From contig CAZHNI010000001.1 in assembly GCA_964533715.1 (NCBI GenBank), positions 5,514 through 69,513 of the forward strand: 64,000 nt of DNA, in the 5' to 3' direction. The position numbers were made by a program, and so were the translations under genes. A model generated the notes under the pieces. It worked only from the letters and a program-made list of their open reading frames with translations, was not told where the DNA came from and ran no database searches. Source of the DNA: an uncultured Gammaproteobacteria bacterium. GTDB taxonomy: Bacteria; Patescibacteriota; Patescibacteriia; Magasanikbacterales; GWA2-37-8. This document shows, in pieces, positions 1-64,000 of the stretch. Positions within the stretch are counted from its first letter, which is position 1; the number at the start of each line of letters is the position of its first letter.

Positions 1-28
1 TACTCAACTGTAGCAGGGGGGGCGTGCC

Positions 29-871
29 TTAGTTAACTGTTGCTCTAGGGACACCTTGAGGATTGTAATTGACGTTCAACCCAATAAGAGATCCTGAAGA
101 CCCTTGCCGCCAGAACAAGTGGATCGTGCGTTTTTTGTTTATCTCAATCCTGTGAGGTCGGTCAGCGCTTTGAAAGCCAGAACCAAACACCACAGGTTTC
201 GTCGAAAAACAGAAACCCAAAAACATGAACTCAGCAATGATGTGGTCGCGCTGGTCCGTTTCAAAATCACGCTCACACGCAACTCTGAATTGGTCAGAAG
301 CGTTTCGCTCGCCGTTTTGCCATAGAATTTTGAAATAGCCTTGTTCAACCGGTTCGGGACCAGAAAATAATATCTTCAAAAGTTCAAGTGGTATATTCAC
401 GTCAGTCAAGGTATGAGTGTTGTTCACAGAGGTTGGTACATTACGTGACGATATCATGCCAAGCAAAAGTTTTATAAGCCAACGTTCAACATCATAGCCA
501 CTAAAACCCCACAACGTTTGCTCGGTTTTATTCAAGGTGATATCTCTAATACATCCGAATAGGTTGCCGGCAACGGTGTCTAACCCGCTTAGGGCTGAGT
601 TATGTCGCTTGCAGAGCACGTTAGCAACAAAAGAATTGATACCCAAACTTATTCCTTCCACAGGCATCCAAGGTAGGCCGCGGTACGTCGCCCCATCTCC
701 AATAGCTTCTAGAACAGATCGAGAAAAATAATGTTCTCCACTAAGCGAACCTCCATCGCAATCATGAAGGGAGGATGCATAGCATCCAGGCGTCTGTAGC
801 CCTGTGCTTGGTAACGGAGGTGTAGTTATTGTCGGGGCGATAAATGAAGTCTGTTTACTTTGTGTGCTCAT
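29..871 (-). CDS. hypothetical protein (contains CYASSLHDCDGGSLSGEHY Cys/His motif); start trimmed to first Met downstream of tRNA-Pro
   Basis: Long minus-strand ORF from the six-frame track (29..1135). Its 5' part runs through the tRNA-Pro gene, so I chose the Met at 869-871 as start. No family recognised from sequence. Confidence 0.35.
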   Translation of the reverse strand: MSTQSKQTSFIAPTITTPPLPSTGLQTPGCYASSLHDCDGGSLSGEHYFSRSVLEAIGDGATYRGLPWMPVEGISLGINSFVANVLCKRHNSALSGLDTVAGNLFGCIRDITLNKTEQTLWGFSGYDVERWLIKLLLGMISSRNVPTSVNNTHTLTDVNIPLELLKILFSGPEPVEQGYFKILWQNGERNASDQFRVACERDFETDQRDHIIAEFMFLGFCFSTKPVVFGSGFQSADRPHRIEINKKRTIHLFWRQGSSGSLIGLNVNYNPQGVPRATVN

Positions 872-960
872 GAAATTTTTGATATGTGGGACTTTGATAA
901 TCCTAAGCTTGGCTGCTTCAAAATATTTTTTTGAGCCAAAAATAAGTGGACTAAAATTTG

Positions 961-1033
961 TCGGGCTAGTGGGACTTGAACCCACGGCCTCATGCACCCC
1001 ATGCATGCGCGCTACCAACTGCGCTATAGCCCG
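961..1033 (-). tRNA. tRNA-Pro (anticodon GGG)
   Basis: Reverse complement folds as a cloverleaf: acceptor CGGGCTA/TAGCCCG, D-arm GCGC-AGTTGGTA-GCGC, anticodon stem CATGC/GCATG with loop ATGGGGT (GGG plus G37), T-arm GTGGG-TTCAAGT-CCCAC. Confidence 0.75.
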
Positions 1034-1121
1034 TTTGAGCTCGTTTAGCGTATCACAGCTTCCCTCACTTTTCAAGAGTTGCTGTTTGTGGTATATTATT
1101 TGTGAATTAGCCATATTATTT

Positions 1122-2156
1122 ATGCTTACTCTCAAGAGTTTTTTTAAAGAAGCCGTTAAACAAAACGCGTCCGATATTCATTTAGTTGGATCGGAAATAC
1201 CCATGCTCCGAATACATGGGGAATTAATACAGCTTGACGATAAGCCTTTGAATAATAAAGAGCTAGAAACCGCAGTTTTAGGTCTTCTTACCAAAGATCA
1301 AGAAAAAAAATACAGTGAAGAAAAAGAACTTGATTTTGGATATGAACTGGACGGTGTTCGTTTTCGTGTTAACCTGCACCAAGAACAAGACAATATTGGT
1401 TTGGCAGCTCGTTTGATTCCATCGGAAATTCCAAGCCCTGAAGATTTGCGCTTTGAGCCAATTTTAGGTGAGATTCCCGGATTTTTAGATGGTTTAGTTC
1501 TAGTTACCGGACCTACCGGCTCTGGTAAATCTACTACCATTGCATCCCTTATTGAAGAAATTAATAAAAGCCGCAAAGCACATATTATTACTATTGAGGA
1601 TCCGATTGAGTTTTTATTTAAAGATAAACTTTCTCTTATTGAACAGCGTGAAGTAGGAACAGATACAAAATCTTTTGCCAACGCGCTCAAGTATGTGTTG
1701 CGCCAGGACCCAAACATAATTTTTGTTGGTGAGATGCGTGACCCGGAAACTATTGCAACTGTTTTAACCGCTGCGGAAACTGGCCATTTGGTTTTTTCCA
1801 CCCTCCATACCTCAAGTGCCGCTGAAGCCGTGGAGCGTATTGTTGATGTGTTTGAAGGGTCCAGGCAAAAACAGGTTTTAATTCAGCTTTCGGCGGTCCT
1901 AAGAGTGGTGGTGGCGCAGCAACTTATGCCATCAATTAAGGATGGTTTGGTGCCAGCTCGTGAAATTTTGGTGAACACTTCGGGGGTTTCCAATTTGATT
2001 CGTGAAAATGCTATTACCCAAATAAAGTCGGCCATCCAAACGGGCGCTAAAGACGGAATGGTTACTATGGAAAATTCTATTAAGCAATTGTTAAAAGATG
2101 GTTTAGTTGATGAAGATACCGCAGCGCATCGCCAGGGCAGTAGAAAAAAAGTATAA
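1122..2156 (+). CDS. pilT: type IV pilus retraction ATPase PilT (twitching-motility ATPase)
   Basis: Walker A GPTGSGKST, Asp box, His box, and overall PilT/PilU architecture. The tracked ORF (804..) is extended over the tRNA. ATG 1122 is the first start clear of the tRNA, and an extended -10 (TGgTATATT) lies upstream. Confidence 0.8.
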   Translation: MLTLKSFFKEAVKQNASDIHLVGSEIPMLRIHGELIQLDDKPLNNKELETAVLGLLTKDQEKKYSEEKELDFGYELDGVRFRVNLHQEQDNIGLAARLIPSEIPSPEDLRFEPILGEIPGFLDGLVLVTGPTGSGKSTTIASLIEEINKSRKAHIITIEDPIEFLFKDKLSLIEQREVGTDTKSFANALKYVLRQDPNIIFVGEMRDPETIATVLTAAETGHLVFSTLHTSSAAEAVERIVDVFEGSRQKQVLIQLSAVLRVVVAQQLMPSIKDGLVPAREILVNTSGVSNLIRENAITQIKSAIQTGAKDGMVTMENSIKQLLKDGLVDEDTAAHRQGSRKKV

Positions 2157-2167
2157 GATTGTAACTT

Positions 2168-3631
2168 ATGGGTTTAGAGGCGAAAGAAATTTTTAAGATT
2201 GTTTTGAATGTTTCCAAGAAAACCAAAATACCGGCATATGTCGTGGGCGGATATGTCCGCGATTTTTTATTGGAAAAAGAGAATAAAAAAGATGTGGATT
2301 TTGTGGTTGCAGGGAGTGGCATAACCTTTGCTCGTGAACTCGACGCAACTTTAAAACAAGAAGGGAGCCTCATTGTATTTGAAGATTTTGATACCGCGCG
2401 TTATGTACTTGGAGAAGGTGAAAATCAAGTAGTCTTAGAATTTGCTGGAGCGCGACAAGAGTTGTATGCTCCGCATTCTCGCAAACCAGTTGTTTCTGAG
2501 GCTTCAATTGAGCAGGATTTAATGCGTCGCGATTTTACCGTTAACGCTTTGGCAGTATTGGTTGATAATTGTGTTATTCGAGGCAAACTGGTACCCACGG
2601 CCACGTTTAAAAAACATATTATTGATCCGTTTGGTGGCCTGGCCGATTTAAAAGAAAAGATTTTAAAAACACCACTCGATCCCGATGTTACGTTTAGTGA
2701 TGATCCGCTCCGCATGCTCCGCGCAGTTCGCTTTGCCGCCCAGCTTAATTTTGCTATTCATCCCAAAACTTTTGAATCGATACACACTAATCGCGAGCGG
2801 ATTAAAATTGTCTCCGCCGAACGTGTCCAGGAAGAGCTACTAAAATTATTAGCTACCAACCAGCCTTCGGTGGGGCTTTTTTTTATGTTCCAATGTCACC
2901 TAATGGATATTATTTTACCCGAAGTATCTAGACTTAATGGTGTAGAAGACGTATTTGGTCATCAGCATAAAGATAACCTCGTCCACTCTTTTAAAGTGGT
3001 AGATAATATTGCCAATGAATCACCAAAAGTATGGCTTCGTCTTGCGGGTCTGCTTCATGATATTGGCAAGCCAGCCACAAAAAAATTTGTACCTAAAATT
3101 GGTTGGACATTTCATGCGCACGAACACATGGGGAGAAAAATGGTTTATGCATTGGCGCGTCGGCTTAAATTTTCTAAGGATTTAACCGATTATCTCGCTA
3201 AACTTGTCAGATGGCATCTTCAGCCAATTGCCCTTATGGACGATGGAATAACCGATTCGGCGGTGCGGCGTTTGGTGGTTACTATGGGGGCAGAGCTTGA
3301 CGATTTACTTATTTTGGGTAGAGGTGATATAACCACAGGGAATCCTTACAAAAAAGAGAAACGTCTTAAAAATTATGATTTGCTAAGAGCTAAGATTGCC
3401 GAACTTATTGAACGCGACAAATTGAACTCTTTTCAATCTCCGGTGCGCGGGGATGAAATTATGGCTGTGTGTAAACTTAAACCAGGACCCACAGTTGGTA
3501 AAATTAAAACGGCCATTGAGGAGGCTATTTTAGACGGAAAGATACCTAATGATCACGAACAGGCGTACGCTTTTTTTCTCAATATTAAGGATTCATTTTG
3601 TTCGGTAGCTGCTGATTGGGAGCGGGTGTAG
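2168..3631 (+). CDS. cca: CCA-adding tRNA nucleotidyltransferase (poly(A) polymerase head domain plus HD domain)
   Basis: Motifs GGYVRDFLL, DVDFVV and RDFTVNALA (pol-beta NTase head). HD phosphohydrolase motif HSFKVVD...LLHDIGK follows. Confidence 0.75.
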   Translation: MGLEAKEIFKIVLNVSKKTKIPAYVVGGYVRDFLLEKENKKDVDFVVAGSGITFARELDATLKQEGSLIVFEDFDTARYVLGEGENQVVLEFAGARQELYAPHSRKPVVSEASIEQDLMRRDFTVNALAVLVDNCVIRGKLVPTATFKKHIIDPFGGLADLKEKILKTPLDPDVTFSDDPLRMLRAVRFAAQLNFAIHPKTFESIHTNRERIKIVSAERVQEELLKLLATNQPSVGLFFMFQCHLMDIILPEVSRLNGVEDVFGHQHKDNLVHSFKVVDNIANESPKVWLRLAGLLHDIGKPATKKFVPKIGWTFHAHEHMGRKMVYALARRLKFSKDLTDYLAKLVRWHLQPIALMDDGITDSAVRRLVVTMGAELDDLLILGRGDITTGNPYKKEKRLKNYDLLRAKIAELIERDKLNSFQSPVRGDEIMAVCKLKPGPTVGKIKTAIEEAILDGKIPNDHEQAYAFFLNIKDSFCSVAADWERV

Positions 3632-3648
3632 TTGTCTCTTGAGACTAT

Positions 3649-3900
3649 GTGTGGTATGATAAATATGATAAATCATATTTATATATGCGTAATTTAGGTG
3701 GTTTTTGTAAAAATGTGTGCGGTGCAACTAGCCTTGGTGAACGCGGGCAGGTTGTTATTCCCAAGGAACTTCGAGATGAAATGAAATTAAAAACTGGCGA
3801 CAAGCTTTTTGTTATAGAACACAATGGTGCGATTGTGCTCGTTTCAAAAAAAATGATGCAAAAATTTGTTTCTGCAATTACTCGTAAATTAAATCTCTAA
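3649..3900 (+). CDS. AbrB/MazE (SpoVT-AbrB) family DNA-binding protein
   Basis: GERGQVVIPKELRDEMKLKTGDKLFV matches the swapped-hairpin AbrB fold signature. It sits directly upstream of the efflux pump genes. The true start may be an internal Met. Confidence 0.45.
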   Translation: MWYDKYDKSYLYMRNLGGFCKNVCGATSLGERGQVVIPKELRDEMKLKTGDKLFVIEHNGAIVLVSKKMMQKFVSAITRKLNL

Positions 3901-5664
3901 ATGTCTATGCCAAAAATTTTTAAGAATAAAAAATTTTTAATTGGGGTCGGCTTGATTATTCTGCTTGTTGGATATTATTCATATGGCCGTTATAAAAAAG
4001 CTCACCAGCCAGTAGCGTATGACACTGTATCAGTAAAACGTGGAGATCTGGTGCAAACTGTTGATGCCACCGGAAAATTAGAATCGGTTGACGATGTGGA
4101 TCTTCGTTTTGAAATTCCTGGTACGGTTGGCCAAGTAAATGTTGTTGAGGGTGGGACCGTAAAGGCACAGGCTATTTTAGCGACTCTCCGTTTAGGCGAA
4201 CTTAATGCGGCCGTGGCACAAGCCGCGGCACTTCTTAACCAAAAGTTAGCCGGCGCTTCAACTGAGGATGTGTCATATTATAAAGCTGCTATGGACGCAG
4301 CTCAGGCGTCTTATTTGCAGTCAAAAATTGACGCAGTGGCTTTACTATCCGGTGCTCAATCGGCTGTAGAAACCGCAAAAAATAATTTAAAGCTGGCTGA
4401 GGGCGGCGATCAGAGCCAGATTGTTATTAATGCTTATCAAAATGCAGTCGTAGCACTCCATGAGTCTGTTTCTAAATTGGATGATTCTCTAACCCAAGCG
4501 GATAATATTTTGGCGGTTGATAACGTGCTTGCGAACGATGCTTTTAAAGATTATCTTTCTCGTAATGATATTTCTAAGTTGAATATCGCTAAAGCGTTGT
4601 ATGCTGATGCTAAAATTCAAAAAAATAATTTTAGAAATGTCGCCGTTGTATTGACAACAAATAGCCCGCATGCAGATGTAGATGGCGCCTTTGGTTTGTT
4701 CGACGTGGCTTTTAACAAGATGAACCAGCTCTTAATTGCGGTGTCTGATGTTTTGACCGCGACCCCGCCAGTTTCGAACTTAACCCAGGCAGCACTTGAT
4801 GCCAAGAAAACAATAATTGAAACCGCTCGCGCCGCGCTTTCATCCGAATACGCGACTATGATTAACCAAAAACAATCATTGGCCGACGCAAAAACCAGTT
4901 TGGAAGCTTACTCCGCCGCTTACACCAAGGCCCTGCGCGATTTGGAGTCGGCTAAAGCAAACGCCTCAACTTCAGTGCAACTTAAAGAGGCTGCCTACAC
5001 TCAGGCTTTGTCAACGTATCAAACCAAAGTAAACCCACCACGCGAAGTTGATATAGCGCCTCTTCGCGCCGCTCTTTCACAAGCGGTGGCTAATCGTGAA
5101 AAAGCTATCATTCGTGCGCCATTTGACGGGCAGGTAACTAAGATATCAAAAAAAGTAGGGGAAACAGTTTCTTCGGCAGATATTATTATGAATATGTTTT
5201 CTCCACATTTTGAAATAAAAGTTGATGTTCCCGAAACCGATGTAGCCAAACTTATTGGAAATAATGGCAATGCGGTTACGTTTACCGTTGATGCGCTTGG
5301 AGAAGACCAAAAATTTAACGGTCAAGTTTTAACTATTGAGAAAAAATCAACTGAAATTCAAGATGTTGTATATTATCAAGTACGAATTGCCGTTAATAAA
5401 GGATATGAAGATAAACCGTTTAAATCTGGAATGACCGCCAATGTGGTAATTCACACAGCCGATCGGTCACAGGTTTTGTTTGTTCCACTTCGCGCCGTGC
5501 GAACTCGTACCGATGGCACTAAGTATGTTCGTATTCTTGAGAATGGGGTAGAAAAGGAAGCGACTGTTAAGCTTGGTCTTAAAGCTGATGAAAATAAGGT
5601 TGAAATAGTTGAGGGTCTTACCGAAGATCAGGTGGTTATATTAGGCGTTAAACAGGCAAGTTAA
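3901..5664 (+). CDS. HlyD-family periplasmic adaptor / membrane fusion protein (MacA-like)
   Basis: N-terminal TM segment, long Ala/Gln-rich coiled-coil, and C-terminal beta-barrel (FDGQVTKISKKVGETV...). It is followed by MacB-like ABC genes. Confidence 0.65.
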   Translation: MSMPKIFKNKKFLIGVGLIILLVGYYSYGRYKKAHQPVAYDTVSVKRGDLVQTVDATGKLESVDDVDLRFEIPGTVGQVNVVEGGTVKAQAILATLRLGELNAAVAQAAALLNQKLAGASTEDVSYYKAAMDAAQASYLQSKIDAVALLSGAQSAVETAKNNLKLAEGGDQSQIVINAYQNAVVALHESVSKLDDSLTQADNILAVDNVLANDAFKDYLSRNDISKLNIAKALYADAKIQKNNFRNVAVVLTTNSPHADVDGAFGLFDVAFNKMNQLLIAVSDVLTATPPVSNLTQAALDAKKTIIETARAALSSEYATMINQKQSLADAKTSLEAYSAAYTKALRDLESAKANASTSVQLKEAAYTQALSTYQTKVNPPREVDIAPLRAALSQAVANREKAIIRAPFDGQVTKISKKVGETVSSADIIMNMFSPHFEIKVDVPETDVAKLIGNNGNAVTFTVDALGEDQKFNGQVLTIEKKSTEIQDVVYYQVRIAVNKGYEDKPFKSGMTANVVIHTADRSQVLFVPLRAVRTRTDGTKYVRILENGVEKEATVKLGLKADENKVEIVEGLTEDQVVILGVKQAS

Positions 5665-5669
5665 TATTT

Positions 5670-6392
5670 ATGTCTCTTATACGTGTTGTTGATTTAAAAA
5701 AGGAGTACCAAACCGGCGATGTTATAACGCCGGTTTTACGAGGGCTTAATTTTTCTATTGAACGTGGAGAATTTGTATCTATTATGGGTCCAAGCGGTTC
5801 TGGCAAATCTACTCTTATGCATATTTTAGGTTTTCTCGATACGCTTTCCACAGGTCAATATTTTTTTGAAGATAGAGATGTGAGTACTCTTGGCGATGAT
5901 GAACTTGCTAAAATGAGAGGGGCCAAGGTTGGTTTTGTCTTTCAAGCATTTAACTTACTTCCACGCGCGAGTGCTTTAGAAAATGTTGTTTTGCCACTTG
6001 TGTATACTACCGTTCCTAAAGAGGAACGTATAGAGCGAGGGAAAAATTTGTTAATTTCGGTTGGCCTTGAACACAGACTAAAAAATACTCCAAATCAATT
6101 ATCTGGTGGTGAGAAACAACGAGTCGCAATTGCACGTTCACTCGTTAATAAACCAGATGTTATTTTTGCCGACGAACCAACCGGCAATTTGGACTCTAAA
6201 TCTGGTTTGCAAGTTATGAAAATTCTGCAGGATCTTAACGAAGCGGGTCATACTATTATTTTGGTAACGCATGAACGCTATACGGCTGAACACGCCAAGC
6301 GTATTTTGCAAATAAAAGATGGACAGATTATTTCGGATGGGGCAGTGACTCAACGTCAGCTTGCTGATGCAAACGGGGAGCTTAAAAAATAG
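5670..6392 (+). CDS. ABC transporter ATP-binding protein (MacB/LolD family)
   Basis: Walker [10 protein letters not shown], signature [15 protein letters not shown], Walker [13 protein letters not shown]. Confidence 0.85.
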
Positions 6393-6409
6393 TACAAAGT
6401 CCATCGTAT

Positions 6410-7660
6410 ATGTTTAAGTCAATTAATTTAACAGAAAATATCCAGGGCGCCTGGCAGATTTTAAGCCGTAATAAAGTACGGTCTTTTTTGACTATGCTTG
6501 GTATTATTATTGGTGTTATGGCGGTAGTGGTTATAATGTCTGTTGGGGCGGGGGCGCAGAGCTTGATTCTTAACCAAATTAAGGGTTTAGGGTCTAATTT
6601 GGTTGGAGTTCTTCCCGGAAAATCTGATGATAAAGGACCGCCAGCCGTGGTTTTTGGTATTGTAATAACAACTTTAACAACCGAAGACGGCCGGGCAATA
6701 ATGCAGTCGGGTGATTCGCATTTAGTTGCGCAGACCGCTTATGTGCGTGGGGTCGATACTGTAAAGGCTGGCGATATTTCTGACGACACTACGTTTGTTG
6801 GGGTTAGCGCCACATATCCGCAGGTCGAATCAATTACCGTTGCAAATGGACGCTTTTTTTCTGATGAAGAAGAACGTACCTTTGGACGAGTAGCCGTGTT
6901 AGGTAGCGAAACCGCGGATACGCTATTCCCCGATATGGATCCAATTGGTCAAATAATAAAAATAAAACAAACCAATTTTCAAGTTATTGGAGTGGTTAGC
7001 AAAAGAGGGGTGAGTGGTTTCCAAAATCAAGATAATCAAATTTTTGTTCCGGTGAGTACCGCTCAAAAATTGTTGCTTGGCATTAATTATGTTAATTTTA
7101 TTCGTGTAAAAGTTGATTCGGCAGAAAATGTTGATGCAAGTGTGGAACACATAAAAGAAATTTTACGCACACGACATGAAATTTCTAACCCAGAAAATGA
7201 TGATTTTTCCGTACGTTCTTCTAATCAGGGTCTAGATGTTTTAACGAGCGTAACGAACGCACTTCGTTTCTTTTTGGCGGCAATTGCAGCCTTGTCTTTG
7301 GTGGTTGGAGGTATTGGTATTATGAATATAATGCTCGCGGCAGTTGAAGAAAGAACTAAAGAAATTGGGCTTCGAAAAGCTGTTGGGGCAACTACTCGGC
7401 ACATTACATTACAATTTCTTATTGAGACAGTAATGATTACGTTTGTTGGAGGTATTATTGGTGTTATTCTTGGTATTCTTATTTCTATAATTGTAGCAAA
7501 AGTTGCAGTAAGTAGAGGTTATCAGTGGGATCTGGTTATTACTTTTAGTTCAATTTTTTTAGGTTGTTTTGTTTCAATCATAATTGGCTTTATTTTTGGG
7601 CTCAATCCGGCAAGACGTGCGAGCCGTCTTAGCCCTATGGAAGCATTACGTTACGAATAA
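6410..7660 (+). CDS. ABC transporter permease, FtsX/MacB-like
   Basis: N-terminal TM helix, large periplasmic domain, and three C-terminal TM helices with FtsX-like conservation (GIGIMNIMLAAVEERTKEIGLRKAVGA). Confidence 0.65.
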   Translation: MFKSINLTENIQGAWQILSRNKVRSFLTMLGIIIGVMAVVVIMSVGAGAQSLILNQIKGLGSNLVGVLPGKSDDKGPPAVVFGIVITTLTTEDGRAIMQSGDSHLVAQTAYVRGVDTVKAGDISDDTTFVGVSATYPQVESITVANGRFFSDEEERTFGRVAVLGSETADTLFPDMDPIGQIIKIKQTNFQVIGVVSKRGVSGFQNQDNQIFVPVSTAQKLLLGINYVNFIRVKVDSAENVDASVEHIKEILRTRHEISNPENDDFSVRSSNQGLDVLTSVTNALRFFLAAIAALSLVVGGIGIMNIMLAAVEERTKEIGLRKAVGATTRHITLQFLIETVMITFVGGIIGVILGILISIIVAKVAVSRGYQWDLVITFSSIFLGCFVSIIIGFIFGLNPARRASRLSPMEALRYE

Positions 7661-7667
7661 AAGACAT

Positions 7668-8903
7668 ATGAATTTTGCTCCTGTCATTCTGGCTTATCAA
7701 TCTCTCCTTCGCCAGAAACGTCGAAGTCTTTTAACCATGCTTGCTATTGCTATTGGTATTGCAGCCGTTATAACTATTATGGGCGCCGGCAAAGGAATGC
7801 AACGTTTTGTGCTTGGACAGCTTGATGTATTTGGGCCAGATACATTTAATATTGAAACACGGGTGCCAAATAGCAAAAAGAATTCTAGCGGTTTTGGATC
7901 AGTAGGCATTACCATTACTTCTCTTAAAGAGCGAGATCTTAGCGCGATATTAAAACTCCCTAATATTTTAGCAGCTTATGGCATGGTTAATGGCCAGGAA
8001 GCAGTCAGCTATCAGGGGCAAATTAAAAAAGTGGCACTCATGGGGCATGGCGCCGGTATGTTATATGTGGATACATTTACGATAGATTTAGGGCGATTTT
8101 ACACTCAAGATGAAGAAGATAGTTTGGCGCAGGTGGCGGTGCTTGGTGCCACCGCCAAAGAAAAGTTATTTGGCGATGAAGACCCAATTGACAAATTAGT
8201 TTATATTCGTGGCAAACCTTTTCGTGTTATTGGAGCGATGGGGAAGCGGGGTTCGGCATTTTTTCTTGATATGGACAACCAGATTACTTTGCCTGCGAAA
8301 ACCATGCAAAAGAAATTGCTGGGCATTGATTATTACCAGATGATTATTGGAAAAATGAGAGATGGCTCGCGAGCTGACCAAACCGCCCTAGAAGTTGCTG
8401 AAGTTATTAGAAGCAATCATTCTATAACCAATTCGGATAGAGACGATTTTGCAGTTAATACCACCGCCGATGCCAGGAAAACCTTAACTACCGTAACGGG
8501 AGGAGTTACCATGCTTTTGGTGGCGCTAGTTTGTATTTCACTTATTGTGGGCGGGGTTGGTATTATGAATATTATGTATGTTTCGGTTGCAGAACGTACT
8601 TTTGAAATTGGTCTACGTAAGTCGCTCGGGGCGCGTTCTAAAGATATCTTATTACAATTTTTGGCAGAGGCGGTTCTTATTACTTTGGGCGGCGGAGTGG
8701 TTGGGGTAGTACTTGGTACAATATTGGCCTTTATTATTTATATTGTGGCGGTTTCATTTAATTTTAAATGGGTTTTTAGTGTACCACTTTCTTCTATTGC
8801 CTTGGCCGTAGGTTTTTCGGCGACCATCGGTCTCCTGTTTGGTTTATACCCAGCTAAAAAAGCAGCGGCCTTAAGCCCAATTGATGCCTTAAGACGCGAA
8901 TAA
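7668..8903 (+). CDS. ABC transporter permease, FtsX/MacB-like (second copy)
   Basis: Paralogue of the previous gene (GVGIMNIMYVSVAERTFEIGLRKSLGA). Start moved to ATG 7668 just past the upstream stop; the tracked ORF begins inside the upstream gene. Confidence 0.65.
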   Translation: MNFAPVILAYQSLLRQKRRSLLTMLAIAIGIAAVITIMGAGKGMQRFVLGQLDVFGPDTFNIETRVPNSKKNSSGFGSVGITITSLKERDLSAILKLPNILAAYGMVNGQEAVSYQGQIKKVALMGHGAGMLYVDTFTIDLGRFYTQDEEDSLAQVAVLGATAKEKLFGDEDPIDKLVYIRGKPFRVIGAMGKRGSAFFLDMDNQITLPAKTMQKKLLGIDYYQMIIGKMRDGSRADQTALEVAEVIRSNHSITNSDRDDFAVNTTADARKTLTTVTGGVTMLLVALVCISLIVGGVGIMNIMYVSVAERTFEIGLRKSLGARSKDILLQFLAEAVLITLGGGVVGVVLGTILAFIIYIVAVSFNFKWVFSVPLSSIALAVGFSATIGLLFGLYPAKKAAALSPIDALRRE

Positions 8904-9025
8904 TTAAAAATAAAAGCTTGCACGATAAGTGAGTGTTTTATAGTTAAACTTTGTTTATTTTTAAGCTAGACGGTTGCTTTTTGTGTTTAAAAATGTTACG
9001 CTGAAACTAGCCTTAAAAGCCTGTT

Positions 9026-10825
9026 TTGGATTATATGAATGATACACAAAAAATTAAAGATCGAATTGATTTGGCACAACTTATTGGCGAATATATTCCC
9101 ATTAAAAAAGCCGGGATCAATTGGAAGGCACCATGCCCGTTTCACCATGAAAAAACCCCTTCTTTTATGGTGCATCCCGAGAAACAAATTTGGCATTGTT
9201 TTGGATGTGGCAAGGGAGGGGATGTGTTTACTTTTATACAGGAAATCGAAGGCTTTGATTTTATTGAAGCTTTAAAATTTTTAGCCAAACGAGCGGGGAT
9301 TGAACTTGATTTTAGCAAACAAAGCATGGTTGATTCGAGTTTGCGTAATCGCGTGCAGGATATTAATGTAAAGGCGGCAGCTTTTTTTAATCATATTTTA
9401 ATAAATCACCCAGCCGGAAAAATCGCGCGCGATTATCTTGCAAACCGTGGGGTTACAGCTAGCTCAATTACAAATTGGCAAATTGGTTTTGTACCTGACC
9501 AATGGAATTTGTTAACAAAATATTTTTTAAACAAAGGGGTTGGAATTGATGATTTGGTGGCATCAGGTTTAATAATTAAAAAAGAAGGAGCCGATACTAC
9601 GCGAGGCGTAGGAGTGTATGACCGATTCCGGGGGCGTATTATGTTTCCTATTTGTGATGCCCATGGATCCGTAGTGGGTTTTACCGGGCGTATTTTGGTT
9701 GAAACAGAGAATTCGGGGGGGAAATATGTGAATACACCACAAACGGTGTTGTACGATAAATCCAAAGTTTTATACGGTCTTAACAAGGCTAAAGCTGAAA
9801 TTAAGACAAAAGACTTGGTAGTGTTGGTAGAAGGTCAGATGGATGTGATAGCTTGTCATCAAGCAGGCATGACCAATGTTGTGGCCGCTTCGGGAACCGC
9901 GCTTACTTTTGAACAAGTTAAACTCCTAAAACGTTATACCAATAATGTCGCCATGGCTTTTGATGCTGACGCGGCCGGTCAAAATGCAGGTAAACGTGGA
10001 AGCGAAATTGCTCTTGAAGCCGGAATGCGAGTGCGTGTTATTGAAATCCCTAAGGGGTTTGCCAAAGATGCTGATGAATGCCTTAAAAAGGATCCAGCGG
10101 TGTGGTTTAAGGCTGTGGCGGAGGCATCAGAGCTTATGGAATGGTACTTCAGAACTGTCTGCCGAGAAAAACGAGGTACCACTCCAGTTGAAAAACAAAA
10201 GATTGTTGATGAATTAGCCCCACAAATTGCCCGTATTCCTTATGCAGTTGAACGTGAAAGTTGGCTTAAGCGTTTAGGGGATGAAATTGGAATTGGAGTA
10301 GATGTACTCCGTGCCGAGTTAAAACAAAAACATAAAATATTGCCAAAAAATAATTTTCAGAGTGTCGCGCCAAGTACTTTAGAAAAATTAGAACAGCTTG
10401 ATTCTTTGTGGCAAGAATTTTGGTCTATTTTATTTAAGTTTCCGGGCTGTTACAGGGTCGTTCGCTCTCATTTAAAGCCAATGTTTGCAGAATCGAGCAT
10501 TTTTTCGGGCCTTTACGAGATATGCGAAAAAATGTATAATACTAACCAATCGTTATCTTTAGAAGAACTACGAAATTTGCTTGCTCGTGAAGGAAAGGAA
10601 AATGAAATTGATGTTTTGTTGCTCCGCCCCTATAAAAATGTATCTGAATTAGGACAAAAAGAAGCGGAATTGGAATTAGTCCAATTGGCCGAGCGTATTC
10701 GCGGCGAGTGGCGAAAGAAAAGAGGTCAAGAAATTCAGCGTGGTATTTTAGCAGCCGAACGTTCTGGAAATAAAGACAGTGTGAGTGCACTACTTGTTGA
10801 ACTGGAAAATTTGTCTTTGCAGTAA
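9026..10825 (+). CDS. dnaG: DNA primase
   Basis: CHC2 zinc finger (CPFHHEKTPSFMVHPEKQIWHCFGCGKGGD) and Toprim domain (LVEGQMDVIA...AFDADAAG). Confidence 0.85.
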   Translation: MDYMNDTQKIKDRIDLAQLIGEYIPIKKAGINWKAPCPFHHEKTPSFMVHPEKQIWHCFGCGKGGDVFTFIQEIEGFDFIEALKFLAKRAGIELDFSKQSMVDSSLRNRVQDINVKAAAFFNHILINHPAGKIARDYLANRGVTASSITNWQIGFVPDQWNLLTKYFLNKGVGIDDLVASGLIIKKEGADTTRGVGVYDRFRGRIMFPICDAHGSVVGFTGRILVETENSGGKYVNTPQTVLYDKSKVLYGLNKAKAEIKTKDLVVLVEGQMDVIACHQAGMTNVVAASGTALTFEQVKLLKRYTNNVAMAFDADAAGQNAGKRGSEIALEAGMRVRVIEIPKGFAKDADECLKKDPAVWFKAVAEASELMEWYFRTVCREKRGTTPVEKQKIVDELAPQIARIPYAVERESWLKRLGDEIGIGVDVLRAELKQKHKILPKNNFQSVAPSTLEKLEQLDSLWQEFWSILFKFPGCYRVVRSHLKPMFAESSIFSGLYEICEKMYNTNQSLSLEELRNLLAREGKENEIDVLLLRPYKNVSELGQKEAELELVQLAERIRGEWRKKRGQEIQRGILAAERSGNKDSVSALLVELENLSLQ

Positions 10826-10855
10826 TTTTTTTAGTTACTATTCAATATTTTTTGC

Positions 10856-12151
10856 ATGCCAAAAATACATAAGCGTAAAAAAAATACTGTACATAAAAAG
10901 TCGGCTCCCAAAAAGCCTAAAAAAGCTTTTAAACCAAGCCGCAAGATAACGGCTAAAAAAAGCCATATTTCGGCCCGTCACTCTAAAGCACTCAAAAAAG
11001 CCAAGCATTTTTTTATTTCGAAAAATAAGAAAAATATTCAGCCAGTAGAGGAGGTTGAAGAGCCGACAACAGCCCAATTGTGGGAGCTTGTTAAGAAGGG
11101 GCGTAATCGCGGTTTTATTACGGAAATTGAATTATTGCAGTTTTTACCTCGACCCGAGCATTATTTGGATTTATATGAAGGATTTGTTGAACTTTTAGAA
11201 AAAAATGGTGTTACTGTTGTTGAAACTGCCCCAAGTTTACTTGGTGGAAAAATACAGAATCAAGATGTTTTAAAACAATTTCAAGGAGCACAGCCGGACA
11301 TGGATGTGCCGTTTGATCTTGGCCAAATTTCATCCGATTCAATTCAAATGTATTTGCGTGAAATTGGTAAAATTCCGCTTTTGTCTGGTGAAGAAGAAGT
11401 GGCTCTCGCTAAACGTAAAGAGCGTAACGACAAAGCCGCCGAACGCAAACTCATTGAGGCTAATCTTCGTTTGGTGGTATCAATTGCTAAAAAATTTGTA
11501 GGCAAAACACTATCGCTTCTCGACCTCATTCAAGAAGGAAATATTGGTTTATTCCGGGCGGTTAAAAAGTTTGATTATCGCAAAGGATATAAATTTTCTA
11601 CATATGCCACCTGGTGGATTCGGCAGGCGATAACTCGCGCTTTGGCCGACCAATCACGCACGATTCGTATTCCGGTCCACATGGTAGAAACGATCAATCG
11701 TTTCCAGCAAGTTCAACGTCGTCTCCAGCAAGATTTGGGACGTGACCCAACCCCAGAAGAATTGGCCGCTGAGCTTGGTGAAGAAGTGGATAAAATTTAT
11801 CACATTATTAAAATTTCCCAGGATACCATGTCCTTGGAAGTGCCAATTGGCGATGAGGACGAAGAGACACAGCTATCTGATTTTATTGAGGACGTTAAGA
11901 ATGTGTCTCCAGATCGTTCTGCCGCCCTTCAGATATTGCGAGATTATGTTCAACATGCCATTAAAGACTTAACACCACGTGAACAAAAGATTTTAGAAAT
12001 GCGCTTTGGTTTATCGGATGGAGTAACTCATACACTTGAAGAAGTGGGGCAAGAGTTTGGGGTGACGCGTGAGCGTATTCGGCAGATTGAAGCCAAAGCC
12101 CTTGAGAAAATTCAACAAACCGATATCGTTAGCAAATTGAGAGACTATTAG
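10856..12151 (+). CDS. rpoD: RNA polymerase sigma-70 factor RpoD with a Lys-rich N-terminal extension
   Basis: Regions 1.2-4 are conserved: [11 protein letters not shown], the RpoD box [37 protein letters not shown], and region 4 [21 protein letters not shown]. The first ~60 aa are a KKxxK-rich basic tail. Confidence 0.85.
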
Positions 12152-12210
12152 TAGAAGTATTTGATTTTGGACGATCTGCTTTTCCAGGTAGAAATTGCGT
12201 GGTGTGATTT

Positions 12211-13293
12211 TTGCTAAATCATATGAAAATTGTTTTTTCCGGGGGCGGAACACTGGGGCCTGTTACCCCACTTTTAGCAATTTATGAAGCATTATTAGCG
12301 GCGTATCCAGATGCACATTTTGTTTGGGTTGGAACTAAAAATGGACCAGAGAAAGAAATAGTAGAAAAAGTTGGTATATCTTTTTTTACAATTGGGGCAG
12401 GAAAATGGCGTCGCTATATTTCATTTTGGAACATCACTGACCTTATAAAAATTGGCATTGCTTTCTGGCAGTCATTTTTTTTTATTATTAAAGAGCGGCC
12501 GGATATTTTAATTTCGGCTGGTGGTTTTGTTAGCGTTCCTTTACATCTAGCGGGTGCGTGTCTGGGTGTACCTTCGTGGGTACACCAACAAGATATCTAT
12601 CCCGGTTTAGCAAACAAACTTATGTTTCCGTTTGCTAAAAGAATAACTACTGCCCTTAAAGAAACCGCCATTTTGCTCAAAAAAAAACGAGCCGAGTGGA
12701 TTGGGAACCCGTCGCGAGATCTTTCGGTTGTTTCCAGGGATGATTCAAGAAAGAGGCTCGGCATTCCGCCGGGTGTACCGGTTATTTTTGCACTGGGTGG
12801 TGGTACCGGATCTACGAGCATTAATAATATTGTTATTGAGGCGCTTCCGCATTGGCCTCGTGATTGGCATATTATTCATCTGGTGGGGAAAGAACGTCCG
12901 CAGGATTTTGCTAAACGCGCAATGGACACTTTTTCCAATTATCACGTTTATCCTTTTTTTATAGACGAGATGAAAGACGCGTACGCCGCCTCTACCGTAG
13001 TAATTTCTCGAGCAGGTTTTGGAACGTTAACCGAACTAGCGGCACTGTCAAAACCCGCAGTTATTTTGCCGATGTTTGATACGCATCAGGAAGATAATGC
13101 TAGATATTTTTTTGAGCGTGGTGGCATTGTTATGCTTGAGAAAGGCGAGAGTAACGGTTTAAAATTAGCGCATATTATTTCAGAAATTATGTATAATACA
13201 CATATGAGAGATAATTTAGGCCGAACGCTTCATGCTATTTTGCCAATTGTCTCGCGGGAAAAAATTGTGGCTATTTTTGATAGCATTGTATAG
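12211..13293 (+). CDS. murG: undecaprenyl-PP-MurNAc-pentapeptide-UDP-GlcNAc GlcNAc transferase MurG
   Basis: GT28 architecture: N-terminal GGT-loop (FSGGGTLGPVTP), HEQN-equivalent (VHQQD), and a C-terminal nucleotide-binding half (ALGGGTGS...FDTHQEDNA). Confidence 0.7.
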   Translation: MLNHMKIVFSGGGTLGPVTPLLAIYEALLAAYPDAHFVWVGTKNGPEKEIVEKVGISFFTIGAGKWRRYISFWNITDLIKIGIAFWQSFFFIIKERPDILISAGGFVSVPLHLAGACLGVPSWVHQQDIYPGLANKLMFPFAKRITTALKETAILLKKKRAEWIGNPSRDLSVVSRDDSRKRLGIPPGVPVIFALGGGTGSTSINNIVIEALPHWPRDWHIIHLVGKERPQDFAKRAMDTFSNYHVYPFFIDEMKDAYAASTVVISRAGFGTLTELAALSKPAVILPMFDTHQEDNARYFFERGGIVMLEKGESNGLKLAHIISEIMYNTHMRDNLGRTLHAILPIVSREKIVAIFDSIV

Positions 13294-13296
13294 AGT

Positions 13297-13905
13297 TTGT
13301 TTTTTATGGAAGCAACTATTTTTTCAATCTTTACTTGGATTTCTCCGTTTAAATATTTTTTATTATTTGCTCTAGCTGTTATAGAAGGCCCATTTACCAT
13401 GACCATATCTGGTTTTTTGCTCAGACTCGGTTATATTGGATTCGTTCCTACATATGCTGTTTTAGTGACCGGTGATTTATTGGGGGACACTATGTGGTAC
13501 ACATTGGGGTATTATTGGGCTCGTCCTTTTATTAATCGTTTTGGAAAATATTTTGGAATAACTGATTCTCTTATTAAAAAAACTGAAAATTTGTTTGGAA
13601 GTCATCAATCCAAGATTATTTTTTTTTCTAAAATTACCATGGGATTTGGTTTTGCTCTTTTAGTGCTTATGACCGCTGGCATGATTCGAATTAAACTTAA
13701 AAAATTTATTGCTATGAATGCTCTAGGCGAATTAATCTGGCTGTCGACTCTTCTTTCAGTTGGATATTTTTTTGGCACTATGTACATTACTGTTAATCAA
13801 GATATTCGAATTATTTCGCTTGTTGCCGGTGGGGTATTTTTTGCTTTGTGCCTTTTTCAATTTGCGCGTTATATTCGAGGTCGAGTTTTTTCTAATAAAA
13901 TATGA
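13297..13905 (+). CDS. DedA/SNARE-associated family membrane protein
   Basis: Multi-pass membrane protein with a DedA-like topology and size. Confidence 0.45.
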   Translation: MFFMEATIFSIFTWISPFKYFLLFALAVIEGPFTMTISGFLLRLGYIGFVPTYAVLVTGDLLGDTMWYTLGYYWARPFINRFGKYFGITDSLIKKTENLFGSHQSKIIFFSKITMGFGFALLVLMTAGMIRIKLKKFIAMNALGELIWLSTLLSVGYFFGTMYITVNQDIRIISLVAGGVFFALCLFQFARYIRGRVFSNKI

Positions 13906-14627
13906 TCTCTATAATTATTCCTACTCTTAATGAGGAGTCTACAATTGAGCACTTGTTGCTACAGTTGCGCCAGGGAATGGGGAATTTAGAGTATGAAATT
14001 ATTGTTTCTGATGGTAACAGCAAAGACAAAACAGTTATTAAAGCAAAGTCATTGGCCGACACTGTTCTTGTTCACACTTTGCCACATCGGCAAACTATTG
14101 CCCAAGCAAAAAATTATGGCGCCGCTCACGCTCATGGTAATTTTTTTGTTTTTATGGATGCCGATACAAGTATAGAAAATGCAAATATTTTTTTTAATAA
14201 AGCGCTTGCTGTTTTTAAAAATTTTCCAGCTATAAATGCACTCACGGCTTCCTTAAGAGTTAAACCAGAATTGGCCACGAGGCGGGACATATTTTTTTCG
14301 GCGGTAGTTAATTTTGTTCATTGGATTCTCAATAATGTTTTTGGTTTTGGTAGTGGTTCGGGCGAATTTCAAATGGTACGGGCCGAAAGTTTTAAGGCAG
14401 TTGGTGGGTATCGTGAAGATTTAGCAGTAACCGAAGACAATGACTTGTTTTGGCGTCTTGCCAAACATGGTAAAACCTATTATGATGGTTCGTTAGTAGT
14501 GTTCCACAGTGGACGACGAGCGCATAAGATGGGTTGGCTTCGGCTTTTATTTTTATGGTTTATTAATGGTTTTACCGTTCTTATTTTTAAACGATCGGTT
14601 AGCAGTGAGTGGAAACCAATTAGATAA
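13902..14627 (+). CDS. glycosyltransferase family 2
   Basis: IIIPTLNEE start, DGNSKD, and DAD (DxD) motif, typical of GT-A/GT2. Confidence 0.6.
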   Translation: MISIIIPTLNEESTIEHLLLQLRQGMGNLEYEIIVSDGNSKDKTVIKAKSLADTVLVHTLPHRQTIAQAKNYGAAHAHGNFFVFMDADTSIENANIFFNKALAVFKNFPAINALTASLRVKPELATRRDIFFSAVVNFVHWILNNVFGFGSGSGEFQMVRAESFKAVGGYREDLAVTEDNDLFWRLAKHGKTYYDGSLVVFHSGRRAHKMGWLRLLFLWFINGFTVLIFKRSVSSEWKPIR

Positions 14628-14632
14628 AAAAT

Positions 14633-15391
14633 ATGAAAGTAAGCTTTGTAATTCCAGCTTTTAATGAAGAAAAATATATTGGTAAATGTTTGGATTCAAT
14701 TACGCCTCTCCTTAATAGTAAGTCCATTGATTGTGAAGTGATTGTGGTTAACAACGCGAGTACCGACAAAACTCGCGATGTTGTGTTGCAATACCCCGTT
14801 ACATTAGTTGACGAACCTCAAAAAGGACTGGCACGAGCCCGTCAAGCTGGTTTTATGGTGGCTAAGGGCGATCTTATTGCCAATGTGGATGCTGACACTG
14901 TTTTAACGTCCGAGTGGATAAAAACAGTTTTGGAAACGTTTGATAGTAATAGAGATTTAGTGGCTTTAAGCGGACCGCAGATTTTTTATGACGTTCCAAA
15001 GAGTGTAAATTATTGGGCTTTTATTTTTTATGGTATCAGTTGGTTTACACACCTTGCTAATAGGTTTTTTTGGCACACTGGTTCAGTGTTGCAAGGTGGA
15101 AATTTTGTTGTTCGACGGTCGGCACTGGAAAAAATAGGCGGTTTTAATCCACAGTTTACTTTTTATGGAGAGGATGCCGACGTGGCGCGGCGTTTAAATA
15201 AGGTGGGGGAGGTACAATTTACTTTTAAGCTTCCAATTTATGCTTCCGGCAGGCGCGTTATGAAAGAAGGTAAATTTACCATGGCAGGCCGATATTTTGT
15301 AAATTATGTATGGACAAATTTATTTAAAAAACCATTTACTACAAAATCAGAAGATATTCGTGTAGAGACTAAAGTGGGTACGAAATTTTAA
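14633..15391 (+). CDS. glycosyltransferase family 2
   Basis: VIPAFNEE, VVNNASTD and DADT motifs of GT2; tandem with the previous GT2 gene. Confidence 0.6.
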   Translation: MKVSFVIPAFNEEKYIGKCLDSITPLLNSKSIDCEVIVVNNASTDKTRDVVLQYPVTLVDEPQKGLARARQAGFMVAKGDLIANVDADTVLTSEWIKTVLETFDSNRDLVALSGPQIFYDVPKSVNYWAFIFYGISWFTHLANRFFWHTGSVLQGGNFVVRRSALEKIGGFNPQFTFYGEDADVARRLNKVGEVQFTFKLPIYASGRRVMKEGKFTMAGRYFVNYVWTNLFKKPFTTKSEDIRVETKVGTKF

Positions 15392-15430
15392 TATATTGTA
15401 AATTTGTTTTTTTCTTCTTACTTAAAATAA

Positions 15431-15458
15431 AATGCCGCCTTACGGCGGACATTTATTG
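15431..15458 (+). terminator. rho-independent terminator-like hairpin after the GT2 genes
   Basis: GCCGCC-ttac-GGCGG stem-loop followed by a TTTATT run. Confidence 0.4.
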
Positions 15459-15649
15459 GTGGGTCGGCCGGGGATCGGCTTCACCTCTCGTTCGCTTCCG
15501 CTCACTCGGGTTAGCCACCGCCTCGCCGTCGCGCTCACCACAAAACTCGCGCGACATGGCTCCGGCGTTCGATCCCAGCATGCGACCAAAACTATTTGGT
15601 CGCTCTTCCCACAAAACAAAAAACTCCTCATCGGAGTTATTTTGTTTTG

Positions 15650-15722
15650 TGGGTCGGCCGGGGATCGAACCCGGGACCTTATCCTTAAAAGGGATCTGCT
15701 CTACCAGCTGAGCTACCGACCC
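15650..15722 (-). tRNA. tRNA-Lys (anticodon TTT)
   Basis: Reverse complement gives GGGTCGG acceptor, D-arm GCTC-AGCTGGTA-GAGC, anticodon loop CTTTTAA, T-arm CCGGG-TTCGATC-CCCGG and acceptor CCGACCC+A. There is one G-A mismatch at the top of the anticodon stem. Confidence 0.7.
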
Positions 15723-15908
15723 AAAAGTATTTGTTTTTGGGCTATCCCGATTTTGCGTCGTAGCAAAATCGAGGATCCGCGATTCAGCCGAAACTGAATC
15801 GGGACCGACCAAATTATAGACTTTTGACCATTTACATGATACACTAACTCAATAAACAAATCAAGAGGTTATTCACATTCTTGGTTATTTTGTGTTAATT
15901 TTATACTT

Positions 15909-16481
15909 ATGCTTAGCAAAAAATATTTTGCAAAACTTAGAACAGAATTGCTCAGTTACGCCGAAAAACGTCGTGAGGTGATTAAGGTGGCAGGGGACGC
16001 TCAGCATCATGCCAAACGAGCTATTTTTGCCCTCCAGCGTGGTGGAGTAAAAGACGCTAAAGAATCACTTGATGCCGCCGAAATGCTTTTACTCACTCTT
16101 CGTAAAAAATTTAATAAAGACCAAGCCTTGTTTGACGAAGGGTCATTCCGTGCGGCGCTTGAAGAATACACTGAGGCTTTTTTGTTTCGGCAGTTTTTAG
16201 ATGGTTCACAGCTTGGCGAAATTGACATTTTGCCTATTGACTCTGATATTTATATTGGTGGTTTGGCCGATGTACCTGGCGAAATTGTTCGGTATGCTAT
16301 GAAATCCGCTACCGAACGTAATTTTGCCGAGGTAAAAAGAGCATACGGGGTGGCCGAAGAAATTATTGGCGAAATGATAACAATGGATTTAACCGGTTAT
16401 AACCGTCAAAAGTTTGATCAAGCTAAACAAGCTTTAGGAAAATTACAACAAATTGTGTACGAAATAAGTTTAAAAAATTAA
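15909..16481 (+). CDS. hypothetical alpha-helical protein
   Basis: ORF with a coding-like composition; no family confidently recognised (weak translin-like impression only). Confidence 0.35.
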   Translation: MLSKKYFAKLRTELLSYAEKRREVIKVAGDAQHHAKRAIFALQRGGVKDAKESLDAAEMLLLTLRKKFNKDQALFDEGSFRAALEEYTEAFLFRQFLDGSQLGEIDILPIDSDIYIGGLADVPGEIVRYAMKSATERNFAEVKRAYGVAEEIIGEMITMDLTGYNRQKFDQAKQALGKLQQIVYEISLKN

Positions 16482-16496
16482 CATAATAACCGCTTT

Positions 16497-17816
16497 GTGT
16501 TGCTACAAAAATTAAAATCACTCCGCCATCTTTTTTTAGCATGGCTTATGTATTGGCGCTACGGGCGACCAGCGCGAAATCTTATTGTTATAGGGGTTAC
16601 GGGAACCAAAGGTAAATCAACGACCTGTCGTCTTATTGCTTCAGTTCTGGAAGCGGGAGGAAATAAAGTGGGCATGCTCACAACGGTTGAATTTCAGATT
16701 GCAGAAAAACGCTGGATGAACGATCGGAAAATGACTATGCTCGGCCGTGGTGAAATTCAAAAAATGTTACGCGATATGGTGCGCGCCGGGTGCCGCTACG
16801 CAGTTGTTGAAACTTCTTCGGAAGGTATTTTACAATATCGCCATTACGGCTTGCATTATGATGTGGCAGTTTTTACTAATCTTGGAACGGAACATTCCGA
16901 ACGGCATGGTGGTTTTGAAAATTTAAAAAAAGATAAAGGAAAATTATTTCGAGCTTTACAGTACTATCCAAAAAAACAAATTGGTGGAAAAGTAATTGAA
17001 AAAAGTATTGTCGCAAATACCGATGACCCTTCAGCAGATTATTTTTTACAATTTCCGGCCGATACAAAAATCGGTTATTGTTTAAAAAATGGGCAGGGAG
17101 TTTCTGGCGTACGGAGTGAATGTGGGAAAATTATTTCTGTTCTGGAACGACAAACCATATTTCAGTCTAATGGTGAAAATTATACTCTTAATATTCCTGG
17201 TGAATTTAATGTCTATAATGCGCTGGCTGCCATTTCCGTTGGAAAGTTATTTGGCCTTAGCCAGGAGCAAATTGGCACCGGTTTAAAAAATGTCTCAAAT
17301 GTTGCAGGAAGAATGGAATTTGTTGAAGTTGGGCAACCGTTTAAAGCAATTGTAGATTACGCGCACGAACCGCTTAGCCTAACAGCTCTTTTTACAACAC
17401 TCCGCCAAATGGTTAAACCGAACAATGGTAAAATAATTTCAGTTATTGGATCTGATGGGGGTGGAAGAGATGTTAAAAAAAGAAGTAAAATGGGGGCAAT
17501 TGCCGGGCAGCTTTGCGATTATGTTGTAATTAGTGATGTAAATTGTTTTGATGAAGATCCAAAAAATATTGCTGAGATGTTGGCGAGTGGTGCCAGAGAA
17601 TTTGGTAAAAAAGATGGTGTTAATTTGTTTGTGGTAGTTGATAGGAGGGCAGGGTTTGCTAAAGCTGTTTCTTTGGCCCGTCCGGGGGATGTTGTGGTGG
17701 TAACTGCCAAGGGCACTGAGCCGGTTTTGTGTATTGCCAATGGCGTAAAAATTCCATGGGATGATAGAAAAGTTCTTAAAGAAGAGCTTCTCAAATTGTC
17801 TAAAAGAAGTAGTTAA
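16497..17816 (+). CDS. Mur ligase family protein (MurE/MurT-like central and C-terminal domains)
   Basis: P-loop VIGVTGTKGKSTT, a TNLGTEH motif, and a C-terminal Mur ligase domain. It lacks the typical MurE N-terminal domain, so the substrate is unclear. Confidence 0.55.
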   Translation: MLLQKLKSLRHLFLAWLMYWRYGRPARNLIVIGVTGTKGKSTTCRLIASVLEAGGNKVGMLTTVEFQIAEKRWMNDRKMTMLGRGEIQKMLRDMVRAGCRYAVVETSSEGILQYRHYGLHYDVAVFTNLGTEHSERHGGFENLKKDKGKLFRALQYYPKKQIGGKVIEKSIVANTDDPSADYFLQFPADTKIGYCLKNGQGVSGVRSECGKIISVLERQTIFQSNGENYTLNIPGEFNVYNALAAISVGKLFGLSQEQIGTGLKNVSNVAGRMEFVEVGQPFKAIVDYAHEPLSLTALFTTLRQMVKPNNGKIISVIGSDGGGRDVKKRSKMGAIAGQLCDYVVISDVNCFDEDPKNIAEMLASGAREFGKKDGVNLFVVVDRRAGFAKAVSLARPGDVVVVTAKGTEPVLCIANGVKIPWDDRKVLKEELLKLSKRSS

Positions 17817-17819
17817 TAT

Positions 17820-18242
17820 ATGCGGGCTTACCCAGACCGTAATGGTAAAAGTTTTTTTGGATCGCAATTATTTGTGGTTATTGGCGCAGCCGTTTGTCTT
17901 TTATTGTTAATTGCAGTAAGTCGCACTTATTATCAAAATTATCGAATTAAGATGGAAATTGCAGATTTAAAAAGTGAAGCCGAAAAATTACAGGGCAAAC
18001 GTCTGCAAACTCTTGAAACTTTACAGTATGTTGAATCCCAAGCCTTTGTTGAAGAAAAAGCCAGAACTGAGCTGAATTTACAAAAAAATGGAGAACAAAC
18101 AGCGATTATTTCCCGCACTAATTCTTTAAATTCAGAATATTCTCATAGACAGGAAAATGTCTCTGTGGTAGAATCAGAAACGATGAGCAATATTAAAAAA
18201 TGGTGGCAATATTTTTTTAATCATCAAGTACAAAATAATTAA
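17820..18242 (+). CDS. FtsB/DivIC-like septum formation initiator (TM plus coiled coil)
   Basis: Single N-terminal TM helix followed by a heptad-repeat coiled coil (IKMEIADLKSEAEKLQGKRLQTLE). Confidence 0.4.
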   Translation: MRAYPDRNGKSFFGSQLFVVIGAAVCLLLLIAVSRTYYQNYRIKMEIADLKSEAEKLQGKRLQTLETLQYVESQAFVEEKARTELNLQKNGEQTAIISRTNSLNSEYSHRQENVSVVESETMSNIKKWWQYFFNHQVQNN

Positions 18243-18262
18243 TTTTTTAAAATTATTTTTCT

Positions 18263-19285
18263 ATGGCACAATTGGAAATGTCAGACGTGAGCGAAAAGGC
18301 TCGCCCGGCCAAAGCTAACAAAAATGTCAAATTGTTTGCTGTTGGTTTTGGTGGGTTTTTGGTAGCAGTTTTAATTTTATTTTTTGGTATTGGAATATAT
18401 AGGGCATACGCCAAAACGGCTACTGATATATGGACCGTGACTGCCGCAAAAATTTTGCGTCTTCCAGCAGCGAGTGTTAATGGGCAGCGTATTTTGTATT
18501 CGGATTACGTTGATGATTTACACGCCATTGGAGTTTTGCGAGAGTATACAAAATCTAATGGGGGCGGGGCAGCAGCCTCATTTACCGACGAGCAAATGTC
18601 CGATCAAGTTTTATTTCGTTTAGTTAATAATGTGCTTCTTCAAAATGAGGCTCGTAAATATTCCGTTACCGTTGATGATAAGGATGTTGACCAGCTTAAA
18701 ACACAAATAATGCAGCAATTTAAAACAACCGGCGATATTGACTCAGAATTGGAAAAACGCTATGGATGGAATTTTGCAACCTATGAACGTAAAGTAATGC
18801 GGCCATTTTTACTTCAATCTAAATTATCAGATAAAATTCAAACTGATGAAACTAAACGCCAGGCGATTCGTGAAAAAGCCGAAGTGGTTCTTAAACAGCT
18901 TAAAGCCGGGGCTGATTTTGCACAGTTGGCTGAGCAGTATGGTAGTGATGGCACTGCTGCCAAGGGCGGTGATTTAGGTTGGTTTAAGAAAGGGGACATG
19001 GTGCCTCAATTTGAGGCGGCAGCTTTTGCTCTTAAAAAAGGAGAATTGAGTCCGGATTTAGTAGAATCTCCTTACGGTTACCACATTATTCGAGTAGATG
19101 ACCGTCGTGTGACTACAGCAAAAGACGCGCAGGGTAAATCAACCACCCAGGAAGAGGTTAAGGCTCGTCATATATTATTCTCATTTCCTTCAGTTAATGA
19201 TGAGCTGGATACTATACTTAAACAAGCGCTTGTAAAAGTGTATCTTAAAGTCCACAATCCATTCACCAGCTTGAATACAAAATAA
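18263..19285 (+). CDS. parvulin-type peptidyl-prolyl cis-trans isomerase (PpiC/PrsA/SurA-like), membrane anchored
   Basis: N-terminal TM helix, chaperone-like domain, and a parvulin domain (GGDLGWFKKGDMVPQFEAAAFALKKGELS...SPYGYHII). Confidence 0.65.
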   Translation: MAQLEMSDVSEKARPAKANKNVKLFAVGFGGFLVAVLILFFGIGIYRAYAKTATDIWTVTAAKILRLPAASVNGQRILYSDYVDDLHAIGVLREYTKSNGGGAAASFTDEQMSDQVLFRLVNNVLLQNEARKYSVTVDDKDVDQLKTQIMQQFKTTGDIDSELEKRYGWNFATYERKVMRPFLLQSKLSDKIQTDETKRQAIREKAEVVLKQLKAGADFAQLAEQYGSDGTAAKGGDLGWFKKGDMVPQFEAAAFALKKGELSPDLVESPYGYHIIRVDDRRVTTAKDAQGKSTTQEEVKARHILFSFPSVNDELDTILKQALVKVYLKVHNPFTSLNTK

Positions 19286-19300
19286 TTTTGTGTTAGCATA

Positions 19301-19330
19301 GAACAGGCCATAAGCCTGTTCTTTTGTTTT
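19301..19330 (+). terminator. rho-independent terminator after the PPIase gene
   Basis: GAACAGGC-cataa-GCCTGTTC perfect hairpin followed by TTTTGTTTT. Confidence 0.6.
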
Positions 19331-19404
19331 GCGGGTATACTAAGTTATATCCGCGGCGTTCAGAAAAAAATGCTCGAGAGAGCTCGGCATTTTATTCTTC
19401 ACTT

Positions 19405-19475
19405 GCGGGTATAGTATAGTGGTAATATGTAACCTTCCCAAGGTTAAGCGACGGGTTCGATTCCCGTTACCCGCT
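19405..19475 (+). tRNA. tRNA-Gly (anticodon CCC)
   Basis: Acceptor GCGGGTA/TACCCGC, anticodon stem TAACC/GGTTA with loop TTCCCAA, T-arm ACGGG-TTCGATT-CCCGT, discriminator U; CCA not encoded. Confidence 0.75.
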
Positions 19476-20004
19476 CATTAAAAATCCCCCGCAGTATGAG
19501 CGAGGGATTTTAGTTGTTTATTTTTTAAGACTCTTTGGTTTCATCCAGTAATTTTTACGACGGAATTTTTTTGTTTTTCGTGCCAAGGAGTGGGCTTTTT
19601 TAGTATTTTTTTTGGCGTGTTTTAAACGAGAGCGCAAGGCTGTGTTCATAAGATGATTATTTAAAAGTTTGGGTATAATAGCAGATTATCTTTAAAAATG
19701 CAAATTTTGCTTAGTCAAGCAAAAACTTTTCATTAAATTTTAAATTATTATTCGAGTAATTTAATTACCTAACCGTTGGTTGATACTCAGAATAGTACAC
19801 CTATAAAGTACACCTATACTTGACACCTGTAACAAATTGGTGTAGGCTTGTTTTGCCAAACTCCTGGCTTTTTTTGTTACCCAATTCGCCGCACCGCGCA
19901 TGTGGTGGGTAGGGAACAGGGGAACCACGGAGTTACAACCACGGGCCGCGCACGGCTGCGCGCGCCCACATCCCGCTACGCGAAAGGCGGGAGGAGGATT
20001 GACC

Positions 20005-21513
20005 ATGTTGCATCGCTGGTTCGTCACGATCGTGGCGTTCGCCTTGGCCCTGGGCCTCGGCAGCGCCGTCAACATCAACGTCAACAGCAACCGCCCCGTC
20101 CTCGGCGCCATCGTCGGCGTACTGGGTGAGGGGGTGGCGGCCGCGCAGGTGCCGACCAACTACCGGTTCTTCAACGGCACCGGCGTGAACGGCCAGCTCG
20201 GCCAGCCCTACACGCAGGGCGCTCAGTCGGCGCTCAAGGTGCGGATCGAGAAGGTGTGGCCCACCATCGCCAAGCGGCACCAGAATGCCCTGGAGTATTA
20301 TGGGGTAATGGCCAACACCAACTGGTTCAGGAACAACTCCGGTCCGCAAGGGGAGTACTGGTTCGTGGCGGGGATCTTCCGCCAGCTCACCAAGATCCCG
20401 CTGGACGACCGAAACAAGACAAACGAGGCACTGGTGGGAAAGATCTCATCGGATCCTGACTATGTCGACTCGCTGATGATCATGAACAAGACCGGCGCGC
20501 TCATCAGCGGTGGGTACGTGGGCGAGGTGCACGTCTATTTCGGCGATGTGAAGGGTGGGTGCACGCCGAACGCCCTGGCCTACTACTTCTCTCCCCCTGA
20601 CATTTCGGGGATGAAGGTAGTCGGAGTTGTGCTCTGCGGAGACGACGGCGTCCGGGTGGCCAACTTGCCAACCGACTTCGGTGGTTTCGATACTACCCTG
20701 GAAAGCATCTTCGTCCACGAGTTCGCGCATGCCGTCGACGACGTACACAAGGCAACCACAGGCAATGAGCTGAACATCTCGGATATCATGGAGATGGATC
20801 GGTCCTGCATCCGGGTCTACGGGTTGAAGGGGATCTTGGCGTTGGTGGGGAACTCGGCCTACGATCCGCTCACGTATCTCGATCTGCGAACCATCGCGGA
20901 TTGGTACCCGATCTGGGTGTCGGTGATCAACTACAATTACGATGCTTCGAAGCAGATACTGGTCGGGATGAACGTGGCGGGCGGGTCGTGCGGAGGTGTG
21001 CAAGACGATGTCGGGACGTGCAAGAACGGGCAGACCCCCGTTGCCGCTTGCGGCGGCCTCCCCATCGGCGACGCCGGCACCCCTACCGACGGGGGCATAG
21101 CACCCCTCGACCTCGGCGGCAGCTTCAGAACCCCTTGCACCTCCGACTCGCAGTGCGCCAGCAAGGTGTGCCAAGACGGCCTTTGCCGCAGCCCGTACTG
21201 CGGCAACGGAGTTTTGAACCGCGTGGGTGTCGGAGGAGGCTCCGGTGAGTCCGACATTGACTGCGGAGGGGAGGAATGCGGCAGGTGCGCCGATGGCAAG
21301 AAGTGCTTCGCGGCCACCGACTGCAAGTCCGGCGTGTGCACCGGCGGCAAGTGCGCGGGGGGCGGTGATGTCCAGGGCGGCTGCGATGTCGGCACCGGAC
21401 GCGGTGACCGCAACTGGGGCGCCATTGTGCTCCTGCTCGCTGTGCTCCTCATCTTTTCGTCGGCCATCGCCGCTTGGCGGCAGTTCGAACGGAAGCAAGG
21501 GCGTCGCACCTAG
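20005..21513 (+). CDS. secreted, C-terminally membrane-anchored zinc metalloprotease-like protein with a Cys-rich stalk
   Basis: RBS GGAGGAGG 8 nt upstream of ATG 20005. Signal peptide MLHRWFVTIVAFALALGLGSA. HEFAHAVDDVH, an HExxH motif with a third His at metzincin spacing. Repeated CxxGxC modules (CGNGVLN, CGGEECGRC, CKSGVCTGGKC), a C-terminal TM helix and a basic tail. Confidence 0.6.
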   Translation: MLHRWFVTIVAFALALGLGSAVNINVNSNRPVLGAIVGVLGEGVAAAQVPTNYRFFNGTGVNGQLGQPYTQGAQSALKVRIEKVWPTIAKRHQNALEYYGVMANTNWFRNNSGPQGEYWFVAGIFRQLTKIPLDDRNKTNEALVGKISSDPDYVDSLMIMNKTGALISGGYVGEVHVYFGDVKGGCTPNALAYYFSPPDISGMKVVGVVLCGDDGVRVANLPTDFGGFDTTLESIFVHEFAHAVDDVHKATTGNELNISDIMEMDRSCIRVYGLKGILALVGNSAYDPLTYLDLRTIADWYPIWVSVINYNYDASKQILVGMNVAGGSCGGVQDDVGTCKNGQTPVAACGGLPIGDAGTPTDGGIAPLDLGGSFRTPCTSDSQCASKVCQDGLCRSPYCGNGVLNRVGVGGGSGESDIDCGGEECGRCADGKKCFAATDCKSGVCTGGKCAGGGDVQGGCDVGTGRGDRNWGAIVLLLAVLLIFSSAIAAWRQFERKQGRRT

Positions 21514-21543
21514 TGCCCCCCACGTGAAGTAAAATCATCCGCA

Positions 21544-21590
21544 CCCCGGCCAACCCGGCCGCGTGCGCGGACGAGGTTGGGTTGGCCGGG
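21544..21590 (+). terminator. GC-rich hairpin at the 3' end of the island gene
   Basis: Perfect 11-bp stem CCGGCCAACCC / GGGTTGGCCGG; no T-run (high-GC style). Confidence 0.4.
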
Positions 21591-21668
21591 TAGGCGAGTA
21601 AAATAAAACTAAGAAAAAATGGAGGGGGAGACCGATCGACTCCTCAAATCGATCATCTACAAAAACAA

Positions 21669-21697
21669 CCTTCTAAATTGAAGGCTGTTTTTGTTTT
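21669..21697 (+). terminator. AT-rich rho-independent terminator
   Basis: CCTTC-taaatt-GAAGG stem followed by CTGTTTTTGTTTTT. Confidence 0.45.
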
Positions 21698-21857
21698 TAA
21701 GCATGCTCGCTGTGGATAAGTGGTATAGAAGAGGATTTTTAAGCATGTTACTGTAACATACATGATTATGGTTTTACTTTAATTTATTATCGCGTCTTGT
21801 ATCCACGCGGTCTAATGGTCGATCCGTGATTTAGTAAGACGTTTTAATTATGTATAT

Positions 21858-22871
21858 ATGAGTCAAAAAATAATGGCAGAGTATATTTGGATGGACGGCC
21901 AGTCCACCGCAAAGTTGCGTTCCAAAACCAAAATTGTTGATGGGCCCATTTTGAAAATAAGCGATTTACCAGATTGGGGGTTTGATGGCTCAAGCACGTA
22001 CCAGGCAGAAGGACATTTTAGCGATTGTCAATTAAAACCAGTCAAGTATATACCCGATCCAATTAGAGGTGGTAATAATGTTTTGGTAATGTGTGAGGTT
22101 TTAAATGCAGACGGTTCTACTCATGTTAGTAATACCCGGGCACACTTACGTGAGGTATCAGAAAAATATAGATTTGAGGAAGCGTGGTTTGGTATTGAGC
22201 AAGAATATACCTTTTTTAAAGGTGCCAAGCCGCTCGGTTGGCCAGATAATGGTTTTCCGGCGCCGCAAGGCGGCTATTATTGTGGCGTTGGTTCGGATGA
22301 GGTGTTTGGCAGGCCAATTGTGGAAAAACACATGCAAATGTGTTTGAGTGCGGGGCTATCAATCTGTGGAATTAATTCGGAAGTGATGCCAGCGCAATGG
22401 GAGTGGCAAGTTGGGCCTTTAGGCCCACTCGAAGTGGCCGACGAACTGTGGTTGTCTCGCTGGCTTCTATACCGAGTAGCCGAGGATTTTGATGTTTCAG
22501 CCACCTTGTATCCTAAGCCGGTAAAGGGAGACTGGAACGGGGCTGGTGCACATACCAATTTTAGTACCAAAGCCATGCGCGCTCCAGGCGGCCTCGAGGT
22601 AGTTAAGGCAGCTTGCGAAAAATTAAAGATGAAGCACAAGGAGCATATTGCAGTTTATGGGGAACACAACGAAGAGCGTTTAACTGGCAAACACGAAACC
22701 TCAAGCATTAACGATTTTCGCTATGGAGTAAGTGACCGCGGTGCATCTATCCGAATTCCTATGGCCACTGCTAATAATGGGATGGGTTATTTAGAAGATC
22801 GTCGTCCAGCCGCTAATATGGATCCTTACAAGGTGTGTGCTCGATTGTTGGAAACGGTGTGTGGGAGTTAG
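21858..22871 (+). CDS. glnII: glutamine synthetase type II (eukaryote-like GSII)
   Basis: N-terminal EYIWMDG...LRSKTK and the FGIEQEYTFF catalytic motif. Length (~337 aa) is typical of GSII rather than dodecameric GSI. Confidence 0.7.
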   Translation: MSQKIMAEYIWMDGQSTAKLRSKTKIVDGPILKISDLPDWGFDGSSTYQAEGHFSDCQLKPVKYIPDPIRGGNNVLVMCEVLNADGSTHVSNTRAHLREVSEKYRFEEAWFGIEQEYTFFKGAKPLGWPDNGFPAPQGGYYCGVGSDEVFGRPIVEKHMQMCLSAGLSICGINSEVMPAQWEWQVGPLGPLEVADELWLSRWLLYRVAEDFDVSATLYPKPVKGDWNGAGAHTNFSTKAMRAPGGLEVVKAACEKLKMKHKEHIAVYGEHNEERLTGKHETSSINDFRYGVSDRGASIRIPMATANNGMGYLEDRRPAANMDPYKVCARLLETVCGS

Positions 22872-23083
22872 TAAAAAATTATTTCCAAAGCCAGCTGAAA
22901 GGTTGGCCTTTTGTTTGTTATTAAGGCAGTGTAATTATCTGTTATTCATTTTTCATCACATCTGTGTATGATTCTAAAGAACAGACACGGGTGCCCCCCT
23001 TGTTTTATCTCCCTGGTCAAGAATGATACTTTTTTTCATTTTTAGTGTATACTATATTAGTTATTAATTTAAATGTACTTTGT

Positions 23084-23629
23084 ATGAACAAATTATTTAT
23101 TGCGTTTTCTGGTATGGGGTTATGCCTTGTTTTGTTGGGGGCGGGTTGTAGTAAGGCTTCACCAACAACAAATACACCCCCGCTAACAAGTGAGAGTGTC
23201 TCGCAGCCGCTGCAATCGCCACAAACTGTTACGGTGCCGTATCCTACTGAGGCCCCAAGTACCCAAAGTACCCAAACTGGTGGTTCAGGTGGAACTGGCG
23301 GCTCAGGGACGGCAACAAAACCAGCCTCTAGCCCTTCACCTGTTGTGGCCGCGATGACTTATACCCAAGCGCTTAATGTATACAAAAAAACCGGTGCCTA
23401 TATTCAGTTCGCTCGTTGCCATGGTAACCCCGGCTATATTTCAATGAAGAAGGGCACAAAATTTATGTTGGATAATCGCGATAAGGCCACCCACACAATT
23501 GGCGTTGGTAAAATTGCCAGTTACAAAGTTGGTGGGTATGGCTTTGCGGTTGTTTCCGCTCCCGGAGCTGGACAATATTACCTCACCTGTGATGGTGGTG
23601 GAGCCGCGCTTCTTAATGTTGAGAGTTAA
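23084..23629 (+). CDS. lipoprotein (signal peptide plus lipobox LGAGC), Ser/Thr/Pro-rich linker
   Basis: MNKLFIAFSGMGLCLVLLGAGCSK lipobox; low-complexity TNTPPLTSESVSQPLQSPQT linker; start set at ATG 23084. Confidence 0.5.
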   Translation: MNKLFIAFSGMGLCLVLLGAGCSKASPTTNTPPLTSESVSQPLQSPQTVTVPYPTEAPSTQSTQTGGSGGTGGSGTATKPASSPSPVVAAMTYTQALNVYKKTGAYIQFARCHGNPGYISMKKGTKFMLDNRDKATHTIGVGKIASYKVGGYGFAVVSAPGAGQYYLTCDGGGAALLNVES

Positions 23630-23680
23630 AATATATTTGTTTAACTAGAAAATAGTAGAATTTCACTTATTGCTTTAGTT

Positions 23681-24181
23681 ATGCTTTCTAATTTTATTAT
23701 TTTTGGGGCGCAATACCTCGTTTTTGTTATTGCCTTGGTGGCCACAGTATATTTTTTGTTACAACCTCGTACTCAACAAAAAGAATTAGTTATTTTTGCG
23801 CTTATTACCTTGCCGCTTACTTATTTATTAGCTCGTATTGCCGGGTGGCTTTATTACAATCCGCGTCCGTTTGTAGTGGGGCATTTTGTCCCTATTATTC
23901 CGCACAAAGATGTTAATGGTTTCCCGTCCGACCATACGTTGGCGAGCGCGGCAATGGCGGTGGTAATTTTTAAATTTAACAAAAAGTTGGGCGTTGTATT
24001 GGGCGTGTTAGCGTTAGTCGTTGGTATTTCTCGGGTGGCGGCGGGCGTTCATCATGTTATTGATATAGTGGCCAGCGTTTGTATCGCGGCGGTGGTTGGT
24101 TGGTTAGTGAATAAATATATTTATTCTAAAATTTTTCATAATTCTCCCCATCAAAAATTATTTTATGAGCCAAAAAATTAA
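23681..24181 (+). CDS. PAP2-family phosphatase (undecaprenyl-diphosphatase/BcrC-like)
   Basis: PAP2 motifs PSDHT and [13 protein letters not shown] in a multi-pass membrane protein. Confidence 0.55.
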
Positions 24182-25631
24182 AGCTCGGAGTGAAGATTAT
24201 TCCGAATGGTACAACAATATTGTGGAGCAAGCCGATTTAGCCGAACATTCGGCTGTAAAAGGGTGCATGGTAATAAAACCGCACGGCTATGCCATTTGGG
24301 AAAAAATGCAACGCGCGCTCGACGATATGTTTAAAAAAACTGGTCACGTCAACGCTTATTTTCCGCTTTTTATACCCAAATCTTTTTTTAGCAAAGAAGC
24401 CAGCCATGTGGATGGTTTTGCCAAAGAGTGTGCTGTTGTTACCCACTACCGCCTTAAAACTGCCAAAGACGGCAGTATTGTAGTAGATGAAAACGCAAAA
24501 TTGGAAGAGGAATTAATTGTCCGTCCGACATCGGAAACAATTATTTGGAATACCTACAAAAATTGGATACATTCTTATAGGGATTTACCGCTTCTTATTA
24601 ACCAATGGGCAAATGTAGTAAGGTGGGAGATGCGCACAAGACTTTTTTTGCGTACGACCGAATTTTTGTGGCAAGAGGGGCACACCGCGCACGCAACGGC
24701 CGAAGAAGCAATTGAGGAAACTAAAAAAATGCTTGATGTATATGCTGATTTTGTTGAAAACTGGATGGCTATACCTGTTATAAAGGGAATAAAAACCGAA
24801 AATGAACGTTTTGCCGGCGCCATAGAAACATATTGTATTGAGGCGATGATGCAAGATGGCAAGGCTCTGCAATCCGGGACCTCTCACTTTTTAGGACAAA
24901 ATTTTGCCAAGGCATTTGACGTAAAATTTGCAGACAAAGAAGGCAAACTGGATTACGTGTGGGCCACCTCTTGGGGTGTTTCTACCCGTCTCATGGGCGC
25001 CCTTATAATGGCCCATTCCGATGACCAGGGGTTAGTTTTGCCACCACGCTTGGCGCCAATTCAGGTCGCAATTGTGCCTATTTATAAAGAAATTGAGGAA
25101 TTGGCAGATATCTCTGTGGTTGCTAACAAAATAAAAACCGAACTTGGAACCAAAGGTATTACTGTTAAATATGATGATGACGACAGTAAACGTCCGGGTT
25201 GGAAATTTAATGAGTATGAATTAAAAGGCGTGCCAATACGTTTAGCTATAGGGGCGCGCGACCTTGCTAACGGCACAATTGAATTGGTTCGTCGTGATAC
25301 CAGGCAAAAACAGGTGGTAGAAATTTCCAAAATTGCAGAAACCGTTGAAGAAACGCTTGGACTTATTCAGACTTATTTGTTTGAAAAAGCGGCAACGTTT
25401 TTGCAAGAGCATACTTATACTGTTGATGATTTTGCTGAATTTAAAGAAAAAATAGATAAAGGGTTTGTGTTGGCACATTGGGATGGGACCACCGAAACAG
25501 AATTAAAAATTAAAGAAGAAACAAAAGCTACCATTCGTTGCATTCCACTAAATTCCAAAGAAGAAAAAGGAAAGTGTATTTATACAGGCAAACCGTCTAA
25601 ACAGCGTGTCATTTTTGCCAAGGCGTATTGA
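24165..25631 (+). CDS. proS: prolyl-tRNA synthetase, archaeal/eukaryotic type
   Basis: Class II aaRS motifs; N-terminal FSEWYNNIV, a C-terminal zinc-binding-like extension, and no bacterial-type INS editing domain. Confidence 0.85.
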
Positions 25632-25646
25632 TCAAACAAGATACAC

Positions 25647-26510
25647 ATGTATACGTCCGTAACAATTAAACAGTTGCACCACGCACTCCAAGCGCTTGAC
25701 CCATCAGCGCTTGTTTTGTTAGGGGGCAGTTATTTATATGACGAAGCGGTAGAGGAAAGTGATGTTGATTTTTATTTTATAATACCTTCATGGAAGATAT
25801 TTTTTTTAAAGAAATTTAAAAAAATAATTCAGAATTTAAAACAGCGTTTTTCTGGCGTGAATTTTAGTGTTATGATTGTGCCACAATGGCTTCGACGGCA
25901 TGGATACTATATTTATGGAAAAGATGTCAGCGGTAAAATTCATACATGGGAACTCCCAATTTCAATATTAATAAGGAATTGTCTTAAGCTGGCCTATTTT
26001 AATTATTTACGGTCAATGGTGGAACCAAAAAATAAAGAGAGAAATGTTCAGAAAGTAAAAAAGCAACTTGCGGTAGCAGAACTTGCCGCGCAAGGTAAGG
26101 TAGATTTTAAAGAACCAATTTTTTCGTGGAAATATATCAAACGACATTTGGTCTCGTCTGTCATTTCGACCGTAGCGACCAAAGGGAGCGAAGTGGAGAA
26201 ATCGCTTGACTGCAGTGACTCACAGATCAAGGGATTCCTCGACTGCGGCTTCGCCTTCGCTCGGAATGACAACGCGAATGACGGTCTACGGCAAGTGCAT
26301 GGACAATTCCTCCCATATTTTAATTTTTCCTTGTCAAATTATTTGCTTTACAATATTCGTTTTTTGCTCAAAGGCAACCCCTTGTTTCTATTTAGTAATC
26401 CTGATAAAATGGTGTTAGAAAAAATGGTTATTGGAATTGAGCACGAAGAAAAACTCCCAGAATTGTATAAAGAAATAAAAAGAATTGTTTTTCCTGTTAT
26501 TATTTTTTAA
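25647..26510 (+). CDS. nucleotidyltransferase-domain protein with an in-frame palindromic-element insertion
   Basis: LLGGSYLYDEAVEESDVDFYFI matches the pol-beta superfamily GS...DxD signature. Codons ~172-209 are encoded by repeat copy 26159-26271. Confidence 0.4.
   Translation: MYTSVTIKQLHHALQALDPSALVLLGGSYLYDEAVEESDVDFYFIIPSWKIFFLKKFKKIIQNLKQRFSGVNFSVMIVPQWLRRHGYYIYGKDVSGKIHTWELPISILIRNCLKLAYFNYLRSMVEPKNKERNVQKVKKQLAVAELAAQGKVDFKEPIFSWKYIKRHLVSSVISTVATKGSEVEKSLDCSDSQIKGFLDCGFAFARNDNANDGLRQVHGQFLPYFNFSLSNYLLYNIRFLLKGNPLFLFSNPDKMVLEKMVIGIEHEEKLPELYKEIKRIVFPVIIF
26159..26271. repeat. palindromic MITE-like element copy (TIR TGTCATTTCGACCG...CGCTCGGAATGACA), in frame in the nucleotidyltransferase gene
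   Basis: Terminal inverted repeats and internal sub-palindromes are shared with the other copies. Confidence 0.7.
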
Positions 26511-26556
26511 GGCCGCGCCTCAAAGGACGTTGCGCGGCATGATTTCGTCAAATCAT

Positions 26557-27144
26557 ATGTCCAAAGAAATAGTTTTTGACATTGAAACACAAAACACCTT
26601 CGCCGATGTTAATAATGACTTTAAGAAACTTAAAATTTCTTGTGTTTCCATTTATCAATATGAAACAGATTCTTATAGCAGTTTTGAGGAGCATGAATTA
26701 AAAAATTTATGGCCGATTTTAGAAAAAGCTGATCGGCTTATTGGGTTTAATAGCGGGCATTTTGATTTGCCGGTTATGAATAACTATTATTTGGGAGATT
26801 TATTAGCGTTTCCACATTTAGATATCATGGATAGTGTTAAGGCGGCGCTCGGGTTTCGTCTTAAGTTGGATGATATTGCCAAAGCTACCCTTGATAATAT
26901 AGAAAAAAGTGCGGAAGGTCTGCAAGCTATACGTTGGTGGAAAGAAGGTAAAATTGATGAAATAAAAAAATATTGTGAGCAGGATGTGCGGGTTACCAAA
27001 GAAGTGTATGATTTTGGGAGAAAAAATAGGCAGCTATTTTATAAGTCTTTAACCGGTGAGGTATTACCCTTTAGAGTAGATTTTGCGTTATTGAAGACCC
27101 AGGCGGACAAAGGAAAAAATATTAATTTGACGTTGCCATTTTAA
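26557..27144 (+). CDS. DEDDy-type 3'-5' exonuclease (DnaQ-like fold)
   Basis: Exo I FDIET, Exo II GFNSGHFDLPVM, Exo III YCEQD (Y-x3-D). Start set at ATG 26557 (MSKEIVFDIET). Confidence 0.55.
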   Translation: MSKEIVFDIETQNTFADVNNDFKKLKISCVSIYQYETDSYSSFEEHELKNLWPILEKADRLIGFNSGHFDLPVMNNYYLGDLLAFPHLDIMDSVKAALGFRLKLDDIAKATLDNIEKSAEGLQAIRWWKEGKIDEIKKYCEQDVRVTKEVYDFGRKNRQLFYKSLTGEVLPFRVDFALLKTQADKGKNINLTLPF

Positions 27145-27150
27145 ATCAGT

Positions 27151-28326
27151 ATGGCTCAGCCTAAAAAAATTATATATCTCGATCACGCTGCAGCGACACC
27201 AATTGATCCACGCGTCAGAAAAGCCATGGAGCCATTTTTGAATTCAGAATTTGCCAATCCGTCTGCTTTGTATACGGCGGCGTTGGTAGCTCGAAAAGCT
27301 ATTGAGTTAAGCAGAAAGAAAGTGGCGAACGTACTTCATACGCAACCTGATTGTGTAGTTTTTACAAATGGGGGAACAGAATCTAACAATTTGGCTCTTT
27401 TGGGAACAGCCCGGGCACACGAAAAACAGGGAAAACATATTATTATTTCCGCGGTAGAGCATAGTGCCATGTTGGAACCAGCCAAAGCCTTAGAAAAAAA
27501 AGGCTGGAAAATTTCGGTGATTCCGGTAGATAAAAATGGTGTCGTAAATGTGAATGCGGTAGTTGGCGCAATAAGACCAGATACCGTGTTCGTGAGTATT
27601 ATATATGCCAATAATGAAATTGGCTCAATTCAGCCAATAAGTGAAATTGGTCGTGCTATTGTGCGATATCGAAAAGAGCATAAAACAAATTTCCCTTATT
27701 TTCATACCGACGCTGCTCAAGCGGCTGGATTTCTTGTTCTTGATGTAGAAAAATTACATGTGGATTTTATGTCTTTTAATGGTGGAAAAATGTATGGGCC
27801 ACGGGGGAGTGGTGTATTGTATCTCCGACGTGGAATTACCGTAGAACCACTTATGTATGGCGGATCACAAGAGCACGCTCTTCGCCCAGGAACGGAAAAT
27901 ACGGCGGCGATAGTTGGTTTTGCCACCGCTCTCCAAATTGCACAGAAAAATATGGGTAAAGAGTCGGAGAAATTGCAGGAGCTATCGAGTTTGTTGTGGA
28001 ATAAGCTAAAAAATAAAGCGCCAGGCCTACAACTGAATGGCCCGGAAATTGGGCCAAATCGTTTATCAAATAATCTTAATATATTTTTTCCCGGTGTTGA
28101 TGGTGAAACTTTTGTAATTTATCTTAGTGAAGAGGGTGTGTATGTTTCTACTGGTTCATCGTGTAATTATGAAACCGCCTCGTTGTCGCCTGTGCTCAAG
28201 GCGATTGGTCTACCAGACGCAACCATAAATGGTTCTGTTAGATTCAGTTTGGGGCGAAGCACAACCAAAAAAGATATTAATTTTGTTGTTACGACAATTA
28301 TAAACAGCATTAAAATATTGACGTAA
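27151..28326 (+). CDS. iscS: cysteine desulfurase (class V aminotransferase, NifS/IscS family)
   Basis: PLP-Lys region SFNGGKMYGPRGSGVL, active-site Cys loop STGSSC, and overall NifS length. Confidence 0.75.
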   Translation: MAQPKKIIYLDHAAATPIDPRVRKAMEPFLNSEFANPSALYTAALVARKAIELSRKKVANVLHTQPDCVVFTNGGTESNNLALLGTARAHEKQGKHIIISAVEHSAMLEPAKALEKKGWKISVIPVDKNGVVNVNAVVGAIRPDTVFVSIIYANNEIGSIQPISEIGRAIVRYRKEHKTNFPYFHTDAAQAAGFLVLDVEKLHVDFMSFNGGKMYGPRGSGVLYLRRGITVEPLMYGGSQEHALRPGTENTAAIVGFATALQIAQKNMGKESEKLQELSSLLWNKLKNKAPGLQLNGPEIGPNRLSNNLNIFFPGVDGETFVIYLSEEGVYVSTGSSCNYETASLSPVLKAIGLPDATINGSVRFSLGRSTTKKDINFVVTTIINSIKILT

Positions 28327-28379
28327 TTGATTTTTGCTTTTTTCTTATTTTTTTGTTAGTATGAAGCCATACCATTTGT

Positions 28380-29045
28380 ATGGCTTTTTTGTATATTGTT
28401 GCTACACCAATTGGCAATTTTGATGATATTACCCTTCGCGCTCTTGAAACGCTCAAAAGCGTTGATGTTGTGTTATGCGAAGATACCCGGGTAACTAAAA
28501 ATTTGCTTGACCACTATAAAATACACAAGCCGACGCTCAGCTATCACCATCATAGTGATGCCAGGAAAGTTAATGAGATTATTAGTTTATTGGAAAGTGG
28601 TAAAAATTTAGCTTTAGTGACCGACGCCGGCACACCAGGGATTTCTGACCCTGGGAATGAGCTTGTTTCACAAATAACAAATAACAAAGAACAAATAACA
28701 ATTGTTCCTATACCAGGCCCATCAGCAGTAGTTGCCGCTCTCAGTATTTCCGGCTTTCCTACCGACAAATTTTTATTTTTAGGATTTCCTCCCCATAAAA
28801 ATAAACGGCAAAAATTTTTTAAAGAAGTTGCCGCGGCCGAGCACACGGTGGTGTTTTACGAATCCGGTCATCGTATTATAAAATGTTTGGGGGAATTAAA
28901 AGAAGTGCTGGATATAAAAAGACAGATAGTTGTCTGTCGTGAACTCACCAAAAAGTTTGAGACGATTTATCGTGGGACAGTTGAAGAAATCTCTAAGCAA
29001 AATATAGATGAAAGAGGGGAGTTTGTGGTGGTTATAAATGCTTAA
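28380..29045 (+). CDS. rsmI: 16S rRNA (cytidine1402-2'-O)-methyltransferase RsmI
   Basis: Tetrapyrrole-methylase fold: LYIVATPIGN...DIT.RAL..LK.VDVVLCEDTRVT..LL, and VTDAGTPGISDPG. Confidence 0.75.
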   Translation: MAFLYIVATPIGNFDDITLRALETLKSVDVVLCEDTRVTKNLLDHYKIHKPTLSYHHHSDARKVNEIISLLESGKNLALVTDAGTPGISDPGNELVSQITNNKEQITIVPIPGPSAVVAALSISGFPTDKFLFLGFPPHKNKRQKFFKEVAAAEHTVVFYESGHRIIKCLGELKEVLDIKRQIVVCRELTKKFETIYRGTVEEISKQNIDERGEFVVVINA

Positions 29046-29103
29046 ATTGCTGTATCGTTAAATTGTTTCTTTAGTTATCCAACAATTTAGCCATTTAATA
29101 ATT

Positions 29104-30639
29104 ATGTCAAAATCAATATTTTTTATAACTACCGCTATACCATACGCCAACGCGGAACCGCACATGGGGCACGCGATTGAATTTTTGTATGCCGATATAA
29201 TGGCGCGTTATCAGCGTTTGCTTGGCAATGAGGTGTATTTTTTAAGTGGCACCGATGAACATGGCCAAAAAATGCTCAAAACTGCCAAAGAAGCCGGTAG
29301 ACCCGTGGAAGAGTTTGCTGCTGAGAAATCGGCAACTTTTAACAATCTTTTGGATCAATGGAATATTTCTAACGACGATTTTATTCGTACCACAGAAAAA
29401 CGTCATCTTGACGGCGCCAGCAAATTTTGGAGCACGGTGATGGAAAATGGACATATTTATAAAAAGAAATATACTGGTTTGTATTGTTACGGTTGTGAAT
29501 CTTTTAAAACTGAAAAAGATTTGGTGGAAGGTAAATGCCCTCTGCACAATCGTGTGCCCGATGAGGTCTCAGAAGAAAATTACTTTTTTAAGTTATCTAA
29601 CTTTCAGGAACAACTTGAATTTTTGTTTGAAAAAAATTCAGATTTTGTACACCCCAAAGGTCGCATGAACGAAATGCTAAACGTGCTTAAAGAGGGAGTG
29701 GAAGATATTAGTATTTCTCGTACTGCTTCCAAAATGCCATGGGGTATACCAGTGCCAGGTGATAATAGCCAAGTAATGTATGTGTGGTTTGATGCTCTTA
29801 CAAATTATATTACTGCTTTGGGCTATGCCAGTGATGAAAAATTATTAAAAAAGTATTGGCCCGCTACGCACGTTATTGGCAAAGATATTAATCGATTTCA
29901 TTCCCTATTATGGCCAGCCATGCTTATGGCAGCAGGCCTAGAGGTACCAAAACAAATTGCGGTGCACGGTTTTGTATATGCTGGTGATGGCCAAAAAATG
30001 AGTAAGACCTTGGGTAATGTTATTGATCCCGCGGAAATTATAAATGAGTTTCCTCTTGAGTCCGTGCGATATTTTCTCGCTCGTGAAATTCCTTTTGATG
30101 GTGATGGTAATTTTTCTCGCGAAGCATTAAGCACACGTTATAATGCGGATTTGGCCAATGGACTTGGCAACCTCACTAATCGCATTTTAACCATGGTGGA
30201 AAAATATAGCGATGGGGCTGTGCCAAAAGTCACTACGGTTGATAATGATTTTATTAAGTCGTTGGAAAAAATTTGGGTTGAGTATGACGCCGCTATAAAA
30301 GCTTGGCAATTTAACCGTGCTTTGGAAAGTGTGTGGAAATTTGTGGCTATGTGCGACCAGACAATTTCCGACAAACAACCGTGGGCGATGGTAAAGATGG
30401 GCAAGACAACGGAGGTAAACGACCTGCTCTATCATTTATGCGAGGGGTTACGCCACATCGGCATCATGATTTGGCCAGTAATGCCAGAAACAGCCGAAAA
30501 AATTATTTTGCAACTTGGTTTGTCCTTAGAAAAAGAATTTGCCAAGCCGCTTGTCGAGCTTCAACAGTGGGTAGAGCTGACTGTGGGAAACAAAATAGAT
30601 AAAGGTCAACCGCTTTTTCCGCGCTTAAGTGATAAGTAG
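29104..30639 (+). CDS. metG: methionyl-tRNA synthetase
   Basis: Class I HMGH (PHMGHAIE) and KMSKT motifs, a CxxC...CPLH zinc knuckle, and an anticodon-binding helical domain. Confidence 0.85.
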   Translation: MSKSIFFITTAIPYANAEPHMGHAIEFLYADIMARYQRLLGNEVYFLSGTDEHGQKMLKTAKEAGRPVEEFAAEKSATFNNLLDQWNISNDDFIRTTEKRHLDGASKFWSTVMENGHIYKKKYTGLYCYGCESFKTEKDLVEGKCPLHNRVPDEVSEENYFFKLSNFQEQLEFLFEKNSDFVHPKGRMNEMLNVLKEGVEDISISRTASKMPWGIPVPGDNSQVMYVWFDALTNYITALGYASDEKLLKKYWPATHVIGKDINRFHSLLWPAMLMAAGLEVPKQIAVHGFVYAGDGQKMSKTLGNVIDPAEIINEFPLESVRYFLAREIPFDGDGNFSREALSTRYNADLANGLGNLTNRILTMVEKYSDGAVPKVTTVDNDFIKSLEKIWVEYDAAIKAWQFNRALESVWKFVAMCDQTISDKQPWAMVKMGKTTEVNDLLYHLCEGLRHIGIMIWPVMPETAEKIILQLGLSLEKEFAKPLVELQQWVELTVGNKIDKGQPLFPRLSDK

Positions 30640-30674
30640 TTTATAATTATGCCTATGAATAGTATTTATTTAAT

Positions 30675-31202
30675 ATGTCATTTTTTGATGTAATTCTTAT
30701 TTGTATAATAGTTGGATTTGGTTTTTTTGGATTTTGGTTTGGCTTCGTGCATACCATCGGTTCACTTATTGGCACCGTACTCGGTGTTTATTTGGCTACG
30801 CGTTGGTACTACCCTCTATCTGGTTGGATAATACACTTTACAGGTTGGACAGGAAATTTTATAAAAGTAATTGTATTTATTTTGGTTTTTGTAATAATCA
30901 ATCGAATTGTTGGTATTATTTTCTTTTTAATTGACAAAGCGCTATCTATTTTTACTCGTCTACCTTTTATACACGCGTTTGATCGTTTTTTGGGTTTTGC
31001 GTTTGGCATTGGTGAGGGTATTATTGTAATTGGTGTAGTGTTATATTTTATAAATAAATTTCCCTTAACGCCAGCTTTTATGACCGATCTGGCTCAGTCG
31101 AGCGTCGCTTTGTTGTGCGTGCATGTTGCTTCGTTGTTTCTCCCGCTTATTCCATTAGCTTTAAAACAAATTTCTGATTCGGTAAGCAACTTTGGTTTTT
31201 AG
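30675..31202 (+). CDS. cvpA: CvpA-family membrane protein
   Basis: Four TM helices with the FFDVILICIIVGFGFFGFWFG start typical of CvpA. Confidence 0.5.
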   Translation: MSFFDVILICIIVGFGFFGFWFGFVHTIGSLIGTVLGVYLATRWYYPLSGWIIHFTGWTGNFIKVIVFILVFVIINRIVGIIFFLIDKALSIFTRLPFIHAFDRFLGFAFGIGEGIIVIGVVLYFINKFPLTPAFMTDLAQSSVALLCVHVASLFLPLIPLALKQISDSVSNFGF

Positions 31203-31214
31203 AATTTTGTAATT

Positions 31215-32165
31215 ATGATGATAGATACACACGCCCATGCGCACTTTAACGCCTATAAGGATGATATGGACGAAGTAATAGAGCGGAGCCTTGCTAGGGG
31301 TGCTGTTATTAATTTAGTTGGGACCCAAGCAGATACGAGCAAGCGGGCGGTTGAAGTCGCCGAAAAATATGACGGAGTATACGCCACAATTGGTCTTCAT
31401 CCAGAACATCTTTTTTCCAAGTGGGTTGACGAAGAAGAAACCTCTTTTCAATCGCGGGAAGAAAGTTTTGATTATGAGTACTACAAAAGTTTGGCGGTAA
31501 TGCCCAAAGTTATTGGCATAGGGGAGTGTGGGTTAGATTTTTACCGTATTCCCGAAGGTATGACCAAAGAGGCTATGCTCCCTAAACAGGCAGAAGTTTT
31601 TAGGCAGCATATTAATTTATCTCAAGAAACAAACTTGCCGCTGATAATTCATTGTCGTGAGGCGCATGAGGAGATGATTGCCATCCTGAACACGTTCGTT
31701 TCGCTCAGTGTAAACTCCGCGGAGCGTGGTGAAGGACCCCCTCAAAAGCAAGGGGATTATTCGGTCGTCCCGAGCAATTCGGGACTCCCTCAGAATGACA
31801 ATGCAAACAAAAAATTACGTGGCACGATGCACTGCTACACCAGCAGCTGGATTAATGCCCAAAAATATTTAGAAATGGGTTTTTACATTGGTTTTACCGG
31901 CGTTATTACATTTCCTCCCCAAAAAGCGAACCCGCAAGCCCAGGCGGATTTATTGGAAGTTGTTCGTAAGATGCCAGAGGACAGGATACTTTTGGAAACC
32001 GATTGCCCTTATTTATCACCAATTCCATATAGAGGAAAGCGAGGCGAGCCTTGGATGATTGAGGCAACAGCAGCAAAAATAGCGGAACTCCGCGGAATAA
32101 GTTTGGAAGAAACCCTAAGCGTAACAACAAAAAATGCGCGGAACCTTTTTCAGAAAATGGTTTAG
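31215..32165 (+). CDS. tatD: TatD-family metal-dependent hydrolase with an in-frame palindromic-element insertion
   Basis: IDTHAHAH, GECGLDFY, IIHCREAHEE, HCYTSSW and ETDCPYL motifs. About 35 extra residues (VSLSVNSAERGEGPPQKQGDYSVVPSNSGLPQNDNA) between the third and fourth metal-binding motifs are encoded by repeat copy 31697-31798. Confidence 0.7.
   Translation: MMIDTHAHAHFNAYKDDMDEVIERSLARGAVINLVGTQADTSKRAVEVAEKYDGVYATIGLHPEHLFSKWVDEEETSFQSREESFDYEYYKSLAVMPKVIGIGECGLDFYRIPEGMTKEAMLPKQAEVFRQHINLSQETNLPLIIHCREAHEEMIAILNTFVSLSVNSAERGEGPPQKQGDYSVVPSNSGLPQNDNANKKLRGTMHCYTSSWINAQKYLEMGFYIGFTGVITFPPQKANPQAQADLLEVVRKMPEDRILLETDCPYLSPIPYRGKRGEPWMIEATAAKIAELRGISLEETLSVTTKNARNLFQKMV
31697..31798. 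repeat. degenerate palindromic element copy, in frame in tatD
   Basis: Right TIR CCCTCAGAATGACA, left arm degenerate (CGTTTCGCTCAGTG), inner palindrome GTCCCGAGcaatTCGGGAC. Confidence 0.55.
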
Positions 32166-32198
32166 TTAAGTTATTCACATTTTCTATTAAAAATTCTC

Positions 32199-32227
32199 TT
32201 GACCTTTTGTGTTAATTCGTTTATACT
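32199..32227 (+). promoter_or_regulatory. sigma-70-like promoter TTGACC-N17-TATACT upstream of the atp operon
   Basis: Near-consensus -35 and -10 with 17-nt spacer, located in the tatD-atpI spacer. Confidence 0.45.
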
Positions 32228-32243
32228 AATGTCGTCCTTTTTT

Positions 32244-32501
32244 ATGGAGAATAAGCCCCAAAAGACGTCTGATCGAGAGTATTATATATTTGCACTTCGC
32301 ATCATGGGCGATTTTGGGGCCACTATTGCGGCACCAGTCATAATTTTTGTACTTATTGGGCAATATTTTGATAATCGTTACGGTCATGCACCAATTTTTA
32401 CAGTAATTGGGTTTCTGTTGGCAGCATTTGGTTCTGGTAGCATTATCTACAAAAAGGCAAAAAAATACGGAAAAGAATTTCAACAGATGAATAAAAAGTA
32501 G
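32244..32501 (+). CDS. small two-TM membrane protein (AtpI/AtpZ-like, first gene of the atp operon)
   Basis: Position immediately upstream of atpB plus two hydrophobic helices. Start set downstream of the predicted promoter (tracked ORF 32199.. overlaps the promoter). Confidence 0.35.
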   Translation: MENKPQKTSDREYYIFALRIMGDFGATIAAPVIIFVLIGQYFDNRYGHAPIFTVIGFLLAAFGSGSIIYKKAKKYGKEFQQMNKK

Positions 32502-32503
32502 TT

Positions 32504-33286
32504 ATGTCCCAATTGATTTTACCACCACTCGGCGCTGAAACCATGTTTCATATTGGTTCGATACCTGTTACCAACACCATCGTTAACACTTGGATAGCGA
32601 TGGTTATTTTTTTAATCTTTGGCTTGGCGCTTCGCAAACGCGTATCGCTCCGACCAGGAAAATTGCAAAATTATTGCGAATATTTTTTGGATATTTTACT
32701 CGGATATTTTGACCAAGTAACTGGTAGCCGAAAAAAGACAATCCAATTTCTTCCTGTTGTTGGTTCAATTTTTTTCTTTATTTTACTTTCTAACTGGCTT
32801 GGGCTTCTCCCTGGAACCGGCAGCATTCTTAAGGGCCACGAACCATTGCTGCGTCCGGCTAATACCGATTTGAATTTAACCATTGCTATGGCCGCAGTGG
32901 CGGTTATTTCATCGCATATTTTTGGTTTTTTATCGGTAGGATTTTTTACACATATTGGTAAATTTGTTCAAATCAAAAATTTTATAAAAAGTATCCCCAA
33001 AGGTCCGGTTGCAATTTTTCAAGCAATTGTGGAATTTGCAGTTGGGCTAATTGAAATTGTGAGTGAACTTGCCAAAGTAATGTCGCTTTCACTTCGTCTT
33101 TTTGGTAATATTTTTGCTGGTGAAGTTTTAATGACGGTGATGCTTAGTTTGGTAGCGGCGGTGGTTCCGGTTCCATTTATGCTTTTGGAGTTGTTGGTCG
33201 GCATTATTCAAGCTAGTGTGTTTGCCATACTTACGTTAGTATATATGTCTGTTGCCAGCGCTGAACCACACGGAGCGGAACACTAA
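32504..33286 (+). CDS. atpB: F0F1 ATP synthase subunit a
   Basis: Five-six TM helices with the conserved Arg in LSLSLRLFGNIFAGEV. Confidence 0.85.
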   Translation: MSQLILPPLGAETMFHIGSIPVTNTIVNTWIAMVIFLIFGLALRKRVSLRPGKLQNYCEYFLDILLGYFDQVTGSRKKTIQFLPVVGSIFFFILLSNWLGLLPGTGSILKGHEPLLRPANTDLNLTIAMAAVAVISSHIFGFLSVGFFTHIGKFVQIKNFIKSIPKGPVAIFQAIVEFAVGLIEIVSELAKVMSLSLRLFGNIFAGEVLMTVMLSLVAAVVPVPFMLLELLVGIIQASVFAILTLVYMSVASAEPHGAEH

Positions 33287-33323
33287 AACATAAAAACACA
33301 AGAACATTAAAACACAATAAGCC

Positions 33324-33356
33324 GTTTTAATGTTTTAATGTTTTAATGTTTTAATG
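33324..33356. repeat. tandem octamer (TTTTAATG)x4 preceded by an 11-bp perfect hairpin in the atpB-atpE spacer
   Basis: AACATTAAAAC...GTTTTAATGTT stem, then GTTTTAATG repeated four times. Confidence 0.7.
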
Positions 33357-33650
33357 ATATCTACCCTGAATCGTATAAGCCGTACATTCGGCGATTCAAC
33401 GGAGATGGATATCAAGAAAGTTAATTCTATGGATCACGAATCACTCGTGACGATTATGAAGGGTGCCACGATGGCGCTCGGCGGCGTTGTTCCCGCCATA
33501 TCAATTGGTCGTATCGTAACCAAGGCTATGGAGTCTATTGGCCGTAATCCGGAATCAGCCGGTAAATTGTTCGTTCCCATGCTTCTTGGTGCTGCTTTTG
33601 CCGAAGCTATCGCTATTTACGCTCTTGTAGTTGTATTTACTCTCAAATAG
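33354..33650 (+). CDS. atpE: F0F1 ATP synthase subunit c (probable true start near 33429, MDHESL..., giving ~73 aa)
   Basis: Two-helix hairpin with GRNPE loop and conserved carboxylate in AAFAEAIAIYALVV. Confidence 0.8.
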   Translation: MISTLNRISRTFGDSTEMDIKKVNSMDHESLVTIMKGATMALGGVVPAISIGRIVTKAMESIGRNPESAGKLFVPMLLGAAFAEAIAIYALVVVFTLK

Positions 33651-33657
33651 CTCAACT

Positions 33658-33682
33658 CACCGGGCCACTTGTTGGCCTGGTG
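33658..33682 (+). promoter_or_regulatory. stem-loop between atpE and atpF (attenuator-like)
   Basis: CACCGGGCCA-cttgt-TGGCCTGGTG hairpin with no immediate T-run. Confidence 0.3.
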
Positions 33683-33701
33683 AACTTGGATTATTTTAAA
33701 C

Positions 33702-33824
33702 TGTCATTCTGAGCCTGCCTCCTGCATGCGCAGGTATGGCGCAGACAGGTGAAATGAAGAATCTTCCTATTATGAAGATCCTTCCCCAAAGGGGTCCCTT
33801 TGGGACGCTCTGCTCAGGATGACA
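33702..33824. repeat. palindromic element copy, intergenic atpE-atpF
   Basis: TIR TGTCATTCTGAGC...GCTCAGGATGACA. Carries the CCTGCCTCCTGCATGCGCAGG and GAAGAATCTTCCTATTATGAAGATCCTTC modules. Confidence 0.75.
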
Positions 33825-33835
33825 AAATAGAATCT

Positions 33836-34381
33836 ATGCAATTTATTGACACTGTTTACGCTGCCGAAATCGCCGAGTCAGCGCAGGAAGGCCTCTTAAC
33901 CTCCCTTGGTATCAATGGGACGTTATTTATTTTTCAACTCGTCAACTTTGCTATCGTGGCAACAATTATTTGGTTTTTAATTTTAAAACCACTTACAAAA
34001 AAAATGACTGAGCGTCAAAAGATGATTGACGACAGTATCGATAATTCAAAAAAAATTCAAGAAACACTTCAGCACAGTGAACAAAAATATCAGGAACGCA
34101 TTGACCAGGCGAAAGTGGAATATAATAAAATTTTGGAAAAAGCCACTGTTGATGCGGTAGCGACAACAGATGCCATGAAAGTAAAGGCTAAGCAAGAGAT
34201 TGAAATGTTGGTAGATCAGGCAAAAAGAAATATTAAAATTGAAAAAGAAGAAATGGTATCAGCTTTAAAAAATGAAACCGCTGGATTTATTGTAATGGCA
34301 TTAGAAAAAATTCTGGGAGAAAAAGTTGATAGTAAAAAAGATAAAGAAATGATTGAGGAAATGATTAAAAAGTTAAAATAA
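33836..34381 (+). CDS. atpF: F0F1 ATP synthase subunit b
   Basis: N-terminal TM helix (LFIFQLVNFAIVATIIWFLIL) followed by a long charged helix. Start set at ATG 33836, because tracked ORF 33800.. begins inside an intergenic palindromic element. Confidence 0.75.
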   Translation: MQFIDTVYAAEIAESAQEGLLTSLGINGTLFIFQLVNFAIVATIIWFLILKPLTKKMTERQKMIDDSIDNSKKIQETLQHSEQKYQERIDQAKVEYNKILEKATVDAVATTDAMKVKAKQEIEMLVDQAKRNIKIEKEEMVSALKNETAGFIVMALEKILGEKVDSKKDKEMIEEMIKKLK

Positions 34382-34382
34382 T

Positions 34383-34775
34383 ATGCCAAAAAAGGCACAG
34401 GATATTAAAAAAATAGCAGCCGCTCTATACGAGGTTACTAAAGATTTAAGCGGTCAGGAGCTCGGCAAAGCCTTGCAAGGTTTTGTGTCTCTTTTGGTAA
34501 GAAAAAATTTGTTTGGTCAGGCTGAAAAAATAATTTCGGCATTTGTAGCCTATGCAAAAAAACAAGAATGTATTCTAGAGATTGATGTAACGACTGCTCG
34601 AGAAATTGAAACGAAATTGTTGCAGGCAATCCAGAACGCTTTTGGTAAAAATGTAGAGTCTACAACAAACGTGGATGATTCCCTTGTCGGTGGTTTTGTA
34701 GTTAAAACAAAGGATACTGTTTTTGATGCCAGCTTAAAAACACAACTACAAAAATTAAAACAAAGCTTGATTTAA
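34383..34775 (+). CDS. atpH: F0F1 ATP synthase subunit delta (short form)
   Basis: Position between atpF and atpA and an OSCP-like C-terminal part (LVGGFVVKTKDTVFDASLKTQL). Confidence 0.65.
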   Translation: MPKKAQDIKKIAAALYEVTKDLSGQELGKALQGFVSLLVRKNLFGQAEKIISAFVAYAKKQECILEIDVTTAREIETKLLQAIQNAFGKNVESTTNVDDSLVGGFVVKTKDTVFDASLKTQLQKLKQSLI

Positions 34776-34776
34776 T

Positions 34777-34884
34777 TGTCATTGCGAGGAGCAAAGCGAC
34801 GAAGCAATCCCCCTGAGTTCAGTGCTCCTGAAAACAAGGGGATCGCCACGTCAGCCGGTGCGAACCGGCTTCCTCGCGATGATA
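34777..34884. repeat. palindromic element copy, intergenic atpH-atpA
   Basis: TIR TGTCATTGCGAGG...CCTCGCGATGATA; shares the GCAATCCCCCTGA core with the rlmN copy. Confidence 0.7.
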
Positions 34885-34904
34885 GCTTTAATCTAATAAA
34901 ACCT

Positions 34905-36392
34905 ATGTCCATCAACTCAATTGTCGAAGAACTCAGAAAGAATATTAGTAAATTTGAAAAGCAGGTCGAAGTGGAAGAAATTGGAACCGTTACCGAGGTA
35001 GGGGATGGTATTGCTCGTGTGAACGGCCTTACCAATTGCCAGGCGAGCGAAATGTTGGAATTCCCGGATAACACTATCGGCGTGGCCTTAAACTTGGATG
35101 AAGATTCCGTTGGCGCGGTTGTACTTGGTGAGTTTAAACATATTAAAGAAGGAGATACCGTAAAACGTACCGGCCGTATTTTATCGGTACCGGTTGGGGA
35201 GGAGCTTATTGGCCGCGTTGTTAACCCGCTTGGTGTTCCTATTGATGGTGGGGCTAACCTTAATAGCAAAAAATTCTATCCAATTGAAAAAATTGCTCCT
35301 GGTGTTATGACTCGTGAGGGCGTCAGCCAGCCAGTGCAAACTGGTATTAAAGCCATCGATGCCATGATCCCAATTGGTCGCGGTCAACGCGAGCTTATTA
35401 TTGGTGATCGTCAAACCGGCAAAACCGCTGTGGCAATTGATACAATTATTAACCAAAAAGGTCAGAACATGATTTGTGTGTACGTGGCAGTTGGGCAAAA
35501 GGAGGCAAAAATCGCCCGTATTATGGCAAAACTTAAAGAGGCTGGTGCCATGGATTATACTATTATTGTTTCGGCCGCCGCTTCTGACCCAGCCGCTCTG
35601 CAATATATTGCCCCGTATGCTGGTGTGGCTATGGCCGAATATTTTATGGACCAAGGTAAAGATGTGCTTTGTGTTTATGATGATCTTTCTAAACAAGCCG
35701 TTGCCTACCGTGAAATTTCACTCTTGCTGCGTCGCCCACCGGGTCGTGAAGCTTATCCTGGTGATGTTTTCTATTTGCACTCACGCCTCTTGGAACGTGC
35801 TTGTAGACGTAATAAAGAAGCTGGTGGCGGGTCAATTACCGCTCTTCCAATTATAGAAACTCAGGCCGGTGACGTTACCGCCTACATTCCAACCAACGTT
35901 ATTTCCATTACTGATGGTCAAATTTTCTTAGAATCAGATTTGTTTTATCGTGGTATTCGCCCGGCGGTAAACGTTGGTATCTCTGTGTCGCGTGTTGGCT
36001 CTTCCGCTCAAATTAAACCAATGAAAAAAGTAGCCGGTAAACTTAAGTTAAGTCTAGCCCAGTTTCGTGAACTTGAAGCTTTTTCTCAGTTTTCAAGCGA
36101 TCTTGACCCGGAAACAAAAAAACAAATTGATCTTGGTGTGCGCATGGTAGAAATTCTTAAACAACCACAGTATCAACCAATGGGTGTGGCTCATCAGGTT
36201 GCTATTATTTACGCGGTATCAAACGGATACGCCAATGAAATTGAGGTGCAAAATATGAAAGAATGGGAAGATAAATTTCACATTTTCTTTGAAAAAACTC
36301 GCCAGTCACTCTTAGAAAAAATTAGCAAAGGAGAGTGGGATGAGAAAATTGAAGGTGAGTTAAAAGAAGCGATTGCCGAATACAAAAAATAA
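34905..36392 (+). CDS. atpA: F0F1 ATP synthase subunit alpha
   Basis: Walker A GDRQTGKT and alpha-subunit signature regions. Start set at ATG 34905 ([10 protein letters not shown]...). The 43 upstream codons of tracked ORF 34776.. are an intergenic palindromic element read in frame. Confidence 0.9.
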
Positions 36393-36714
36393 ATATTTTA
36401 TGAAAAAGCTCCTCAGTCTAGAGGATATCAAATTAAGAATAGATCAAATTATCGATGAGCTTAGCTCCGGGGCAATTTCGATTAGAGAAATTGAACCTAT
36501 CCATGAAAAATTGCAGCAAGCTAGGGCGGATTATTTAAGGATTGTTGAAGAAATAAAAGCAGATGATCCAGAAATTTTAAATCATAATGCTACATTGGTT
36601 AGGGTGTACATTGAGATTGGCAGGCTCTATGACGCGGCTCTTTCGTTGATAAGAAAAATTGAACGAGAGGGAATAGGTGAATTTCGGTCTGAAGGTAGGG
36701 GATCTAAAAATTAG
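36373..36714 (+). CDS. hypothetical coiled-coil protein inserted between atpA and atpG
   Basis: ORF with coding-like composition overlapping the atpA end; no recognisable family. Confidence 0.3.
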
Positions 36715-36716
36715 AT

Positions 36717-37739
36717 ATGGCAGTAAGTACCAAAACAATTAAACGCCGCATCAAATCAATTTCCAACACCAAAAAAATTACTAAGGCCATGGAGATGATT
36801 AGTGCGGTAAAAATGCGCCGAGCGGTAGCCAATGTTTTGGCTACCCGAAATTATGCTAGCCTGGCTTGGGAAATGCTTAAAGAAATTTCCGAGTACACGC
36901 ACGATGGCCACCATGCACTCTTGCAAAAAAGGCCTGTTAAAAAAATCGGTCTCATTTTAATTACCAGTAACCGAGGGTTGGCTGGCGGTTTTAGCAGCCG
37001 GTTATTGCAGGAAGTAGACAGCTACATAAAAAAAATCACTCATCAAACTGTCATTCCGACGACACGTGCGCTCCGCTCAGTGCAGGCTCCAGAGGAATCT
37101 CTGGCTCATTCGAATGACGGACAGAGATCCCTCGTCGGCGCGAGCCTCACTCGGGATGACAAAGTGCAAATTGGCATTGAAGCCGACATCATTCTTACTG
37201 GTAAGCGCGGCAAAAAAATTTATCATCGTTTTGGGCACACTGTGGTGGCCGAATTTGATAAAGTAGATCTTACCACCAGAATTGAAGAAATTTTACCCAT
37301 GGCCCAGTTGGCGGTAAAAGAATTTGTTGCCGGAACATACGACCAAATTGTAGTGGCGTACATGCATTTTAAATCCGCAATTGAACAAGTGGCCACAGTA
37401 AAACAAATTTTGCCGCTTACGAAAGATTCAATTAAAGAACTGGCCGCCAAAGAAGCTGATGACACTGAAGAAATAGAAGAGAGCACATTTTTGTTTGAGC
37501 CAAACCCGGCGCTGGTGCTTGATGTACTCTTGCCACGTTTGGTTGAAATGCAAATGTATCAGGCAATTTTGGAATCGGACGCCTCCGAGCACAGCGCTCG
37601 CATGATGGCTATGCGAAACGCCAGTGATTCGGCCAGCGATATGATTAAAGAGTTGCAAAACAGCTTTAACAAAGCACGCCAAGCAGCTATTACCCAAGAA
37701 ATTAGTGAAATTGTGGGTGGTGCAGCGGCCCTGGAGTAA
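36717..37739 (+). CDS. atpG: F0F1 ATP synthase subunit gamma with an in-frame palindromic-element insertion
   Basis: Conserved N-terminus (TKTIKRRIKSISNTKKITKAMEMISAVKMRRA) and C-terminus (MMAMRNASDSA...ITQEISEIVGGAAALE). About 38 extra residues (TVIPTTRALRSV...TRDDK) are encoded by repeat copy 37049-37161. Confidence 0.85.
   Translation: MAVSTKTIKRRIKSISNTKKITKAMEMISAVKMRRAVANVLATRNYASLAWEMLKEISEYTHDGHHALLQKRPVKKIGLILITSNRGLAGGFSSRLLQEVDSYIKKITHQTVIPTTRALRSVQAPEESLAHSNDGQRSLVGASLTRDDKVQIGIEADIILTGKRGKKIYHRFGHTVVAEFDKVDLTTRIEEILPMAQLAVKEFVAGTYDQIVVAYMHFKSAIEQVATVKQILPLTKDSIKELAAKEADDTEEIEESTFLFEPNPALVLDVLLPRLVEMQMYQAILESDASEHSARMMAMRNASDSASDMIKELQNSFNKARQAAITQEISEIVGGAAALE
37049..37161. repeat. 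palindromic element copy, in frame in atpG
   Basis: TIR TGTCATTCCGACG...CTCGGGATGACA; inner GAGGAATCTCTGG...GGACAGAGATCC module. Confidence 0.75.
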
Positions 37740-37772
37740 TTTAGTTTCTAGTAATCTAAAAAACTAAATTGT

Positions 37773-38159
37773 ATGGAGGAAAGATATCGTGATTTTACAG
37801 AGCTTGAAGTTTGGCAAAAAGCGCATGAACTAAGATTAAAAGTACGGATTCTTTGCAAATTTCTACCATCTGAAGAAAAATATGGCCTGATCTCACAAAT
37901 TTTAAGATCGTCCGCTTCAGTCGGTGCTAATATAGCTGAAGGTCATGGTAGATTTCACTATCAAGAAAATATCCAATATTGCAGACAAGCAAGAGGATCG
38001 CTAGATGAAACTCGTGATCATCTAATCTATATACGTGACGCTGATTTAATAAGAAAAGTGAGTAGTTTGGAATATTTAGTTAATCTATGTTTACAAATAA
38101 AGGCTTTGTTAAATGGTTATATCGGTTATTTAAAAAAATGTAAACAAGGGCAAGACTAA
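37773..38159 (+). CDS. four-helix-bundle protein (23S rRNA intervening-sequence protein family)
   Basis: Characteristic LEVWQKAHEL...SASVGANIAEGHGR...DETRDHL pattern of the four-helix-bundle/IVS protein family; AT-richer than its neighbours. Confidence 0.6.
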   Translation: MEERYRDFTELEVWQKAHELRLKVRILCKFLPSEEKYGLISQILRSSASVGANIAEGHGRFHYQENIQYCRQARGSLDETRDHLIYIRDADLIRKVSSLEYLVNLCLQIKALLNGYIGYLKKCKQGQD

Positions 38160-38193
38160 TTTTTACTAACTTTCGAATAAACTAATATACTAA

Positions 38194-39573
<1,380 letters not shown>

Positions 39574-39638
39574 CAACATACAAGATACATGGAATAAAAT
39601 ATAATTTGTATATTTTTCCATGTATATTGAATATTTTT

Positions 39639-40049
39639 ATGATGTTTAAAATTGTTACACCCGAACGTCAAGTCTTCACCGATGAAGTTTCCCAAGTTAC
39701 TATGATGACCACCATGGGTGAAATTAGTATTTTACCGCATCACATTCCGCTCGTGGCTAATTTGGTTCCCGGAGAAATTAGATACAAAAAAAATAACGAG
39801 GAATTATCCATTGCTGTTTCGGGAGGTTTTGCCGAAGTCCGACCAGATGGGTCGGTTGTTATTCTCGCAGATACTGCCGAGCACGCACATGAAATTGACT
39901 TGGCTCGTGCCGAAGAAGCCAAATTACGCGCGGAAAAACTTATGTCCGAAGCGCGCAATAAAGATGAAGTGGATTATACGGCCCTCGCAGTAAAACTAGA
40001 AAAAGAATTAGCAAGACTCCGAGTAGGAAAAAAGTATCGCAAAGTCTAA
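39639..40049 (+). CDS. atpC: F0F1 ATP synthase subunit epsilon
   Basis: Beta-sandwich N-terminus (KIVTPERQVF...) and a C-terminal helical hairpin. Start set at ATG 39639. Confidence 0.75.
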   Translation: MMFKIVTPERQVFTDEVSQVTMMTTMGEISILPHHIPLVANLVPGEIRYKKNNEELSIAVSGGFAEVRPDGSVVILADTAEHAHEIDLARAEEAKLRAEKLMSEARNKDEVDYTALAVKLEKELARLRVGKKYRKV

Positions 40050-40138
40050 AATAACATTAACAAAATCGATCGCCCTAAACGATCGGTTTTTGTTTAAGTG
40101 TAACATTTTGGCTAATTTTGCGTCTTCTATACAAAGCA

Positions 40139-40162
40139 CCCCTGATTCCAGGGGCATTTTTT
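40139..40162 (+). terminator. rho-independent terminator of the atp operon
   Basis: CCCCTG-attc-CAGGGG hairpin followed by CATTTTTTG. Confidence 0.6.
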
Positions 40163-40167
40163 GTCTT

Positions 40168-40224
40168 TATTCCCCCTCCTCGACTCCTCCCTTATGTTTA
40201 GGGGAGGGATGTGGGCGGGGAATA
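40168..40224. repeat. GC-rich nested palindrome (second element class) downstream of the atp terminator
   Basis: TATTCCCC-CTCCTCG-ACTCCTCCC...GGGGAGGG...GGGGAATA nested inverted repeats; related in style to the helicase insert 44899-44975. Confidence 0.45.
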
Positions 40225-40235
40225 GAGTATAAATT

Positions 40236-41999
40236 ATGAAATATAACACAAGATTAACGTTAAAAATTTATTGGAGCGAAGCACGTCGACACTGGCTTTC
40301 GATGATTATTATTGTTATCGGAGTGGTGGGCGGTTCTTTTGCTGGAATTATTATCCCCCTTTATTTTAAGGCATTTTTTGATATTCTAGCGAGCTCAAAT
40401 TCATCAGCTGCTTCGGTCTCGGCTCTTTTTGGAGTGCTTGTTGCCATTGCCATGGTTGAGGCTGCTCGTTGGCTGTGTTGGCGCACCGCTGGTTTTTTTA
40501 ATAATTATTTTCAACCAAAAGTAATGGCAGCTTTGGCTAATCGATGTTTTGCATATTTGCACAAGCACTCTTTTGGGTACTTTAACAGCAATTTTGTTGG
40601 CTCTTTGGTTAAGCGTGTTAATTGGTTTACGCGCGCCTTCGAAAGTGTCGCCGATAAAATTACCTGGACATTCATTAACTTGTTTGTAGATTTAGGCGTG
40701 GTGGTGTTTATTTTATTTCGAAAAGATTTTCGTCTAGGCCTCGGCAGTTTAGCTTGGATTATTTTATTCTTATCGGTAAACTGGATTTTTACTTCATACA
40801 AATTACGGTTTGATATTAAACGCAACGAAGCCGAAACAAAAGCCACCGGTGTTTTAGCCGATACCATTACTAATAACAGTAATGTGAAGTTGTTTGTTGG
40901 GTATGGGCGCGAACGCCAAAGGTTTGCTGAGGCTATGGAAAAGGTACGCTATCTTCGCCGTTTCACTTGGAACCTCGACAGTGTATTTGAAGCTGTGCAA
41001 GGTTTTTTGGTAGTTTTGTTTGAGCTTGGTATTTTTTACTTAGCCACTATTCTTTGGAAAGAAGGACATTTAACGGTAGGTGACTTTGTCCTGCTTCAAT
41101 CATTCCTTATAATAATTTTTGATAAGGTGTGGGATTTTGGGAAGATCGTGCGTAATTTGTATACAGATTTATCGGATGCCGAAGAGATGACTGTCATATT
41201 AAATACCCCGCACGAAATTCAGGATGCTCCGGGAGCCAAAAAACTGCGCGTAGAAGCGGGTCTTATTCAGTTCAAGAATGTCGATTTTTATTATCACGAG
41301 ACGCGCAAAATTTTCCGAAAATTAAATTTGGAAATTGCCGGCAGTGAAAAAATTGCCTTAGTTGGCCCATCGGGGGCAGGTAAATCTACCATTATCAAAT
41401 TGCTTCTTCGCATGCATGATGTTTCGGGTGGGAGTATTTATATTGATAACCAAAAAGTATCGGCTGTAACGCAAGAAAGTTTGTGGGGAGCCATTAGTAT
41501 GGTGCCGCAGGATCCAATTTTGTTTCACCGCACGCTACTAGAAAATATTCGCTACGGCAAACCAGAGGCTACGGATGAAGAGGTGATTGCGGCCGCCAAA
41601 CTCGCACATTGTCATGAATTCATTTCGGAATTTCCAGACAAATATGAAACTTATGTGGGCGAACGCGGTGTCAAATTATCTGGCGGTGAACGTCAGCGTG
41701 TAGCTATTGCCCGGGCAATTTTACGCAACGCTCCAATACTGGTACTCGATGAAGCCACCTCGAGTCTTGATTCAGAATCCGAACATCTTATTCAAGATGC
41801 GTTGGCCAAACTCATGGAGAACAAAACCGTTATTGTAATCGCTCACCGTCTGTCTACTATAATGAAAATGGACAGAATTTTAGTGGTAGACCACGGCGAG
41901 GTGGTAGAAAGCGGTACCCACCAAGAGCTTCTTAAACTCAAATCCGGCCTTTATCATCAGCTGTGGAAACGACAGGCAGGTGGGTTTATACAGGACTAG
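40236..41999 (+). CDS. ABC transporter, fused permease/ATP-binding (MsbA-like exporter)
   Basis: Six-TM N-terminal domain, Walker A GPSGAGKST, signature LSGGERQRVAIARA, Walker B ILVLDEATS. Confidence 0.75.
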   Translation: MKYNTRLTLKIYWSEARRHWLSMIIIVIGVVGGSFAGIIIPLYFKAFFDILASSNSSAASVSALFGVLVAIAMVEAARWLCWRTAGFFNNYFQPKVMAALANRCFAYLHKHSFGYFNSNFVGSLVKRVNWFTRAFESVADKITWTFINLFVDLGVVVFILFRKDFRLGLGSLAWIILFLSVNWIFTSYKLRFDIKRNEAETKATGVLADTITNNSNVKLFVGYGRERQRFAEAMEKVRYLRRFTWNLDSVFEAVQGFLVVLFELGIFYLATILWKEGHLTVGDFVLLQSFLIIIFDKVWDFGKIVRNLYTDLSDAEEMTVILNTPHEIQDAPGAKKLRVEAGLIQFKNVDFYYHETRKIFRKLNLEIAGSEKIALVGPSGAGKSTIIKLLLRMHDVSGGSIYIDNQKVSAVTQESLWGAISMVPQDPILFHRTLLENIRYGKPEATDEEVIAAAKLAHCHEFISEFPDKYETYVGERGVKLSGGERQRVAIARAILRNAPILVLDEATSSLDSESEHLIQDALAKLMENKTVIVIAHRLSTIMKMDRILVVDHGEVVESGTHQELLKLKSGLYHQLWKRQAGGFIQD

Positions 42000-42005
42000 G
42001 GTAAT

Positions 42006-42070
42006 TGTCATTCCGAGCGAGGCCAAAGGCCGGCGAGAAATCTCTGTCTCAATCAAATGGACAGAGATTT
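42006..42070. repeat. truncated palindromic element copy (left TIR plus AAATCTCTGTCtcaatcaaatgGACAGAGATTT module)
   Basis: TGTCATTCCGAGCGAGGCC left end identical to the helicase copies; right TIR missing. Confidence 0.65.
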
Positions 42071-42075
42071 TTTTC

Positions 42076-42104
42076 TGGACAAATGTTTATATTTGTGCTA
42101 AAAT
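42076..42104 (+). promoter_or_regulatory. sigma-70-like promoter TGGACA-N17-TAAAAT upstream of rlmN
   Basis: Lies between two palindromic-element copies (42006-42070 and 42123-42187). Confidence 0.4.
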
Positions 42105-42122
42105 GAGCAAAAATTATCGAAT

Positions 42123-42187
42123 TGTCATTCTGAGTGAAACGAAGAATCCTCCTATTATGAAGATCCTTCGCTCCGCTCAGGATGACA
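42123..42187. repeat. short palindromic element copy immediately upstream of, and overlapping, the rlmN start region
   Basis: TGTCATTCTGAGTG...CGCTCAGGATGACA with the GAAGAATCCTCCTATTATGAAGATCCTTC module. Confidence 0.75.
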
Positions 42188-42199
42188 GACGATTATCAC

Positions 42200-43411
42200 A
42201 TGACTAAAATTGTCAAAACAATAGAATCCATTCTAGCTAATGAACCCGCCTTCCGCATTAAGCAAATTGAAAAGGCGTGGTTTGATGTGTCCTTAAATTC
42301 GTACGATGAAATTACTACCTTGCCAAAAGAGCTTCGCGAAAAATTAAAAGATATTCCCTGGTTAAGTTTGGAAGTCCACACCGAATTAAAAAGCAAAATG
42401 GATAACACGCGCAAATACCTTTTTAAACTAGGGGATGGGAATTTGATTGAGATGGTCTTGATGGGTCGTATGTCATTGCGAGCCCCGAAGGGGCGCGGCA
42501 ATCCCCCTGATTTGATCGAGGACGTTGACGAGGAGATTGCTTCGTCAGTCGCTGCGACGCTCCTTTCTCGCAATGACACATCGGCGATTGGCCGCGACAC
42601 CAGTGGCGATCGTTACACCATCTGTATTTCATCTCAAGCCGGGTGCCCCATGCGGTGTGCGTTTTGCGCCACGAGCAAAAGCGGTTTTAAGCGTAATCTT
42701 ACCGCCGAAGAAATTATAGATCAATATCGTTTCGCCCAGCGACTACTGGCCAAAGAAAATAATCGGGTGAATAATATTGTGCTCATGGGCCAAGGGGAAC
42801 CGCTGGTAAACTATGAGAACGTAAAAAAAGCGATCAATACTATTTTAAAAAACAGCGACATCGGCTCTACCAAAATAACTCTATCCACTGTTGGTTATGT
42901 GCCCGCCATGGAAAAAATGATAACCGACACCGACTTTCCGCCGGTGCGTTTTGCCTTGTCACTTCACAGCGCTATAGAAGAATCGCGTAAAAAAATTATT
43001 CCAACGCACAAACCAGGGTTTTTGGAATGGCTCGTGAAGTGGGGGAATGCCTACCACGAAAAATTTGGCAACCGCACCCATTTTATTGGTTTTGAGTACA
43101 TTATGTTAAGTGGGGTAAATGATGATGAAGCACATTTGAAGGCACTGATAAAATTGTGCAAACGTTTTCCTATCGTTCGCGTTAACCTCATTCCGTACAA
43201 CACCACCAACGATGCCGGTGAGGTTGATGAAATTAATAAATTGGAAGAACAAATGGGCTCTAATTATCGCATTTTTACCCGCACCCCGCACGAGCTTATT
43301 GAACATTGGCACGAGAGTCTTATGGATGCGGGAATTACGTCCACTATCCGTTATTCGCAGGGGCAGGATATTGCGGCGGCGTGTGGGCAACTCCGGAATA
43401 AAGAAAAATAG
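42200..43411 (+). CDS. rlmN: radical SAM rRNA/tRNA adenosine-C2 methyltransferase RlmN with an in-frame palindromic-element insertion
   Basis: Radical SAM CxxxCxxC (CPMRCAFC), GQGEPL, and a C-terminal catalytic Cys region. About 36 extra residues (MSLRAPKGRGNPPDLIEDVDEEIASSVAATLLSRND) upstream of the cluster are encoded by repeat copy 42471-42578. Start set at ATG 42200, because tracked start 42182 lies inside a repeat. Confidence 0.75.
   Translation: MTKIVKTIESILANEPAFRIKQIEKAWFDVSLNSYDEITTLPKELREKLKDIPWLSLEVHTELKSKMDNTRKYLFKLGDGNLIEMVLMGRMSLRAPKGRGNPPDLIEDVDEEIASSVAATLLSRNDTSAIGRDTSGDRYTICISSQAGCPMRCAFCATSKSGFKRNLTAEEIIDQYRFAQRLLAKENNRVNNIVLMGQGEPLVNYENVKKAINTILKNSDIGSTKITLSTVGYVPAMEKMITDTDFPPVRFALSLHSAIEESRKKIIPTHKPGFLEWLVKWGNAYHEKFGNRTHFIGFEYIMLSGVNDDEAHLKALIKLCKRFPIVRVNLIPYNTTNDAGEVDEINKLEEQMGSNYRIFTRTPHELIEHWHESLMDAGITSTIRYSQGQDIAAACGQLRNKEK
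42471..42578. repeat. palindromic element copy, in frame in rlmN (108 bp, 36 codons)
   Basis: TIR TGTCATTGCGAGC...CTCGCAATGACA. Confidence 0.75.
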
Positions 43412-43446
43412 ATTTTAGGCACTAACTAATCTAACTTTATTATAGT

Positions 43447-43950
43447 ATGTTTGAATTAATAATAGATATAACCAACAAATTATTTCCTTTATCTGGCATC
43501 GTTGCTTTGCTCTCTACAACAGTTGGTATTTGGTTGGCGTTGGCTGAGTATAGGTTAAAATTAAGAGCAGAATCGAGAATTGCCGACAGTGCCAAAATTG
43601 AAGCTGATATCAATTTAATTAAACATTTTACTGAATTGATGAATGTTGCCCACGCTAGAAGCGGTTATTCAGTTTCTGAAACCGTGATTGAAAAAATGTT
43701 TGAAAATGGATTTTTTACTGATGATGATAAAAATAATTTGGAAATTTTAAATCAAAAACTAGAAGATGCTGCTATTTTGACATTGCCTGTAGGTCTTGCC
43801 GCACAGGATGCAGCTATGGCTGCAATTTCTGTTTTGGCAAAAAAACACGATATTTTAAAAAAACCGGCGCTTCAAGCATTAGAATCAATGAAGTTTTTTA
43901 AAAAAGAACTGTCCGAAAAATACATCACGGAGATTAATGCCAGCAACTAA
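43447..43950 (+). CDS. hypothetical protein with N-terminal TM helix
   Basis: ORF with coding-like composition; no recognised family. Confidence 0.3.
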   Translation: MFELIIDITNKLFPLSGIVALLSTTVGIWLALAEYRLKLRAESRIADSAKIEADINLIKHFTELMNVAHARSGYSVSETVIEKMFENGFFTDDDKNNLEILNQKLEDAAILTLPVGLAAQDAAMAAISVLAKKHDILKKPALQALESMKFFKKELSEKYITEINASN

Positions 43951-43996
43951 ATCAATCGCTTGACACAAATTCCGCCAAAGTTTAAACTATAGATAT

Positions 43997-44257
43997 ATGA
44001 ACGAAGATAAAATTATCATGGAAATAGTCGAACTCAAAACTGATGTAACAGAAATTAAGGAAGCAATGAAAACTACTTTAGTGACTAAAGCAGATCTCGA
44101 ACCAATTGTGCGTACCCAAGATGAAATTTTGGTTATTCTAAAACGCCTTGATAATGAACGTCTTGTTAATAATCATAGGATTACAAATCTAGAAGATAGG
44201 GACGAAAAACACAACAAGGACATAACTCAAATCAAAGTTAATCTAAAAATGGCCTAA
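43997..44257 (+). CDS. hypothetical small charged protein
   Basis: ORF only; no recognised family. Confidence 0.25.
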   Translation: MNEDKIIMEIVELKTDVTEIKEAMKTTLVTKADLEPIVRTQDEILVILKRLDNERLVNNHRITNLEDRDEKHNKDITQIKVNLKMA

Positions 44258-44306
44258 ATTATAGCGTTTTTTGCGATTTGTAAAGCTTACCAAATTACGA
44301 TATACT

Positions 44307-44331
44307 AGTACCACTAAATTGGTACTTTTTT
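44307..44331 (+). terminator. rho-independent terminator
   Basis: AGTACCA-ctaaat-TGGTACT hairpin followed by TTTTTT. Confidence 0.55.
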
Positions 44332-44340
44332 AATTGCGGA

Positions 44341-44370
44341 CAGTGATTCTTCACTGCGCTCAGAATGACA
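44341..44370. repeat. partial palindromic element (right end CGCTCAGAATGACA plus CAGTGAttcttCACTG hairpin) at the helicase start
   Basis: Right TIR matches the family consensus. Confidence 0.45.
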
Positions 44371-44376
44371 GAAAAT

Positions 44377-47300
44377 ATGGGAAAATACTCTTTAAACAAG
44401 GCGCAACGTGAAGCCGTGGAGTATACCAGCGGCCCGCTTTTGATTGTGGCTGGGGCGGGGACGGGAAAGACGACGGTGATTACAAGTAAAATTTGTCGGT
44501 TGATTGAGGAAAAACTCGCCAAACCCGAGGAAATTTTGGCATTAACGTTTACCGAAAAAGCGGCGGCGGAAATGCAGGATAGGGTAGATGAGATAACCAA
44601 TATTGGCTACGCCGATCTCCACATTTCTACCTTCCACGCCTTTTGTCAAAAAATTCTGGAGCGGCATGCCATTGATATCGGCCTCTCCAATTCGTTTAAA
44701 CTCCTCACCGACACGGCGGGCTGGGTTTTGCTCCACAAAAATTTGGATAAATTTAATTTGGATTACTACCGACCGCTCGGCAACCCTACTAAACACATTC
44801 ACGAATTTTTAAAACATTTTTCTAAGTGCAAAGATGAATTAATTACACCGCAGGAATATTTGGAGTATGCGGAAGGTTTAAAATTGAACAATGGACGAGA
44901 CCCCACCCTGCCCTCCCCTTTGCGAAGGAGAGGGGACAAAACCCCCTCCTCTGCAGAGGAGGGGGTAGGGGGAGATCTCGCGGAGGTCGAGCGGCTTACG
45001 GAAATTGCCAACGCGTATCACACGTATAATCAACTGCTTTTGGACAACGCGCTATTTGATTTTGGCGATTTGCTTTTTTATACCGTCAAATTATTTCGCG
45101 AACGGCCGAATGTGCTCAAAATGTTCCAGAATAAATATAAATATATTTTGGTGGATGAATTTCAGGATGTGAACTATTCGCAGTATGAATTAATTAAACT
45201 CCTGGCGGACGCCTCATTGTCATTTCGACCGGAGCCCCAAAGGGGCGAAGTGGAGAAATCCCTGTCTCAATCACGAACGGACAGAGATTCCCTGCCTGCA
45301 CCATGCCTGCGCATGCAGGAGGCAGGCTCGTCGGCCTCCGGCCTCGCTCGGAATGACAATATTGTTGGTCCCAACCTCACCGTGGTAGGGGATGATGACC
45401 AAAGTATTTATGCCTTTCGCGGCGCCAGTGTGGCGAATATTCTAAGGTTTAAAGATGATTATCCAACAGCCAAAGAAGTGGTGCTATCGGAAAATTTTCG
45501 TTCCGGCCAAAAGATTTTGGATGTGGCGTATGAGTCTATTCAGAACAATAACCCGGATCGGTTGGAAGTGAAGTTAAAGATAGACAAGCGACTAAAGGCC
45601 AAAAGGCCATCTGTCATTTCGACGACGAAGGAGAAATCTCTGGCTCACCAAACGATGAATAGAGATTCCCTGCCTGCACCATGCCTGCGCATGCAGGAGG
45701 CAGGCTCGTCGGCCTCCGGCCTCGCTCGGAATGACAATGGGGATGGCGTGGTGATACATTTGCACAAACCAACCGTCGAAGACGAGGTAGCGGCTGTTTT
45801 GGACGAAATTACGCGTATTAAAACGGTTACCGAAGGCGTAACCTGGGATGATTTTGCTATTTTGGTTCGTGCCAACAATCACGCGGATGCGTTTATAAAC
45901 CAACTGCAAACACGAGGCATTCCATACGAATTTTTGGCTTCTAGCGGATTGTATCGTCAACCGATTATTTTGGATTGCATAAACTTTTTTAAACTCCTGA
46001 ATAATTATCACGAATCCAGCGCAATTTATCGACTGCTCTGTTTACCTTTTTTTGAATTTAGAGAAAATGATTTACAAAAAATTACCTTTAATGCCAAGCG
46101 CAAAAGTATTTCGTATTACGAAGCACTCAAACGCGCTCCCGAATTTGATGTGTCGCAAGCAGGGATTAGCGTGTGTGCTAAATTGGTGGAAGTAATTCAT
46201 GCCGGCCTCCAGAGTATGCGTTACGAAAAGCCATCGGTGGTGCTGTATTCATTTTTGGAAAATAGTGGTTACCTCAAATACTTAACACACCAGGAAAACG
46301 AAGGTAAGGGCGATGTGATTCGCCAAATTCATTATTTAAAACAGTTTTTTGATTACATTGCGCAGTATGAATCGGTAACGCCTGAGGCGCATGTGGTCGG
46401 GTTTATAGAGCATTTTATGATGGTAGTGGACGCGGGTGATAAGGGAAGCCTCTACCAGCCGAGCGACACACCGGATTCCGTAAATATTTTGACGGTGCAC
46501 GCCTCCAAGGGCTTGGAATTTCGCTATGTGTTTGTAGTGAATTTGGTAGAAGATCGGTTTCCATCACGCAGTCGCAGTGACGCGCTGGAAATTCCGCTTG
46601 AACTCGTGAAAGAGCAATTGCCGGAAGGCGATAGCCATATTCAAGAAGAACGACGATTGTTTTATGTGGCCATGACGCGCGCCAAGGAACGTTTGTATTT
46701 TACCAGCGCGAGCGATTATGGTGGTACGCGCACAAAAAAGATTAGCCGATTTTTGGCGGAGTTAGATTTTGGTTCTGTCATTCTGAACGGAGCAAAGCGC
46801 AGTGAAGAATCCCTGTCTGCGCAGGCAGGTCTGTCTCAATCACCAACCGACGGACAGGGATCCTTCGCTTCGCTCAGGATGACAAAAAAAGTAAATGAAA
46901 TGAGTGAGCGAGTGTACGAAACGCCAAAAACTTTTTCATTCTCACAATTGCGATCGTACGAAACCTGTCCATATCAATACAAACTGGCGCATATTTTGCA
47001 TATCCCCATGAAGGGCAGTGCGAGTTTTAGTTTTGGTTCCAGCATGCACAACACACTCCAAGCGTTTTATGAACGGGTAATTGAGCTTAACAGTTCCAAA
47101 CAAGTCTCACTTTTTGACACACCCAAACCATCTGTCATCCCGAGCGTAGTCGAGGGATCCCTTTCGCCAACGTCAAGGGATTCCTCCACTCCGCTACGCT
47201 CCGGTCGGAATGACAAAGCGGTGAAAGTACCAGAATTTGAGGAGCTCTTAAAAATGTACGACGCTAAGTGGATTTCGGATTGGTTTAAGGATAAACGCCA

Positions 47301-47790
47301 GCGCGAGGACATGTACAAAAAAGGTAAGGAAATTTTGAAAATATTTTATACTTCGCAAGAAGGCAATTGGAATATTCCAATTGGTTTAGAAAGCTGGTTC
47401 AAAATCAAGGTGGGGGATTATGTGATTAACGGACGTATTGACCGTTTGGATCAGCTCCCCGATGGTACCATTGAAATTATTGACTATAAAACCGGACAGG
47501 GCAAAGATAAATTAACCAGCGACGACAAAGAGCAACTTTTGTTGTATCAAATTGCAGTAGAAGAAATTGCCGAGTTTAAAGCGTACGGCAAACCAAGCAA
47601 ACTTACTTTCTACTATCTCAACGATGATTTAAAAACATCGTTTATTGGTGAACCAAAAGATACTGAGAAATTAAAAGAAAAATTCAAAACCACCATCGAG
47701 AGTATCGTCAAGGGAGATTTTACCGCCACACCCAGTCAATTTATTTGCGGCCGATGTGATTTTAGGGATATTTGTGAGTTTAGAGTATGA
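44377..47790 (+). CDS. UvrD/PcrA-like SF1 helicase fused to a C-terminal Cas4/AddB-like PD-(D/E)xK Fe-S nuclease (AddA-like helicase-nuclease), carrying five in-frame repeat insertions
   Basis: Helicase motifs GAGTGKTTV, DEFQD, VGDDDQSIYAFRGA, TVHASKGLEFRYVF and VAMTRAKERLYF. C-terminal nuclease EIIDYKTG plus QLLLYQIAV, with four Cys (CPYQY...CGRCDFRDIC). Repeat-encoded segments lie at 44899-44975, 45218-45358, 45612-45736, 46776-46884 and 47133-47215. Start set at ATG 44377. Confidence 0.8.
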   Translation: MGKYSLNKAQREAVEYTSGPLLIVAGAGTGKTTVITSKICRLIEEKLAKPEEILALTFTEKAAAEMQDRVDEITNIGYADLHISTFHAFCQKILERHAIDIGLSNSFKLLTDTAGWVLLHKNLDKFNLDYYRPLGNPTKHIHEFLKHFSKCKDELITPQEYLEYAEGLKLNNGRDPTLPSPLRRRGDKTPSSAEEGVGGDLAEVERLTEIANAYHTYNQLLLDNALFDFGDLLFYTVKLFRERPNVLKMFQNKYKYILVDEFQDVNYSQYELIKLLADASLSFRPEPQRGEVEKSLSQSRTDRDSLPAPCLRMQEAGSSASGLARNDNIVGPNLTVVGDDDQSIYAFRGASVANILRFKDDYPTAKEVVLSENFRSGQKILDVAYESIQNNNPDRLEVKLKIDKRLKAKRPSVISTTKEKSLAHQTMNRDSLPAPCLRMQEAGSSASGLARNDNGDGVVIHLHKPTVEDEVAAVLDEITRIKTVTEGVTWDDFAILVRANNHADAFINQLQTRGIPYEFLASSGLYRQPIILDCINFFKLLNNYHESSAIYRLLCLPFFEFRENDLQKITFNAKRKSISYYEALKRAPEFDVSQAGISVCAKLVEVIHAGLQSMRYEKPSVVLYSFLENSGYLKYLTHQENEGKGDVIRQIHYLKQFFDYIAQYESVTPEAHVVGFIEHFMMVVDAGDKGSLYQPSDTPDSVNILTVHASKGLEFRYVFVVNLVEDRFPSRSRSDALEIPLELVKEQLPEGDSHIQEERRLFYVAMTRAKERLYFTSASDYGGTRTKKISRFLAELDFGSVILNGAKRSEESLSAQAGLSQSPTDGQGSFASLRMTKKVNEMSERVYETPKTFSFSQLRSYETCPYQYKLAHILHIPMKGSASFSFGSSMHNTLQAFYERVIELNSSKQVSLFDTPKPSVIPSVVEGSLSPTSRDSSTPLRSGRNDKAVKVPEFEELLKMYDAKWISDWFKDKRQREDMYKKGKEILKIFYTSQEGNWNIPIGLESWFKIKVGDYVINGRIDRLDQLPDGTIEIIDYKTGQGKDKLTSDDKEQLLLYQIAVEEIAEFKAYGKPSKLTFYYLNDDLKTSFIGEPKDTEKLKEKFKTTIESIVKGDFTATPSQFICGRCDFRDICEFRV
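44899..44975. repeat. GC-rich palindromic insert (second class) in frame in the helicase
   Basis: CTCCCCTTtgcgAAGGAGAG and perfect CCCCCTCCTCTGCAGAGGAGGGGG palindromes; encodes PTLPSPLRRRGDKTPSSAEEGVGGD. Confidence 0.5.
45218..45358. repeat. palindromic element copy (141 bp, 47 codons), in frame in the helicase
   Basis: TIR TGTCATTTCGACCGGAGCC...GGCCTCGCTCGGAATGACA. The internal 95 bp are near-identical to copy 45612-45736. Confidence 0.8.
45612..45736. repeat. palindromic element copy, in frame in the helicase
   Basis: TIR TGTCATTTCGACG...CGCTCGGAATGACA; shares ...AGAGATTCCCTGCCTGCACCATGCCTGCGCATGCAGGAGGCAGGCTCGTCGGCCTCCGGCCTCGCTCGGAATGACAAT with copy 45218. Confidence 0.8.
46776..46884. 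repeat. palindromic element copy, in frame in the helicase
   Basis: TIR TGTCATTCTGAACG...GCTCAGGATGACA. Confidence 0.75.
47133..47215. repeat. short palindromic element copy, in frame in the helicase
   Basis: TIR TGTCATCCCGAGCG...CGGTCGGAATGACA. Confidence 0.7.
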
Positions 47791-48122
47791 TGAGACCGAT
47801 TGGTGATATAATTAGCAAACACTTGTCGACAAAATCGACTGTTTTAACCGGTGCGCGAGCCGCCAATTTTGTTGAACTTGCCAATGATTGGCTTTACAAG
47901 GAATTTGGCCCGGACGTGAGAACCTTTGCCTCTGCAAAATATTTTAAGACCGGGGCTCTTTCAATCACCTGTCTCAATTCGGTAGTCGCCCAGGAAATTA
48001 GGCTACGAGAGGCCTCTTTACTCCAATTTTTAGCTCAAAAATCAGGTTCATCAATGGTCAAAAAAATACTCTATAGGCAGATTCCGGAGAGCGCCTATGA
48101 GGACTTGCCAAACGGCGATTAA
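47787..48122 (+). CDS. DUF721/DciA-like protein
   Basis: Size and pattern (IGDIISKHL...GALSITCLNSVVAQEIRLREASLLQFL) resemble the DUF721 family; weak call. Confidence 0.35.
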   Translation: MMRPIGDIISKHLSTKSTVLTGARAANFVELANDWLYKEFGPDVRTFASAKYFKTGALSITCLNSVVAQEIRLREASLLQFLAQKSGSSMVKKILYRQIPESAYEDLPNGD

Positions 48123-48139
48123 AGAATTAGAATAGGGGA

Positions 48140-48523
48140 ATGAAACCACGCTTTTTCTTGTTTACCATGCTCGGAATAAGCATCCTATGTTGGGTAGCTT
48201 TTGTTTGCATTGTATTTAATATTGACCCAACCGCGGCTTCATTTTTTGGATTCGGTGCCTTTTATACCAGTTTGTTTTTAGCCTTAGCGGGTTCTTTTTT
48301 TGTCATCGGTATTTTAATTTATTTTGCCATCAGCGATAATCAGCAACTGTTATTTCGATACTTAGGGAATATTTTTTTACATTCTTTACTTTTATCGAGC
48401 GGAATTATTGTTAGTTTAATTTTACTAGGTTTTGGTTTGCTCCGTTGGTGGAATGAGTTGTTCGTTTTGTTAATTATAATTTCTATTGAGGGTGTATTTT
48501 ATTCTTATAGAATTGAAGGTTAA
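48140..48523 (+). CDS. hypothetical membrane protein (four TM helices)
   Basis: Hydrophobic ORF upstream of mreB. Confidence 0.3.
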   Translation: MKPRFFLFTMLGISILCWVAFVCIVFNIDPTAASFFGFGAFYTSLFLALAGSFFVIGILIYFAISDNQQLLFRYLGNIFLHSLLLSSGIIVSLILLGFGLLRWWNELFVLLIIISIEGVFYSYRIEG

Positions 48524-48533
48524 AAGATTTTGT

Positions 48534-49583
48534 ATGTTTGCGAATGTATTTAAAAAATTGCGACGAGAACTGGGGATTGATCTGGGAACGGCCAATACCC
48601 TTATTTATGTAAAAGGACGTGGCATTGTAATTAACGAACCAAGCGTGGTGGCGGTAAATACTCGTACCGAACAGATTTTGGCTGTAGGGCACGAAGCCAA
48701 AGAAATGCTTGGTAAAACCCCGCCGCATATTGTAACTACGCGCCCGTTAACCGGGGGTATTATTTCGGATTTTGAAGTAGCGGAAAAAATGCTTAAATAT
48801 TTTATCGATAAGGTATACGAGGACGGCGGTTTAAATTTTCTGTCACGTCCCCGAGTTATTATTGGTGCCCCGGTAGATATTACCGAAGTGGAACGGCGCG
48901 CCATTGCTGATGCGGTAATAAGCGCGGGGGCTCGCGAAGTTTGGATTGTAGAAGAACCTATGGCTGCGGCGATAGGTTCAAGAATGCCGGTACGAGAGCC
49001 AGTTGGTAATTTGATTGTCGAAATTGGCGGGGGAACCTGTGAAATTGCAGTTATTTCCCTCAGTGGTATTACCACTCGCAAATCTATAAAAATTGCCGGT
49101 GATGAACTGAACCGTAATATTATGAATTACGCCCGTGATGTATTTGGTTTACTACTTGGCGAAAGGCAGGCCGAAGAAATAAAAATTAAAGTTGGTTCGG
49201 CAGTTGAACTAACTGAACACATTGAGTTTCCTATGCGCGGTCGAGATATTGTAAGCGGGTTACCGAAAGAAATAATGATTAACGATGGTCAAGTGCGCGA
49301 AGCAATTATAAAGTCCCTCCGTACCATTGTAGAAAATATTAAAAGTATTCTCGAAATTACTCCTCCGGAACTTGTGGCCGATATTCACGAGCGTGGCATT
49401 CTTCTCTCAGGGGGCGGAGCGCTTTTGCGAGGTATGGATCAGTTAATTCACCGCGCGCTGGAAATTCCGGTTCGCATTGCTGATGATCCGCTTACTGCAG
49501 TGGTGCGAGGTACTGGAATTTTGCTTGATGAGGATGATCTTCTTAAAGAGGTAGCTATTTATCCCGATCATTCTTCACGTTAA
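48534..49583 (+). CDS. mreB: rod-shape-determining actin homologue MreB
   Basis: Actin-fold phosphate motifs IGIDLGTANTLIYV and GGGTCEIAVISLSG; start at ATG 48534. Confidence 0.88.
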   Translation: MFANVFKKLRRELGIDLGTANTLIYVKGRGIVINEPSVVAVNTRTEQILAVGHEAKEMLGKTPPHIVTTRPLTGGIISDFEVAEKMLKYFIDKVYEDGGLNFLSRPRVIIGAPVDITEVERRAIADAVISAGAREVWIVEEPMAAAIGSRMPVREPVGNLIVEIGGGTCEIAVISLSGITTRKSIKIAGDELNRNIMNYARDVFGLLLGERQAEEIKIKVGSAVELTEHIEFPMRGRDIVSGLPKEIMINDGQVREAIIKSLRTIVENIKSILEITPPELVADIHERGILLSGGGALLRGMDQLIHRALEIPVRIADDPLTAVVRGTGILLDEDDLLKEVAIYPDHSSR

Positions 49584-49592
49584 AATACATGT

Positions 49593-50402
49593 ATGCAGAG
49601 AAGAACCGCGCACAATAGACGGGTTGGTTTGATTGTTGGCTTCATTCTTTTTGTATTAATTGGAATGCACTATATTGGCTGGCTCGGTACCATTGAAGAA
49701 CTAATCCGCACGCTCAGTTTCCCTGTTTTTAGAAGTGTTTATAATACCGGAGCTTTTATTCGTGACAAGGCTTCTTTCTGGCGCGGGCGCAGCGAGCTCG
49801 TTAGTGCTCTTCAGACCTGTCGACAAAATGCGAGCATAACCCAATTACAGGTGGCTGATGTAAAAAAGTTAAAGGATGAAAATGATGATTTACGTAAACA
49901 ACTGCACCTCTTGCTCCATTCGCAAACCCCCATGATTATAGCAGAAGTGGTAGGAAAGGATATTACTAATGAACAACAACTGCTTTTATTAAATAAAGGG
50001 GAGCGTGCTGGCATAAAAGTCGGCTACCCAGTTGTGGTTGACGAAGGTGTGTTGGTGGGAAAAGTTATTAAAGTAACGCCAGATGCCTCGTGGATTTTAC
50101 TTATTAATGATAACCAGAGTAAAGTGGCGGCCACGATTTTAAATAAGGATAAGAGTTTGGGTGTAGTTGAAGGTGGCTATGGTATTAGTCTCCAAATGAA
50201 ATTAATTCCCCGTAATGAAACCGTAGCGGTGGGGGATCAGGTGATGACCTCTGGTCTTGAAAAAAACATTCCACGCGGGCTTTTGATTGGATCGGTTTCG
50301 GTTGTAGAGAATGAAGCTTACCAGCCATTTCAACAGGCTCTTATCGATCCACCGCACGATCTCTCAAAAATTTTTATTGTAGGCGTTCTCCAAACAAATT
50401 AG
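49593..50402 (+). CDS. mreC: rod-shape-determining protein MreC
   Basis: N-terminal TM helix, coiled coil, and a beta-rich C-terminal domain (GYPVVVDEGVLVGKV...) immediately after mreB. Confidence 0.65.
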   Translation: MQRRTAHNRRVGLIVGFILFVLIGMHYIGWLGTIEELIRTLSFPVFRSVYNTGAFIRDKASFWRGRSELVSALQTCRQNASITQLQVADVKKLKDENDDLRKQLHLLLHSQTPMIIAEVVGKDITNEQQLLLLNKGERAGIKVGYPVVVDEGVLVGKVIKVTPDASWILLINDNQSKVAATILNKDKSLGVVEGGYGISLQMKLIPRNETVAVGDQVMTSGLEKNIPRGLLIGSVSVVENEAYQPFQQALIDPPHDLSKIFIVGVLQTN

Positions 50403-50406
50403 GCAT

Positions 50407-50931
50407 ATGAAATTTTTACAGACGCTGTGGCAAATTGGCGTGGCACTTTTTTTTATTTTGCTCCAAGTGAGCATTACAATTCTTTTTCCGCATTTATTGG
50501 TTAACTTTAATATTATTTTAATTGCCGCTATTTGTTGGATTCTACTCAGACAATCTTATGAGCCAATAATTTGGTCCTTATTTTTACAATTGATATTGGA
50601 AATTTTTGGAGTTTTACCATTTGGTACTAGTCTTATACCGCTTGCAGTATCTTTATTTTTAGTACACAAAATGGTTCAAACTATATTTACTAATCGTTCG
50701 CTCTACATGGTTTTTATAGCTAGTGCTATAGGAATAATGCTATTTCAAATTATTTTTATTCTTTTGCGTTGGGGAATAACCGTATGGAATGGTGGGCAAT
50801 ACTATTTTTCAATTCAATTTTTTGTGGACACTTTTAAAATGTGGTTTATTCAAACAGCTATCGTGGCAATTTTTTATTTTATTATATTTCGATTAAGCTC
50901 TGCGCGGAGTCCAAAGTTTATCCATCTATAA
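50407..50931 (+). CDS. mreD: MreD-like polytopic membrane protein
   Basis: Position after mreC and five TM helices. Confidence 0.45.
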   Translation: MKFLQTLWQIGVALFFILLQVSITILFPHLLVNFNIILIAAICWILLRQSYEPIIWSLFLQLILEIFGVLPFGTSLIPLAVSLFLVHKMVQTIFTNRSLYMVFIASAIGIMLFQIIFILLRWGITVWNGGQYYFSIQFFVDTFKMWFIQTAIVAIFYFIIFRLSSARSPKFIHL

Positions 50932-50938
50932 GCCACTT

Positions 50939-52921
50939 ATGTCCAGTAGCGATTTATTTAAAATAGGAAAAAATTTGGTAAAGAATGGCACGCTTGGTGG
51001 CAAATATCGTTATAATTGGGCGGAGGAATCATTTGATATCGAGGGTGAAAAACAGGCCCGTCTTGGAATAGGGCACACACGTCGTTTTTTAGGAGTTGGC
51101 ATATCAAAAAGAGCTTTGTTTATTTTTGCTATTTTTATTGCGTTTATTTCGCTCATTATTTTTGGGCGCATAATTTACCTCCAAGTGGGCAAGGGTTCAT
51201 TTTATCGCACATTGGCAGAAGGAAATCGTAATCGATTAGAAAGAATTACTCCAGAACGGGGCATTATCTATGATGTTTCTGGTAAACAGTTAGTCTCTAA
51301 TATTCCTAATTTTTCATTAGTTTTTGTACCACGTGATTTACCCAGAAACCAGACGGAGCGCTACTCTTTAATTGAAAAAGTTAGTTCAATGAGCGGTATC
51401 ACCGTAACTGATTTGTTGGCTTTGATTAGTGAAGCTAGCCCATACGGAAGCGAACCAATTGTTTTAAAAGAAAATATTGATTATGAATCAGCTTTGGCTC
51501 TTTATGTAGCGAATGCCGATTTGCCAGGAATAAGTATTATTAGTGGCATGCGTAGACATTACGGTTTAATAAATTCTTCCATATCCAGTAGCACTCTTAG
51601 TTTGTCTCATATTTTGGGCTATACGGGAAAACTTTCTCCACAAGAATTGAAAGATTTAAGTTCTGAAGGGTATGTACCAACCGATAAAATTGGAAAAAGC
51701 GGAATTGAGAAGATGTATGAAGATGATTTGCGTGGTGTGTATGGTAGAAAGCGTGTGGAGGTGGATGCATTTGGGAAAGAAAGAACTGTTTTGGCAGTCG
51801 ATCCACCACAGCCAGGGAAAAATGTATATCTTACCATTGATATTGAGGCACAGAGTGTGCTCGAGAGGTTAATTAAACAATCATCAGAAAAAACGGGGAG
51901 AAGAAAGTTTGCCGCTATCGCAATGAATCCTCAAAATGGTCATATTTTGGCAATGGTTAGCTGGCCAGCTTTTGATAATAATGAATTTGCCAACGGCATT
52001 CGGCAACAAACTTACTCAGCATATATTTCGGACCCAGACCAGCCACTGTTTAATCGGGTAATTGCTGGTACTTTTCCATCCGGTTCAACGGCAAAATTAG
52101 TAGTAGCGGCGGCGGCGCTGGAAGAAAAAGTAATAACACAGAATACAGTTTTTAATAGTGTTGGTGGGCTTCATGTGGGAAAATGGTACTTTAAAGATTG
52201 GAAAGCCGGAGGTCACGGTATTACTAATGTGACTAAGGCGCTGGCTTGGTCGGTGAATACTTTTTTTTATTATGTCGGCGGCGGGTACGATTCGTTTGTC
52301 GGTCTTGGGTTTGATCGTCTGAAACATTATATGTCTCTCTTTAATATTTCACAAAAAACCGGTATTGATTTGCCAGGAGAAAGTAGTGGCTTTTTACCAA
52401 CCAAAGAGTGGAAGCAAAAAACTAAAGGGGAACAATGGTATGTTGGTGATACTTACAACCTATCTATCGGGCAAGGTGATTTATTAGTTACACCACTTCA
52501 AGTGGCTATTTGGACGGCCGCCATTGCGAACGGTGGCAAGGTTATGTGGCCACATATTATTAATAAAATTGTTGATCCCACGACCCAAAAAGAAACTGTT
52601 GTATCCGATGTAACACTTCGAAAAGATTTTGTTTCACCTTCTAACATCGCGATAGTACAGCGCGGGCTTAGGGCCTGTGTTACTGATGGTAGTTGTAAGT
52701 TACTTGGGACGTTGCCATTTTTAGCAGCGGGCAAAACCGGTACAGCACAATGGAATAGTACTAAGCCAACCCATGCGTGGTTTACTTCTTTTGCCCCTTT
52801 TGATAAACCACAAATTGTGGTAACGATACTTGCCGAAGAAGGTGGTGAGGGAGCAACCGCGGCAATGCCGATTGCGCGTGATTTTTTGGCGTGGTGGGGA
52901 AAAAAGTATTTGTCTCTGTAA
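50939..52921 (+). CDS. mrdA: penicillin-binding protein 2 (elongasome transpeptidase)
   Basis: N-terminal TM helix, dimerisation domain, and transpeptidase motifs STAK (GSTAKL), SVN (SxN) and KTGTA. Confidence 0.8.
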   Translation: MSSSDLFKIGKNLVKNGTLGGKYRYNWAEESFDIEGEKQARLGIGHTRRFLGVGISKRALFIFAIFIAFISLIIFGRIIYLQVGKGSFYRTLAEGNRNRLERITPERGIIYDVSGKQLVSNIPNFSLVFVPRDLPRNQTERYSLIEKVSSMSGITVTDLLALISEASPYGSEPIVLKENIDYESALALYVANADLPGISIISGMRRHYGLINSSISSSTLSLSHILGYTGKLSPQELKDLSSEGYVPTDKIGKSGIEKMYEDDLRGVYGRKRVEVDAFGKERTVLAVDPPQPGKNVYLTIDIEAQSVLERLIKQSSEKTGRRKFAAIAMNPQNGHILAMVSWPAFDNNEFANGIRQQTYSAYISDPDQPLFNRVIAGTFPSGSTAKLVVAAAALEEKVITQNTVFNSVGGLHVGKWYFKDWKAGGHGITNVTKALAWSVNTFFYYVGGGYDSFVGLGFDRLKHYMSLFNISQKTGIDLPGESSGFLPTKEWKQKTKGEQWYVGDTYNLSIGQGDLLVTPLQVAIWTAAIANGGKVMWPHIINKIVDPTTQKETVVSDVTLRKDFVSPSNIAIVQRGLRACVTDGSCKLLGTLPFLAAGKTGTAQWNSTKPTHAWFTSFAPFDKPQIVVTILAEEGGEGATAAMPIARDFLAWWGKKYLSL

Positions 52922-52928
52922 AATTAAT

Positions 52929-52957
52929 TTGACAGAGACTTGCTATCTGTTTATACT
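52929..52957 (+). promoter_or_regulatory. sigma-70-like promoter TTGACA-N17-TATACT upstream of greA
   Basis: Perfect -35, 17-nt spacer and a near-consensus -10. Confidence 0.45.
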
Positions 52958-52987
52958 ATTTAACATACTTATTTTTATTTAATTTTT

Positions 52988-53449
52988 ATGGATGATCCTA
53001 TTCAATATCTTTCAGCGGAGAGTTTAGCAACGCTTAATAAAGAATACGAAGACTTAAAGAATATAAAAATTCCAGAAATTGCCAAGCGCATTGATGAAGC
53101 TAAACAACAAGGCGACTTGTCAGAAAATGCTGAGTACCATCAAGCACGCGAGGATATGTCGTGGGCTCAAGGTAGATTGGTTGAGCTCGAACAAATTATT
53201 AAAAATGCAAAGGTTATTGTTAAACAGTCATCGGGTGTCGTATCGGTTGGAAGCGTTTTGGTAGTAGAAACAAATAAACAGAAGAAAACCTACACCATTG
53301 TTGGCCCGCAAGAGATTAATCCGGCTAAAGGCCTTATTTCCAACGAATCACCGCTTGGCGAGGCATTTTTGGGGCATAAGGTAGGGGATAGCGTTGAAGT
53401 AACTGTCCCGTCAGGAAAGATGAAGTATACCATTCTCGAAATTAAATGA
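52988..53449 (+). CDS. greA: transcription elongation factor GreA
   Basis: N-terminal coiled coil with conserved acidic tip (DLSENAEY) and a C-terminal FKBP-like domain. Confidence 0.85.
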   Translation: MDDPIQYLSAESLATLNKEYEDLKNIKIPEIAKRIDEAKQQGDLSENAEYHQAREDMSWAQGRLVELEQIIKNAKVIVKQSSGVVSVGSVLVVETNKQKKTYTIVGPQEINPAKGLISNESPLGEAFLGHKVGDSVEVTVPSGKMKYTILEIK

Positions 53450-53494
53450 GACTTACAAAATAGCTTAAATTAGGGAAAATTTTAAAATAAACAG

Positions 53495-53523
53495 GCACAC
53501 CAAAAAGACGGTGTGTCTTTTTT
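53495..53523 (+). terminator. rho-independent terminator after greA
   Basis: GCACACC-aaaaagac-GGTGTGTC hairpin followed by TTTTTT. Confidence 0.5.
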
Positions 53524-53550
53524 GACGATTTTATTAATTTCAGGTATACT
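53522..53550 (+). promoter_or_regulatory. sigma-70-like promoter TTGACG-N17-TATACT upstream of lysS
   Basis: Same consensus as the greA and atp promoters. Confidence 0.45.
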
Positions 53551-53579
53551 TTTATGGACTTTTCTTAATTTAAATTGAT

Positions 53580-55067
53580 ATGTCAGCCCAAAACAAGCCA
53601 ACTGATGCGAGCCTTCTTAAAGAAGATGCTATTCGGCTTGAACACCTAAAGCGTTTACAAGAAAACAATATTAATCCGTACCCTACAACAGCCGAGCGTT
53701 CTCACACCCTCGAAGAAGCCCGCCTACTCCCATCTGGTACAGCGGTTACAGTGGTAGGGCGAATTATGGCGCGCCGTGAAATGGGAAAAATTACCTTTTG
53801 TCATCTCAAAGATTTTTCTGGGCGCTTGCAAATTGCTTTTTCGGAAGTTGAACTAGGTAAAGAATCATATAAATTTTTTATTAAAAATTTTGACTGCGGC
53901 GATCTGTTCCAAATAAGTGGGGAAATGTTTGTAACGCACAAGGGTGAAGTTTCGGTTTTAGTAAAAAAATACACCGTGCTCGCCAAGAGTTTGTTGCCGC
54001 TTCCAGAAAAATTTCATGGTTTAACCGATATTGAGCAACGTTATCGTAGACGTTACTTGGATTTAATTTCCAATGAGGATGCAATGCGCATCGCCAAAAT
54101 GCGCAGTGATCTTGTTAGACATATCCGAAATTATTTTGATGCCAAAGATTTTTTTGAAGTGGAAACGCCGGTATTACAAACACTTTATGGTGGTGCTTTG
54201 GCCAAACCATTTGTGACCCATCACAACGCGCTTGATATTCCTCTATATCTCCGCATTGCACCGGAACTATACCTAAAACGGCTTATTGTTGGCGGGTTTG
54301 AGGCTGTATACGAAATTGCCAAATGTTTTCGTAATGAAGGTATTGATCACAATCATAACCCGGAATTTACCCAAATTGAATTTTATTGGGCCTACAAAAA
54401 TTATCGCGATTTAATGGATTTAATGGAAGATCTACTCCCACATCTTATTAAAAAATTAGGGTTATCCCTTAAAATGAAAATTGGCAACGATGCGGTTGAT
54501 TTTACTCCTCCGTATCCACGCGTTTCCATGCGAGAACTAATACAACAATACGCAAAAATTGATATTGAAGATTTTCCTGATCGCGAGTCGCTCTTTGCAC
54601 AAGCCAAAAAATTAAAAGTAGATGACGTGGATGAAACTATGGATCGCGGAACATTAATTGATGAAATTTATAAAAAATTTGCCCGACCAAATATTATCAA
54701 CCCGGTTTTCATGATAGATCACCCGGTTGAGCTGTCACCACTTGCCAAACGAAAGCCCGAAAATCCACTCTATGTAGAACGTTTTCAACTGCTGTGCGTG
54801 GGTGGCAACGAACTCTGTAATGCATTTACCGAGTTGAATGACCCGCTCGACCAGGAGGCGCGTTTTAAAGAACAAGTACAAAATAAAGAAGCCGGGAATG
54901 ACGAAAGCATGCCCTATGATGAAGATTTTGTAACCGCGCTCAAGTATGGCATGCCGCCAACCGCTGGTCTTGGTATGGGAATTGATCGCTTGGTGAAACT
55001 ACTGACTAACGTCGACAACCTTAAAGAGGTTATTCTGTTTCCCACCATGCGGCCGGAGCAGAAATAA
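53580..55067 (+). CDS. lysS: lysyl-tRNA synthetase, class II
   Basis: OB-fold anticodon-binding N-terminus plus class II motifs 1-3 (FRNEG..., GGNELCNAFTELNDP, GMGIDRLV). Confidence 0.88.
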   Translation: MSAQNKPTDASLLKEDAIRLEHLKRLQENNINPYPTTAERSHTLEEARLLPSGTAVTVVGRIMARREMGKITFCHLKDFSGRLQIAFSEVELGKESYKFFIKNFDCGDLFQISGEMFVTHKGEVSVLVKKYTVLAKSLLPLPEKFHGLTDIEQRYRRRYLDLISNEDAMRIAKMRSDLVRHIRNYFDAKDFFEVETPVLQTLYGGALAKPFVTHHNALDIPLYLRIAPELYLKRLIVGGFEAVYEIAKCFRNEGIDHNHNPEFTQIEFYWAYKNYRDLMDLMEDLLPHLIKKLGLSLKMKIGNDAVDFTPPYPRVSMRELIQQYAKIDIEDFPDRESLFAQAKKLKVDDVDETMDRGTLIDEIYKKFARPNIINPVFMIDHPVELSPLAKRKPENPLYVERFQLLCVGGNELCNAFTELNDPLDQEARFKEQVQNKEAGNDESMPYDEDFVTALKYGMPPTAGLGMGIDRLVKLLTNVDNLKEVILFPTMRPEQK

Positions 55068-55071
55068 ATGT

Positions 55072-55467
55072 ATGAAAAAAGTAATGGTGTTTGGGACATT
55101 CGACATTTTACATCCCGGTCACACTCATATGCTTAAAGAGGCGAAAGAATATGGTGACTATTTTGTTGTTGTTGTTAGTCGTGATGAGACAGTGTGCCAA
55201 CTGAAAGGAAAACCTCCAAAAAATTCAGAAAATTTACGATTAAAGCAGGTAGAAGCCTTAGGCATAGCCGATAAAGTGAGATTAGGTTGTTTGGACGACA
55301 AACATCAGGCGGTTAAAGAGGAAGATCCTGACATTGTGGCCATAGGCTATGATCAAAAGTTTTTTTTAGATGATCTAGAAAAAAGCTTAAAAAGTTCTGC
55401 TCAGATAGTACGGCTGACCCCTTTTAAACCGGAAATTTACAAAAGCTCAAAATTACGACATGATTAA
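55072..55467 (+). CDS. cytidylyltransferase-like HxGH nucleotidyltransferase (RibL/TagD family)
   Basis: GTFDILHPGH motif and ~130 aa length. Confidence 0.5.
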   Translation: MKKVMVFGTFDILHPGHTHMLKEAKEYGDYFVVVVSRDETVCQLKGKPPKNSENLRLKQVEALGIADKVRLGCLDDKHQAVKEEDPDIVAIGYDQKFFLDDLEKSLKSSAQIVRLTPFKPEIYKSSKLRHD

Positions 55468-56485
55468 AATTCTTTTTGCCACCACCAACGAAGGAAAATT
55501 TAAAGAACTTCTTACCGAAGTAGGGGATTTACCATTTAAATTTGTAAGTCTTAAAGATGTTGGGCTTAGCGGCTATTTGGTAGACGAACCATTTGAAACT
55601 ACCTGGGAAAATGCCGTTCACAAATCACAAGAATATGGCAAGAAGAGCGGTCTCATTACATTTTCTGAGGACACTGGTTTTTTTGTTCAGGCACTCAAAG
55701 GAGCCCCAGGGGTAAAAGCGCATCGCTATGCCAACTCGCCAAACGAACGCGTAAGCAAAGTTTTGCAATCGCTTAAAAATGTACCGGAAAAAAAACGCCA
55801 GGCATATTTTGAAGCAAGCGGATGTTTGTATAATCCAAAAAACGATTCTTTTACAATTTTAAGAGGCAAAGTTAAAGGGTTCATCACAACACGGATGATT
55901 GGTCAAAACGAACTGGGAATGACCTACGATGCTATTTTTTACTATCCACCACTTAAAAAAACTTTTTCTCAAATTTCAATTCAAGACAAGAATTTAATTA
56001 GCCACCGCGGTAAAATTATTAACCAACTCCGTATTTTTTTACTCCGCAACTACGGGTTTAAACAAATTATTGTCCCCATTGCTTTTGTAGTAAAGAATCG
56101 CAAATTACTTCTTCTCAAACGCCGCGACCATCGTAAGAATCTCAACGAACGGTGGGAATTTCCGGGCGGGGGAATAGAGAATGGTGAAAGCGTAGAAAAA
56201 GCAATTGTGCGGGAAACAAAGGAAGAAAGCGGGTTTACGGTCGACATCACCAAACAACTAACGGGAATACCTACCATTGTGCGTAAAGCACAAAATGATC
56301 CATTTCAAATTTTTTTAGTGCCATTTTTGTGTTCTGTAAAAAGTGGCAAGTTAAAAATTGCTCCGCATGAAGCATCCGAAGCAGGCTGGTTTACTATTAA
56401 AGAATCTTTAGCTTTAAATCAATTTCCACTTAATAAAAAAATAATTCGTCAACATTTATCATTACTTAAAAAATATATTGATTAA
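55460..56485 (+). CDS. fusion of Ham1/RdgB-type non-canonical NTP pyrophosphatase (N-terminal) and NUDIX hydrolase (C-terminal)
   Basis: N-terminal ILFATTNEGKFKEL...SEDTGFFV Ham1 signature. C-terminal Nudix box GGGIENGESVEKAIVRETKEESGF. Confidence 0.65.
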   Translation: MIKILFATTNEGKFKELLTEVGDLPFKFVSLKDVGLSGYLVDEPFETTWENAVHKSQEYGKKSGLITFSEDTGFFVQALKGAPGVKAHRYANSPNERVSKVLQSLKNVPEKKRQAYFEASGCLYNPKNDSFTILRGKVKGFITTRMIGQNELGMTYDAIFYYPPLKKTFSQISIQDKNLISHRGKIINQLRIFLLRNYGFKQIIVPIAFVVKNRKLLLLKRRDHRKNLNERWEFPGGGIENGESVEKAIVRETKEESGFTVDITKQLTGIPTIVRKAQNDPFQIFLVPFLCSVKSGKLKIAPHEASEAGWFTIKESLALNQFPLNKKIIRQHLSLLKKYID

Positions 56486-56491
56486 TAACAT

Positions 56492-57775
56492 ATGATAGAC
56501 ATAAAATTTATTCGAGAGAGTAGGGCGCTCGTTGAAAAAAATAATACAGCCCGTCGCGTTTCCATTGACTTGGACGCTTTGTTAGCGCTTGATGCAGAAT
56601 ATCTTGATTTGCAAAAAAAGGCCGATGATTTACGCGCGAAACGAAATCAACGTTCCAAAACCAAACCAACAGATGAAGAGATAGCCCTAATGCGAAAATT
56701 AGGCGATGAAATAACGGATTTAGAGGGCCTGGCAAAAGAAAAATGGGATGATCTTAAACAACTTTTATATAAATTACCTAACTTTACGCACACTGATGTG
56801 CCTATTGGAAAGGATGATACGGAAAATAAAGTTGTGCGCAAAGTAGGGGAACCAAAAATATTTAATTTTAAACCTTTAGAACATTTCGAACTTGGTGAAA
56901 AGCTTGGGTTAATTGACCTCACAACCGCCGCTAAAGTTTCTGGTTCTCGGTTCGCATATCTTAAGGGGGCTCTAGCACTCCTCGAATTTGCTTTAGTTCA
57001 ACATGTTTTTTCCATTCTTACAAATGCAGAAATATTAGAAAAAATTATTACCGAAAATAAGCTCACTGTTTCTGCTAAACCTTTTTTACCAATTGTTCCG
57101 CCGGTAATGATTCGCCCCGATGTATTTGAAAAAATGGGCCGACTAGAACCACGTGAAGAGCGCTATCATTTGGACCAAGACGATATGTATTTGGTGGGGA
57201 GTGCGGAACACACCCTCGGCCCCATGCATATGGACAGCACTTTTACGGAAAGCGAACTGCCTGTACGCTATATTGGTTTTTCTACAGCGTTCCGTCGTGA
57301 GGCTGGTAGTTATGGTAAAGATACTAAGGGAATTTTTCGAGTTCATCAGTTTGATAAAATGGAGATGGAGTCATTTACTACTGCGGAGCAATCTGCTTCT
57401 GAGCAAGATCTTATATTGGCTATTCAAGAATATCTTATGCAATCGCTTGGTATCCCATATCAGGTATTACTTAAATGTACCGGCGACATGGGTTTGCCGG
57501 ATTACCGTGAGTATGATATTGAAGCTTGGTTGCCAGGGCAGGGAAAATATCGCGAAACACATACAGCCGATCTTATGACCGACTACCAATCGCGCCGTTT
57601 AAATATAAAGGTAAAACGATCTACCGGTAAAGCAGAGCTTGTTCACATGAATGACGCAACGGCTTTTGCCATTGGCAGGACTCTTATCGCCATCATGGAA
57701 AATTATCAGACCGAGGATGGCCATATTATTGTTCCAGAAGCTCTTAAAAAGTACGTTAGTTTTGACCGCATCTAA
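56492..57775 (+). CDS. serS: seryl-tRNA synthetase
   Basis: N-terminal coiled-coil arm plus class II core (FRREAGSYGKDTKGIFRVHQFDKME, and motif 3 GRTLIAIMENYQ). Confidence 0.88.
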   Translation: MIDIKFIRESRALVEKNNTARRVSIDLDALLALDAEYLDLQKKADDLRAKRNQRSKTKPTDEEIALMRKLGDEITDLEGLAKEKWDDLKQLLYKLPNFTHTDVPIGKDDTENKVVRKVGEPKIFNFKPLEHFELGEKLGLIDLTTAAKVSGSRFAYLKGALALLEFALVQHVFSILTNAEILEKIITENKLTVSAKPFLPIVPPVMIRPDVFEKMGRLEPREERYHLDQDDMYLVGSAEHTLGPMHMDSTFTESELPVRYIGFSTAFRREAGSYGKDTKGIFRVHQFDKMEMESFTTAEQSASEQDLILAIQEYLMQSLGIPYQVLLKCTGDMGLPDYREYDIEAWLPGQGKYRETHTADLMTDYQSRRLNIKVKRSTGKAELVHMNDATAFAIGRTLIAIMENYQTEDGHIIVPEALKKYVSFDRI

Positions 57776-57802
57776 ATAGGCATACGGTTTTGAGCTAAAA
57801 TT

Positions 57803-58933
57803 ATGAAAAACATGCAACCGCCGCTCACCTGGGTTGAAATAAGCCGTTCGGCTTTTAATTACAATATTTCAGCCTTCCGTAAACGTATTGGGAAAAAAGT
57901 GCTTCTCATGCCAGTTATAAAATCCAATGCATACGGGCATGATATTGTTTTGATTGGAAAGTTATGTGAAGCTAATGCTGATGTTGATAGAATTTGTGTG
58001 GTAAGTTTAGATGAAGCCTTGCTTTTGCGTAAAAATGGGATTACCAAACCCATTGTTATTCTAGCAATCTATTCTTTTGAAGAGCGCAAAATTGCTGAGG
58101 CAGTTCGTAAAAAAATTATTTTCCCTTTGTATACACGTGAACAAGCCAAGTTAATCCATACAGTTGCAAAGAGGCTCCACACAAAGGCCCTAGTTCATCT
58201 CAAAGTGGATATTGGGACATCCCGAATTGGCGTGCCCGTTGCAGAACTTCCTGTATTTTTAAAAGATATTAAAACATGTTCACATCTTATTTTTGATGGG
58301 GTGTTCGGGCATTTTGCCTCGAGCGAAGATGACGCCGAAAGAACAAATAAACAAAACAGCACTTTTCAAAAAGCACTCACAATTTTAAAAACAGCCGGCC
58401 TATCTGTTCCGGTACAACACGTTGCTTGTTCGGCTTCTACAACTTTACACGCAAAAACTCACTACAATGCAGTCCGTGTTGGCCTTGGAGTGTATGGTTT
58501 AGACCCTTCAGGTGCTTCCCGTAAGAAAATAGAATTAAAACCTATTCTGCAGTGGTTTACCACAATACTACAAACTAAAACCGTTCCAGCCGGCACTCAG
58601 GTGAGCTATGGCGGCACCTATACAACAAAACAAAAAACCACTCTTGCCACCCTTCCGGTAGGCTATTTTGACGGGTATGATAGGGGATTTTCTAATAATT
58701 CCGTTGTCCTAGTACGAGGAAAACGTTGCCCAGTTAGAGGGCGGGTATGCATGAATTTAAGCATAATTGACATTACTGGCGTTCCTAATGTTAAAGCAGG
58801 GGACACCGTAGTACTTCTTGGTACAAATAAAAAAGTAAATGTGAGCGCCGACGAGCTTGCCAAAAATATTAACACCATCAATTACGAGATAGTTACTCGA
58901 ATAAATCAGAACATTCCTCGGTTAGTTGTTTAA
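57803..58933 (+). CDS. alr: alanine racemase
   Basis: PLP-Lys motif VIKSNAYGHD and a C-terminal beta domain (SYGGTYT...VCMNLSIIDIT). Confidence 0.8.
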   Translation: MKNMQPPLTWVEISRSAFNYNISAFRKRIGKKVLLMPVIKSNAYGHDIVLIGKLCEANADVDRICVVSLDEALLLRKNGITKPIVILAIYSFEERKIAEAVRKKIIFPLYTREQAKLIHTVAKRLHTKALVHLKVDIGTSRIGVPVAELPVFLKDIKTCSHLIFDGVFGHFASSEDDAERTNKQNSTFQKALTILKTAGLSVPVQHVACSASTTLHAKTHYNAVRVGLGVYGLDPSGASRKKIELKPILQWFTTILQTKTVPAGTQVSYGGTYTTKQKTTLATLPVGYFDGYDRGFSNNSVVLVRGKRCPVRGRVCMNLSIIDITGVPNVKAGDTVVLLGTNKKVNVSADELAKNINTINYEIVTRINQNIPRLVV

Positions 58934-59945
58934 ATGTATGCGATACTTTCGTTCTTCACAAAGCTTTCGCAGTTATGAGCCGCGTGAAGGCTGGCTAAAG
59001 CGTTGGAAAAAGAGACGTGCACAGCGAAAATTTAAGCCCGTTTCTTTATTACCAATTCACGACTGGGGGCGCAACCCTTTTGTGAGAGAAAATAACCATA
59101 ATGGTTATTCGATACGTTTTCGTGTTCTAATTTTCTTATGTATTGTTATTAGTTGGGTAGGATTAGTTTTATTTTTACCATTCTTTAAAATCACTCAAAT
59201 TCGTTATTCGGGTCTAAAGATAATTCAACAAAATGAACTCGAAGCCGCGGTTCGAGAAAATTTTTTTACACCTCGTTTATTTATCCCTCGCGACAATTAT
59301 TTTTTAGTAAATCCAACAAAAATTGAAGCATTTTTGAAACAAAGGTACGCAGTTCGTTCAATTCATATCCAGAAAATTTTTCCGCACACTTTACAAATAA
59401 ATATTGAAGAGAGTTCGGCTACGCTGATATACGATAATGGCTCAAACTATTTTTTACTCGATGAATTTGGAACCGCTATTAAATCCCTGGGCCAAACAAG
59501 CGACAACACCTTACCCCAGCCTATTTCTGCTACCTCTATCACCAGTACCTTTTTTGTTAATTCCACAGCTAGCACAACCAATCACGCCCCAGATTTCCGC
59601 AAACTAATAAAAGAATATGGTGGTTTGTATCCAATTGTATTTGATAAACGCAAGTTAGTAATAAACGAAAAACAAACGGGGATTCTGAAACCGGATTTTA
59701 TTTCTGCGTTAATCACGCTTTCCGATCAGATTAAAAAACAAAAAATTGTGAGCATGGTTTATTACTTTACCATGGATAACCCCGAGAGTGGGGTAGGGGT
59801 GATTTCTAACCAACCCTGGCGAATTGATATTCGGCCACTTGGTGACTTAAATACGCAACTGGAAAATTTTCGGTATATTTTAAAATCAAACCATCCAACA
59901 GAATACGTTGACGTCCGTTTTGGAGACCGTGTGTACTGGAAATAG
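58926..59945 (+). CDS. ftsQ: FtsQ/DivIB-like cell division protein (TM helix plus POTRA domain)
   Basis: Single TM helix VLIFLCIVISWVGLVLFLPFF followed by a POTRA-like block (ITQIRYSGLKIIQQNELEAAV...IHIQKIFPHTLQINIEE). Confidence 0.45.
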   Translation: MFKCMRYFRSSQSFRSYEPREGWLKRWKKRRAQRKFKPVSLLPIHDWGRNPFVRENNHNGYSIRFRVLIFLCIVISWVGLVLFLPFFKITQIRYSGLKIIQQNELEAAVRENFFTPRLFIPRDNYFLVNPTKIEAFLKQRYAVRSIHIQKIFPHTLQINIEESSATLIYDNGSNYFLLDEFGTAIKSLGQTSDNTLPQPISATSITSTFFVNSTASTTNHAPDFRKLIKEYGGLYPIVFDKRKLVINEKQTGILKPDFISALITLSDQIKKQKIVSMVYYFTMDNPESGVGVISNQPWRIDIRPLGDLNTQLENFRYILKSNHPTEYVDVRFGDRVYWK

Positions 59946-60073
59946 GCGGGCCTCTTTAAAAGAGAGGGGGCCAATAGAACCAAAGGGTTCCGTGTTACTC
60001 AACGTCGTATAACATAGACAAAATGGCTAAGGTTAGTTGAAATAACGACCTAGCCAGTTATCCAAGTGACTAA

Positions 60074-60100
60074 CCAAGTTGATTAACAACTTGGTTTTTT
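60074..60100 (+). terminator. rho-independent terminator
   Basis: CCAAGTTG-attaa-CAACTTGG perfect hairpin followed by TTTTTT. It marks the boundary between the housekeeping block and the phage-like block. Confidence 0.6.
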
Positions 60101-60569
60101 GTGCTTATAAAAGGTCGAAAATATATGCACAAAATCTTCCCACATAGTATTCACTCAACTGGTAGTGTTTGCTCCATAGGCCCGGGAAGGCCTCGTGCAG
60201 AGTTTACACTACTGGTTTAGTGAATTTTTTATTATGTACGCCTTTATGAAGACCTACCGCGATTGCTTTAATTCTCATGGCATAATGTCGGGCCGAGAAA
60301 AAACTCATTACGGATTAGCAATCATGGTTACTATCCTGTTTATTTCCGCTCTTTACGGACTACGGCTCTTACAAAATTATTTAGCTTACCAAAACCTATG
60401 TCGGACACACAAACCTGCGGCCACGACGTGTCAGGTGACGATGCGCGAGTTATTGGAGATGTAGTTTGTTGCGCTGGTTGCCAAGATCGTTATTATGCCG
60501 CAAAGCAAGAAGAAGAAAATTAAAAATCCGCCTGCGTTACAGCGCGAAGCGGATTTAACCTAAAACTAT

Positions 60570-61292
60570 ATGACTACTGAATTAAGTATAGCAGACATTA
60601 AAAAAGAACTCAATGCACAGATTAAGGATCCGGAAACGCTTAAATCTTTGTTGGTTACTACCTTCAAAGGTTTAACCGCGGACACAGCCAAACAAGCCAT
60701 GTTAGAAGGGATGATGCGCGGTTTTACTTTCAAGGACTTTCTCCAGAAAAATGTTTATGCCGTGCCGTTCGGTCAATCTTACAGCCTTGTTACGTCGATT
60801 GATAATGCCAGAAGAATAGGCATGCGCAATGATGTGGTAGGCAAAACAGCCCCAATCTACGAGGAAGAGGTTATTACTACCGGCGAGAAAAAGGTAAACA
60901 AAATCGTTTCGTGCACTGTTACAGTAAAACGCAAAATTAAGGACTACATAGGTGATTTTACAGCGACGGTATTCTTTGATGAGTATAACACGGGACGCAA
61001 CCAATGGGCTTCCAAGCCGCGCACCATGATCGCTAAAGTTGCCGAGATGCACGCCCTGCGCATGGCTTGCCCGGAAGACGCCTCGCAGATGTACCTTGAG
61101 GAAGAATACGAAAAAGAAACAATCGTTGAAGAAGAGATATTTAATCTTGAGGAGCACAAATTAAAATTAGAAGCCTGTAAAAATCTTGAAGAAGTAAAAA
61201 CAGTTTGGGCCTCTTTACCGGCTAAAGCTAAAGGCGAGCTGTTTACACTCAAAGAAGAAATGAAAAAAAAATATGAAAGTCCTAAAGTTTAA
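60570..61292 (+). CDS. recT: RecT-family single-strand annealing protein
   Basis: RecT core including W..KPRTMIAKVAEMHALRMACPED, matching the RecT W-x-P-x-M-x-x-K-x-A motif. Confidence 0.65.
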   Translation: MTTELSIADIKKELNAQIKDPETLKSLLVTTFKGLTADTAKQAMLEGMMRGFTFKDFLQKNVYAVPFGQSYSLVTSIDNARRIGMRNDVVGKTAPIYEEEVITTGEKKVNKIVSCTVTVKRKIKDYIGDFTATVFFDEYNTGRNQWASKPRTMIAKVAEMHALRMACPEDASQMYLEEEYEKETIVEEEIFNLEEHKLKLEACKNLEEVKTVWASLPAKAKGELFTLKEEMKKKYESPKV

Positions 61293-61875
61293 TAACGAGG
61301 AAGCGTGGCTAGAAGCCCGCAAAACTAAAATAACCGGTTCGCGCCTCAAGGATATTGTCGTCAAACGCGGTACAGGGCAAAAAATAGGCTATTACGAGCT
61401 TATTGCCGAGCGTTTGGCGCTTCCACCTAACGGACAAGACCCAATGGACAGAGGGCACGAATTAGAGAAAGAAGCGATGGAGCGGTTTACTAAGGAAATG
61501 GGAAAAAAGGTTGATGGGAGTTTGGTAATTTGGACGCGAGAGGACAACGAAAGTATTGCAATTTCACCAGATGGTTTTATTGGTAAAACCGAGGCCGTTG
61601 AGGTGAAGTGTTTATCATCGGCCCGGCACATTGAAGCGTTTTTAACGCAACAGATACCAGACGAATATCACTTGCAAGTCATTCAATACTTCATCGTAAA
61701 CGACAAACTCAAAACTCTATATTTCTGTTTCTACGATCCGCGTTTATCGGTTAAAGATTTTTTCTATATCACAGTTGAGCGCGAACAAATTAAGGAAGAA
61801 GTTGATAATTATTTGGAGTATCAAAAAAAGATTCTGCAAGAGGTAAACGACATAGTGAACAAGTTGACGTTCTAA
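61273..61875 (+). CDS. YqaJ-like viral recombinase exonuclease (lambda Exo-like PD-(D/E)xK)
   Basis: N-terminal EAWLEARKTKITGSRLKDIV (the YqaJ QGSxEWLxxRxGxxTAS pattern) and a D...EVK catalytic core; overlaps the recT stop. Confidence 0.65.
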   Translation: MKVLKFNNEEAWLEARKTKITGSRLKDIVVKRGTGQKIGYYELIAERLALPPNGQDPMDRGHELEKEAMERFTKEMGKKVDGSLVIWTREDNESIAISPDGFIGKTEAVEVKCLSSARHIEAFLTQQIPDEYHLQVIQYFIVNDKLKTLYFCFYDPRLSVKDFFYITVEREQIKEEVDNYLEYQKKILQEVNDIVNKLTF

Positions 61876-62233
61876 TTTTCTAGCTCACTCGCGCTCCTAG
61901 TTACAAATTCTGGGGGCGCGGTGAGGCGGATAAAAACCGATTATTGTTGGTGGTGCACACACCGCGTATGGTGCTTGAATAAAGCATTGTACGAAAGGCC
62001 TGTGCCACACCAAGAGGAATAGGTTTTACCATGCTTTTTTTAACCTATGAAACGCCCAAAGTGGGAACAAAAACTCAATAATTTAGAGCAAAAATTCTTT
62101 TTGTCATCTAAGCAAAACCCACTCCCGACCGAGCGGGATATTTTGATTTTTTATTGGGAGAAATTGAAGCCATTACTGATTGAGTTTATACAGAGAAATT
62201 TTGTTTTGAGAAAGAAAATTAAAAAGTAATTAT

Positions 62234-62962
62234 ATGGCAAAAAATAGAATCGTAAATACCAAATTTTGGATGGACGATTATATTTCTAACCTTGATCCGG
62301 TTGAAAAATTGCTATTTTTGTACTTTATAACTTGTCCGGCTACGGATATTTCTGGTGTATATGAAGTTCCAATTAAAACGGTGGCGACTGATACCGGAAT
62401 TGACCACCAAACTGTTACCAGAATTATTAAGCGTTTTACCCGCGACAAGAAGATTTTTTATATCCATGGATGGGTTGGAGTGGCAAATTTTGCCAAACAC
62501 CAACTTAATAATCCAAAAGTACAGGCAGGTATTAAAAATGGCTTATCTAAGGCACCAAAAGAGATTTTAGATAGACTATCATTGTCTATGGATAGTCTAT
62601 TGCACACAGACACAGACACAGACACAGACACAGACACAGACATTGAGAGAGAGCGACCACAAGCACTTGAAAAACAAATCGAACCATTTTCCGGCCAATA
62701 CGCACCCTCAATGATCGCCAAATTCATTCTTCACTGGTCGGAACAAGACAAACGCGGTCGGGAGCGCTGGCAGAAAGAAAAAACGTGGGAAATTGGTAAG
62801 CGTCTGGCGCGCTGGAAATTACAGGATGAAGAATGGAGTCATCAGCGCGATGCGCGGCAAGAGTTAAAAAAGGTCGAAGAGATGCCAACCCACCGAGAAC
62901 CGGTAGCAGAGAGAACAGACACAGGATTTTCAAAACCAGATTTTAGTAGGTTTCAAAAATAA
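62234..62962 (+). CDS. phage replisome-organizer-like protein (N-terminal winged-helix domain) with internal (TD)7 repeat
   Basis: N-terminus NTKFWMDDYISNLDPVEKLLFLYFI resembles the phage replication-organizer N-terminal family; weak call. Confidence 0.4.
   Translation: MAKNRIVNTKFWMDDYISNLDPVEKLLFLYFITCPATDISGVYEVPIKTVATDTGIDHQTVTRIIKRFTRDKKIFYIHGWVGVANFAKHQLNNPKVQAGIKNGLSKAPKEILDRLSLSMDSLLHTDTDTDTDTDTDIERERPQALEKQIEPFSGQYAPSMIAKFILHWSEQDKRGRERWQKEKTWEIGKRLARWKLQDEEWSHQRDARQELKKVEEMPTHREPVAERTDTGFSKPDFSRFQK
62604..62643. repeat. (ACAGAC)n hexanucleotide microsatellite inside the replisome-organizer-like gene
   Basis: CACAGACACAGACACAGACACAGACACAGACACAGACA encodes TDTDTDTDTDTDTD. Confidence 0.8.
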
Positions 62963-62963
62963 T

Positions 62964-63317
62964 ATGACCAACAAATTTCAAATTGCCTCCACGATTGAAT
63001 CAATCGCCACTCGTTCTGATAACACGATTAAAGTTGTTCTCGGTACTCAAGAGCTTGAACCCGACCAAGCAACCGCGTTATTTGCCCTAAAAGGCAAATT
63101 AGGCTGGTTTCTTTTCTCGGAAACAACATTGAATGAAGCTGACATACCAAAAGAGCCTATAAACGAATTTAAACGCGATAAAAGCCCATCACAGAGGTTA
63201 AGGGATTGCTTGTATGTGTGGTGGTCTAAAAATACTAACAAAAATAAACCGTTTGATGACGTATGGAAAGAGTGGTGTAACCGAAAATGCGAGGAAATTA
63301 AGGAGACATTAAATTAG
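62964..63317 (+). CDS. hypothetical phage-region protein
   Basis: ORF only. Confidence 0.3.
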   Translation: MTNKFQIASTIESIATRSDNTIKVVLGTQELEPDQATALFALKGKLGWFLFSETTLNEADIPKEPINEFKRDKSPSQRLRDCLYVWWSKNTNKNKPFDDVWKEWCNRKCEEIKETLN

Positions 63318-63318
63318 T

Positions 63319-63684
63319 ATGAAAATTAAAATTTGGCCTGCCGATAAAATTTTTAGTCAAATTATTAGAAAAAGAGATAAAAAATGCGTGAGGTGTCAAT
63401 CTAAAGTTGAATTTAATTCTTCTGGTGAACCGATCAGTCATCAGTGTAGCCATTATTGGGGACGGGGAAACTGGGGGACACGATATGACCCCGAAAATTG
63501 TGACACCCTGTGTATGCCCTGTCATCGGATCTGGGGTGGCGATGACCGGCGAGTGTATGAAAATTTTAAACGCAAGCAACTAGGTGAACGTGGTTATAAT
63601 CTTTTGGAGATGAGAAAAAACGCTTATGCGAAAAGGGATTATAAATTAGCATTGATTTATGTTAAAGAGCTTTTGAAAAAATAA
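63319..63684 (+). CDS. Cys/His zinc-finger phage protein (NinG/Rap-like, HNH-like His-Me finger)
   Basis: CVRC...HQCSHYWGRGNWGTRYDPENCDTLCMPCH pattern. Confidence 0.4.
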   Translation: MKIKIWPADKIFSQIIRKRDKKCVRCQSKVEFNSSGEPISHQCSHYWGRGNWGTRYDPENCDTLCMPCHRIWGGDDRRVYENFKRKQLGERGYNLLEMRKNAYAKRDYKLALIYVKELLKK

Positions 63685-63688
63685 ATAT

Positions 63689-63937
63689 ATGCCCTCAGGC
63701 TATATTGAAAAACCAACACAAGAAAAACGAGTATTAGAAATTTTACGTGCCGCTCACGGGCAACCGGTAGACGGAATGGTTTTTTATAACCTAGAGCGGC
63801 CAATCACGCAGTACCATGCCAGAATATGGAGCTTGCAGAAAAAGGGTTTTAAAATTGAGCCGGTTGAGTTGGAAGGCAAAAATTGGAAGGCGTACAAACT
63901 GATTGAGGAACCAGTACAAACAAAATTGTTTAATTAA
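63689..63937 (+). CDS. hypothetical small phage-region protein
   Basis: ORF only. Confidence 0.25.
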   Translation: MPSGYIEKPTQEKRVLEILRAAHGQPVDGMVFYNLERPITQYHARIWSLQKKGFKIEPVELEGKNWKAYKLIEEPVQTKLFN

Positions 63938-64000
63938 CCCTTAATTAGATTGAGGTATGGAGAAAATAATTTTAGATTTGTGTGGCGGTACAGGGTCGTG

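Follow-up and report, generated by a model that had tools for sequence, protein, structure and literature searches.

A palindromic repeat element in frame within a foot-domain loop of the ATP synthase gamma subunit in Magasanikbacteria

The atp operon and the insert in its gamma subunit

The window, that is, the whole stretch of 64,000 nucleotides that was analysed, is AT-rich and contains a complete atp operon on the forward strand, whose genes are listed in Table 1 together with the repeat elements discussed below. The only convincing terminator that our terminator and promoter scan found in this operon lies after atpC, near position 40139. The best protein matches carry the names Candidatus Magasanikbacteria or Patescibacteria.

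Table 1. Genes of the atp operon, parts of the atpG element and its surroundings, and further copies of the repeat family in the window
Feature	Position	Strand	Basis or context
atpB	32504-33286	+	ORF list
atpE	33354-33650	+	ORF list
atpF	about 33800-34381	+	ORF list
atpH	34383-34775	+	ORF list
atpA	within 34776-36392	+	ORF list
Small unknown ORF, between atpA and atpG	36373-36714	+	ORF list
atpG, F-type ATP synthase gamma, 340 aa, insert included	36717-37739	+	ORF list, Pfam, PDB, Foldseek
PF05635 gene, between atpG and atpD	37773-38159	+	ORF list
atpD	38206-39573	+	ORF list
atpC	39606-40049	+	ORF list
Gamma foot domain, helix alpha1 (residues 92-110), immediately 5' of the insert	36990-37046	+	DSSP on AlphaFold2 model; aligns with the helix preceding TF1 S107 / E. 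coli T106
39 extra codons, T111-K149, TVIPTTRALRSVQAPEESLAHSNDGQRSLVGASLTRDDK	37047-37163	+	Translation; gap versus Pfam/PDB gammas; pLDDT
Palindromic MITE-like element, 113 nt, TGTCA...TGACA	37049-37161	+	Sequence, composition, hairpin fold, family copies
Left terminal inverted repeat TGTCATTCCGAC	37049-37060	+	Pairs with 37150-37161 in minimum-free-energy and centroid folds; terminus common to other copies
Central hairpin module GAGGAATCTCTGG...CAGAGATCCCTC	37092-37133	+	Centroid fold
Right terminal inverted repeat CTCGGGATGACA, read ..T-R-D-D	37150-37161	+	Fold; ends of other copies
Gamma foot domain, strand beta2 (residues 155-161), 3' of the insert	37179-37199	+	DSSP on AlphaFold2 model
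In-frame family copy	ORF 25647-26510		Read through
Partial family copy	ending 31803		TatD-like gene, read through
Intergenic family copies	33702-33824 and 34777-34884		atp spacers
Family copy	42471-42578		RlmN-like gene, read through
Four family copies	45218, 45612, 46776, 47133		UvrD-like helicase, read through

The product of atpG matches the Pfam family of ATP synthase gamma subunits (PF00231) with E=3e-82 in two stretches, the profile being reached to 285/285, and PDB gamma chains match it with E-values down to 2e-55. An AlphaFold2 model based on a 34-sequence alignment (mean pLDDT 75.8, pTM 0.70) matches gamma chains in Foldseek with probability 1.00 and a TM-score of up to 0.81, normalised by target length. 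The full-length profile match and the gamma fold place the protein in the gamma family; in addition, its ORF is intact, and all residues invariant in the 34 aligned relatives are present. An earlier reading of this DNA from the sequence alone (here, the sequence-only reading) had described a gamma subunit that is well conserved outside a 38-residue, repeat-encoded insertion, with a total length of 340 aa against about 290. Pfam and the solved gammas do align on both flanks of the insert, and the length comparison is borne out by uninserted relatives (293-304 aa) and by solved bacterial gammas (282-290 aa). The figure of 38 residues is one short, and the peptide quoted in the same reading has the correct 39. 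In the alignment with 2qe7_G, query residues 6-106 and 148-339 correspond to target residues 5-105 and 105-285; since the target is contiguous, about 40 residues of the atpG product are without a counterpart.

The same reading had located the extra residues after the N-terminal coiled-coil helix and ahead of the Rossmann-like domain. The model disagrees: AlphaFold2 and DSSP assign the insert to the Rossmann-like foot domain itself, where it occupies the loop that joins helix alpha1 to strand beta2. Its residues 115-148 have pLDDT values below 50, and the peptide is probably disordered, a low pLDDT being a hint of disorder and no proof of it. The Bacillus PS3 sequence ...QTIQKRHAS(109)PDEYAIIVIG... 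aligns with ...YIKKITHQ[insert]VQIGIEADIILTG of the window, a correspondence that rests on residue 114 of 6n2y_G being equivalent to query residue 157, and the site of the insert in TF1 is thus KRHAS109PDEY. Ser109 is S107 in the published numbering of TF1 gamma, which has an offset of +2 relative to the true sequence (PMC2576389); the step from Ile210 to Ile212 backs this offset. The alignment with E. coli resumes at K108 (3oaa_G numbering), which puts T106 within the gap. As judged from these sequence alignments, the loop of the insert is that of the classical probe sites TF1 gamma-S107 and E. coli gamma-T106, which protrudes from the rotor. Biotin-streptavidin links at TF1 gamma-S107C carry actin filaments or beads while rotation continues (PMC2576389, PMC9447477), and E. 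coli gamma-106 is a FRET dye site in working FoF1 (PMC6384691). It is important to note that these probe sites are point mutations with chemical adducts, studied mostly in isolated F1, whereas the insert is an encoded 39-residue loop of a native F1Fo. In E. coli, alpha1 begins with the RGLCGG turn, whose gamma-C87 is reported to cross-link to beta-D380C of the DELSEED loop; on this basis the helix would run away from F1, and the insert would lie at the foot end, far from the contact with the beta lever.

The insert is encoded by an element with the inverted ends TGTCATTCCGA...TCGGGATGACA, whose boundaries were set by the terminal motif. Its GC content is about 0.60, versus about 0.38-0.47 in the flanks, and as RNA it folds with -47 kcal/mol (z=-2.6), a value matched by none of 200 shuffles. 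As the sequence-only reading stated, the element stands in the reading frame of the gene and contains no stop codon. At its right end, the frame that includes the TGA of AATGACA is closed, leaving two of the three frames usable there. Modules similar to the central hairpin occur in the window copies at 45218, 45612 and 46776 and in the relatives L071, L002 and L004. A search of the whole window against Rfam at gathering thresholds returned three tRNAs and no RNA family at the element; a self-splicing intron or known structured RNA was rejected on this ground, and a terminator was rejected because the element is not terminator-like in the scan of the operon. An independent Logan assembly of run SRR11567528 is 100% identical over 2212 nt, insert included, which makes an assembler-specific artefact unlikely, although both assemblies may share reads. 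The tryptic peptides predicted to derive from the insert include SVQAPEESLAHSNDGQR and SLVGASLTR.

A dispersed family of palindromic elements and its known counterparts

The atpG element belongs to a family whose termini, TGTCAT[TC]NNGA and complement, occur 23 times in the window versus 3.3 times in shuffles, so that the earlier description of the insert as real and repeat-derived holds. At least ten elements pair up; they are 65-141 nt long, with inverted ends of 11-12 nt of the TGTCATTCYGA type and an interior that is a mosaic of hairpin modules. About two thirds of the window copies lie within ORFs and are read through (Table 1). Of the 14 copies examined, 11 are open in the V-I-P..R-[ND]-D frame, as read in atpG, and only one is open in frame +1, while the atpG element itself has two of six frames open, against 1.7 expected; on these counts, the idea that the element is designed for openness in all frames was rejected. 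The intergenic copy at 33702 contains stops in every forward frame. A closed intergenic copy and an openness near expectation indicate that the open frame is a property of the copies that survive within genes and not of the family as a whole.

The family pattern was also found in 42 IMG/VR viral contigs, tandem arrays among them, and the family thus extends beyond the genome studied here. In the relative L001, one element is nested within another (5103-5322), which points to real insertion activity. The flanks of 20 copies were searched for a target-site duplication, and they contain no consistent direct repeat; the palindrome continues weakly into them, as (A/T)(C/T)|TGTCA...TGACA|(A/G).

Several of these properties are those of miniature inverted-repeat elements (MITEs): the atpG element is short and lacks a transposase ORF, as do the other copies, its ends TGTCATTCCGAC and CTCGGGATGACA pair with each other and recur in all copies, at least ten copies are dispersed over 64 kb, atpG sites are found both filled and empty, and a nested copy exists. 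Since no target-site duplication was found in the 20 flanks, we describe the element as MITE- or RPE-like in its working and not as a proven member of either class. Bacterial MITEs with intragenic, in-frame copies include the QMITEs of Coxiella (PMC5896051) as well as ERIC and the small mobile sequences of enterobacteria (reviewed in PMC3184786). They share with the atpG family the terminal inverted repeats, the absence of a transposase, the dispersed copies and the occasional in-frame fusions with ORFs; in the family described here, however, the share of ORF-internal copies is much higher, no target-site duplication was detected, and a parent insertion sequence was not noticed in the window.

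The closest behavioural counterparts are the Rickettsia palindromic elements (RPE) of Ogata et al. (2000, 2002; summarised in PMC10969869), which have in-frame copies in protein-coding genes. In those accounts, as here, the elements are palindromic, about 100-150 bp long and scattered over a small genome, with many in-frame copies in unrelated housekeeping genes, a peptide typical of the family that results from one favoured frame, and positions thought to be those that the fold tolerates. In the window, in-frame copies occur in atpG and in at least four other genes, and the family-typical frame is the one that is mostly open. The differences are that the host belongs to Patescibacteria/Magasanikbacteria, that the ends are TGTCATTCYGA, that GC-rich elements with a mosaic, modular interior stand in an AT-rich genome and extend to viral contigs, and that the loop of one protein holds different subfamilies in close relatives. 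To our knowledge, RPEs have not been described as filling one loop with different subfamilies in close relatives. Because the host phylum differs, the atpG element is treated as working like an RPE and not as an RPE; the two are likened by behaviour and not by sequence.

Other inserts offer partial parallels. The gamma insertions of mycobacteria (PMC8617483) and the beta-hairpin or redox insertion of phototrophs (PMC8390522) also add residues to surface loops of the foot domain, but they are reported to be lineage-conserved, structured and regulatory, and they are located at other loops, whereas the atpG insert stems from a repeat, is not conserved, has a patchy occurrence and is disordered according to the prediction. 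The byp elements of Magnusiomyces mitochondria and the bypassed segment of T4 gene 60 are, like the atpG element, GC-rich hairpins inserted into coding sequences of AT-rich genomes. They disrupt the frame or contain stops, and ribosomes skip them; here, by contrast, every intragenic copy examined keeps an open frame. Our literature searches for MITEs in CPR or Patescibacteria and for the terminal sequence yielded no relevant paper; what they turned up were apparently chance strings in the oligonucleotides and constructs of unrelated work.

Filled and empty sites among relatives

The loop was scored in 119 homologues as the spacer from the conserved YI to L-x-G. It has 9-17 residues, mostly 13-14, in 98 of them, and inserts of +17 to +41 residues are present at the alpha1-beta2 loop in 20. 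Relatives without the repeat family have a loop of 13-14 residues and no segment homologous to the insert; the sequence-only reading had named such a segment as what would refute it. At the DNA level, we identified complete elements with both ends at the atpG loop of L071, L002, L004, L001, L009, L082 and L083, and an unrelated CCCCTCC-hairpin repeat in L003 (P0007); repeats without the family ends also occupy the site in P0013, P0025 and P0037. The site is empty, with 42 nt, in L084, L007, L008, L005 and L015, and many equally close relatives lack an insert. The insertion in atpG is not a unique event, since the same loop holds different repeats in many relatives, a point that the sequence-only reading missed. 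Family termini occur at 0.59 per kb in loci with an atpG insert versus 0.07 per kb in loci without one. In the protein database, no near-identical strain with an empty site was found, the next relative being about 70% identical.

Six atpG-site copies were queried, and five of them (those of the window, L071, L004, L001 and L009) have their nearest relative outside atpG. The window copy is closest to a copy in the atpD-atpC spacer of L001 (5105-5164; 88% over 60 nt), the L004 copy to the helicase copy of the window, and the L001 copy to L003:1966 (92.5% over 80 nt), while the L071 copy is 94% identical to L071:1628 over 51 nt. The window copy and that of its nearest relative (L071/P0002) have an arm module in common that is reversed in one relative to the other, and they differ in their other modules; their interpretation as simple orthologues was rejected. 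Distances from the element junctions to the flanking anchors vary as well (18/30, 3/30, 24/24 and 27/24 nt), and in P0101 the right end is read in a different frame, as L-G-M-T.

The proteins P0004, P0006 and P0007 have cores that are 95-96% identical and carry three unrelated inserts; in the DNA of L082/P0004 and L003/P0007, divergence begins straight after FIK. Inserts common by descent were found in three pairs. In two of them, the insert is less conserved than the core (83% versus 97% identity in P0008/P0020, 74% versus 93% in P0003/P0004), and in P0055/P0071 the order is reversed, with 97% identity at site 1 versus 90% in the core. Parsimony on 60 bootstrap trees, which were single-gene neighbour-joining trees, required 11-15 changes for the presence of any insert and 6-9 for the type with terminal inverted repeats (TIR type). 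The loop of atpG is best read as a permissive site with fast turnover. Given the three inserts in a trio of 95-96% identical proteins, random insertion followed by filtering seems insufficient alone, and targeting, or template-directed replacement through gene conversion between copies, must contribute. The trio raises the question of whether the elements are directed to this site or swapped through gene conversion.

Origin of the insert and its possible consequences

Our preferred reading, to which we give a probability of about 0.8, is that a selfish MITE-/RPE-like element is tolerated in a protruding loop of the rotor, is translated as a flexible appendage and is kept in frame by purifying selection. 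A non-autonomous, MITE-like palindromic element would have entered the segment of atpG that encodes the alpha1-beta2 loop, or would have replaced an earlier element there. Its length keeps the frame, and the frame in use, V-I-P...R-D-D, offers no stop; with frame kept and stops absent, the element is most likely transcribed and translated with atpG. The product would be a rotor appendage of about 39 residues, probably disordered, which the enzyme may tolerate because the loop protrudes from the rotor, so that it would continue to function and the insert would be nearly neutral. On this reading, this loop and a second one are repeatedly colonised, swapped or emptied in Magasanikbacteria with such repeats, and the core of the gamma subunit stays under strong purifying selection. 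The sequence-only reading had taken the preserved frame as a strong argument for selection on reading-frame integrity; this is true and close to trivial, since only frame-preserving insertions survive in a gene that is needed.

The occupation of one loop in many relatives can also be explained by a single ancient insertion that was inherited vertically and diversified through gene conversion and indels, with several precise losses, an account that we regard as possible but doubtful. It would explain why the left end has the same phase, ACT GTC ATT, in all six TIR-type atpG copies first examined, why all atpG copies lie no more than a few codons apart, and how unlike inserts came to stand in 95-96% identical proteins without an extreme hot spot. 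The mosaic structure of the elements fits it as well, the L071 copy matching L071:1628 over its left 51 nt only, and a resident element could serve as a landing pad, as the nested copy of L001 suggests. Many independent precise losses would be needed, however, with 6-9 changes for the TIR type alone; the unrelated repeats without family ends at the same site, the differing junction distances and the position of P0101 far off in the tree also argue against common descent. A role for the insert is less probable. If it had been exapted as a functional rotor appendage that regulates the enzyme, for example by braking ATP hydrolysis or by touching the peripheral stalk or epsilon, the benefit would account for its retention or repeated acquisition, and the recurrence of inserts at one loop in many lineages and their persistence across speciation in P0008/P0020, P0003/P0004 and P0055/P0071 would follow. 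Precedents exist in the mycobacterial gamma loops 166-179 and 205-227, which contribute to auto-inhibition and come close to the peripheral stalk (PMC8617483), the first of them being likewise a helix-to-strand loop of the foot domain, as alignment ranges and topology suggest, and in the phototroph insertion, which is reported to be functional (PMC8390522). We nevertheless consider a functional appendage unlikely: no peptide is conserved across lineages, in which subfamilies, module orders and even repeat types differ, disorder is predicted for the insert, which in two of the three pairs has changed faster than the core, many equally close relatives do without it, and copies of the same elements occupy intergenic spacers or stand in frame in unrelated proteins. 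An improbable variant is that the alpha1-beta2 loop is a targeted or positively selected cassette site, whose variable and flexible appendage at the rotor foot tunes the motor; by analogy with mycobacterial gamma 166-179, the appendage might act as a unidirectional brake or contact the peripheral stalk. Such tuning could matter in bacteria that may use the enzyme mainly as an ATP-driven proton pump, and hypervariation of a rotary motor component driven by mobile elements would then be an adaptive mechanism.

The insert would be missing from the mature protein if ribosomes bypassed it, as they do in T4 gene 60 and at the byp elements of yeast mitochondria, or if it were removed from the mRNA. 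The element is a strong hairpin flanked by CAA codons (Q110 and Q151), and a hop between them would restore the canonical loop of 14 residues. This is very improbable, because skipped inserts need not be kept in frame and stop-free, as all ORF-internal copies examined are (at least eight in the window and seven at the atpG site of relatives), the intergenic copy is not kept open, and no stop codon follows the putative take-off codon; with 113 nt, the element also falls short of the size of a group I or II intron, and it has no Rfam match. The junction peptide that a hop predicts is ...ITHQ-IGIEADIILTGK, also given as ITHQIGIEADIILTGK. Repeats are well known to cause misassembly of genomes drawn from metagenomes, and the insert might be an assembly artefact, or atpG a decaying pseudogene. 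Both are barely credible, given the identity of the SRR11567528 assembly across the insert, the complete elements at the same site in seven relatives from other samples, and an intact ORF with the invariant gamma residues in a complete operon.

If the insert is a tolerated selfish element, as we prefer, the family would furnish a second example, on a large scale and beyond Rickettsia and Coxiella, of essential protein-coding genes that harbour selfish palindromic DNA, this time in bacteria of the Candidate Phyla Radiation (CPR), whose genomes are streamlined; a 2024 review rated the spread of such elements beyond their known hosts only as conceivable (PMC10969869). For the ATP synthase, the family amounts to a natural experiment, in which the loop that biophysicists chose for their probes is the one that evolution repeatedly loads with 17-41 residues. 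Such inserts inflate the predicted proteins of metagenome-derived CPR genomes, make them more diverse and yield spurious N-terminal extensions and small ORFs, and they need to be recognised in annotation, alignment and structure prediction. A second variable loop, before the C-terminal helix, is also colonised in Magasanikbacteria carrying such repeats, and it corresponds approximately to the region of the phototroph insertion and of mycobacterial gamma 205-227.

Repeat copies read within other genes

Besides atpG, four further genes of the window read copies of the TGTCA...TGACA family in frame, and the seven copies concerned are listed in the table below, where the UvrD-like helicase gene accounts for four of them. 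Two of the helicase copies are 90% identical over 109 nt (45252-45360 vs 45630-45738). The helicase frame also runs through a GC-rich palindromic repeat of an unrelated type (..TLPSPLRRRGDKTPSSAEEGVGGD..), and the same kind of repeat occupies the alpha1-beta2 loop of the gamma foot domain in the protein P0007, encoded by the relative's locus L003, and in other relatives.

Family copies are found at the starts of reading frames as well. The mechanically called atpA ORF carries a spurious N-terminal extension of ~43 residues (...LPRDDS) that comes from the copy in the atpH-atpA spacer, the listed TTG start of atpF is provided by the copy in the atpE-atpF spacer, and the ATG of the RlmN-like ORF comes from the right end of a copy at 42123-42187 (ATGACA, read as M-T). 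The atpB-atpE spacer contains an AT-rich inverted repeat, including a GTTTTAAT tandem run, immediately upstream of atpE (33281-33356).

Features of the window, by position
Position	Feature	Location	Details
26159-26271	family copy	287-aa ORF	in frame
31700-31803	family copy, partial	TatD-like hydrolase gene	in frame
33702-33824	family copy	atpE-atpF spacer, atp operon	
34777-34884	family copy	atpH-atpA spacer, atp operon	
36373-36714	small ORF	between atpA and atpG	
37416-37493	second hypervariable gamma loop	between last strand and C-terminal helix	gamma residues 234-259
37773-38159	PF05635 gene, '23S rRNA intervening sequence protein'	between atpG and atpD	E=1.7e-30
42471-42578	family copy	RlmN-like radical-SAM enzyme gene	in frame
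44900-44975	GC-rich palindromic repeat, unrelated to TGTCA family	UvrD-like helicase gene	CCCTCCCC/GGGGAGGG hairpins, -62 kcal/mol
45218-45358	family copy	UvrD-like helicase gene	in frame
45612-45736	family copy	UvrD-like helicase gene	in frame
46776-46884	family copy	UvrD-like helicase gene	in frame
47133-47215	family copy	UvrD-like helicase gene	in frame

A second variable loop in gamma and the genes flanking atpG

The second hypervariable loop of gamma spans 15-83 residues among relatives, in which other repeat-derived peptides are frequent at this site (PLSVSPL..., SPSQRRGQGEV...). The window's own gamma, with 26 residues in this loop, is not unusual in length here. The loop is a rough counterpart of the phototroph insertion region and of the mycobacterial 205-227 loop.

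The PF05635 gene keeps its position between atpG and atpD in several relatives (loci L082, 4095-4466, and L081, 1558-1944, and the contig of the gamma homologue P0006), and in the relative's locus L083 an unannotated 118-aa ORF stands in its place. The position of the small ORF between atpA and atpG is likewise conserved in the lineage (L084, 3698-3988; L083, 3642-3944; L082, 2165-3022), with a size of 96-117 aa, or 285 aa in L082; this ORF had no Pfam match.

A nested element and viral-collection contigs

The closest relative found for the window's atpG copy is the outer element of a nested pair in a Magasanikbacteria genome from Lake Baikal (locus L001, 5103-5322). There, between atpD and atpC, one family element is inserted in the central loop of another. 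The family's terminal pattern was also identified in 42 contigs of the IMG/VR viral collection. One of them, L099, contains a tandem array of five ~77-nt units with A-rich spacers between them (8545-8970), and the GC-rich contig L094 presents repeat-like peptides (..SLRMTGEGRSRSAQDDRRG..) within a 355-aa ORF (3163-4230).

Follow-up and report, generated by a model that had tools for sequence, protein, structure and literature searches.

TGTC-tagged palindromic repeats flank a predicted ancestral promoter of rlmN in a Magasanikbacteria genome

The predicted promoter of rlmN in this Magasanikbacteria genome is ancestral and older than the repeat elements on either side of it, as judged from the corresponding loci of relatives. 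This comparison answers the main question, and a bracketed ancestral promoter is an ordinary outcome of repeat spread. The account that we consider probable, and hold with good confidence, is that the terminator, the promoter and the rlmN start codon were in place first, and that TGTC-tagged REP copies colonised the region later. An inverted REP dimer (42123-42187) would have inserted between the -10 hexamer and the ATG, and an upstream unit (42006-42044) with a spacer hairpin would have come between the stop codon of the ABC-transporter gene and the -35 hexamer; the elements would add RNA or DNA structure and no promoter hexamers.

Locus Layout and Sequences Compared

The window (the whole stretch of DNA analysed, 64 kb) carries an ABC-transporter gene with ABC_membrane and ABC_tran domains (Pfam; 40236-41999, plus strand, from the open reading frame list; stop codon TAG at 41997-41999) and, after a gap of 200 nt, rlmN (42200-43411, plus strand), which encodes a radical-SAM 23S rRNA A2503 methyltransferase and was delimited by homologues, alignment and Pfam. 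The gap holds both repeat copies and the promoter-like site. Copy 1 is a partial repeat (42006-42070, plus strand; TGTCATTCCGAGCG...GACAGAGATTT) that starts with TGTCATTCCGAGC. Copy 2 is a complete inverted REP dimer (42123-42187, plus strand), a 65-nt palindrome that starts with TGTCATTCTGAGT, has the inverted partner of its left terminus at 42174-42186 on the minus strand, and lies in the predicted rlmN leader. Between the two is a predicted sigma-70-type promoter (42076-42104, plus strand), from which 18 nt (42105-42122) lead to copy 2; a further 12 nt (42188-42199) separate copy 2 from the conserved rlmN ATG. The original prediction that a partial and a complete copy bracket TGGACA-N17-TAAAAT is thus borne out for all three features and their positions.

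Eighteen related loci and RlmN homologues were compared, nearly all of them from Magasanikbacteria (CPR/Patescibacteria). The orthologous loci were taken from species-representative genomes and from contigs encoding close RlmN homologues. An ABC-transporter gene also precedes rlmN in loci L001, L021, L026, L030 and others.

The Predicted Promoter Upstream of rlmN

The promoter-like site, recognised by scanning and by conservation, consists of TGGACA (-35; 42076-42081), a 17-nt spacer and TAAAAT (-10; 42099-42104), with a TG at 42096-42097 (TGGACA-N17-TGcTAAAAT). It scores 10/12 and has the TG extension; because 21 sites scoring at least 9/12 were found in a 5-kb scan against 13 expected, a match of 10/12 is by itself weak evidence. 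On a stricter score, the rlmN site ties for the best of 15 plus-strand sites in the 64 kb, seven of which are intergenic. Beyond its hexamers, 17-nt spacing and TGn extension, the site has the conservation at orthologous positions expected of a sigma-70-type promoter. In L001, the closest relative (86% RlmN identity), it reads TTGACG-N17-TGcTAAAAT, and this locus has the block ATTTGTGCTAAAATGAGCAAAAA and the downstream dimer in common with the window. In L021 (79%), which is free of elements, TGGACA-N17-TGcTAGAAT-GAGCTGAT-ATG follows straight on from the end of the ABC gene, and in L026 (74%), which retains the same atpC-ABC-rlmN-helicase synteny, a GC hairpin and T6 are followed by TTGATT-N17-TGaTATACT, 9 nt and the ATG. 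The same layout is seen in L003, L005, and L010, where the -10 ends 9-12 nt before the rlmN ATG, and in L008, with a weaker promoter match; no clear promoter was found directly before rlmN in L019, L002, L004, or L027. Just 8-12 nt separate the -10 from the rlmN ATG in the element-free relatives, whose layout is leaderless or nearly so. Such a site falls within a 7-nt window before the ATG in 5 of 17 element-free loci, at a background of 2.9e-4 per nt (binomial P ~2e-10, a nominal value that overstates independence because the lineages are related).

Both hexamers in the window belong to the 52-nt interval that separates the copies, neither of which contains them, and the presence of these hexamers in at least five element-free Magasanikbacteria loci argues that the elements did not deliver the promoter. 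The original prediction had left two possibilities, and the comparison of rlmN upstream regions that it called for separates them: insertion of the elements around an existing promoter is upheld by equivalent sites in the element-free L021, L026, L003, L005, and L010, with L001 having the promoter and copy 2 and no upstream TGTC unit, and delivery or creation of the promoter by the element pair is contradicted. Delivery through terminal hexamers, as in Correia elements and some MITEs, would have had precedent, given that MITE-borne promoters are documented (Correia, MITEAba12, BrickBuilt, QMITE1; PMC10969869) and that the element termini here carry an outward ATGACA, a 5/6 match to TTGACA. It is nonetheless extremely unlikely at this locus: neither 42076-42081 nor 42099-42104 is contributed by an element, the promoter persists in loci that have no element and in L001, where the upstream unit is missing, and copy 1 is without the right terminus that would carry ATGACA. 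A single composite element spanning 42006-42187 with an internal promoter was also considered and ruled out, since copy 2 begins with a left terminus of its own, the left-hand TGTC unit is missing from L001, and L021 has neither copy.

A second way in which a repeat could drive transcription is through a hybrid promoter, in which the ATGACA at the end of copy 2 (42182-42187) pairs with TAAAAT at 42205-42210. This combination (ATGACA-N17-TAAAAT) reaches 10/12 in the scan and 10.5 under the stricter scoring, but it would start transcription at about 42217, inside rlmN and beyond the conserved ATG, where no start codon in frame lies close by; the hybrid is also absent from L001, and a suitably spaced -10 accompanies only one of the window's 22 element ends, a number consistent with chance. 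We consider this hybrid very improbable, and the ancestral site at 42076-42104 remains the preferred promoter.

When metagenomes were scanned with the promoter 22-mer ATTTGTGCTAAAATGAGCAAAA, the four contigs recovered (L022-L025) came from an unrelated locus with no rlmN orthologue; these have TTGAAA-N17-TAAAAT sharing the 22-mer, followed by a conserved GC-rich leader.

Anatomy and Distribution of the Repeat Family

The terminal motif GTCATTCYGAGYG (at most two mismatches) occurs 20 times in the window, compared with 2.7 +/- 1.7 times in shuffled sequence, and none of 100 shuffles reached 20. With a looser scan, approximately 14 family copies were located between 26 and 47 kb of the window. 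Most arms have the form TGTC + ATYCYGAG + loop + CGARGRAT + C(C), and most copies are composed of two such TGTC units, inverted around a spacer, for a total of approximately 11 inverted dimers and two singletons (42006; 44333-44370) in the window. TGTC begins 22 of the 23 arm ends examined, the exception being the degenerate right end of the 34777 copy. The eight-position stem (ATYCYGAG / CGARGRAT) always opens with AT, and six of its eight positions pair: five Watson-Crick pairs are followed by a conserved tandem G.A/A.G and then one more pair. In the minimal units (both units of copy 2, R46884, R44370, L47133, L45612), the loop measures 5-6 nt; in the others, it extends to 14-41 nt, with GC mini-hairpins inserted. 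The tails are C-rich (CCC, CTC, CAC, or CC), and none is CCA.

Every terminal motif in the 64-kb window pairs with another within at most 140 nt. The elements are 65-141 nt long with termini of 13-25 nt, within the size and terminal-inverted-repeat range of MITEs, and no consistent direct repeat was found in the flanks of 11 copies. At copy 2, an ATTATC repeat stands 4 nt from either end; it does not abut the element and is not seen in L001. No Y1 transposase was found by tblastn of the 64-kb window, and no parent insertion sequence with matching termini was found in the window or the fetched loci. One candidate mobiliser, a RAYT-like Y1 HUH transposase (3563-4144, HIH ... YYEH) in L020 (79% RlmN identity), was rejected, having no flanking TGTC units: the gene lies between a small gene and a helicase, no TGTC unit occurs within the 5.8 kb of L020, and no homologue of this transposase is present in the window.

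Eight copies lie in frame within genes (26159-26271, 31681-31800, 37049-37161, 42471-42578, 45218-45358, 45612-45736, 46776-46884, and 47133-47215), and their hosts are an NTP-transferase-domain protein, a TatD DNase, the ATP synthase gamma subunit, RlmN, and, with four copies, a UvrD/PD-(D/E)XK helicase; such in-frame insertion, including that into a UvrD-type helicase, is a trait of the CGTC/TGTC REPs. The copy within rlmN (42471-42578, plus strand) is a dimer of 108 nt, encoding 36 aa, and belongs to the same family as copies 1 and 2. The RlmN loop that it occupies is an insertion hotspot: the window and L001 (4272-4385) share one dimer there, homologue P0002 has another variant, P0003 and P0008 have other inserts, and the site is empty in P0004, P0007, and P0015.

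Intergenic copies with a right end (33702-33824, 34777-34886, 42123-42187, and 44333-44370) all stop 6-18 nt 5' of the next start codon (4/4), namely those of an atpF-like gene (33836), atpA (34905), rlmN (42200), and the helicase (44377). The gap upstream of the ATP synthase b-like gene (33287-33835, 549 nt) is unusually long for a compact genome, and the REP dimer fills only its last 130 nt.

Related arms were also found outside this genome, in other phyla (comparison records L031, L032, and L033). Over 33 nt, an arm of the 34777-34886 copy shows 97% identity to a palindrome of 80 nt that lies between genes on Methylosinus trichosporium plasmid pOB3b1 (L031 1500-1582), and the related Methylosinus copy begins with CGTC. 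Copy 2 (queried as 42117-42193) matches nested copies in the PglX and MmeI genes of Planktothrix agardhii plasmids, and single arms match Phocaeicola plasmid records. A search of a phage collection with 42000-42200 gave no match, and the only Rfam hits were chance matches below threshold, to hairpins of eukaryotic miRNAs and snoRNAs. Literature searches on the element sequence, its encoded peptides, and MITEs in CPR bacteria returned nothing relevant; the family was recognised only via PMC3733652.

The Upstream Copy and the Terminator-Like Hairpin

Copy 1 is a truly partial copy, made up of a singleton unit and half of a dimer spacer. Its unit (42006-42044, plus strand) has the tag TGTC, the 5' stem ATTCCGAG, a 16-nt loop with a GGCC-AAA-GGCC mini-hairpin, the 3' stem CGAGAAAT, and the tail CTC, and it aligns with the left arms of the full copies at 45218, 26159, and 37049. 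A nine-copy alignment pairs copy 1 with full copies (e.g., 45218-45358) over their left terminus, GC mini-hairpin, and central hairpin. Copy 1 ends after GACAGAGATT, where a T-run follows, and the right arm is missing.

The spacer part forms a terminator-like hairpin (42038-42075, plus strand), detected as an inverted repeat and by folding, in which AAATCTCTGTC and GACAGAGATTT form 11 bp around an 11-nt loop (-17.9 kcal/mol), followed by T7 (42068-42074). It begins approximately 38 nt past the stop codon and has the hairpin and U-run of an intrinsic terminator; its loop is longer than typical, and a consensus scan made no terminator call there. A hairpin with a T-run stands directly 5' of the -35 in L001 (-12.9 kcal/mol), L026 (-17.1), L020 (-12.4), and L003 (-10.0), and because the spacer hairpin sits at this same place, it is probably the terminator of the ABC-transporter transcript. 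In the account that we favour, the hairpin and T7 would now end ABC transcription at a site where other lineages have unrelated terminators. Where copy 1 reads GATTTTTTT, the full elements read GATTCC, and the T-run, which is present only at the truncated copy, was probably inherited from an older terminator.

The sequence AAATCTCT..AGAGATT occurs elsewhere only in the spacers of REP dimers and in the L001 terminator. This restricted distribution suggests that the terminator hairpins of both the window and L001 lineages are derived from the element. The TGTC unit upstream of rlmN is missing in L001, and either of two histories would fit the only two genomes that share the AAATCTCT..AGAGATT hairpin: a gain of copy 1 in the window lineage, or a loss of the unit in L001.

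Alternatively, copy 1 could be an ordinary terminator that merely resembles the family, with no element remnant. The stem base (AAATCTCT/AGAGATT) does recur in the L001 terminator, where no TGTC unit is present, and several lineages have, as an ancestral feature, a hairpin with a T-run ahead of the -35. We nevertheless regard this as quite improbable: no part of the unit is missing from 42006-42044, which has the tag, the stem, the GC mini-hairpin, and the 3' stem; of the 21 nt that follow (GAGAAATCTCTGTCTCAATCA), 20 agree with the 45218 copy; and the AAATCTCT..AGAGATT motif otherwise occurs, in the two genomes, only in the spacers of REP dimers. A partial REP copy therefore remains our reading of 42006-42070.

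The Downstream Dimer, the Predicted rlmN Leader and the Start Codon

Copy 2 is composed of a left unit (42123-42149; TGTC ATTCTGAG TGAAA CGAAGAAT CC), a spacer (42150-42161), and a right unit (42162-42187; in reverse complement, TGTC ATCCTGAG CGGAG CGAAGGAT C), and it folds alone at -28.9 kcal/mol. An orthologous copy occupies the same site in L001, with 26/27 identical positions in the left unit. The presence of the dimer between the -10 and the ATG in both genomes points to an insertion in their common ancestor.

Transcription of rlmN is predicted to start at approximately 42110-42112, and the favoured account places it at ~42111, which would give a leader of approximately 89 nt, nearly all of it REP hairpin. 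A fold of the 120-nt leader region (-36 kcal/mol, z = -5.7) has the AUG at 42182 paired and the AUG at 42200 unpaired. Translation would then begin, without a Shine-Dalgarno sequence, at the AUG at 42200, where the RNA is unpaired just beyond the 3' end of the stem; most genes of the window appear to use the same route. A Shine-Dalgarno-like motif (-18 to -4) precedes only 3 of the 58 predicted genes (57 of which are on the plus strand), so that its absence before rlmN is normal here.

The longest open reading frame and the database entry for RlmN (P0001, 409 aa) both start at an ATG (42182-42184, plus strand) inside the right REP terminus GGATGACA. The homologue alignment instead has translation start 12 nt beyond the element, at ATG 42200, and the L001 equivalent of the in-repeat ATG is out of frame; the ATG at 42182 is probably spurious and 42200 the conserved start. 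The claim that copy 2 overlaps the rlmN start region accordingly holds for the longest-ORF and database start and fails for the conserved one. The helicase presents a parallel case, in that its longest-ORF start (ATG 44365) lies inside the terminus of the REP singleton and the conserved N-terminus (MGKYSLNKAQ) begins at 44377; the same pattern of mis-annotation is described by Di Nocera et al. (PMC3733652). Upstream of the helicase (44278-44332), a promoter (TTGTAA-N17-TATACT) is directly followed by a hairpin and T6, such that transcripts from this promoter would hold only the 3' half of the hairpin. This arrangement is kept in L026, L027, L030, and L020.

Other leaderless-type promoters occur in the window at 43960-43988 (before ATG 43997) and at 48105-48133 (before ATG 48140), with 6-8 nt from the -10 to the ATG. 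A genome-wide leaderless signal was not apparent: 20 of 58 genes have TANNNT 5-12 nt ahead of the ATG, about the number expected by chance in AT-rich DNA. When the dimer is removed from the window or from L001, 26-30 nt are left between the -10 and the ATG, so 'leaderless' fits the distant relatives and not necessarily the immediate ancestor, which may have had a short leader rather than none.

The leader dimer could also have been domesticated for post-transcriptional control, as a 5' stabiliser, an RNase III site, or a structure that opens the AUG, rather than being carried as a neutral passenger. Two lineages have kept the dimer in the same position, its units are better preserved (26/27 and 22/26 identical between the window and L001) than is flanking coding DNA (46/60 and 39/60), and the intergenic element ends consistently lie 6-18 nt 5' of a start codon, as noted above for all four complete cases. 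RNase III processing of Correia hairpins is documented (PMC10969869), and post-transcriptional roles for REPs are among those described in PMC3733652. High unit conservation, however, is equally predicted by concerted evolution or by recent spread of the repeat; the site is common to two genomes only, and most relatives express rlmN without such a leader. Domestication is thus a possibility that we consider somewhat unlikely, and the preferred reading is still that of later colonisation around a pre-existing promoter and start codon.

Implications

The order of events at this locus, in which the promoter came before the repeats, settles the earlier either/or question. The probable mis-annotations of two start codons are also corrected (rlmN ATG 42182 and helicase ATG 44365), which has consequences for gene calling and for protein-family alignments in CPR genomes. 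CGTC/TGTC REPs, known from five listed phyla, are abundant in a Magasanikbacteria genome, where they occupy predicted leaders and terminators and in-frame sites of essential proteins, and rlmN provides a concrete locus for the effect of a REP hairpin on an mRNA that may once have been leaderless.

More tentatively, and as a reading that we think unlikely, TGTC REPs may have been co-opted in this Shine-Dalgarno-poor CPR genome: the hairpin would replace the ABC terminator, the dimer would make an ancestrally leaderless or near-leaderless rlmN mRNA leadered, with the 5' stem-loop under selection. Besides decorating essential CPR proteins in frame, the family has arms nearly identical to copies from Alphaproteobacteria, and its members can also be recognised in Cyanobacteria and Bacteroidota, a breadth that would imply an unknown, broadly shared mechanism of mobilisation or maintenance.

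Comparison With Known Repeat Elements

The CGTC-tagged REP superfamily (Di Nocera, De Gregorio and Rocco, 2013; PMC3733652) includes RPE-4 and RPE-6 of Rickettsia conorii and dRS3 of Neisseria. Its members have an unpaired terminal tag, CGTC, often TGTC (variants TGTC, CCTC), an 8-9-bp stem opening with A and T, a 4-5-nt loop, and a 3-nt tail with the consensus CCA; they occur mostly as inverted dimers that fold as one hairpin, with singletons as remnants, and in-frame intragenic copies are frequent, especially in repair genes such as UvrD/REP helicases (PMC3733652). The paper gives no dedicated transposase and lists the superfamily for five phyla (PMC3733652). The elements in the window share the unpaired terminal tag, inverted pairing, and in-frame copies (including UvrD/REP-type helicases), and they come close in their eight-position stem that opens with AT, minimal loops of 5-6 nt, and C-rich tail; no associated transposase was seen in the 64 kb. 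They differ in having six of eight stem pairs with a conserved tandem G.A/A.G, loops of 14-41 nt, tails of CCC/CTC/CC, and a CPR/Patescibacteria host, outside the paper's five phyla. Matched by their described features, they fit a new member or variant of the CGTC/TGTC REP superfamily, not placed in CGTC-1 to CGTC-4.

The MITE label of the original prediction fits in part. The elements are small and non-coding with terminal inverted repeats, but the absence of a target-site duplication at 11 copies makes them poor classical MITEs, and their units fit TGTC REPs. Like the Correia elements of Neisseria, they are short inverted repeats just 5' of genes, with transcribed hairpins and hexamer-like termini; Correia is a MITE, with terminal inverted repeats and a target-site duplication, that supplies a functional -35/-10, whereas the promoter here is independent and no duplication is found. 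Similar to the Rickettsia palindromic elements, the family places palindromic repeats in frame in unrelated housekeeping proteins, although it is distinct in sequence from RPE-1 (~150 bp; Ogata et al., 2000/2002, as summarised in PMC10969869), and copies 1 and 2 are intergenic, not coding. In GTAG REPs/REPINs, as here, the inverted dimer is the apparent mobile unit and singletons look like decayed dimers, but those elements are RAYT-mobilised and carry another tag, and there is no RAYT in the window. Finally, a repeat-derived hairpin just 3' of a stop codon, placed as a terminator or 3' stabiliser, is shared with known repeats; unlike in those repeats, the T-run here lies outside the full element and occurs at the truncated copy only.

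Follow-up and report, generated by a model that had tools for sequence, protein, structure and literature searches.

Palindromic repeats that are read as part of a protein have been described from Rickettsia, where the Rickettsia palindromic elements (RPE; Ogata et al. 2000, 2002), as outlined in PMC10969869, are palindromes lying in frame within housekeeping genes at sites compatible with the fold of the encoded protein. Such in-frame 'selfish' palindromes have so far been seen as a peculiarity of that genus. A different kind of hairpin repeat is known from Neisseria, in which the NTS, CGTCATTCCCGCGMAVGCGGGAATCYRG, includes the dRS3 palindrome and is bound as single-stranded DNA by small GIY-YIG nucleases (Ssn) that cut a few nucleotides upstream of it; cleavage depends on GTC, the three bases 5' of the palindrome, and binding on the C that follows it, and RNA is not a substrate of Ssn (Chenal et al. 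2025, Nat Commun 16:2388; PMC11893778). The same work generalised NTS as 'Ssn-related motifs' (SRM), placed Rickettsia among the SRM-rich genera, reported that an ssn gene typically has a motif on either side and that NTS-ssnA-NTS resembles an insertion sequence, and itself drew an analogy with REP sequences (PMC11893778). Ssn is documented as a transformation-modulating nuclease, not as a transposase, and the hairpins associated with it have so far been viewed as intergenic, transformation-tuning repeats of Neisseria. In the same genus, the NIME arrangement (dRS3-RS-dRS3) places two 20-bp-type palindromes, ATTCCC N8 GGGAAT, around a variable segment of 50-150 bp (PMC1797815).

A nested palindrome read in frame within rlmN

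The window, i.e. the whole stretch of 64,000 nucleotides that was analysed, contains an rlmN open reading frame (42182/42200..43411) that runs uninterrupted through a 108-bp nested palindrome at 42471-42578, which is read in frame within the otherwise intact gene. The element is delimited by a perfect 12-nt inverted repeat, TGTCATTGCGAG at 42471-42482 against CTCGCAATGACA at 42567-42578, with an outer span of exactly 108 bp, in agreement with the extent and coordinates put forward in an earlier sequence-only reading of this DNA. The same reading had given bounding sequences, of which 12 nt do pair perfectly while the 13th base on the left, a C, is unpaired, and an encoded peptide, MSLRAPKGRGNPPDLIEDVDEEIASSVAATLLSRND, which is correct as quoted but corresponds to 42470-42577, one base off the register of the element. 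Along the element the order is TGTCATTGCGAG, CCCCGAAGGGGCG, CGGCAATCCCC, a 26-nt loop, GAGATTGCTTCG, a 22-nt spacer and CTCGCAATGACA. As a single strand it is predicted to form one long hairpin, much more stable than shuffled controls (RNA fold -55 kcal/mol, z = -4.0; DNA fold -27.4 kcal/mol, z = -3.9), and in the fold of its left half TGTC stays unpaired beside an ATTGCG/GCAAT stem. The local G+C of the element is 0.56, that of the flanks ~0.37. Rfam returned only tRNAs and noise over the whole window at the gathering threshold, and no family beyond noise for the element itself at E <= 10; its size and the lack of a matching family rule out an intein or an intron.

Comparison with RlmN homologues bore out the proposal of a 36-codon insertion. 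The closest proteins that lack it (P0004, P0007, P0011 and P0013; 70-86% identical) read MGR-KNLKEGATEDSLA-RYTIC across the site, in E. coli RlmN VETVYIPE is directly joined to DDRATLC, and the segment found no counterpart in homologues when it was aligned with conserved RlmN sequence, which favours insertion. The linker concerned is, apart from the element, ~10 residues longer in the clade of the window than in E. coli. The insert had been placed immediately before the CxxxCxxC cluster; it does lie upstream of it, but 11 residues (TSAIGRDTSGD) and RYT intervene before ICISSQAGCPMRCAFC.

In the database, the product is most similar to proteins annotated as 23S rRNA (adenine2503-C2)-methyltransferases, the majority of which come from Candidatus Magasanikbacteria or other Patescibacteria; these names suggest that the window belongs to the candidate phyla radiation (CPR). 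Pfam recognises a Radical_SAM domain in the product. Residues C142, C149, C153, C156 and C395 align with C118, C125, C129, C132 and C355 of E. coli RlmN, all five cysteines being invariant in an alignment of 30 homologues. An AlphaFold2 model computed on the homologue alignment (pTM 0.81) gave TM-scores of 0.77-0.85 (target-length normalised) against RlmN crystal structures, and Foldseek related it to 6fz6 (E = 4e-28) and to 3rf9, 3rfa and 5hr7 (~1e-26). Since the catalytic cysteines are kept and the model superposes on RlmN structures, the enzyme appears intact despite the insert. Values of pLDDT <50 are found at residues 97-112 and 116-135 and at the C-terminus, and in no other stretch; the two internal stretches correspond to the insert (residues 91-126) and to the linker that follows, between a strand at 82-90 and a strand at 138-142. 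The model therefore shows the insert as ~36 extra low-confidence residues, probably disordered, in the linker leading from the N-terminal domain to the first strand of the radical-SAM core. With low confidence inside the fold confined to insert and linker, the model suggests that the element sits where the RlmN fold can tolerate it.

A dispersed family of four-box elements

The rlmN element is one member of a family with further copies in the window (Table 1), where termini of the GTCATTSYGAG type occur 21 times against 2.2 expected. A paired-terminus search of the window gave 10 matches, corresponding to nine separate elements and one nested, 7 of them in coding sequence; over the window and six related loci together (~127 kb) the same search retrieved 19 elements, and none in shuffled sequence. 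Twelve of these 19 lie in coding sequence, all of them open and in the frame of the host gene with no stop codon, and their hosts are rlmN, atpG, an ORF with a nucleotidyltransferase domain and a UvrD/PD-(D/E)XK helicase-nuclease gene (four copies). This conservation of frame in 12 out of 12 coding copies suggests that the insert is translated as part of RlmN. Several translated frames are used (SLR...RND, VI...RND, VI...RMT and LSF...RND), and the lengths of the coding copies are not all multiples of three, so that insertion must include some gain or loss of host bases. Intergenic copies are located between intact genes. When the helicase and AtpG were each aligned across syntenic loci, the same loops proved to be filled, empty or occupied by different elements.

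Table 1. Position of the rlmN element, its parts, its host gene and other family members within the window
Feature	Position	Strand	Remarks
rlmN host gene	42182..43411	+	409 aa from 42182, 403 aa from 42200; CX3CX2C and both mechanistic cysteines intact
rlmN element	42471..42578	.	108-bp nested palindrome; + strand reading gives residues 91-126 of the 403-aa version
Outer-left box	42471..42482	+	TGTCATTGCGAG; unpaired TGTC, then ATTGC
Left spacer	42483..42495	+	CCCCGAAGGGGCG; small side hairpin
Inner-left box	42496..42506	+	CGGCAATCCCC; GCAAT, then C; pairs with outer-left ATTGC to give an NTS/SRM-like hairpin
Central loop	42507..42532	+	Variable; position of the GIY-YIG ORF in the autonomous cassette
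Inner-right box	42533..42544	+	GAGATTGCTTCG
Right spacer	42545..42566	+	Small side hairpin
Outer-right box	42567..42578	+	CTCGCAATGACA
Family copy	26159..26271	.	In frame, nucleotidyltransferase-domain ORF
Family copy	33702..33824	.	Intergenic, atp operon
Family copy	34777..34884	.	GC type, between atpH and atpA; GCAATCCCCCTGA in common with the rlmN copy
Family copy	37049..37161	.	In frame, atpG; same site filled in L005, empty in L002
Half-unit and inner hairpin	42006..42075	+	Followed by a T-run; directly after ABC-transporter stop; terminator-like
Family copy	42123..42187	.	65 bp, CT type; spacer upstream of rlmN
Lone half-unit hairpin	44345..44369	-	Overlaps first ATG of the helicase ORF
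Family copy	45218..45358	.	In frame, UvrD/PD-(D/E)XK helicase-nuclease gene
Family copy	45612..45736	.	In frame, same helicase; right half nearly identical to that of the 45218-45358 copy
Family copy	46776..46884	.	In frame, helicase
Family copy	47133..47215	.	In frame, helicase

A 13-mer shared between the rlmN copy and the one between atpH and atpA, GCAATCCCCCTGA, had been taken as a demonstration of mobility between loci. The window does contain it twice and no more, at 42498 and 34804 (0.09 occurrences expected), and this establishes common family membership; the 13-mer alone does not establish mobility, for which better evidence may be found in the decoupling of element similarity from host-gene similarity and in presence or absence at orthologous loops, as detailed below for RlmN.

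All copies are built from four boxes, an outer-left TGTCATTNNGAG, an inner-left N'N'AATC, an inner-right GATTNN and an outer-right CTCN'N'AATGACA, separated by variable spacers and loops that often form side hairpins, and the resulting inverted doublets range from 65 to 141 bp. The two variable bases co-vary over the four boxes, giving GC, CC, CT and TC as the types present in the window; CG and AC are found elsewhere. A pan-bacterial scan with the exact pattern, considering one genome per species, identified four-box copies with variable spacers at 120 loci at least, in more than 15 phyla, the matches listed including Bacteroidota, Chloroflexota, Planctomycetota, Pseudomonadota, Cyanobacteriota, Bacillota, Omnitrophota, Nitrospirota, Patescibacteria and others, and among them the isolate genomes of Mucilaginibacter, Flavobacterium and Calothrix. 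Each copy has on average 2.24 stop-free frames of the six, against 1.64 ± 0.085 in controls with shuffled interiors. Plasmid and phage collections yielded a few unannotated matches and no name for the element. Literature searches with its terminal DNA strings matched only primers, those on palindromic or MITE repeats in CPR bacteria gave nothing relevant, and those on small dispersed repeats of cyanobacteria gave no usable link to the element.

Probable ends of a GIY-YIG nuclease cassette

The likeness to the Ssn-related motifs came to light when a CCC-type form of the terminus was matched in literature text. Both halves of the element follow the layout T-GTC-ATTGC...GCAAT-C, in general form GTC, then ATTNN...N'N'AAT, then C, and half-units of the form TGTCAT[TC]NN...N'N'[AG]ATC number 20 in the window against 3.3 in shuffles, 17 of them inside elements. 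The unpaired 5' GTC, the stem beginning with ATT and ending with AAT, and the C directly after it are shared with SRM, NTS and dRS3; SRM and NTS are likewise present in many copies per genome, with hairpins on both sides of a small single-domain GIY-YIG gene and sequence variants that co-vary with the cassette. On the other hand, the intra-hairpin spacer is longer in the present elements (8-30 nt), their units are inverted doublets, and most window copies are intragenic and in frame. The text of Chenal et al. makes no mention of Patescibacteria or of intragenic or in-frame copies (PMC11893778), nor was such a mention found in the later papers searched. No window element matches the published SRM string HGTCWYN(0-2)YYVSBRHN(0-5)WNVSBRGN(0-2)RNCYNB, because the spacers of the elements exceed the length that the string permits; its sole window match, at 57369, falls outside all elements.

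The same ends were found around a gene. At locus L038, from Woesebacteria, a half-unit stands 13 nt upstream of a 94-aa GIY-YIG ORF and a doublet follows the stop codon. The encoded protein, KKR92546.1, matches PF01541 (E = 1.4e-16), an assignment at the general GIY-YIG level of Pfam, and has no match in NCBIfam; the nearest solved structures are UPF0213 proteins (E = 5e-5), its relatives show 55-76% identity across phyla, and viral contigs contained one relative only. A GIY-YIG gene is also flanked by hairpins at locus L076. We then surveyed the 73 metagenome loci with enough flanking sequence for a forward box in the 160 nt preceding the nuclease ORF and a reverse box in the 220 nt that follow it. 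The forward box was present in 58 and the reverse box in 67 of these loci, 56 having the ORF bracketed by both, with median box-to-ORF distances of 46.5 nt (forward) and 55 nt (reverse). The whole cassette, a GIY-YIG gene of ~95 aa with its ends, measures ~390 bp. At locus L148 the two ends of the cassette can be aligned with the arms of the rlmN element; together with the shared layout, this suggests that the rlmN insert consists of nuclease-cassette ends without the gene, and it would be best described as a gene-less doublet of the ends of a ~390-bp nuclease cassette. Neither the window nor the six related loci (L001-L006) yielded a GIY-YIG gene.

Repeated occupation of the RlmN loop

The RlmN loop is a variable site in related, Magasanikbacteria-like loci. 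A GC-type element lies one base past the GR codons in the window, L002 (P0010) and L004 (P0012), a CC-type element follows NLKxxQ in L003 (P0002) and L005 (P0026), L006 (P0006) carries another element in this loop, and P0003 and P0005 have P/G-rich inserts of a different family there. In a neighbour-joining tree of RlmN computed on ungapped columns the window stands beside P0002, with its different element, and then P0004, whose loop is empty, while P0010, which has the element and the position of the window copy, groups in a different clade with P0021, which is empty. Identity follows the same pattern: between the window and L002 it is 68-71% for the rlmN CDS and 90.5% for the element (35/36 bases in the left arm), whereas between the window and its sister L003 it is 79-86% for the CDS and just 61% for the element. 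We read this pattern as one that several independent gains or replacements out of a conserved pool would leave. An ancient presence followed by many exact losses is less economical, because the empty loops share a length of 13 residues in every clade. The loop may have become a hot spot mainly via selection purging insertions elsewhere in the gene.

Discussion

Our analysis supports the sequence-only reading of the rlmN insert as essentially right, and gives the element a more precise name and a connection with a nuclease cassette. Taking all the observations together, we consider it probable that the insert is a non-autonomous doublet of inverted hairpins with the Ssn layout, lying in frame in RlmN and belonging to a family that may spread via single-stranded DNA. 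Each unit is built of an unpaired (T)GTC, an ATTGC...GCAAT stem with a variable spacer inside and the following C, and the rlmN element would represent the two ends of the cassette with the gene swapped for a 26-nt loop. It landed in the RlmN linker with the frame kept and no stop codon, adding ~36 residues, which would be translated and tolerated, no role in the protein being required. Copies may spread as single-stranded hairpin intermediates on which a cognate nuclease of the Ssn kind would act in trans; the enzyme could be encoded elsewhere in the genome or have been supplied in the past, and its action in trans is suggested by the architecture of the hairpins.

A small element in many copies, with terminal inverted repeats that are perfect over 12 nt, is also what would be expected of a classical MITE, i.e. 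a deletion derivative of an insertion sequence with a DDE transposase, which cut-and-paste transposition would move by way of double-stranded terminal inverted repeats. We regard this origin as highly improbable. Among the matches listed, 125 copies revealed neither a target-site duplication above chance, which speaks against the classical MITE class, nor a conserved flank motif. The only gene seen bracketed by these ends, which are common to the gene-bearing unit, encodes a GIY-YIG nuclease and not a documented transposase; a scan of 36 window ORFs found no transposase, and an all-against-all comparison of the 1,772 ORFs around 120 copies among the matches listed gave no recurrent linked gene (best cluster, 6 loci). 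This lack of a recurrent neighbour is as expected for non-autonomous copies. Furthermore, the inner boxes co-vary with the outer ones, something that plain terminal inverted repeats do not need.

A related alternative would be a doublet of REP hairpins of the REPIN type, with a RAYT (an IS200/IS605-like Y1 transposase) as the mobilising enzyme, as could be argued from the inverted doublet of imperfect hairpins, the missing target-site duplication, the long hairpin formed by the single strand and the REP analogy made for Ssn (PMC11893778). We find it slightly harder still to accept. The head of the element is TGTC and not a GTAG-type 5' tetranucleotide, the associated gene codes for a GIY-YIG nuclease and not for a Y1/HUH protein, and no Y1 (RAYT) gene was found in the element neighbourhoods among the matches listed, so that the element falls outside the REP/RAYT class. 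REP sequences are, besides, lineage-specific, whereas the boxes of the element are common across phyla.

The very stable RNA hairpin, which juxtaposes both ends of the insert, raises the question of whether RlmN is made without the 36 residues, either by excision from the RNA or by translational bypass. GC-rich inserts that are bypassed are known from yeast mitochondria and from phage T4 gene 60, and they provide a precedent. This possibility deserves as little credence as the preceding one, given that all 12 coding copies are in frame and stop-free, which would be unneeded for a segment excised from RNA, that no Rfam family was matched at the gathering threshold or at E <= 10, and that Ssn is inactive on RNA (PMC11893778).

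Alternatively, the segment could be a functional loop of this lineage that evolved in place, for instance an extra RNA-binding arm, taking into account that the linker of the clade was already ~10 residues longer than that of E. coli and that the insert is close to the strand bearing the equivalent of Cys118. This is even less plausible: its DNA is a nested palindrome with repeats elsewhere in the genome, orthologues carry unrelated peptides or nothing at the same loop, and the region is of low confidence in the model. Finally, an assembly or binning artefact, conceivable in what is probably a metagenome-assembled genome in which repeats can mis-join reads, may be practically discarded in view of the continuous ORF with RlmN-homologous flanks on either side, the family members at the same loop in independently assembled relatives and the occurrence of the family in the isolate genomes mentioned above.

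The non-autonomous hairpin doublet that we favour shares traits with several known repeats. With RPE it has in common that palindromic repeats of ~100-150 bp lie within housekeeping genes unrelated to one another, in frame and at fold-compatible sites, in a bacterium with a small genome, and that there are additional intergenic copies; it differs in occurring in Patescibacteria with another sequence, the likeness being one of behaviour and description, in belonging to a family common to many phyla and tied to a nuclease cassette, and in using several reading frames. With REPINs, REP-RAYT systems and BIMEs it shares inverted doublets of imperfect hairpins, the absence of target-site duplication and a mosaic, modular build, and in REP-RAYT systems too a single small gene has the same hairpins at both ends. 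That gene is a GIY-YIG nuclease here and a Y1 transposase there, and the boxes are cross-phylum as opposed to species-specific. NIMEs also consist of paired palindromes around a variable segment, whose middle comprises many sequence families, but they form intergenic arrays specific to Neisseria (PMC1797815), whereas the units described here are isolated doublets with a short middle, many of them within genes. The element class thus resembles RPE in behaviour, the Ssn-related hairpins in layout and gene association, and REPINs and dRS3-RS-dRS3 in build. Given that Rickettsia is among the SRM-rich genera, a deeper link between RPE and SRM is possible. It is tempting to go further and speculate that Ssn-like cassettes are true mobile elements, that their gene-less doublets spread via single-stranded intermediates with no target duplication and are a main and ongoing source of new surface loops in essential CPR proteins, and that the in-frame palindromes of Rickettsia, dRS3 and NIME are local faces of one pan-bacterial system, although we rate so broad a generalisation as rather unlikely.

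The rlmN locus joins two lines of observation that had been kept apart, in that a hairpin doublet with the Ssn layout would be translated as part of an essential enzyme of rRNA modification, and the same holds for ATP synthase gamma and a repair helicase, with loops that are hit repeatedly in related genomes. If the interpretation proposed here is true, it would provide a concrete, testable origin for many unexplained insertions in CPR proteins, and would support the idea advanced in the Ssn paper that the unit of nuclease plus hairpins is a present or former mobile element. It would also call for caution in annotation and structure prediction, as such segments would be repeat-derived and not lineage-specific domains.

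Copies of the element at gene borders

Besides the copies read in frame within genes, half-units of the nested-palindrome family, each one of the two hairpins of the full element, are found at the borders of genes (see table), and the one following the ABC-transporter gene, with its inner hairpin and T-run, looks like an intrinsic terminator made from an element half. The spacer between the ABC-transporter gene and rlmN also carries a family copy in L004, a related Magasanikbacteria-like locus. Because orthologues of the UvrD/PD-(D/E)XK helicase-nuclease ("helicase") begin at a position aligned with the fifth codon of the window ORF, its true start is probably at 44377. The family copy between atpH and atpA (34776-34884) would be in the atpA frame if translation started at the TTG at 34776, lengthening AtpA by about 35 residues; AtpA would have 538 aa in the window vs 505 aa in its orthologues, a comparison that argues for this copy being probably intergenic.

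Additional features of the window

The helicase also contains a palindromic sequence of a second family, unrelated to the rlmN element and read in frame. P/G-rich inserts resembling it occur in the RlmN homologues P0096, P0120 and P0003, and the helicase of L006, another related locus, also bears such inserts at the same loops.

Essentially all long ORFs of the window (1-64000) lie on the + strand, and two of its three tRNA genes (961-1033, 15650-15722) on the - strand. The Translin family, matched by one ORF, is mainly eukaryotic and archaeal. The region 19900-21590 holds a 537-aa ORF without a match in Pfam, and long ORFs on the opposite strand overlap it.

Features mapped in the window
Feature	Position	Sequence or match	Context
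Translin family ORF	15909-16478	PF01997, E = 1e-14	
G+C-rich palindrome	21545-21590		after 537-aa ORF
Short tandem repeat	33279-33356	GTTTTAAT x4	upstream of atp genes
Half-unit, inner hairpin and T-run	42006-42075		directly 3' of ABC-transporter stop codon (41999)
Lone half-unit hairpin	44345-44369 (- strand)		overlaps first ATG of helicase ORF (44365)
Second palindromic family copy	44900-44975	DNA CCCCTTTGCGAAGGAGAGGGGACAAAACCCCCTCCTCTGCAGAGGAGGGGGTAGGGGG, peptide PSPLRRRGDKTPSSAEEGVGG	helicase
Short tandem repeat	62604-62642	ACACAG x6.5	

Conservation and likeness between copies

The GIY-YIG nuclease flanked by element ends in loci L127-L206 shows 55-76% identity across CPR, cyanobacterial, proteobacterial and other genomes, an unusually high conservation. 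The boxes around it vary (ATCGC/GCGAT in L170 and L200, ATTAC/GTAAT in L190), all four changing together. Within the window, the right halves (~75 nt) of the helicase copies 45218-45358 and 45612-45736 are nearly identical, including the side hairpin CCTGCCTGCACCATGCCTGCGCATGCAGGAGGCAGG, to which one in the copy at 33702 is related; these similarities suggest recent duplication or gene conversion between family copies.

Follow-up and report, generated by a model that had tools for sequence, protein, structure and literature searches.

Organization of the helicase-nuclease gene

The window, by which we mean the whole 64-kb stretch of DNA analysed here, is part of a metagenome-assembled contig and belongs to Candidatus Magasanikbacteria (Patescibacteria/CPR), an uncultured and tiny bacterium. 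It contains a gene for a UvrD/PcrA-type helicase with a C-terminal nuclease domain that is interrupted by five in-frame inserts (Table 1). The maximal ORF, 44365..47790, comprises 1141 aa, of which 1137 aa, followed by a stop codon, are read from the ATG at 44377. The latter is preferred as the translation start because the N-termini of the orthologs (MSKY.LNKAQ) align there; the in-frame ATG at 44365, which falls within the truncated repeat end at 44336-44370, is probably spurious.

Table 1. Host gene, motifs, inserts and further copies of the repeat family in the window
Feature	Position	Strand	Description
CDS, UvrD/PcrA-type SF1A helicase + C-terminal Fe-S PD-(D/E)XK nuclease	44377..47790	+	1137 aa; Fe-S cluster putative
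Walker A / motif I AGAGTGKT	44449..44472	+	intact
Motif II DEFQD	45154..45168	+	intact
Motif III GDDDQSIY	45388..45411	+	intact
Motif V TVHASKGLE	46492..46518	+	intact
Motif VI VAMTRAK	46666-46686	+	
Cys864 codon	46966-46968	+	with the CxxCx5C cysteines, putative 4-Cys Fe-S ligand set
Nuclease catalytic motifs GRIDRLD and IIDYKTG	47431..47496	+	
Nuclease motif QLLLYQ	47533-47550	+	
C-terminal CxxCx5C cysteines	47746..47775	+	
Insert 1	44899..44975	+	aa 175-200; GC-rich double hairpin of another class, helicase domain 1B; arms CCCTCCCC…GGAGAGGG and ACCCCCTCCTC…GAGGAGGGGGT
Insert 2	45218..45358	+	aa 281-328; composite TIR-family element, 141 nt, between motifs II and III
Insert 3	45612..45736	+	aa 412-454; TIR-family element, 125 nt, domain 2A past motif IV
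Insert 4	46776..46884	+	aa 800-836; TIR-family element, 109 nt, helicase-nuclease linker
Insert 5	47133..47215	+	aa 919-947; TIR-family element, 83 nt, nuclease domain
78-nt stretch, copy A	45283..45360	+	exactly identical to 45661-45738, same frame; candidate gene-conversion tract
78-nt stretch, copy B	45661..45738	+	exactly identical to 45283-45360
Copy in nucleotidyltransferase-domain gene (25647-26510)	26159..26271	+	in-frame
Copy in TatD (31215-32165)	31680..31800	+	in-frame, left end degenerate
Copy upstream of atpF	33702..33824	.	intergenic
Copy at atpH/atpA junction	34777..34888	.	makes spurious N-terminal extension of atpA ORF
Copy in ATP synthase gamma (AtpG, 36717-37739)	37049..37161	+	in-frame
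Truncated copy	about 42006-42075	.	intergenic
Minimal 65-nt copy	42123-42187	.	intergenic
Copy in RlmN (42182-43411)	42471..42578	+	in-frame; orthologous copy in L123, site empty in L001
Truncated right half of TIR-family element (…CTTCACTGCGCTCAGAATGACA)	44336..44370	.	ends 6 nt before helicase-nuclease start codon

The protein is matched by the Pfam families UvrD-helicase (2e-74), UvrD_C (5e-46) and PDDEXK_1 (3e-35), as well as by the PcrA structure 1PJR (4e-77). Its helicase part carries the SF1A motifs in the proper order, namely the Q motif, Walker A, Ia, II (DExQD), III (GDxDQSIY), IV, V and VI. The nuclease part has the sequence features of the Cas4/AddB type, that is, D…(D/E)xK, QxxxY, and one N-terminal and three C-terminal cysteines; the Pfam matches and the located motifs thus bear out the domain assignment made in the earlier note. 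Among 119 aligned sequences, C864, C1124 and C1133 are nearly invariant (≥90%) and C1127 is present in ≥90%, and this 4-Cys set points to a putative Fe-S cluster. All columns that are invariant among the orthologs are retained, including motifs I-VI, D…DxK, QxxxY and the four cysteines, and judged by its sequence the gene is intact and functional-looking.

In its domain order, a UvrD-like SF1A motor and then a RecB-family nuclease at the C-terminus, the protein resembles AddA, AdnB and RecB, to which Foldseek and sequence matches also point. However, its motor is nearest to PcrA/UvrD, the 4-Cys nuclease set is typical of AddB/Cas4, and there is no adjoining gene for a partner subunit, the neighbours being hypothetical genes and dciA. 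Moreover, the protein scores far under every NCBIfam equivalog cut-off: 442 bits vs 911 for pcrA, which is the best match, 183 vs 708 for addA_Gpos and 141 vs 696 for recB.

Five in-frame inserts in permissive loops

All five inserts are gaps in the closest ortholog, P0003 (975 aa, 80% identity), which is encoded at the syntenic locus L001; no TIR match was found in 15 kb of that locus. This confirms the five in-frame inserts that the earlier note had described in an ORF of 1138 codons (1137 aa and a stop). Its figure of ~180 extra codons agrees roughly with the total element DNA (535 nt, ~178 codons), the net gain over the ortholog being 163 codons. Its description of all five as repeat-encoded segments applies to inserts 2-5 as a single family, bounded by inverted termini (TIRs) TGTCAT.../...ATGACA, whereas insert 1 is of another class. 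The latter occurs once in the 64-kb window and is regarded as a repeat because a homologous element occupies the same site in L123; it could be an old lineage-specific loop instead of a mobile repeat. Each of the five inserts folds as a hairpin, with ssDNA z-scores of -2.7 to -4.7.

None of the five inserts touches a helicase or nuclease motif when motif positions are mapped on the protein; for example, insert 5 follows the helix with the first Fe-S cysteine and precedes the catalytic core. The disruption of core motifs, which the earlier note had named as evidence against tolerated insertions, was looked for and not found. The same note had suggested a tolerance of loop insertions between subdomains 1B and 2B. 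Alignment to PcrA, with the limits of 1A/1B/2A/2B that we assume for this fold, instead assigns them to 1B, 1A (insert 2), 2A, the linker and the nuclease domain, and none of them to 2B. The AlphaFold model (mean pLDDT 81.4, pTM 0.80) has a confident core, and the five inserts account for its five longest stretches of coil with pLDDT <50, in agreement with the proposed tolerance of loop insertions. The inserts are accordingly modelled as low-confidence coils and predicted to be disordered loops that leave the catalytic core undisturbed. These loops are lysine-rich and A-rich, so that a target preference is not separable from tolerance.

Inserts 2 and 3 both encode RDSLPAPCLRMQEAGSSASGLARNDN, and their pairwise alignment shows 79/80 identical positions over 80 nt and 90% identity over 109 nt, with 78 nt exactly shared. 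The near-identical core reported previously is thus real, its length of ~95 bp being slightly generous. As to its origin, for which recent transposition or gene conversion had been proposed, conversion between two resident copies fits the sequences better than a new transposition, because the identity begins inside the element and because L002 has an orthologous copy at site 3 whose left arm is the same but whose right half differs.

The hairpin family in the window

Inserts 2-5 share the termini TGTCATTCYGAGCG...CGCTCRGAATGACA with a family of elements whose arms follow the pattern TGTCATTCYGAGCG-n-AGCGARGAATC, a variable loop and the complementary arm, often with small palindromes nested inside. 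The 14-mer terminus (≤3 mismatches) is found 23 times in the window vs 3.7 expected, a number attained in none of 100 shuffles. There are ~14 family copies in the window, ~9 of them inside genes; ten fold as hairpins (z -2.4 to -5.3), and the GC content of the elements is 0.55-0.66 vs 0.41 for the window. A 36-nt inner module that inserts 2 and 3 have in common recurs, inverted, in the copy upstream of atpF. The inner stem of the orthologous RlmN copy is perfect in L123 and has three mismatches in the window.

None of the elements splits a gene of the window. In most intragenic TIR-family copies only one of the three sense frames is open, and the gene always uses an open one. These frame and stop-codon statistics suggest that the inserts are translated as extra loops.

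At ~6% of the coding sequence, the helicase-nuclease gene contains four to five of the 9-10 intragenic copies (P about 1e-3 to 1e-4). As a statistic, the idea of recombination and repair helicases as preferred hosts therefore stands, and intragenic REPs in repair genes are a published precedent for such hosts (PMC3733652). No evidence of a functional role was found, and the presence of five indel-tolerant loops in the protein sufficiently explains the concentration of copies.

Recurrent insertions among orthologs

Among 120 orthologs, protein length varies essentially only at the same five loops. We counted 69 insertions of ≥12 aa in 46 of these proteins, each of which has one or more repeat inserts at these loops; only the window gene has all five occupied, which is the heaviest load. 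The inserts of the orthologs use all three TIR reading frames, shifted entry points and varied positions, and the differences in frame and entry point indicate independent events. In L123 and L124, loops of RlmN and AtpG show the same pattern of independent insertions.

An identity of the inserts as inteins or self-splicing introns was rejected, since Pfam detected no intein domain in the helicase-nuclease protein and Rfam gave no match to an intron or ribozyme. As a separate observation, a true intein of 361 aa is present in motif III of ortholog P0021.

Comparison with known palindromic elements

Rickettsia palindromic elements (RPEs) are palindromes of ~100-150 bp found in-frame in many unrelated housekeeping genes of a small, reduced genome; they are translated as extra segments and were judged compatible with the protein fold (Ogata et al. 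2000, as summarised in PMC10969869). The elements in the window are likewise palindromic and reside in-frame in functional ORFs at structurally permissive positions. Unlike RPEs, they occur in a CPR bacterium, are mosaics with nested mini-palindromes, recur in the same five loops across orthologs and belong to a family that is widespread outside genes in a dozen or more further phyla. The five insert peptides have no match at E up to 1 in NCBIfam, a resource that includes RPE domain models, and on this comparison of peptides the sequence family is probably distinct from the RPEs.

Intragenic REPs, tagged with GTAG/CGTC, have been described in genes for replication and repair, notably those of the uvrA/uvrB type. 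A gene frequently holds more than one of them, and inverted dimers are common; they were seen as neutral insertions into proteins of modular build (Di Nocera et al. 2013, PMC3733652). The window elements are also palindromes inside ORFs with a repair gene among their hosts. However, their termini TGTCAT…ATGACA carry neither the GTAG nor the CGTC tag, their arms are longer (~27 nt), the repair gene in question is a PcrA-like helicase-nuclease, and no associated RAYT was found in the 64-kb window.

REPINs are REP doublets forming hairpins (Bertels & Rainey 2011, PMC3116915); they are described as vertically inherited and lineage-specific, with a cognate single-copy RAYT. The window family resembles them in its long hairpin, made up of two inverted arms on either side of a variable spacer and with each arm able to fold into an imperfect small hairpin of its own (ATTCY…RGAAT), as well as in its lack of target-site duplications (TSDs) and its extragenic location outside CPR. 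It differs in that the arms are nearly identical across phyla, no link to a RAYT is apparent, and most copies in the window genome are intragenic. Finally, bacterial MITEs, such as the Coxiella QMITEs (PMC5896051), Correia/NEMIS and ERIC, are similarly small, non-coding, TIR-bounded and multi-copy, with occasional in-frame ORF fusions; the present family differs in that 130 perfect copies showed no TSD and that neither the window nor 120 loci of other phyla yielded a parent IS.

Origin and fate of the inserts

It is probable that the inserts derive from palindromic non-autonomous elements, that selection has confined these to open frames and tolerant loops, and that they give rise to disordered loops on translation. 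Short GC-rich palindromes of this kind have invaded the helicase-nuclease gene repeatedly; they would land, or be copied by recombination, throughout a compact genome that is ~90% coding. Purifying selection would retain those copies that lie in indel-tolerant surface loops, restore the reading frame and offer a stop-free frame. The retained copies would be transcribed and translated into additional disordered loops with the catalytic core undisturbed, and would later decay or swap segments by gene conversion, as the 78-nt identity of inserts 2 and 3 suggests. We infer that the inserts are neutral. The locus is a new example of selfish DNA inside protein-coding genes, of the kind represented by intragenic REPs and by RPEs, the latter first described in Rickettsia.

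It is unlikely that the inserts are adaptive, either as exapted interaction or regulatory loops or as mRNA/DNA hairpins regulating the repair enzyme. Adaptation would explain the heavy load, and would be consistent with the significant concentration of copies in this gene, with the strong hairpin potential kept in 5/5 inserts and with the REPs noted inside genes for replication and repair in other bacteria (PMC3733652). However, the closest orthologs do without inserts, and those orthologs that have them at the same loops carry unrelated elements, in other frames and encoding unrelated peptides. The predicted disorder, the decay of the older orthologous copy in RlmN and the fact that the five sites are the only indel-tolerant loops of the protein likewise argue against a function.

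The GC-rich 'byp' elements of Magnusiomyces mitochondrial genes and the gap of T4 gene 60 are bypassed by the ribosome, and CPR bacteria are known for excised rRNA insertions. The GC-rich hairpins in this AT-rich genome resemble byp elements, but we regard it as highly improbable that they are cut from the transcript or bypassed: each intragenic copy preserves the reading frame and has no stop in the frame used, though most have stops in other sense frames, and skipping would impose neither property. The lack of Rfam introns and ribozymes also speaks against excision. An assembly artefact, in the form of chimeric repeats from other community members or of collapsed repeats, is very hard to credit as well. 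Many co-occurring phyla share these hairpin termini, the exact protein was found on one contig only, and that contig is metagenomic; nevertheless, five separate in-frame, stop-free chimeras in a 3.4-kb gene are implausible, assemblies made independently from other samples (L002, L123 and L124) have related inserts in these loops, and the longest identical stretch, 78 nt, is below the typical read length. Despite the heaviest insertion load among the 120 orthologs, a decaying pseudogene that has stayed open by chance is most improbable for an uninterrupted ORF of 1137 codons with all family-invariant residues and catalytic motifs, 80% identity to an insert-free ortholog and a confident AlphaFold core.

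Proteins of CPR/Patescibacteria are often longer than their homologs or 'odd' in comparison with them. If repeat-derived in-frame loops are common in CPR, they would affect gene calling, through spurious N-terminal extensions as in atpA and the helicase-nuclease, and homology-based annotation, through missed equivalog cut-offs, as well as structure prediction and estimates of protein novelty. The present case is also a natural experiment that shows which loops of a PcrA-like helicase-nuclease, ATP synthase gamma and RlmN tolerate 25-50 extra residues.

The family beyond the window and its mode of spread

The same hairpin also occurs, outside genes, in a dozen or more other bacterial phyla. Its distribution suggests that the elements are mobile. 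The family has MITE-like traits, being small, non-coding, multi-copy and bounded by TIRs. No TSD is evident around the window copies, and direct repeats of k = 2-9 flanking 130 perfect-TIR copies are no commoner than chance (7 vs 8.1 expected for k = 2; 3 vs 2.0 expected for k = 3); a classical DDE MITE is therefore disfavoured. Searches of the window and of the 120 loci from other phyla yielded no transposase, RAYT or parent IS: none of the scanned window ORFs belongs to a transposase Pfam family, and in the 120 loci, which are genome fragments, no TIR pair encloses a transposase-sized ORF. The elements may spread by HUH/RAYT-like or recombinational copying.

Near-identical arms in at least a dozen phyla, without a TSD or a known transposase, make the mode of spread a testable question. 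Tentatively, the TGTCATTCYGAGCG…CGCTCRGAATGACA hairpin might represent an undescribed cross-phylum, TSD-less palindromic family with ~27-nt arms almost identical from Acidobacteriota to Patescibacteria, moved by a conserved HUH-like single-strand or recombinational mechanism and acquired horizontally, e.g., from host or community DNA. Such a family would be extragenic in ordinary genomes and mainly intragenic in gene-dense CPR, seeding permissive loops of essential proteins (ATP synthase gamma, RlmN, TatD and the repair helicase) with disordered segments. Four Y/R positions of the arms co-vary, reading T,A,T,A in 71 copies, C,G,C,G in 23 and mixed in two, a pattern that would fit arms that are imperfect palindromes, as in REPs, and that the existence of two subfamilies explains equally well.

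Five in-frame insertions in the helicase-nuclease gene

The helicase ORF extends from 44365 to 47790 on the plus strand (1141 aa); the starts of its orthologs align with the second ATG, at 44377, giving 1137 aa, and the first ATG falls within a truncated repeat end. The Pfam domains UvrD-helicase, UvrD_C and PDDEXK_1 were found in the protein, whose nearest solved structures are PcrA, UvrD and Rep, followed by AdnB, AddA and RecB, and whose top database matches are annotated as Candidatus Magasanikbacteria or Patescibacteria. The usual length of its orthologs is about 975–985 aa. The closest ortholog, P0003 (975 aa, 80% identity), indeed lacks all five segments that the earlier note described as in-frame insertions, both in an alignment of 15 sequences and in a codon alignment. 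The P0003 gene sits on a fully syntenic contig, L001, in 15 kb of which there are no repeat-terminus matches, versus 0.34 per kb in the window. The net gain of the window gene is 163 codons, and the element DNA sums to 535 nt.

All family-invariant residues of helicase motifs I, II, III, IV, V and VI are kept, as are the nuclease D…DxK and QxxxY motifs and the four cysteines; the core motifs are thus uninterrupted, and the gene is to all appearances not broken. In an AlphaFold2 model built from an alignment of 119 sequences (mean pLDDT 81.4, pTM 0.80), the five longest coils with pLDDT below 50 coincide with the five inserts. The inserts were placed by alignment to PcrA, with its domain limits as given in the literature. 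Tolerance of large loops had been proposed for the region between subdomains 1B and 2B; the five loops are indeed indel-tolerant, but their sites are spread over 1B, 1A, 2A, the linker and the nuclease domain.

Features of the DNA stretch (positions in nt; coils from the AlphaFold2 model)
Feature	Position	Insert (aa)	Coil, pLDDT <50 (aa)	Site or content
Helicase-nuclease gene (+)	44377-47790
Insert 1	44899-44975	175-200	184-194	domain 1B
Insert 2	45218-45358	281-328	288-327	1A, between motifs II and III
Insert 3	45612-45736	412-454	418-455	2A, after motif IV
Insert 4	46776-46884	800-836	818-840	helicase-nuclease linker
Insert 5	47133-47215	919-947	919-945	nuclease domain, early part
TIR-family copy				nucleotidyltransferase-domain gene, in-frame
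TIR-family copy				TatD, in-frame
TIR-family copy				ATP synthase gamma, in-frame
TIR-family copy				RlmN, in-frame
TIR-family copies	33702, 34777, 42006, 42123, 44336			intergenic or at gene starts
Promoter match, sigma-70-like	44278-44306
Terminator-like hairpin and T-run	44307-44326			AGTACCACTAAATTGGTACT TTTTT
Truncated repeat end	44336-44370			contains first helicase ATG
tRNA-Gly	19405-19476
GC-rich block	19876-21607			1.7 kb, GC 0.60-0.67
ORF in GC-rich block	19900-21513			537 aa
23S rRNA intervening sequence protein family gene	37773-38159			PF05635, 1.7e-30
Translin-family ORF	15909-16481			PF01997, 1e-14
RecT-family and YqaJ-like exonuclease genes	60570-61875			PF03837, PF09588

The terminator-like hairpin lies directly 5' of the truncated repeat and the helicase start, with the promoter match immediately upstream of it. 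The gene trees of this region conflict: the helicase places the window nearer L001 (80% identity, versus 60% to the related locus L123), whereas the flanking genes place it nearer L123 (86% to L123 versus 80% to L001 for RlmN, 78% versus 63% for an ABC transporter, and 42% versus 32% for DciA). This suggests either that the helicase gene was replaced allelically or recombined among Magasanikbacteria, or that L123 has evolved at an accelerated rate.

Structure and copies of the palindromic elements

The inserts had been grouped together as repeats. Inserts 2–5 do belong to one family of palindromic elements (the TIR family), being edged by TGTCATTCYGAGCG and its reverse complement, whereas insert 1 is a different element, with an outer stem and two CCCCTCC/GGAGGGG-type hairpins, and is single-copy within the window. 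L123 has at the same site an element of like architecture with a different second hairpin. The window contains 23 matches to the TIR-family terminus versus 3.7 expected by chance, and a long hairpin folds in all ten copies tested (ssDNA z-scores from -2.4 to -5.3). The smallest copy (42123-42187, 65 nt) consists of two arms and a loop only, and the bigger copies are mosaic in structure and enclose additional mini-palindromes; for example, a 36-nt CCTGCC…GGCAGG module is shared by inserts 2 and 3 and recurs, reversed, in intergenic copy 33702. The GC content of the elements is 0.55–0.66 versus 0.41 for the window. A scan for GC islands as a general insert detector was dropped as too unspecific.

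A run of 78 bases, read in the same frame, is identical between inserts 2 and 3 (45283-45360 and 45661-45738), somewhat shorter than the near-identical core of about 95 bp claimed earlier. Recent transposition or gene conversion had been offered as the source. Because the identity begins inside the element, and because the orthologous site-3 copy in the related locus L002 has an identical left arm and another right half, the identity is best explained by gene conversion from one resident copy to another and not by fresh insertion of a whole element. Adjoining RecT-family and YqaJ-like exonuclease genes, a phage-type pair for recombination by single-strand annealing, are present elsewhere in the window and could bear on gene conversion between repeats here.

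No window ORF matched a transposase family, no NCBIfam family was found for any of the five insert peptides, and an intrinsic-terminator scan detected no sense-strand terminator in the TIR elements. Rfam searches of the whole window at gathering thresholds, and of 41.5–48.5 kb at permissive E-values, returned only tRNAs and chance miRNA-like hairpin matches. A phmmer search with the 37-aa insert-4 peptide gave no matches among 1.8 billion representatives, which is uninformative for a query too short to reach significance.

Recurrent insertion in the same loops

Among 120 orthologs, nearly all length variation falls within five inter-anchor gaps that correspond to the insert loops, and other segments of variable sequence are of fixed length. 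Insertions of at least 12 residues at these loops number 69, spread over 46 orthologs, and the window gene alone carries an insertion in every one of the five. The sole insertion outside the loops is a 361-aa intein (Hint/intein Pfam domains) within helicase motif III (GDDDQ|S) of another ortholog, P0021 (1344 aa). In the ortholog insert peptides the left arm is read in all three frames (VIxS…, CHSE/CHPE…, SFRP/SSRAE…) and the right arm in both open frames (…RNDN/QDDK, …LRMT), and the entry points are shifted, therefore pointing to many independent insertion events.

The same pattern occurs in other genes. In the RlmN loop, L123 has the copy orthologous to that of the window, the related locus L124 has an independent one four codons off, and the site is empty in L001; the inner stem of the orthologous copy is perfect in L123 and has three mismatches in the window, which indicates decay and not maintenance. 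The AtpG loop carries copies of different subfamilies in the window and L123, five codons apart. AtpG of GCA_009694865.1 (L123, 2475-3560) has two in-frame repeat inserts: one belongs to the TIR family and occupies the loop that also holds the window copy, and the other is of the CCCCTCC type (…PSPRGEGNSDDPSSSKGEDEGGGLRAL…) and sits in a second loop, which is short in the window protein.

About 9 of the 14 copies in the window are intragenic. The helicase gene, about 6% of the coding sequence, holds 4–5 of 9–10 intragenic copies (binomial P about 1e-3 to 1e-4). The suggestion that repair helicases are preferred hosts is thus borne out as to concentration; five indel-tolerant, lysine-rich, A-rich loops explain it without invoking function. 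We consider it quite probable that selfish palindromic DNA enters genes and is filtered by selection into permissive loops, with gene conversion between resident copies adding to the pattern. The concentration in the helicase gene may also reflect elements favoring A-rich DNA, or palindromes already resident (nesting), as targets.

In most of the intragenic TIR-family copies, two of the three sense frames contain stops, and the frame used by the gene is open every time; moreover, each copy restores the reading frame, and no gene in the window is split by an element. This is the pattern that purifying selection on translated sequence would predict, and we infer that the inserts are translated. 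Were the hairpins excised or bypassed, no such pattern would be expected.

The mechanically called atpA ORF opens at TTG 34776 only since the repeat copy 34777-34888 is open in that frame (…LPRDD); the true start is probably an ATG about 43 codons downstream. Repeats can thus create spurious N-terminal extensions in annotations, as at this TTG and at the helicase ATG 44365.

The hairpin family in other phyla

With one genome scanned per species, the strict hairpin pattern was found in at least 120 loci. The matches listed include Acidobacteriota, Bacteroidota, Verrucomicrobiota, Chloroflexota, Gemmatimonadota, Armatimonadota, Nitrospirota and Planctomycetota, as well as Ignavibacteria, several Proteobacteria, Bacillota, Abditibacteriaceae and Saccharimonadales; among them the hairpin arms are near-identical from phylum to phylum and the loops differ. 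Effectively none of 127 copies listed from other phyla are intragenic, in contrast to the window share; three seemingly intragenic copies either fall in high-GC DNA whose open frames are spurious or precede the true gene start. No target-site duplication (TSD) was observed in 130 perfect copies among the matches listed, and no autonomous parent or IS emerged from TIR pairs 0.4–3.5 kb apart in the 120 loci listed, the candidates being adjacent small copies or degenerate DNA (e.g., L074). IMG/VR viral contigs gave just three matches, so phages do not stand out as a vector.

Of the 96 canonical copies listed for L003–L122, the loci of other phyla, 71 have T,A,T,A and 23 have C,G,C,G at four Y/R positions (outer and inner, both arms), and only 2 are mixed; in the flanks, Y at -1 and R at +1 are weakly preferred. 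This co-variation would be compatible with a small hairpin in each arm (a REPIN-like cruciform) or with two ancient subfamilies.

We class the window elements with a known kind, that of palindromic repeats carried in-frame within protein-coding genes. Their behavior matches that of Rickettsia palindromic elements and also that of intragenic REPs, which were found preferentially in replication and repair genes and sometimes several per gene (Di Nocera et al., PMC3733652). However, the TIR family is not a classical MITE, because it lacks the defining TSD, nor one of the described REP superfamilies, because it lacks their defining GTAG/CGTC tag. Full-text literature searches, of partial coverage, with the DNA arms and typical encoded peptides found no relevant paper, and none tying CPR to RPE/MITE-type intragenic repeats. 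The more novel point is the cross-phylum, TSD-less hairpin family itself and its apparent move into genes in the CPR.

Other observations in the window

Downstream of tRNA-Gly, a GC-rich block in the 41% GC window may represent either a gene gained by horizontal transfer or a chimera of the assembly. Its ORF matches no Pfam family; the N-terminus resembles a signal peptide, an HEFAH motif resembles that of zinc proteases, and the C-terminal part has a Cys-rich region and a hydrophobic anchor. In the ATP synthase operon, the PF05635 gene lies between atpG and atpD, which are adjacent without it in the syntenic L001. Finally, one ORF matches the Translin family, which is mainly eukaryotic and archaeal.
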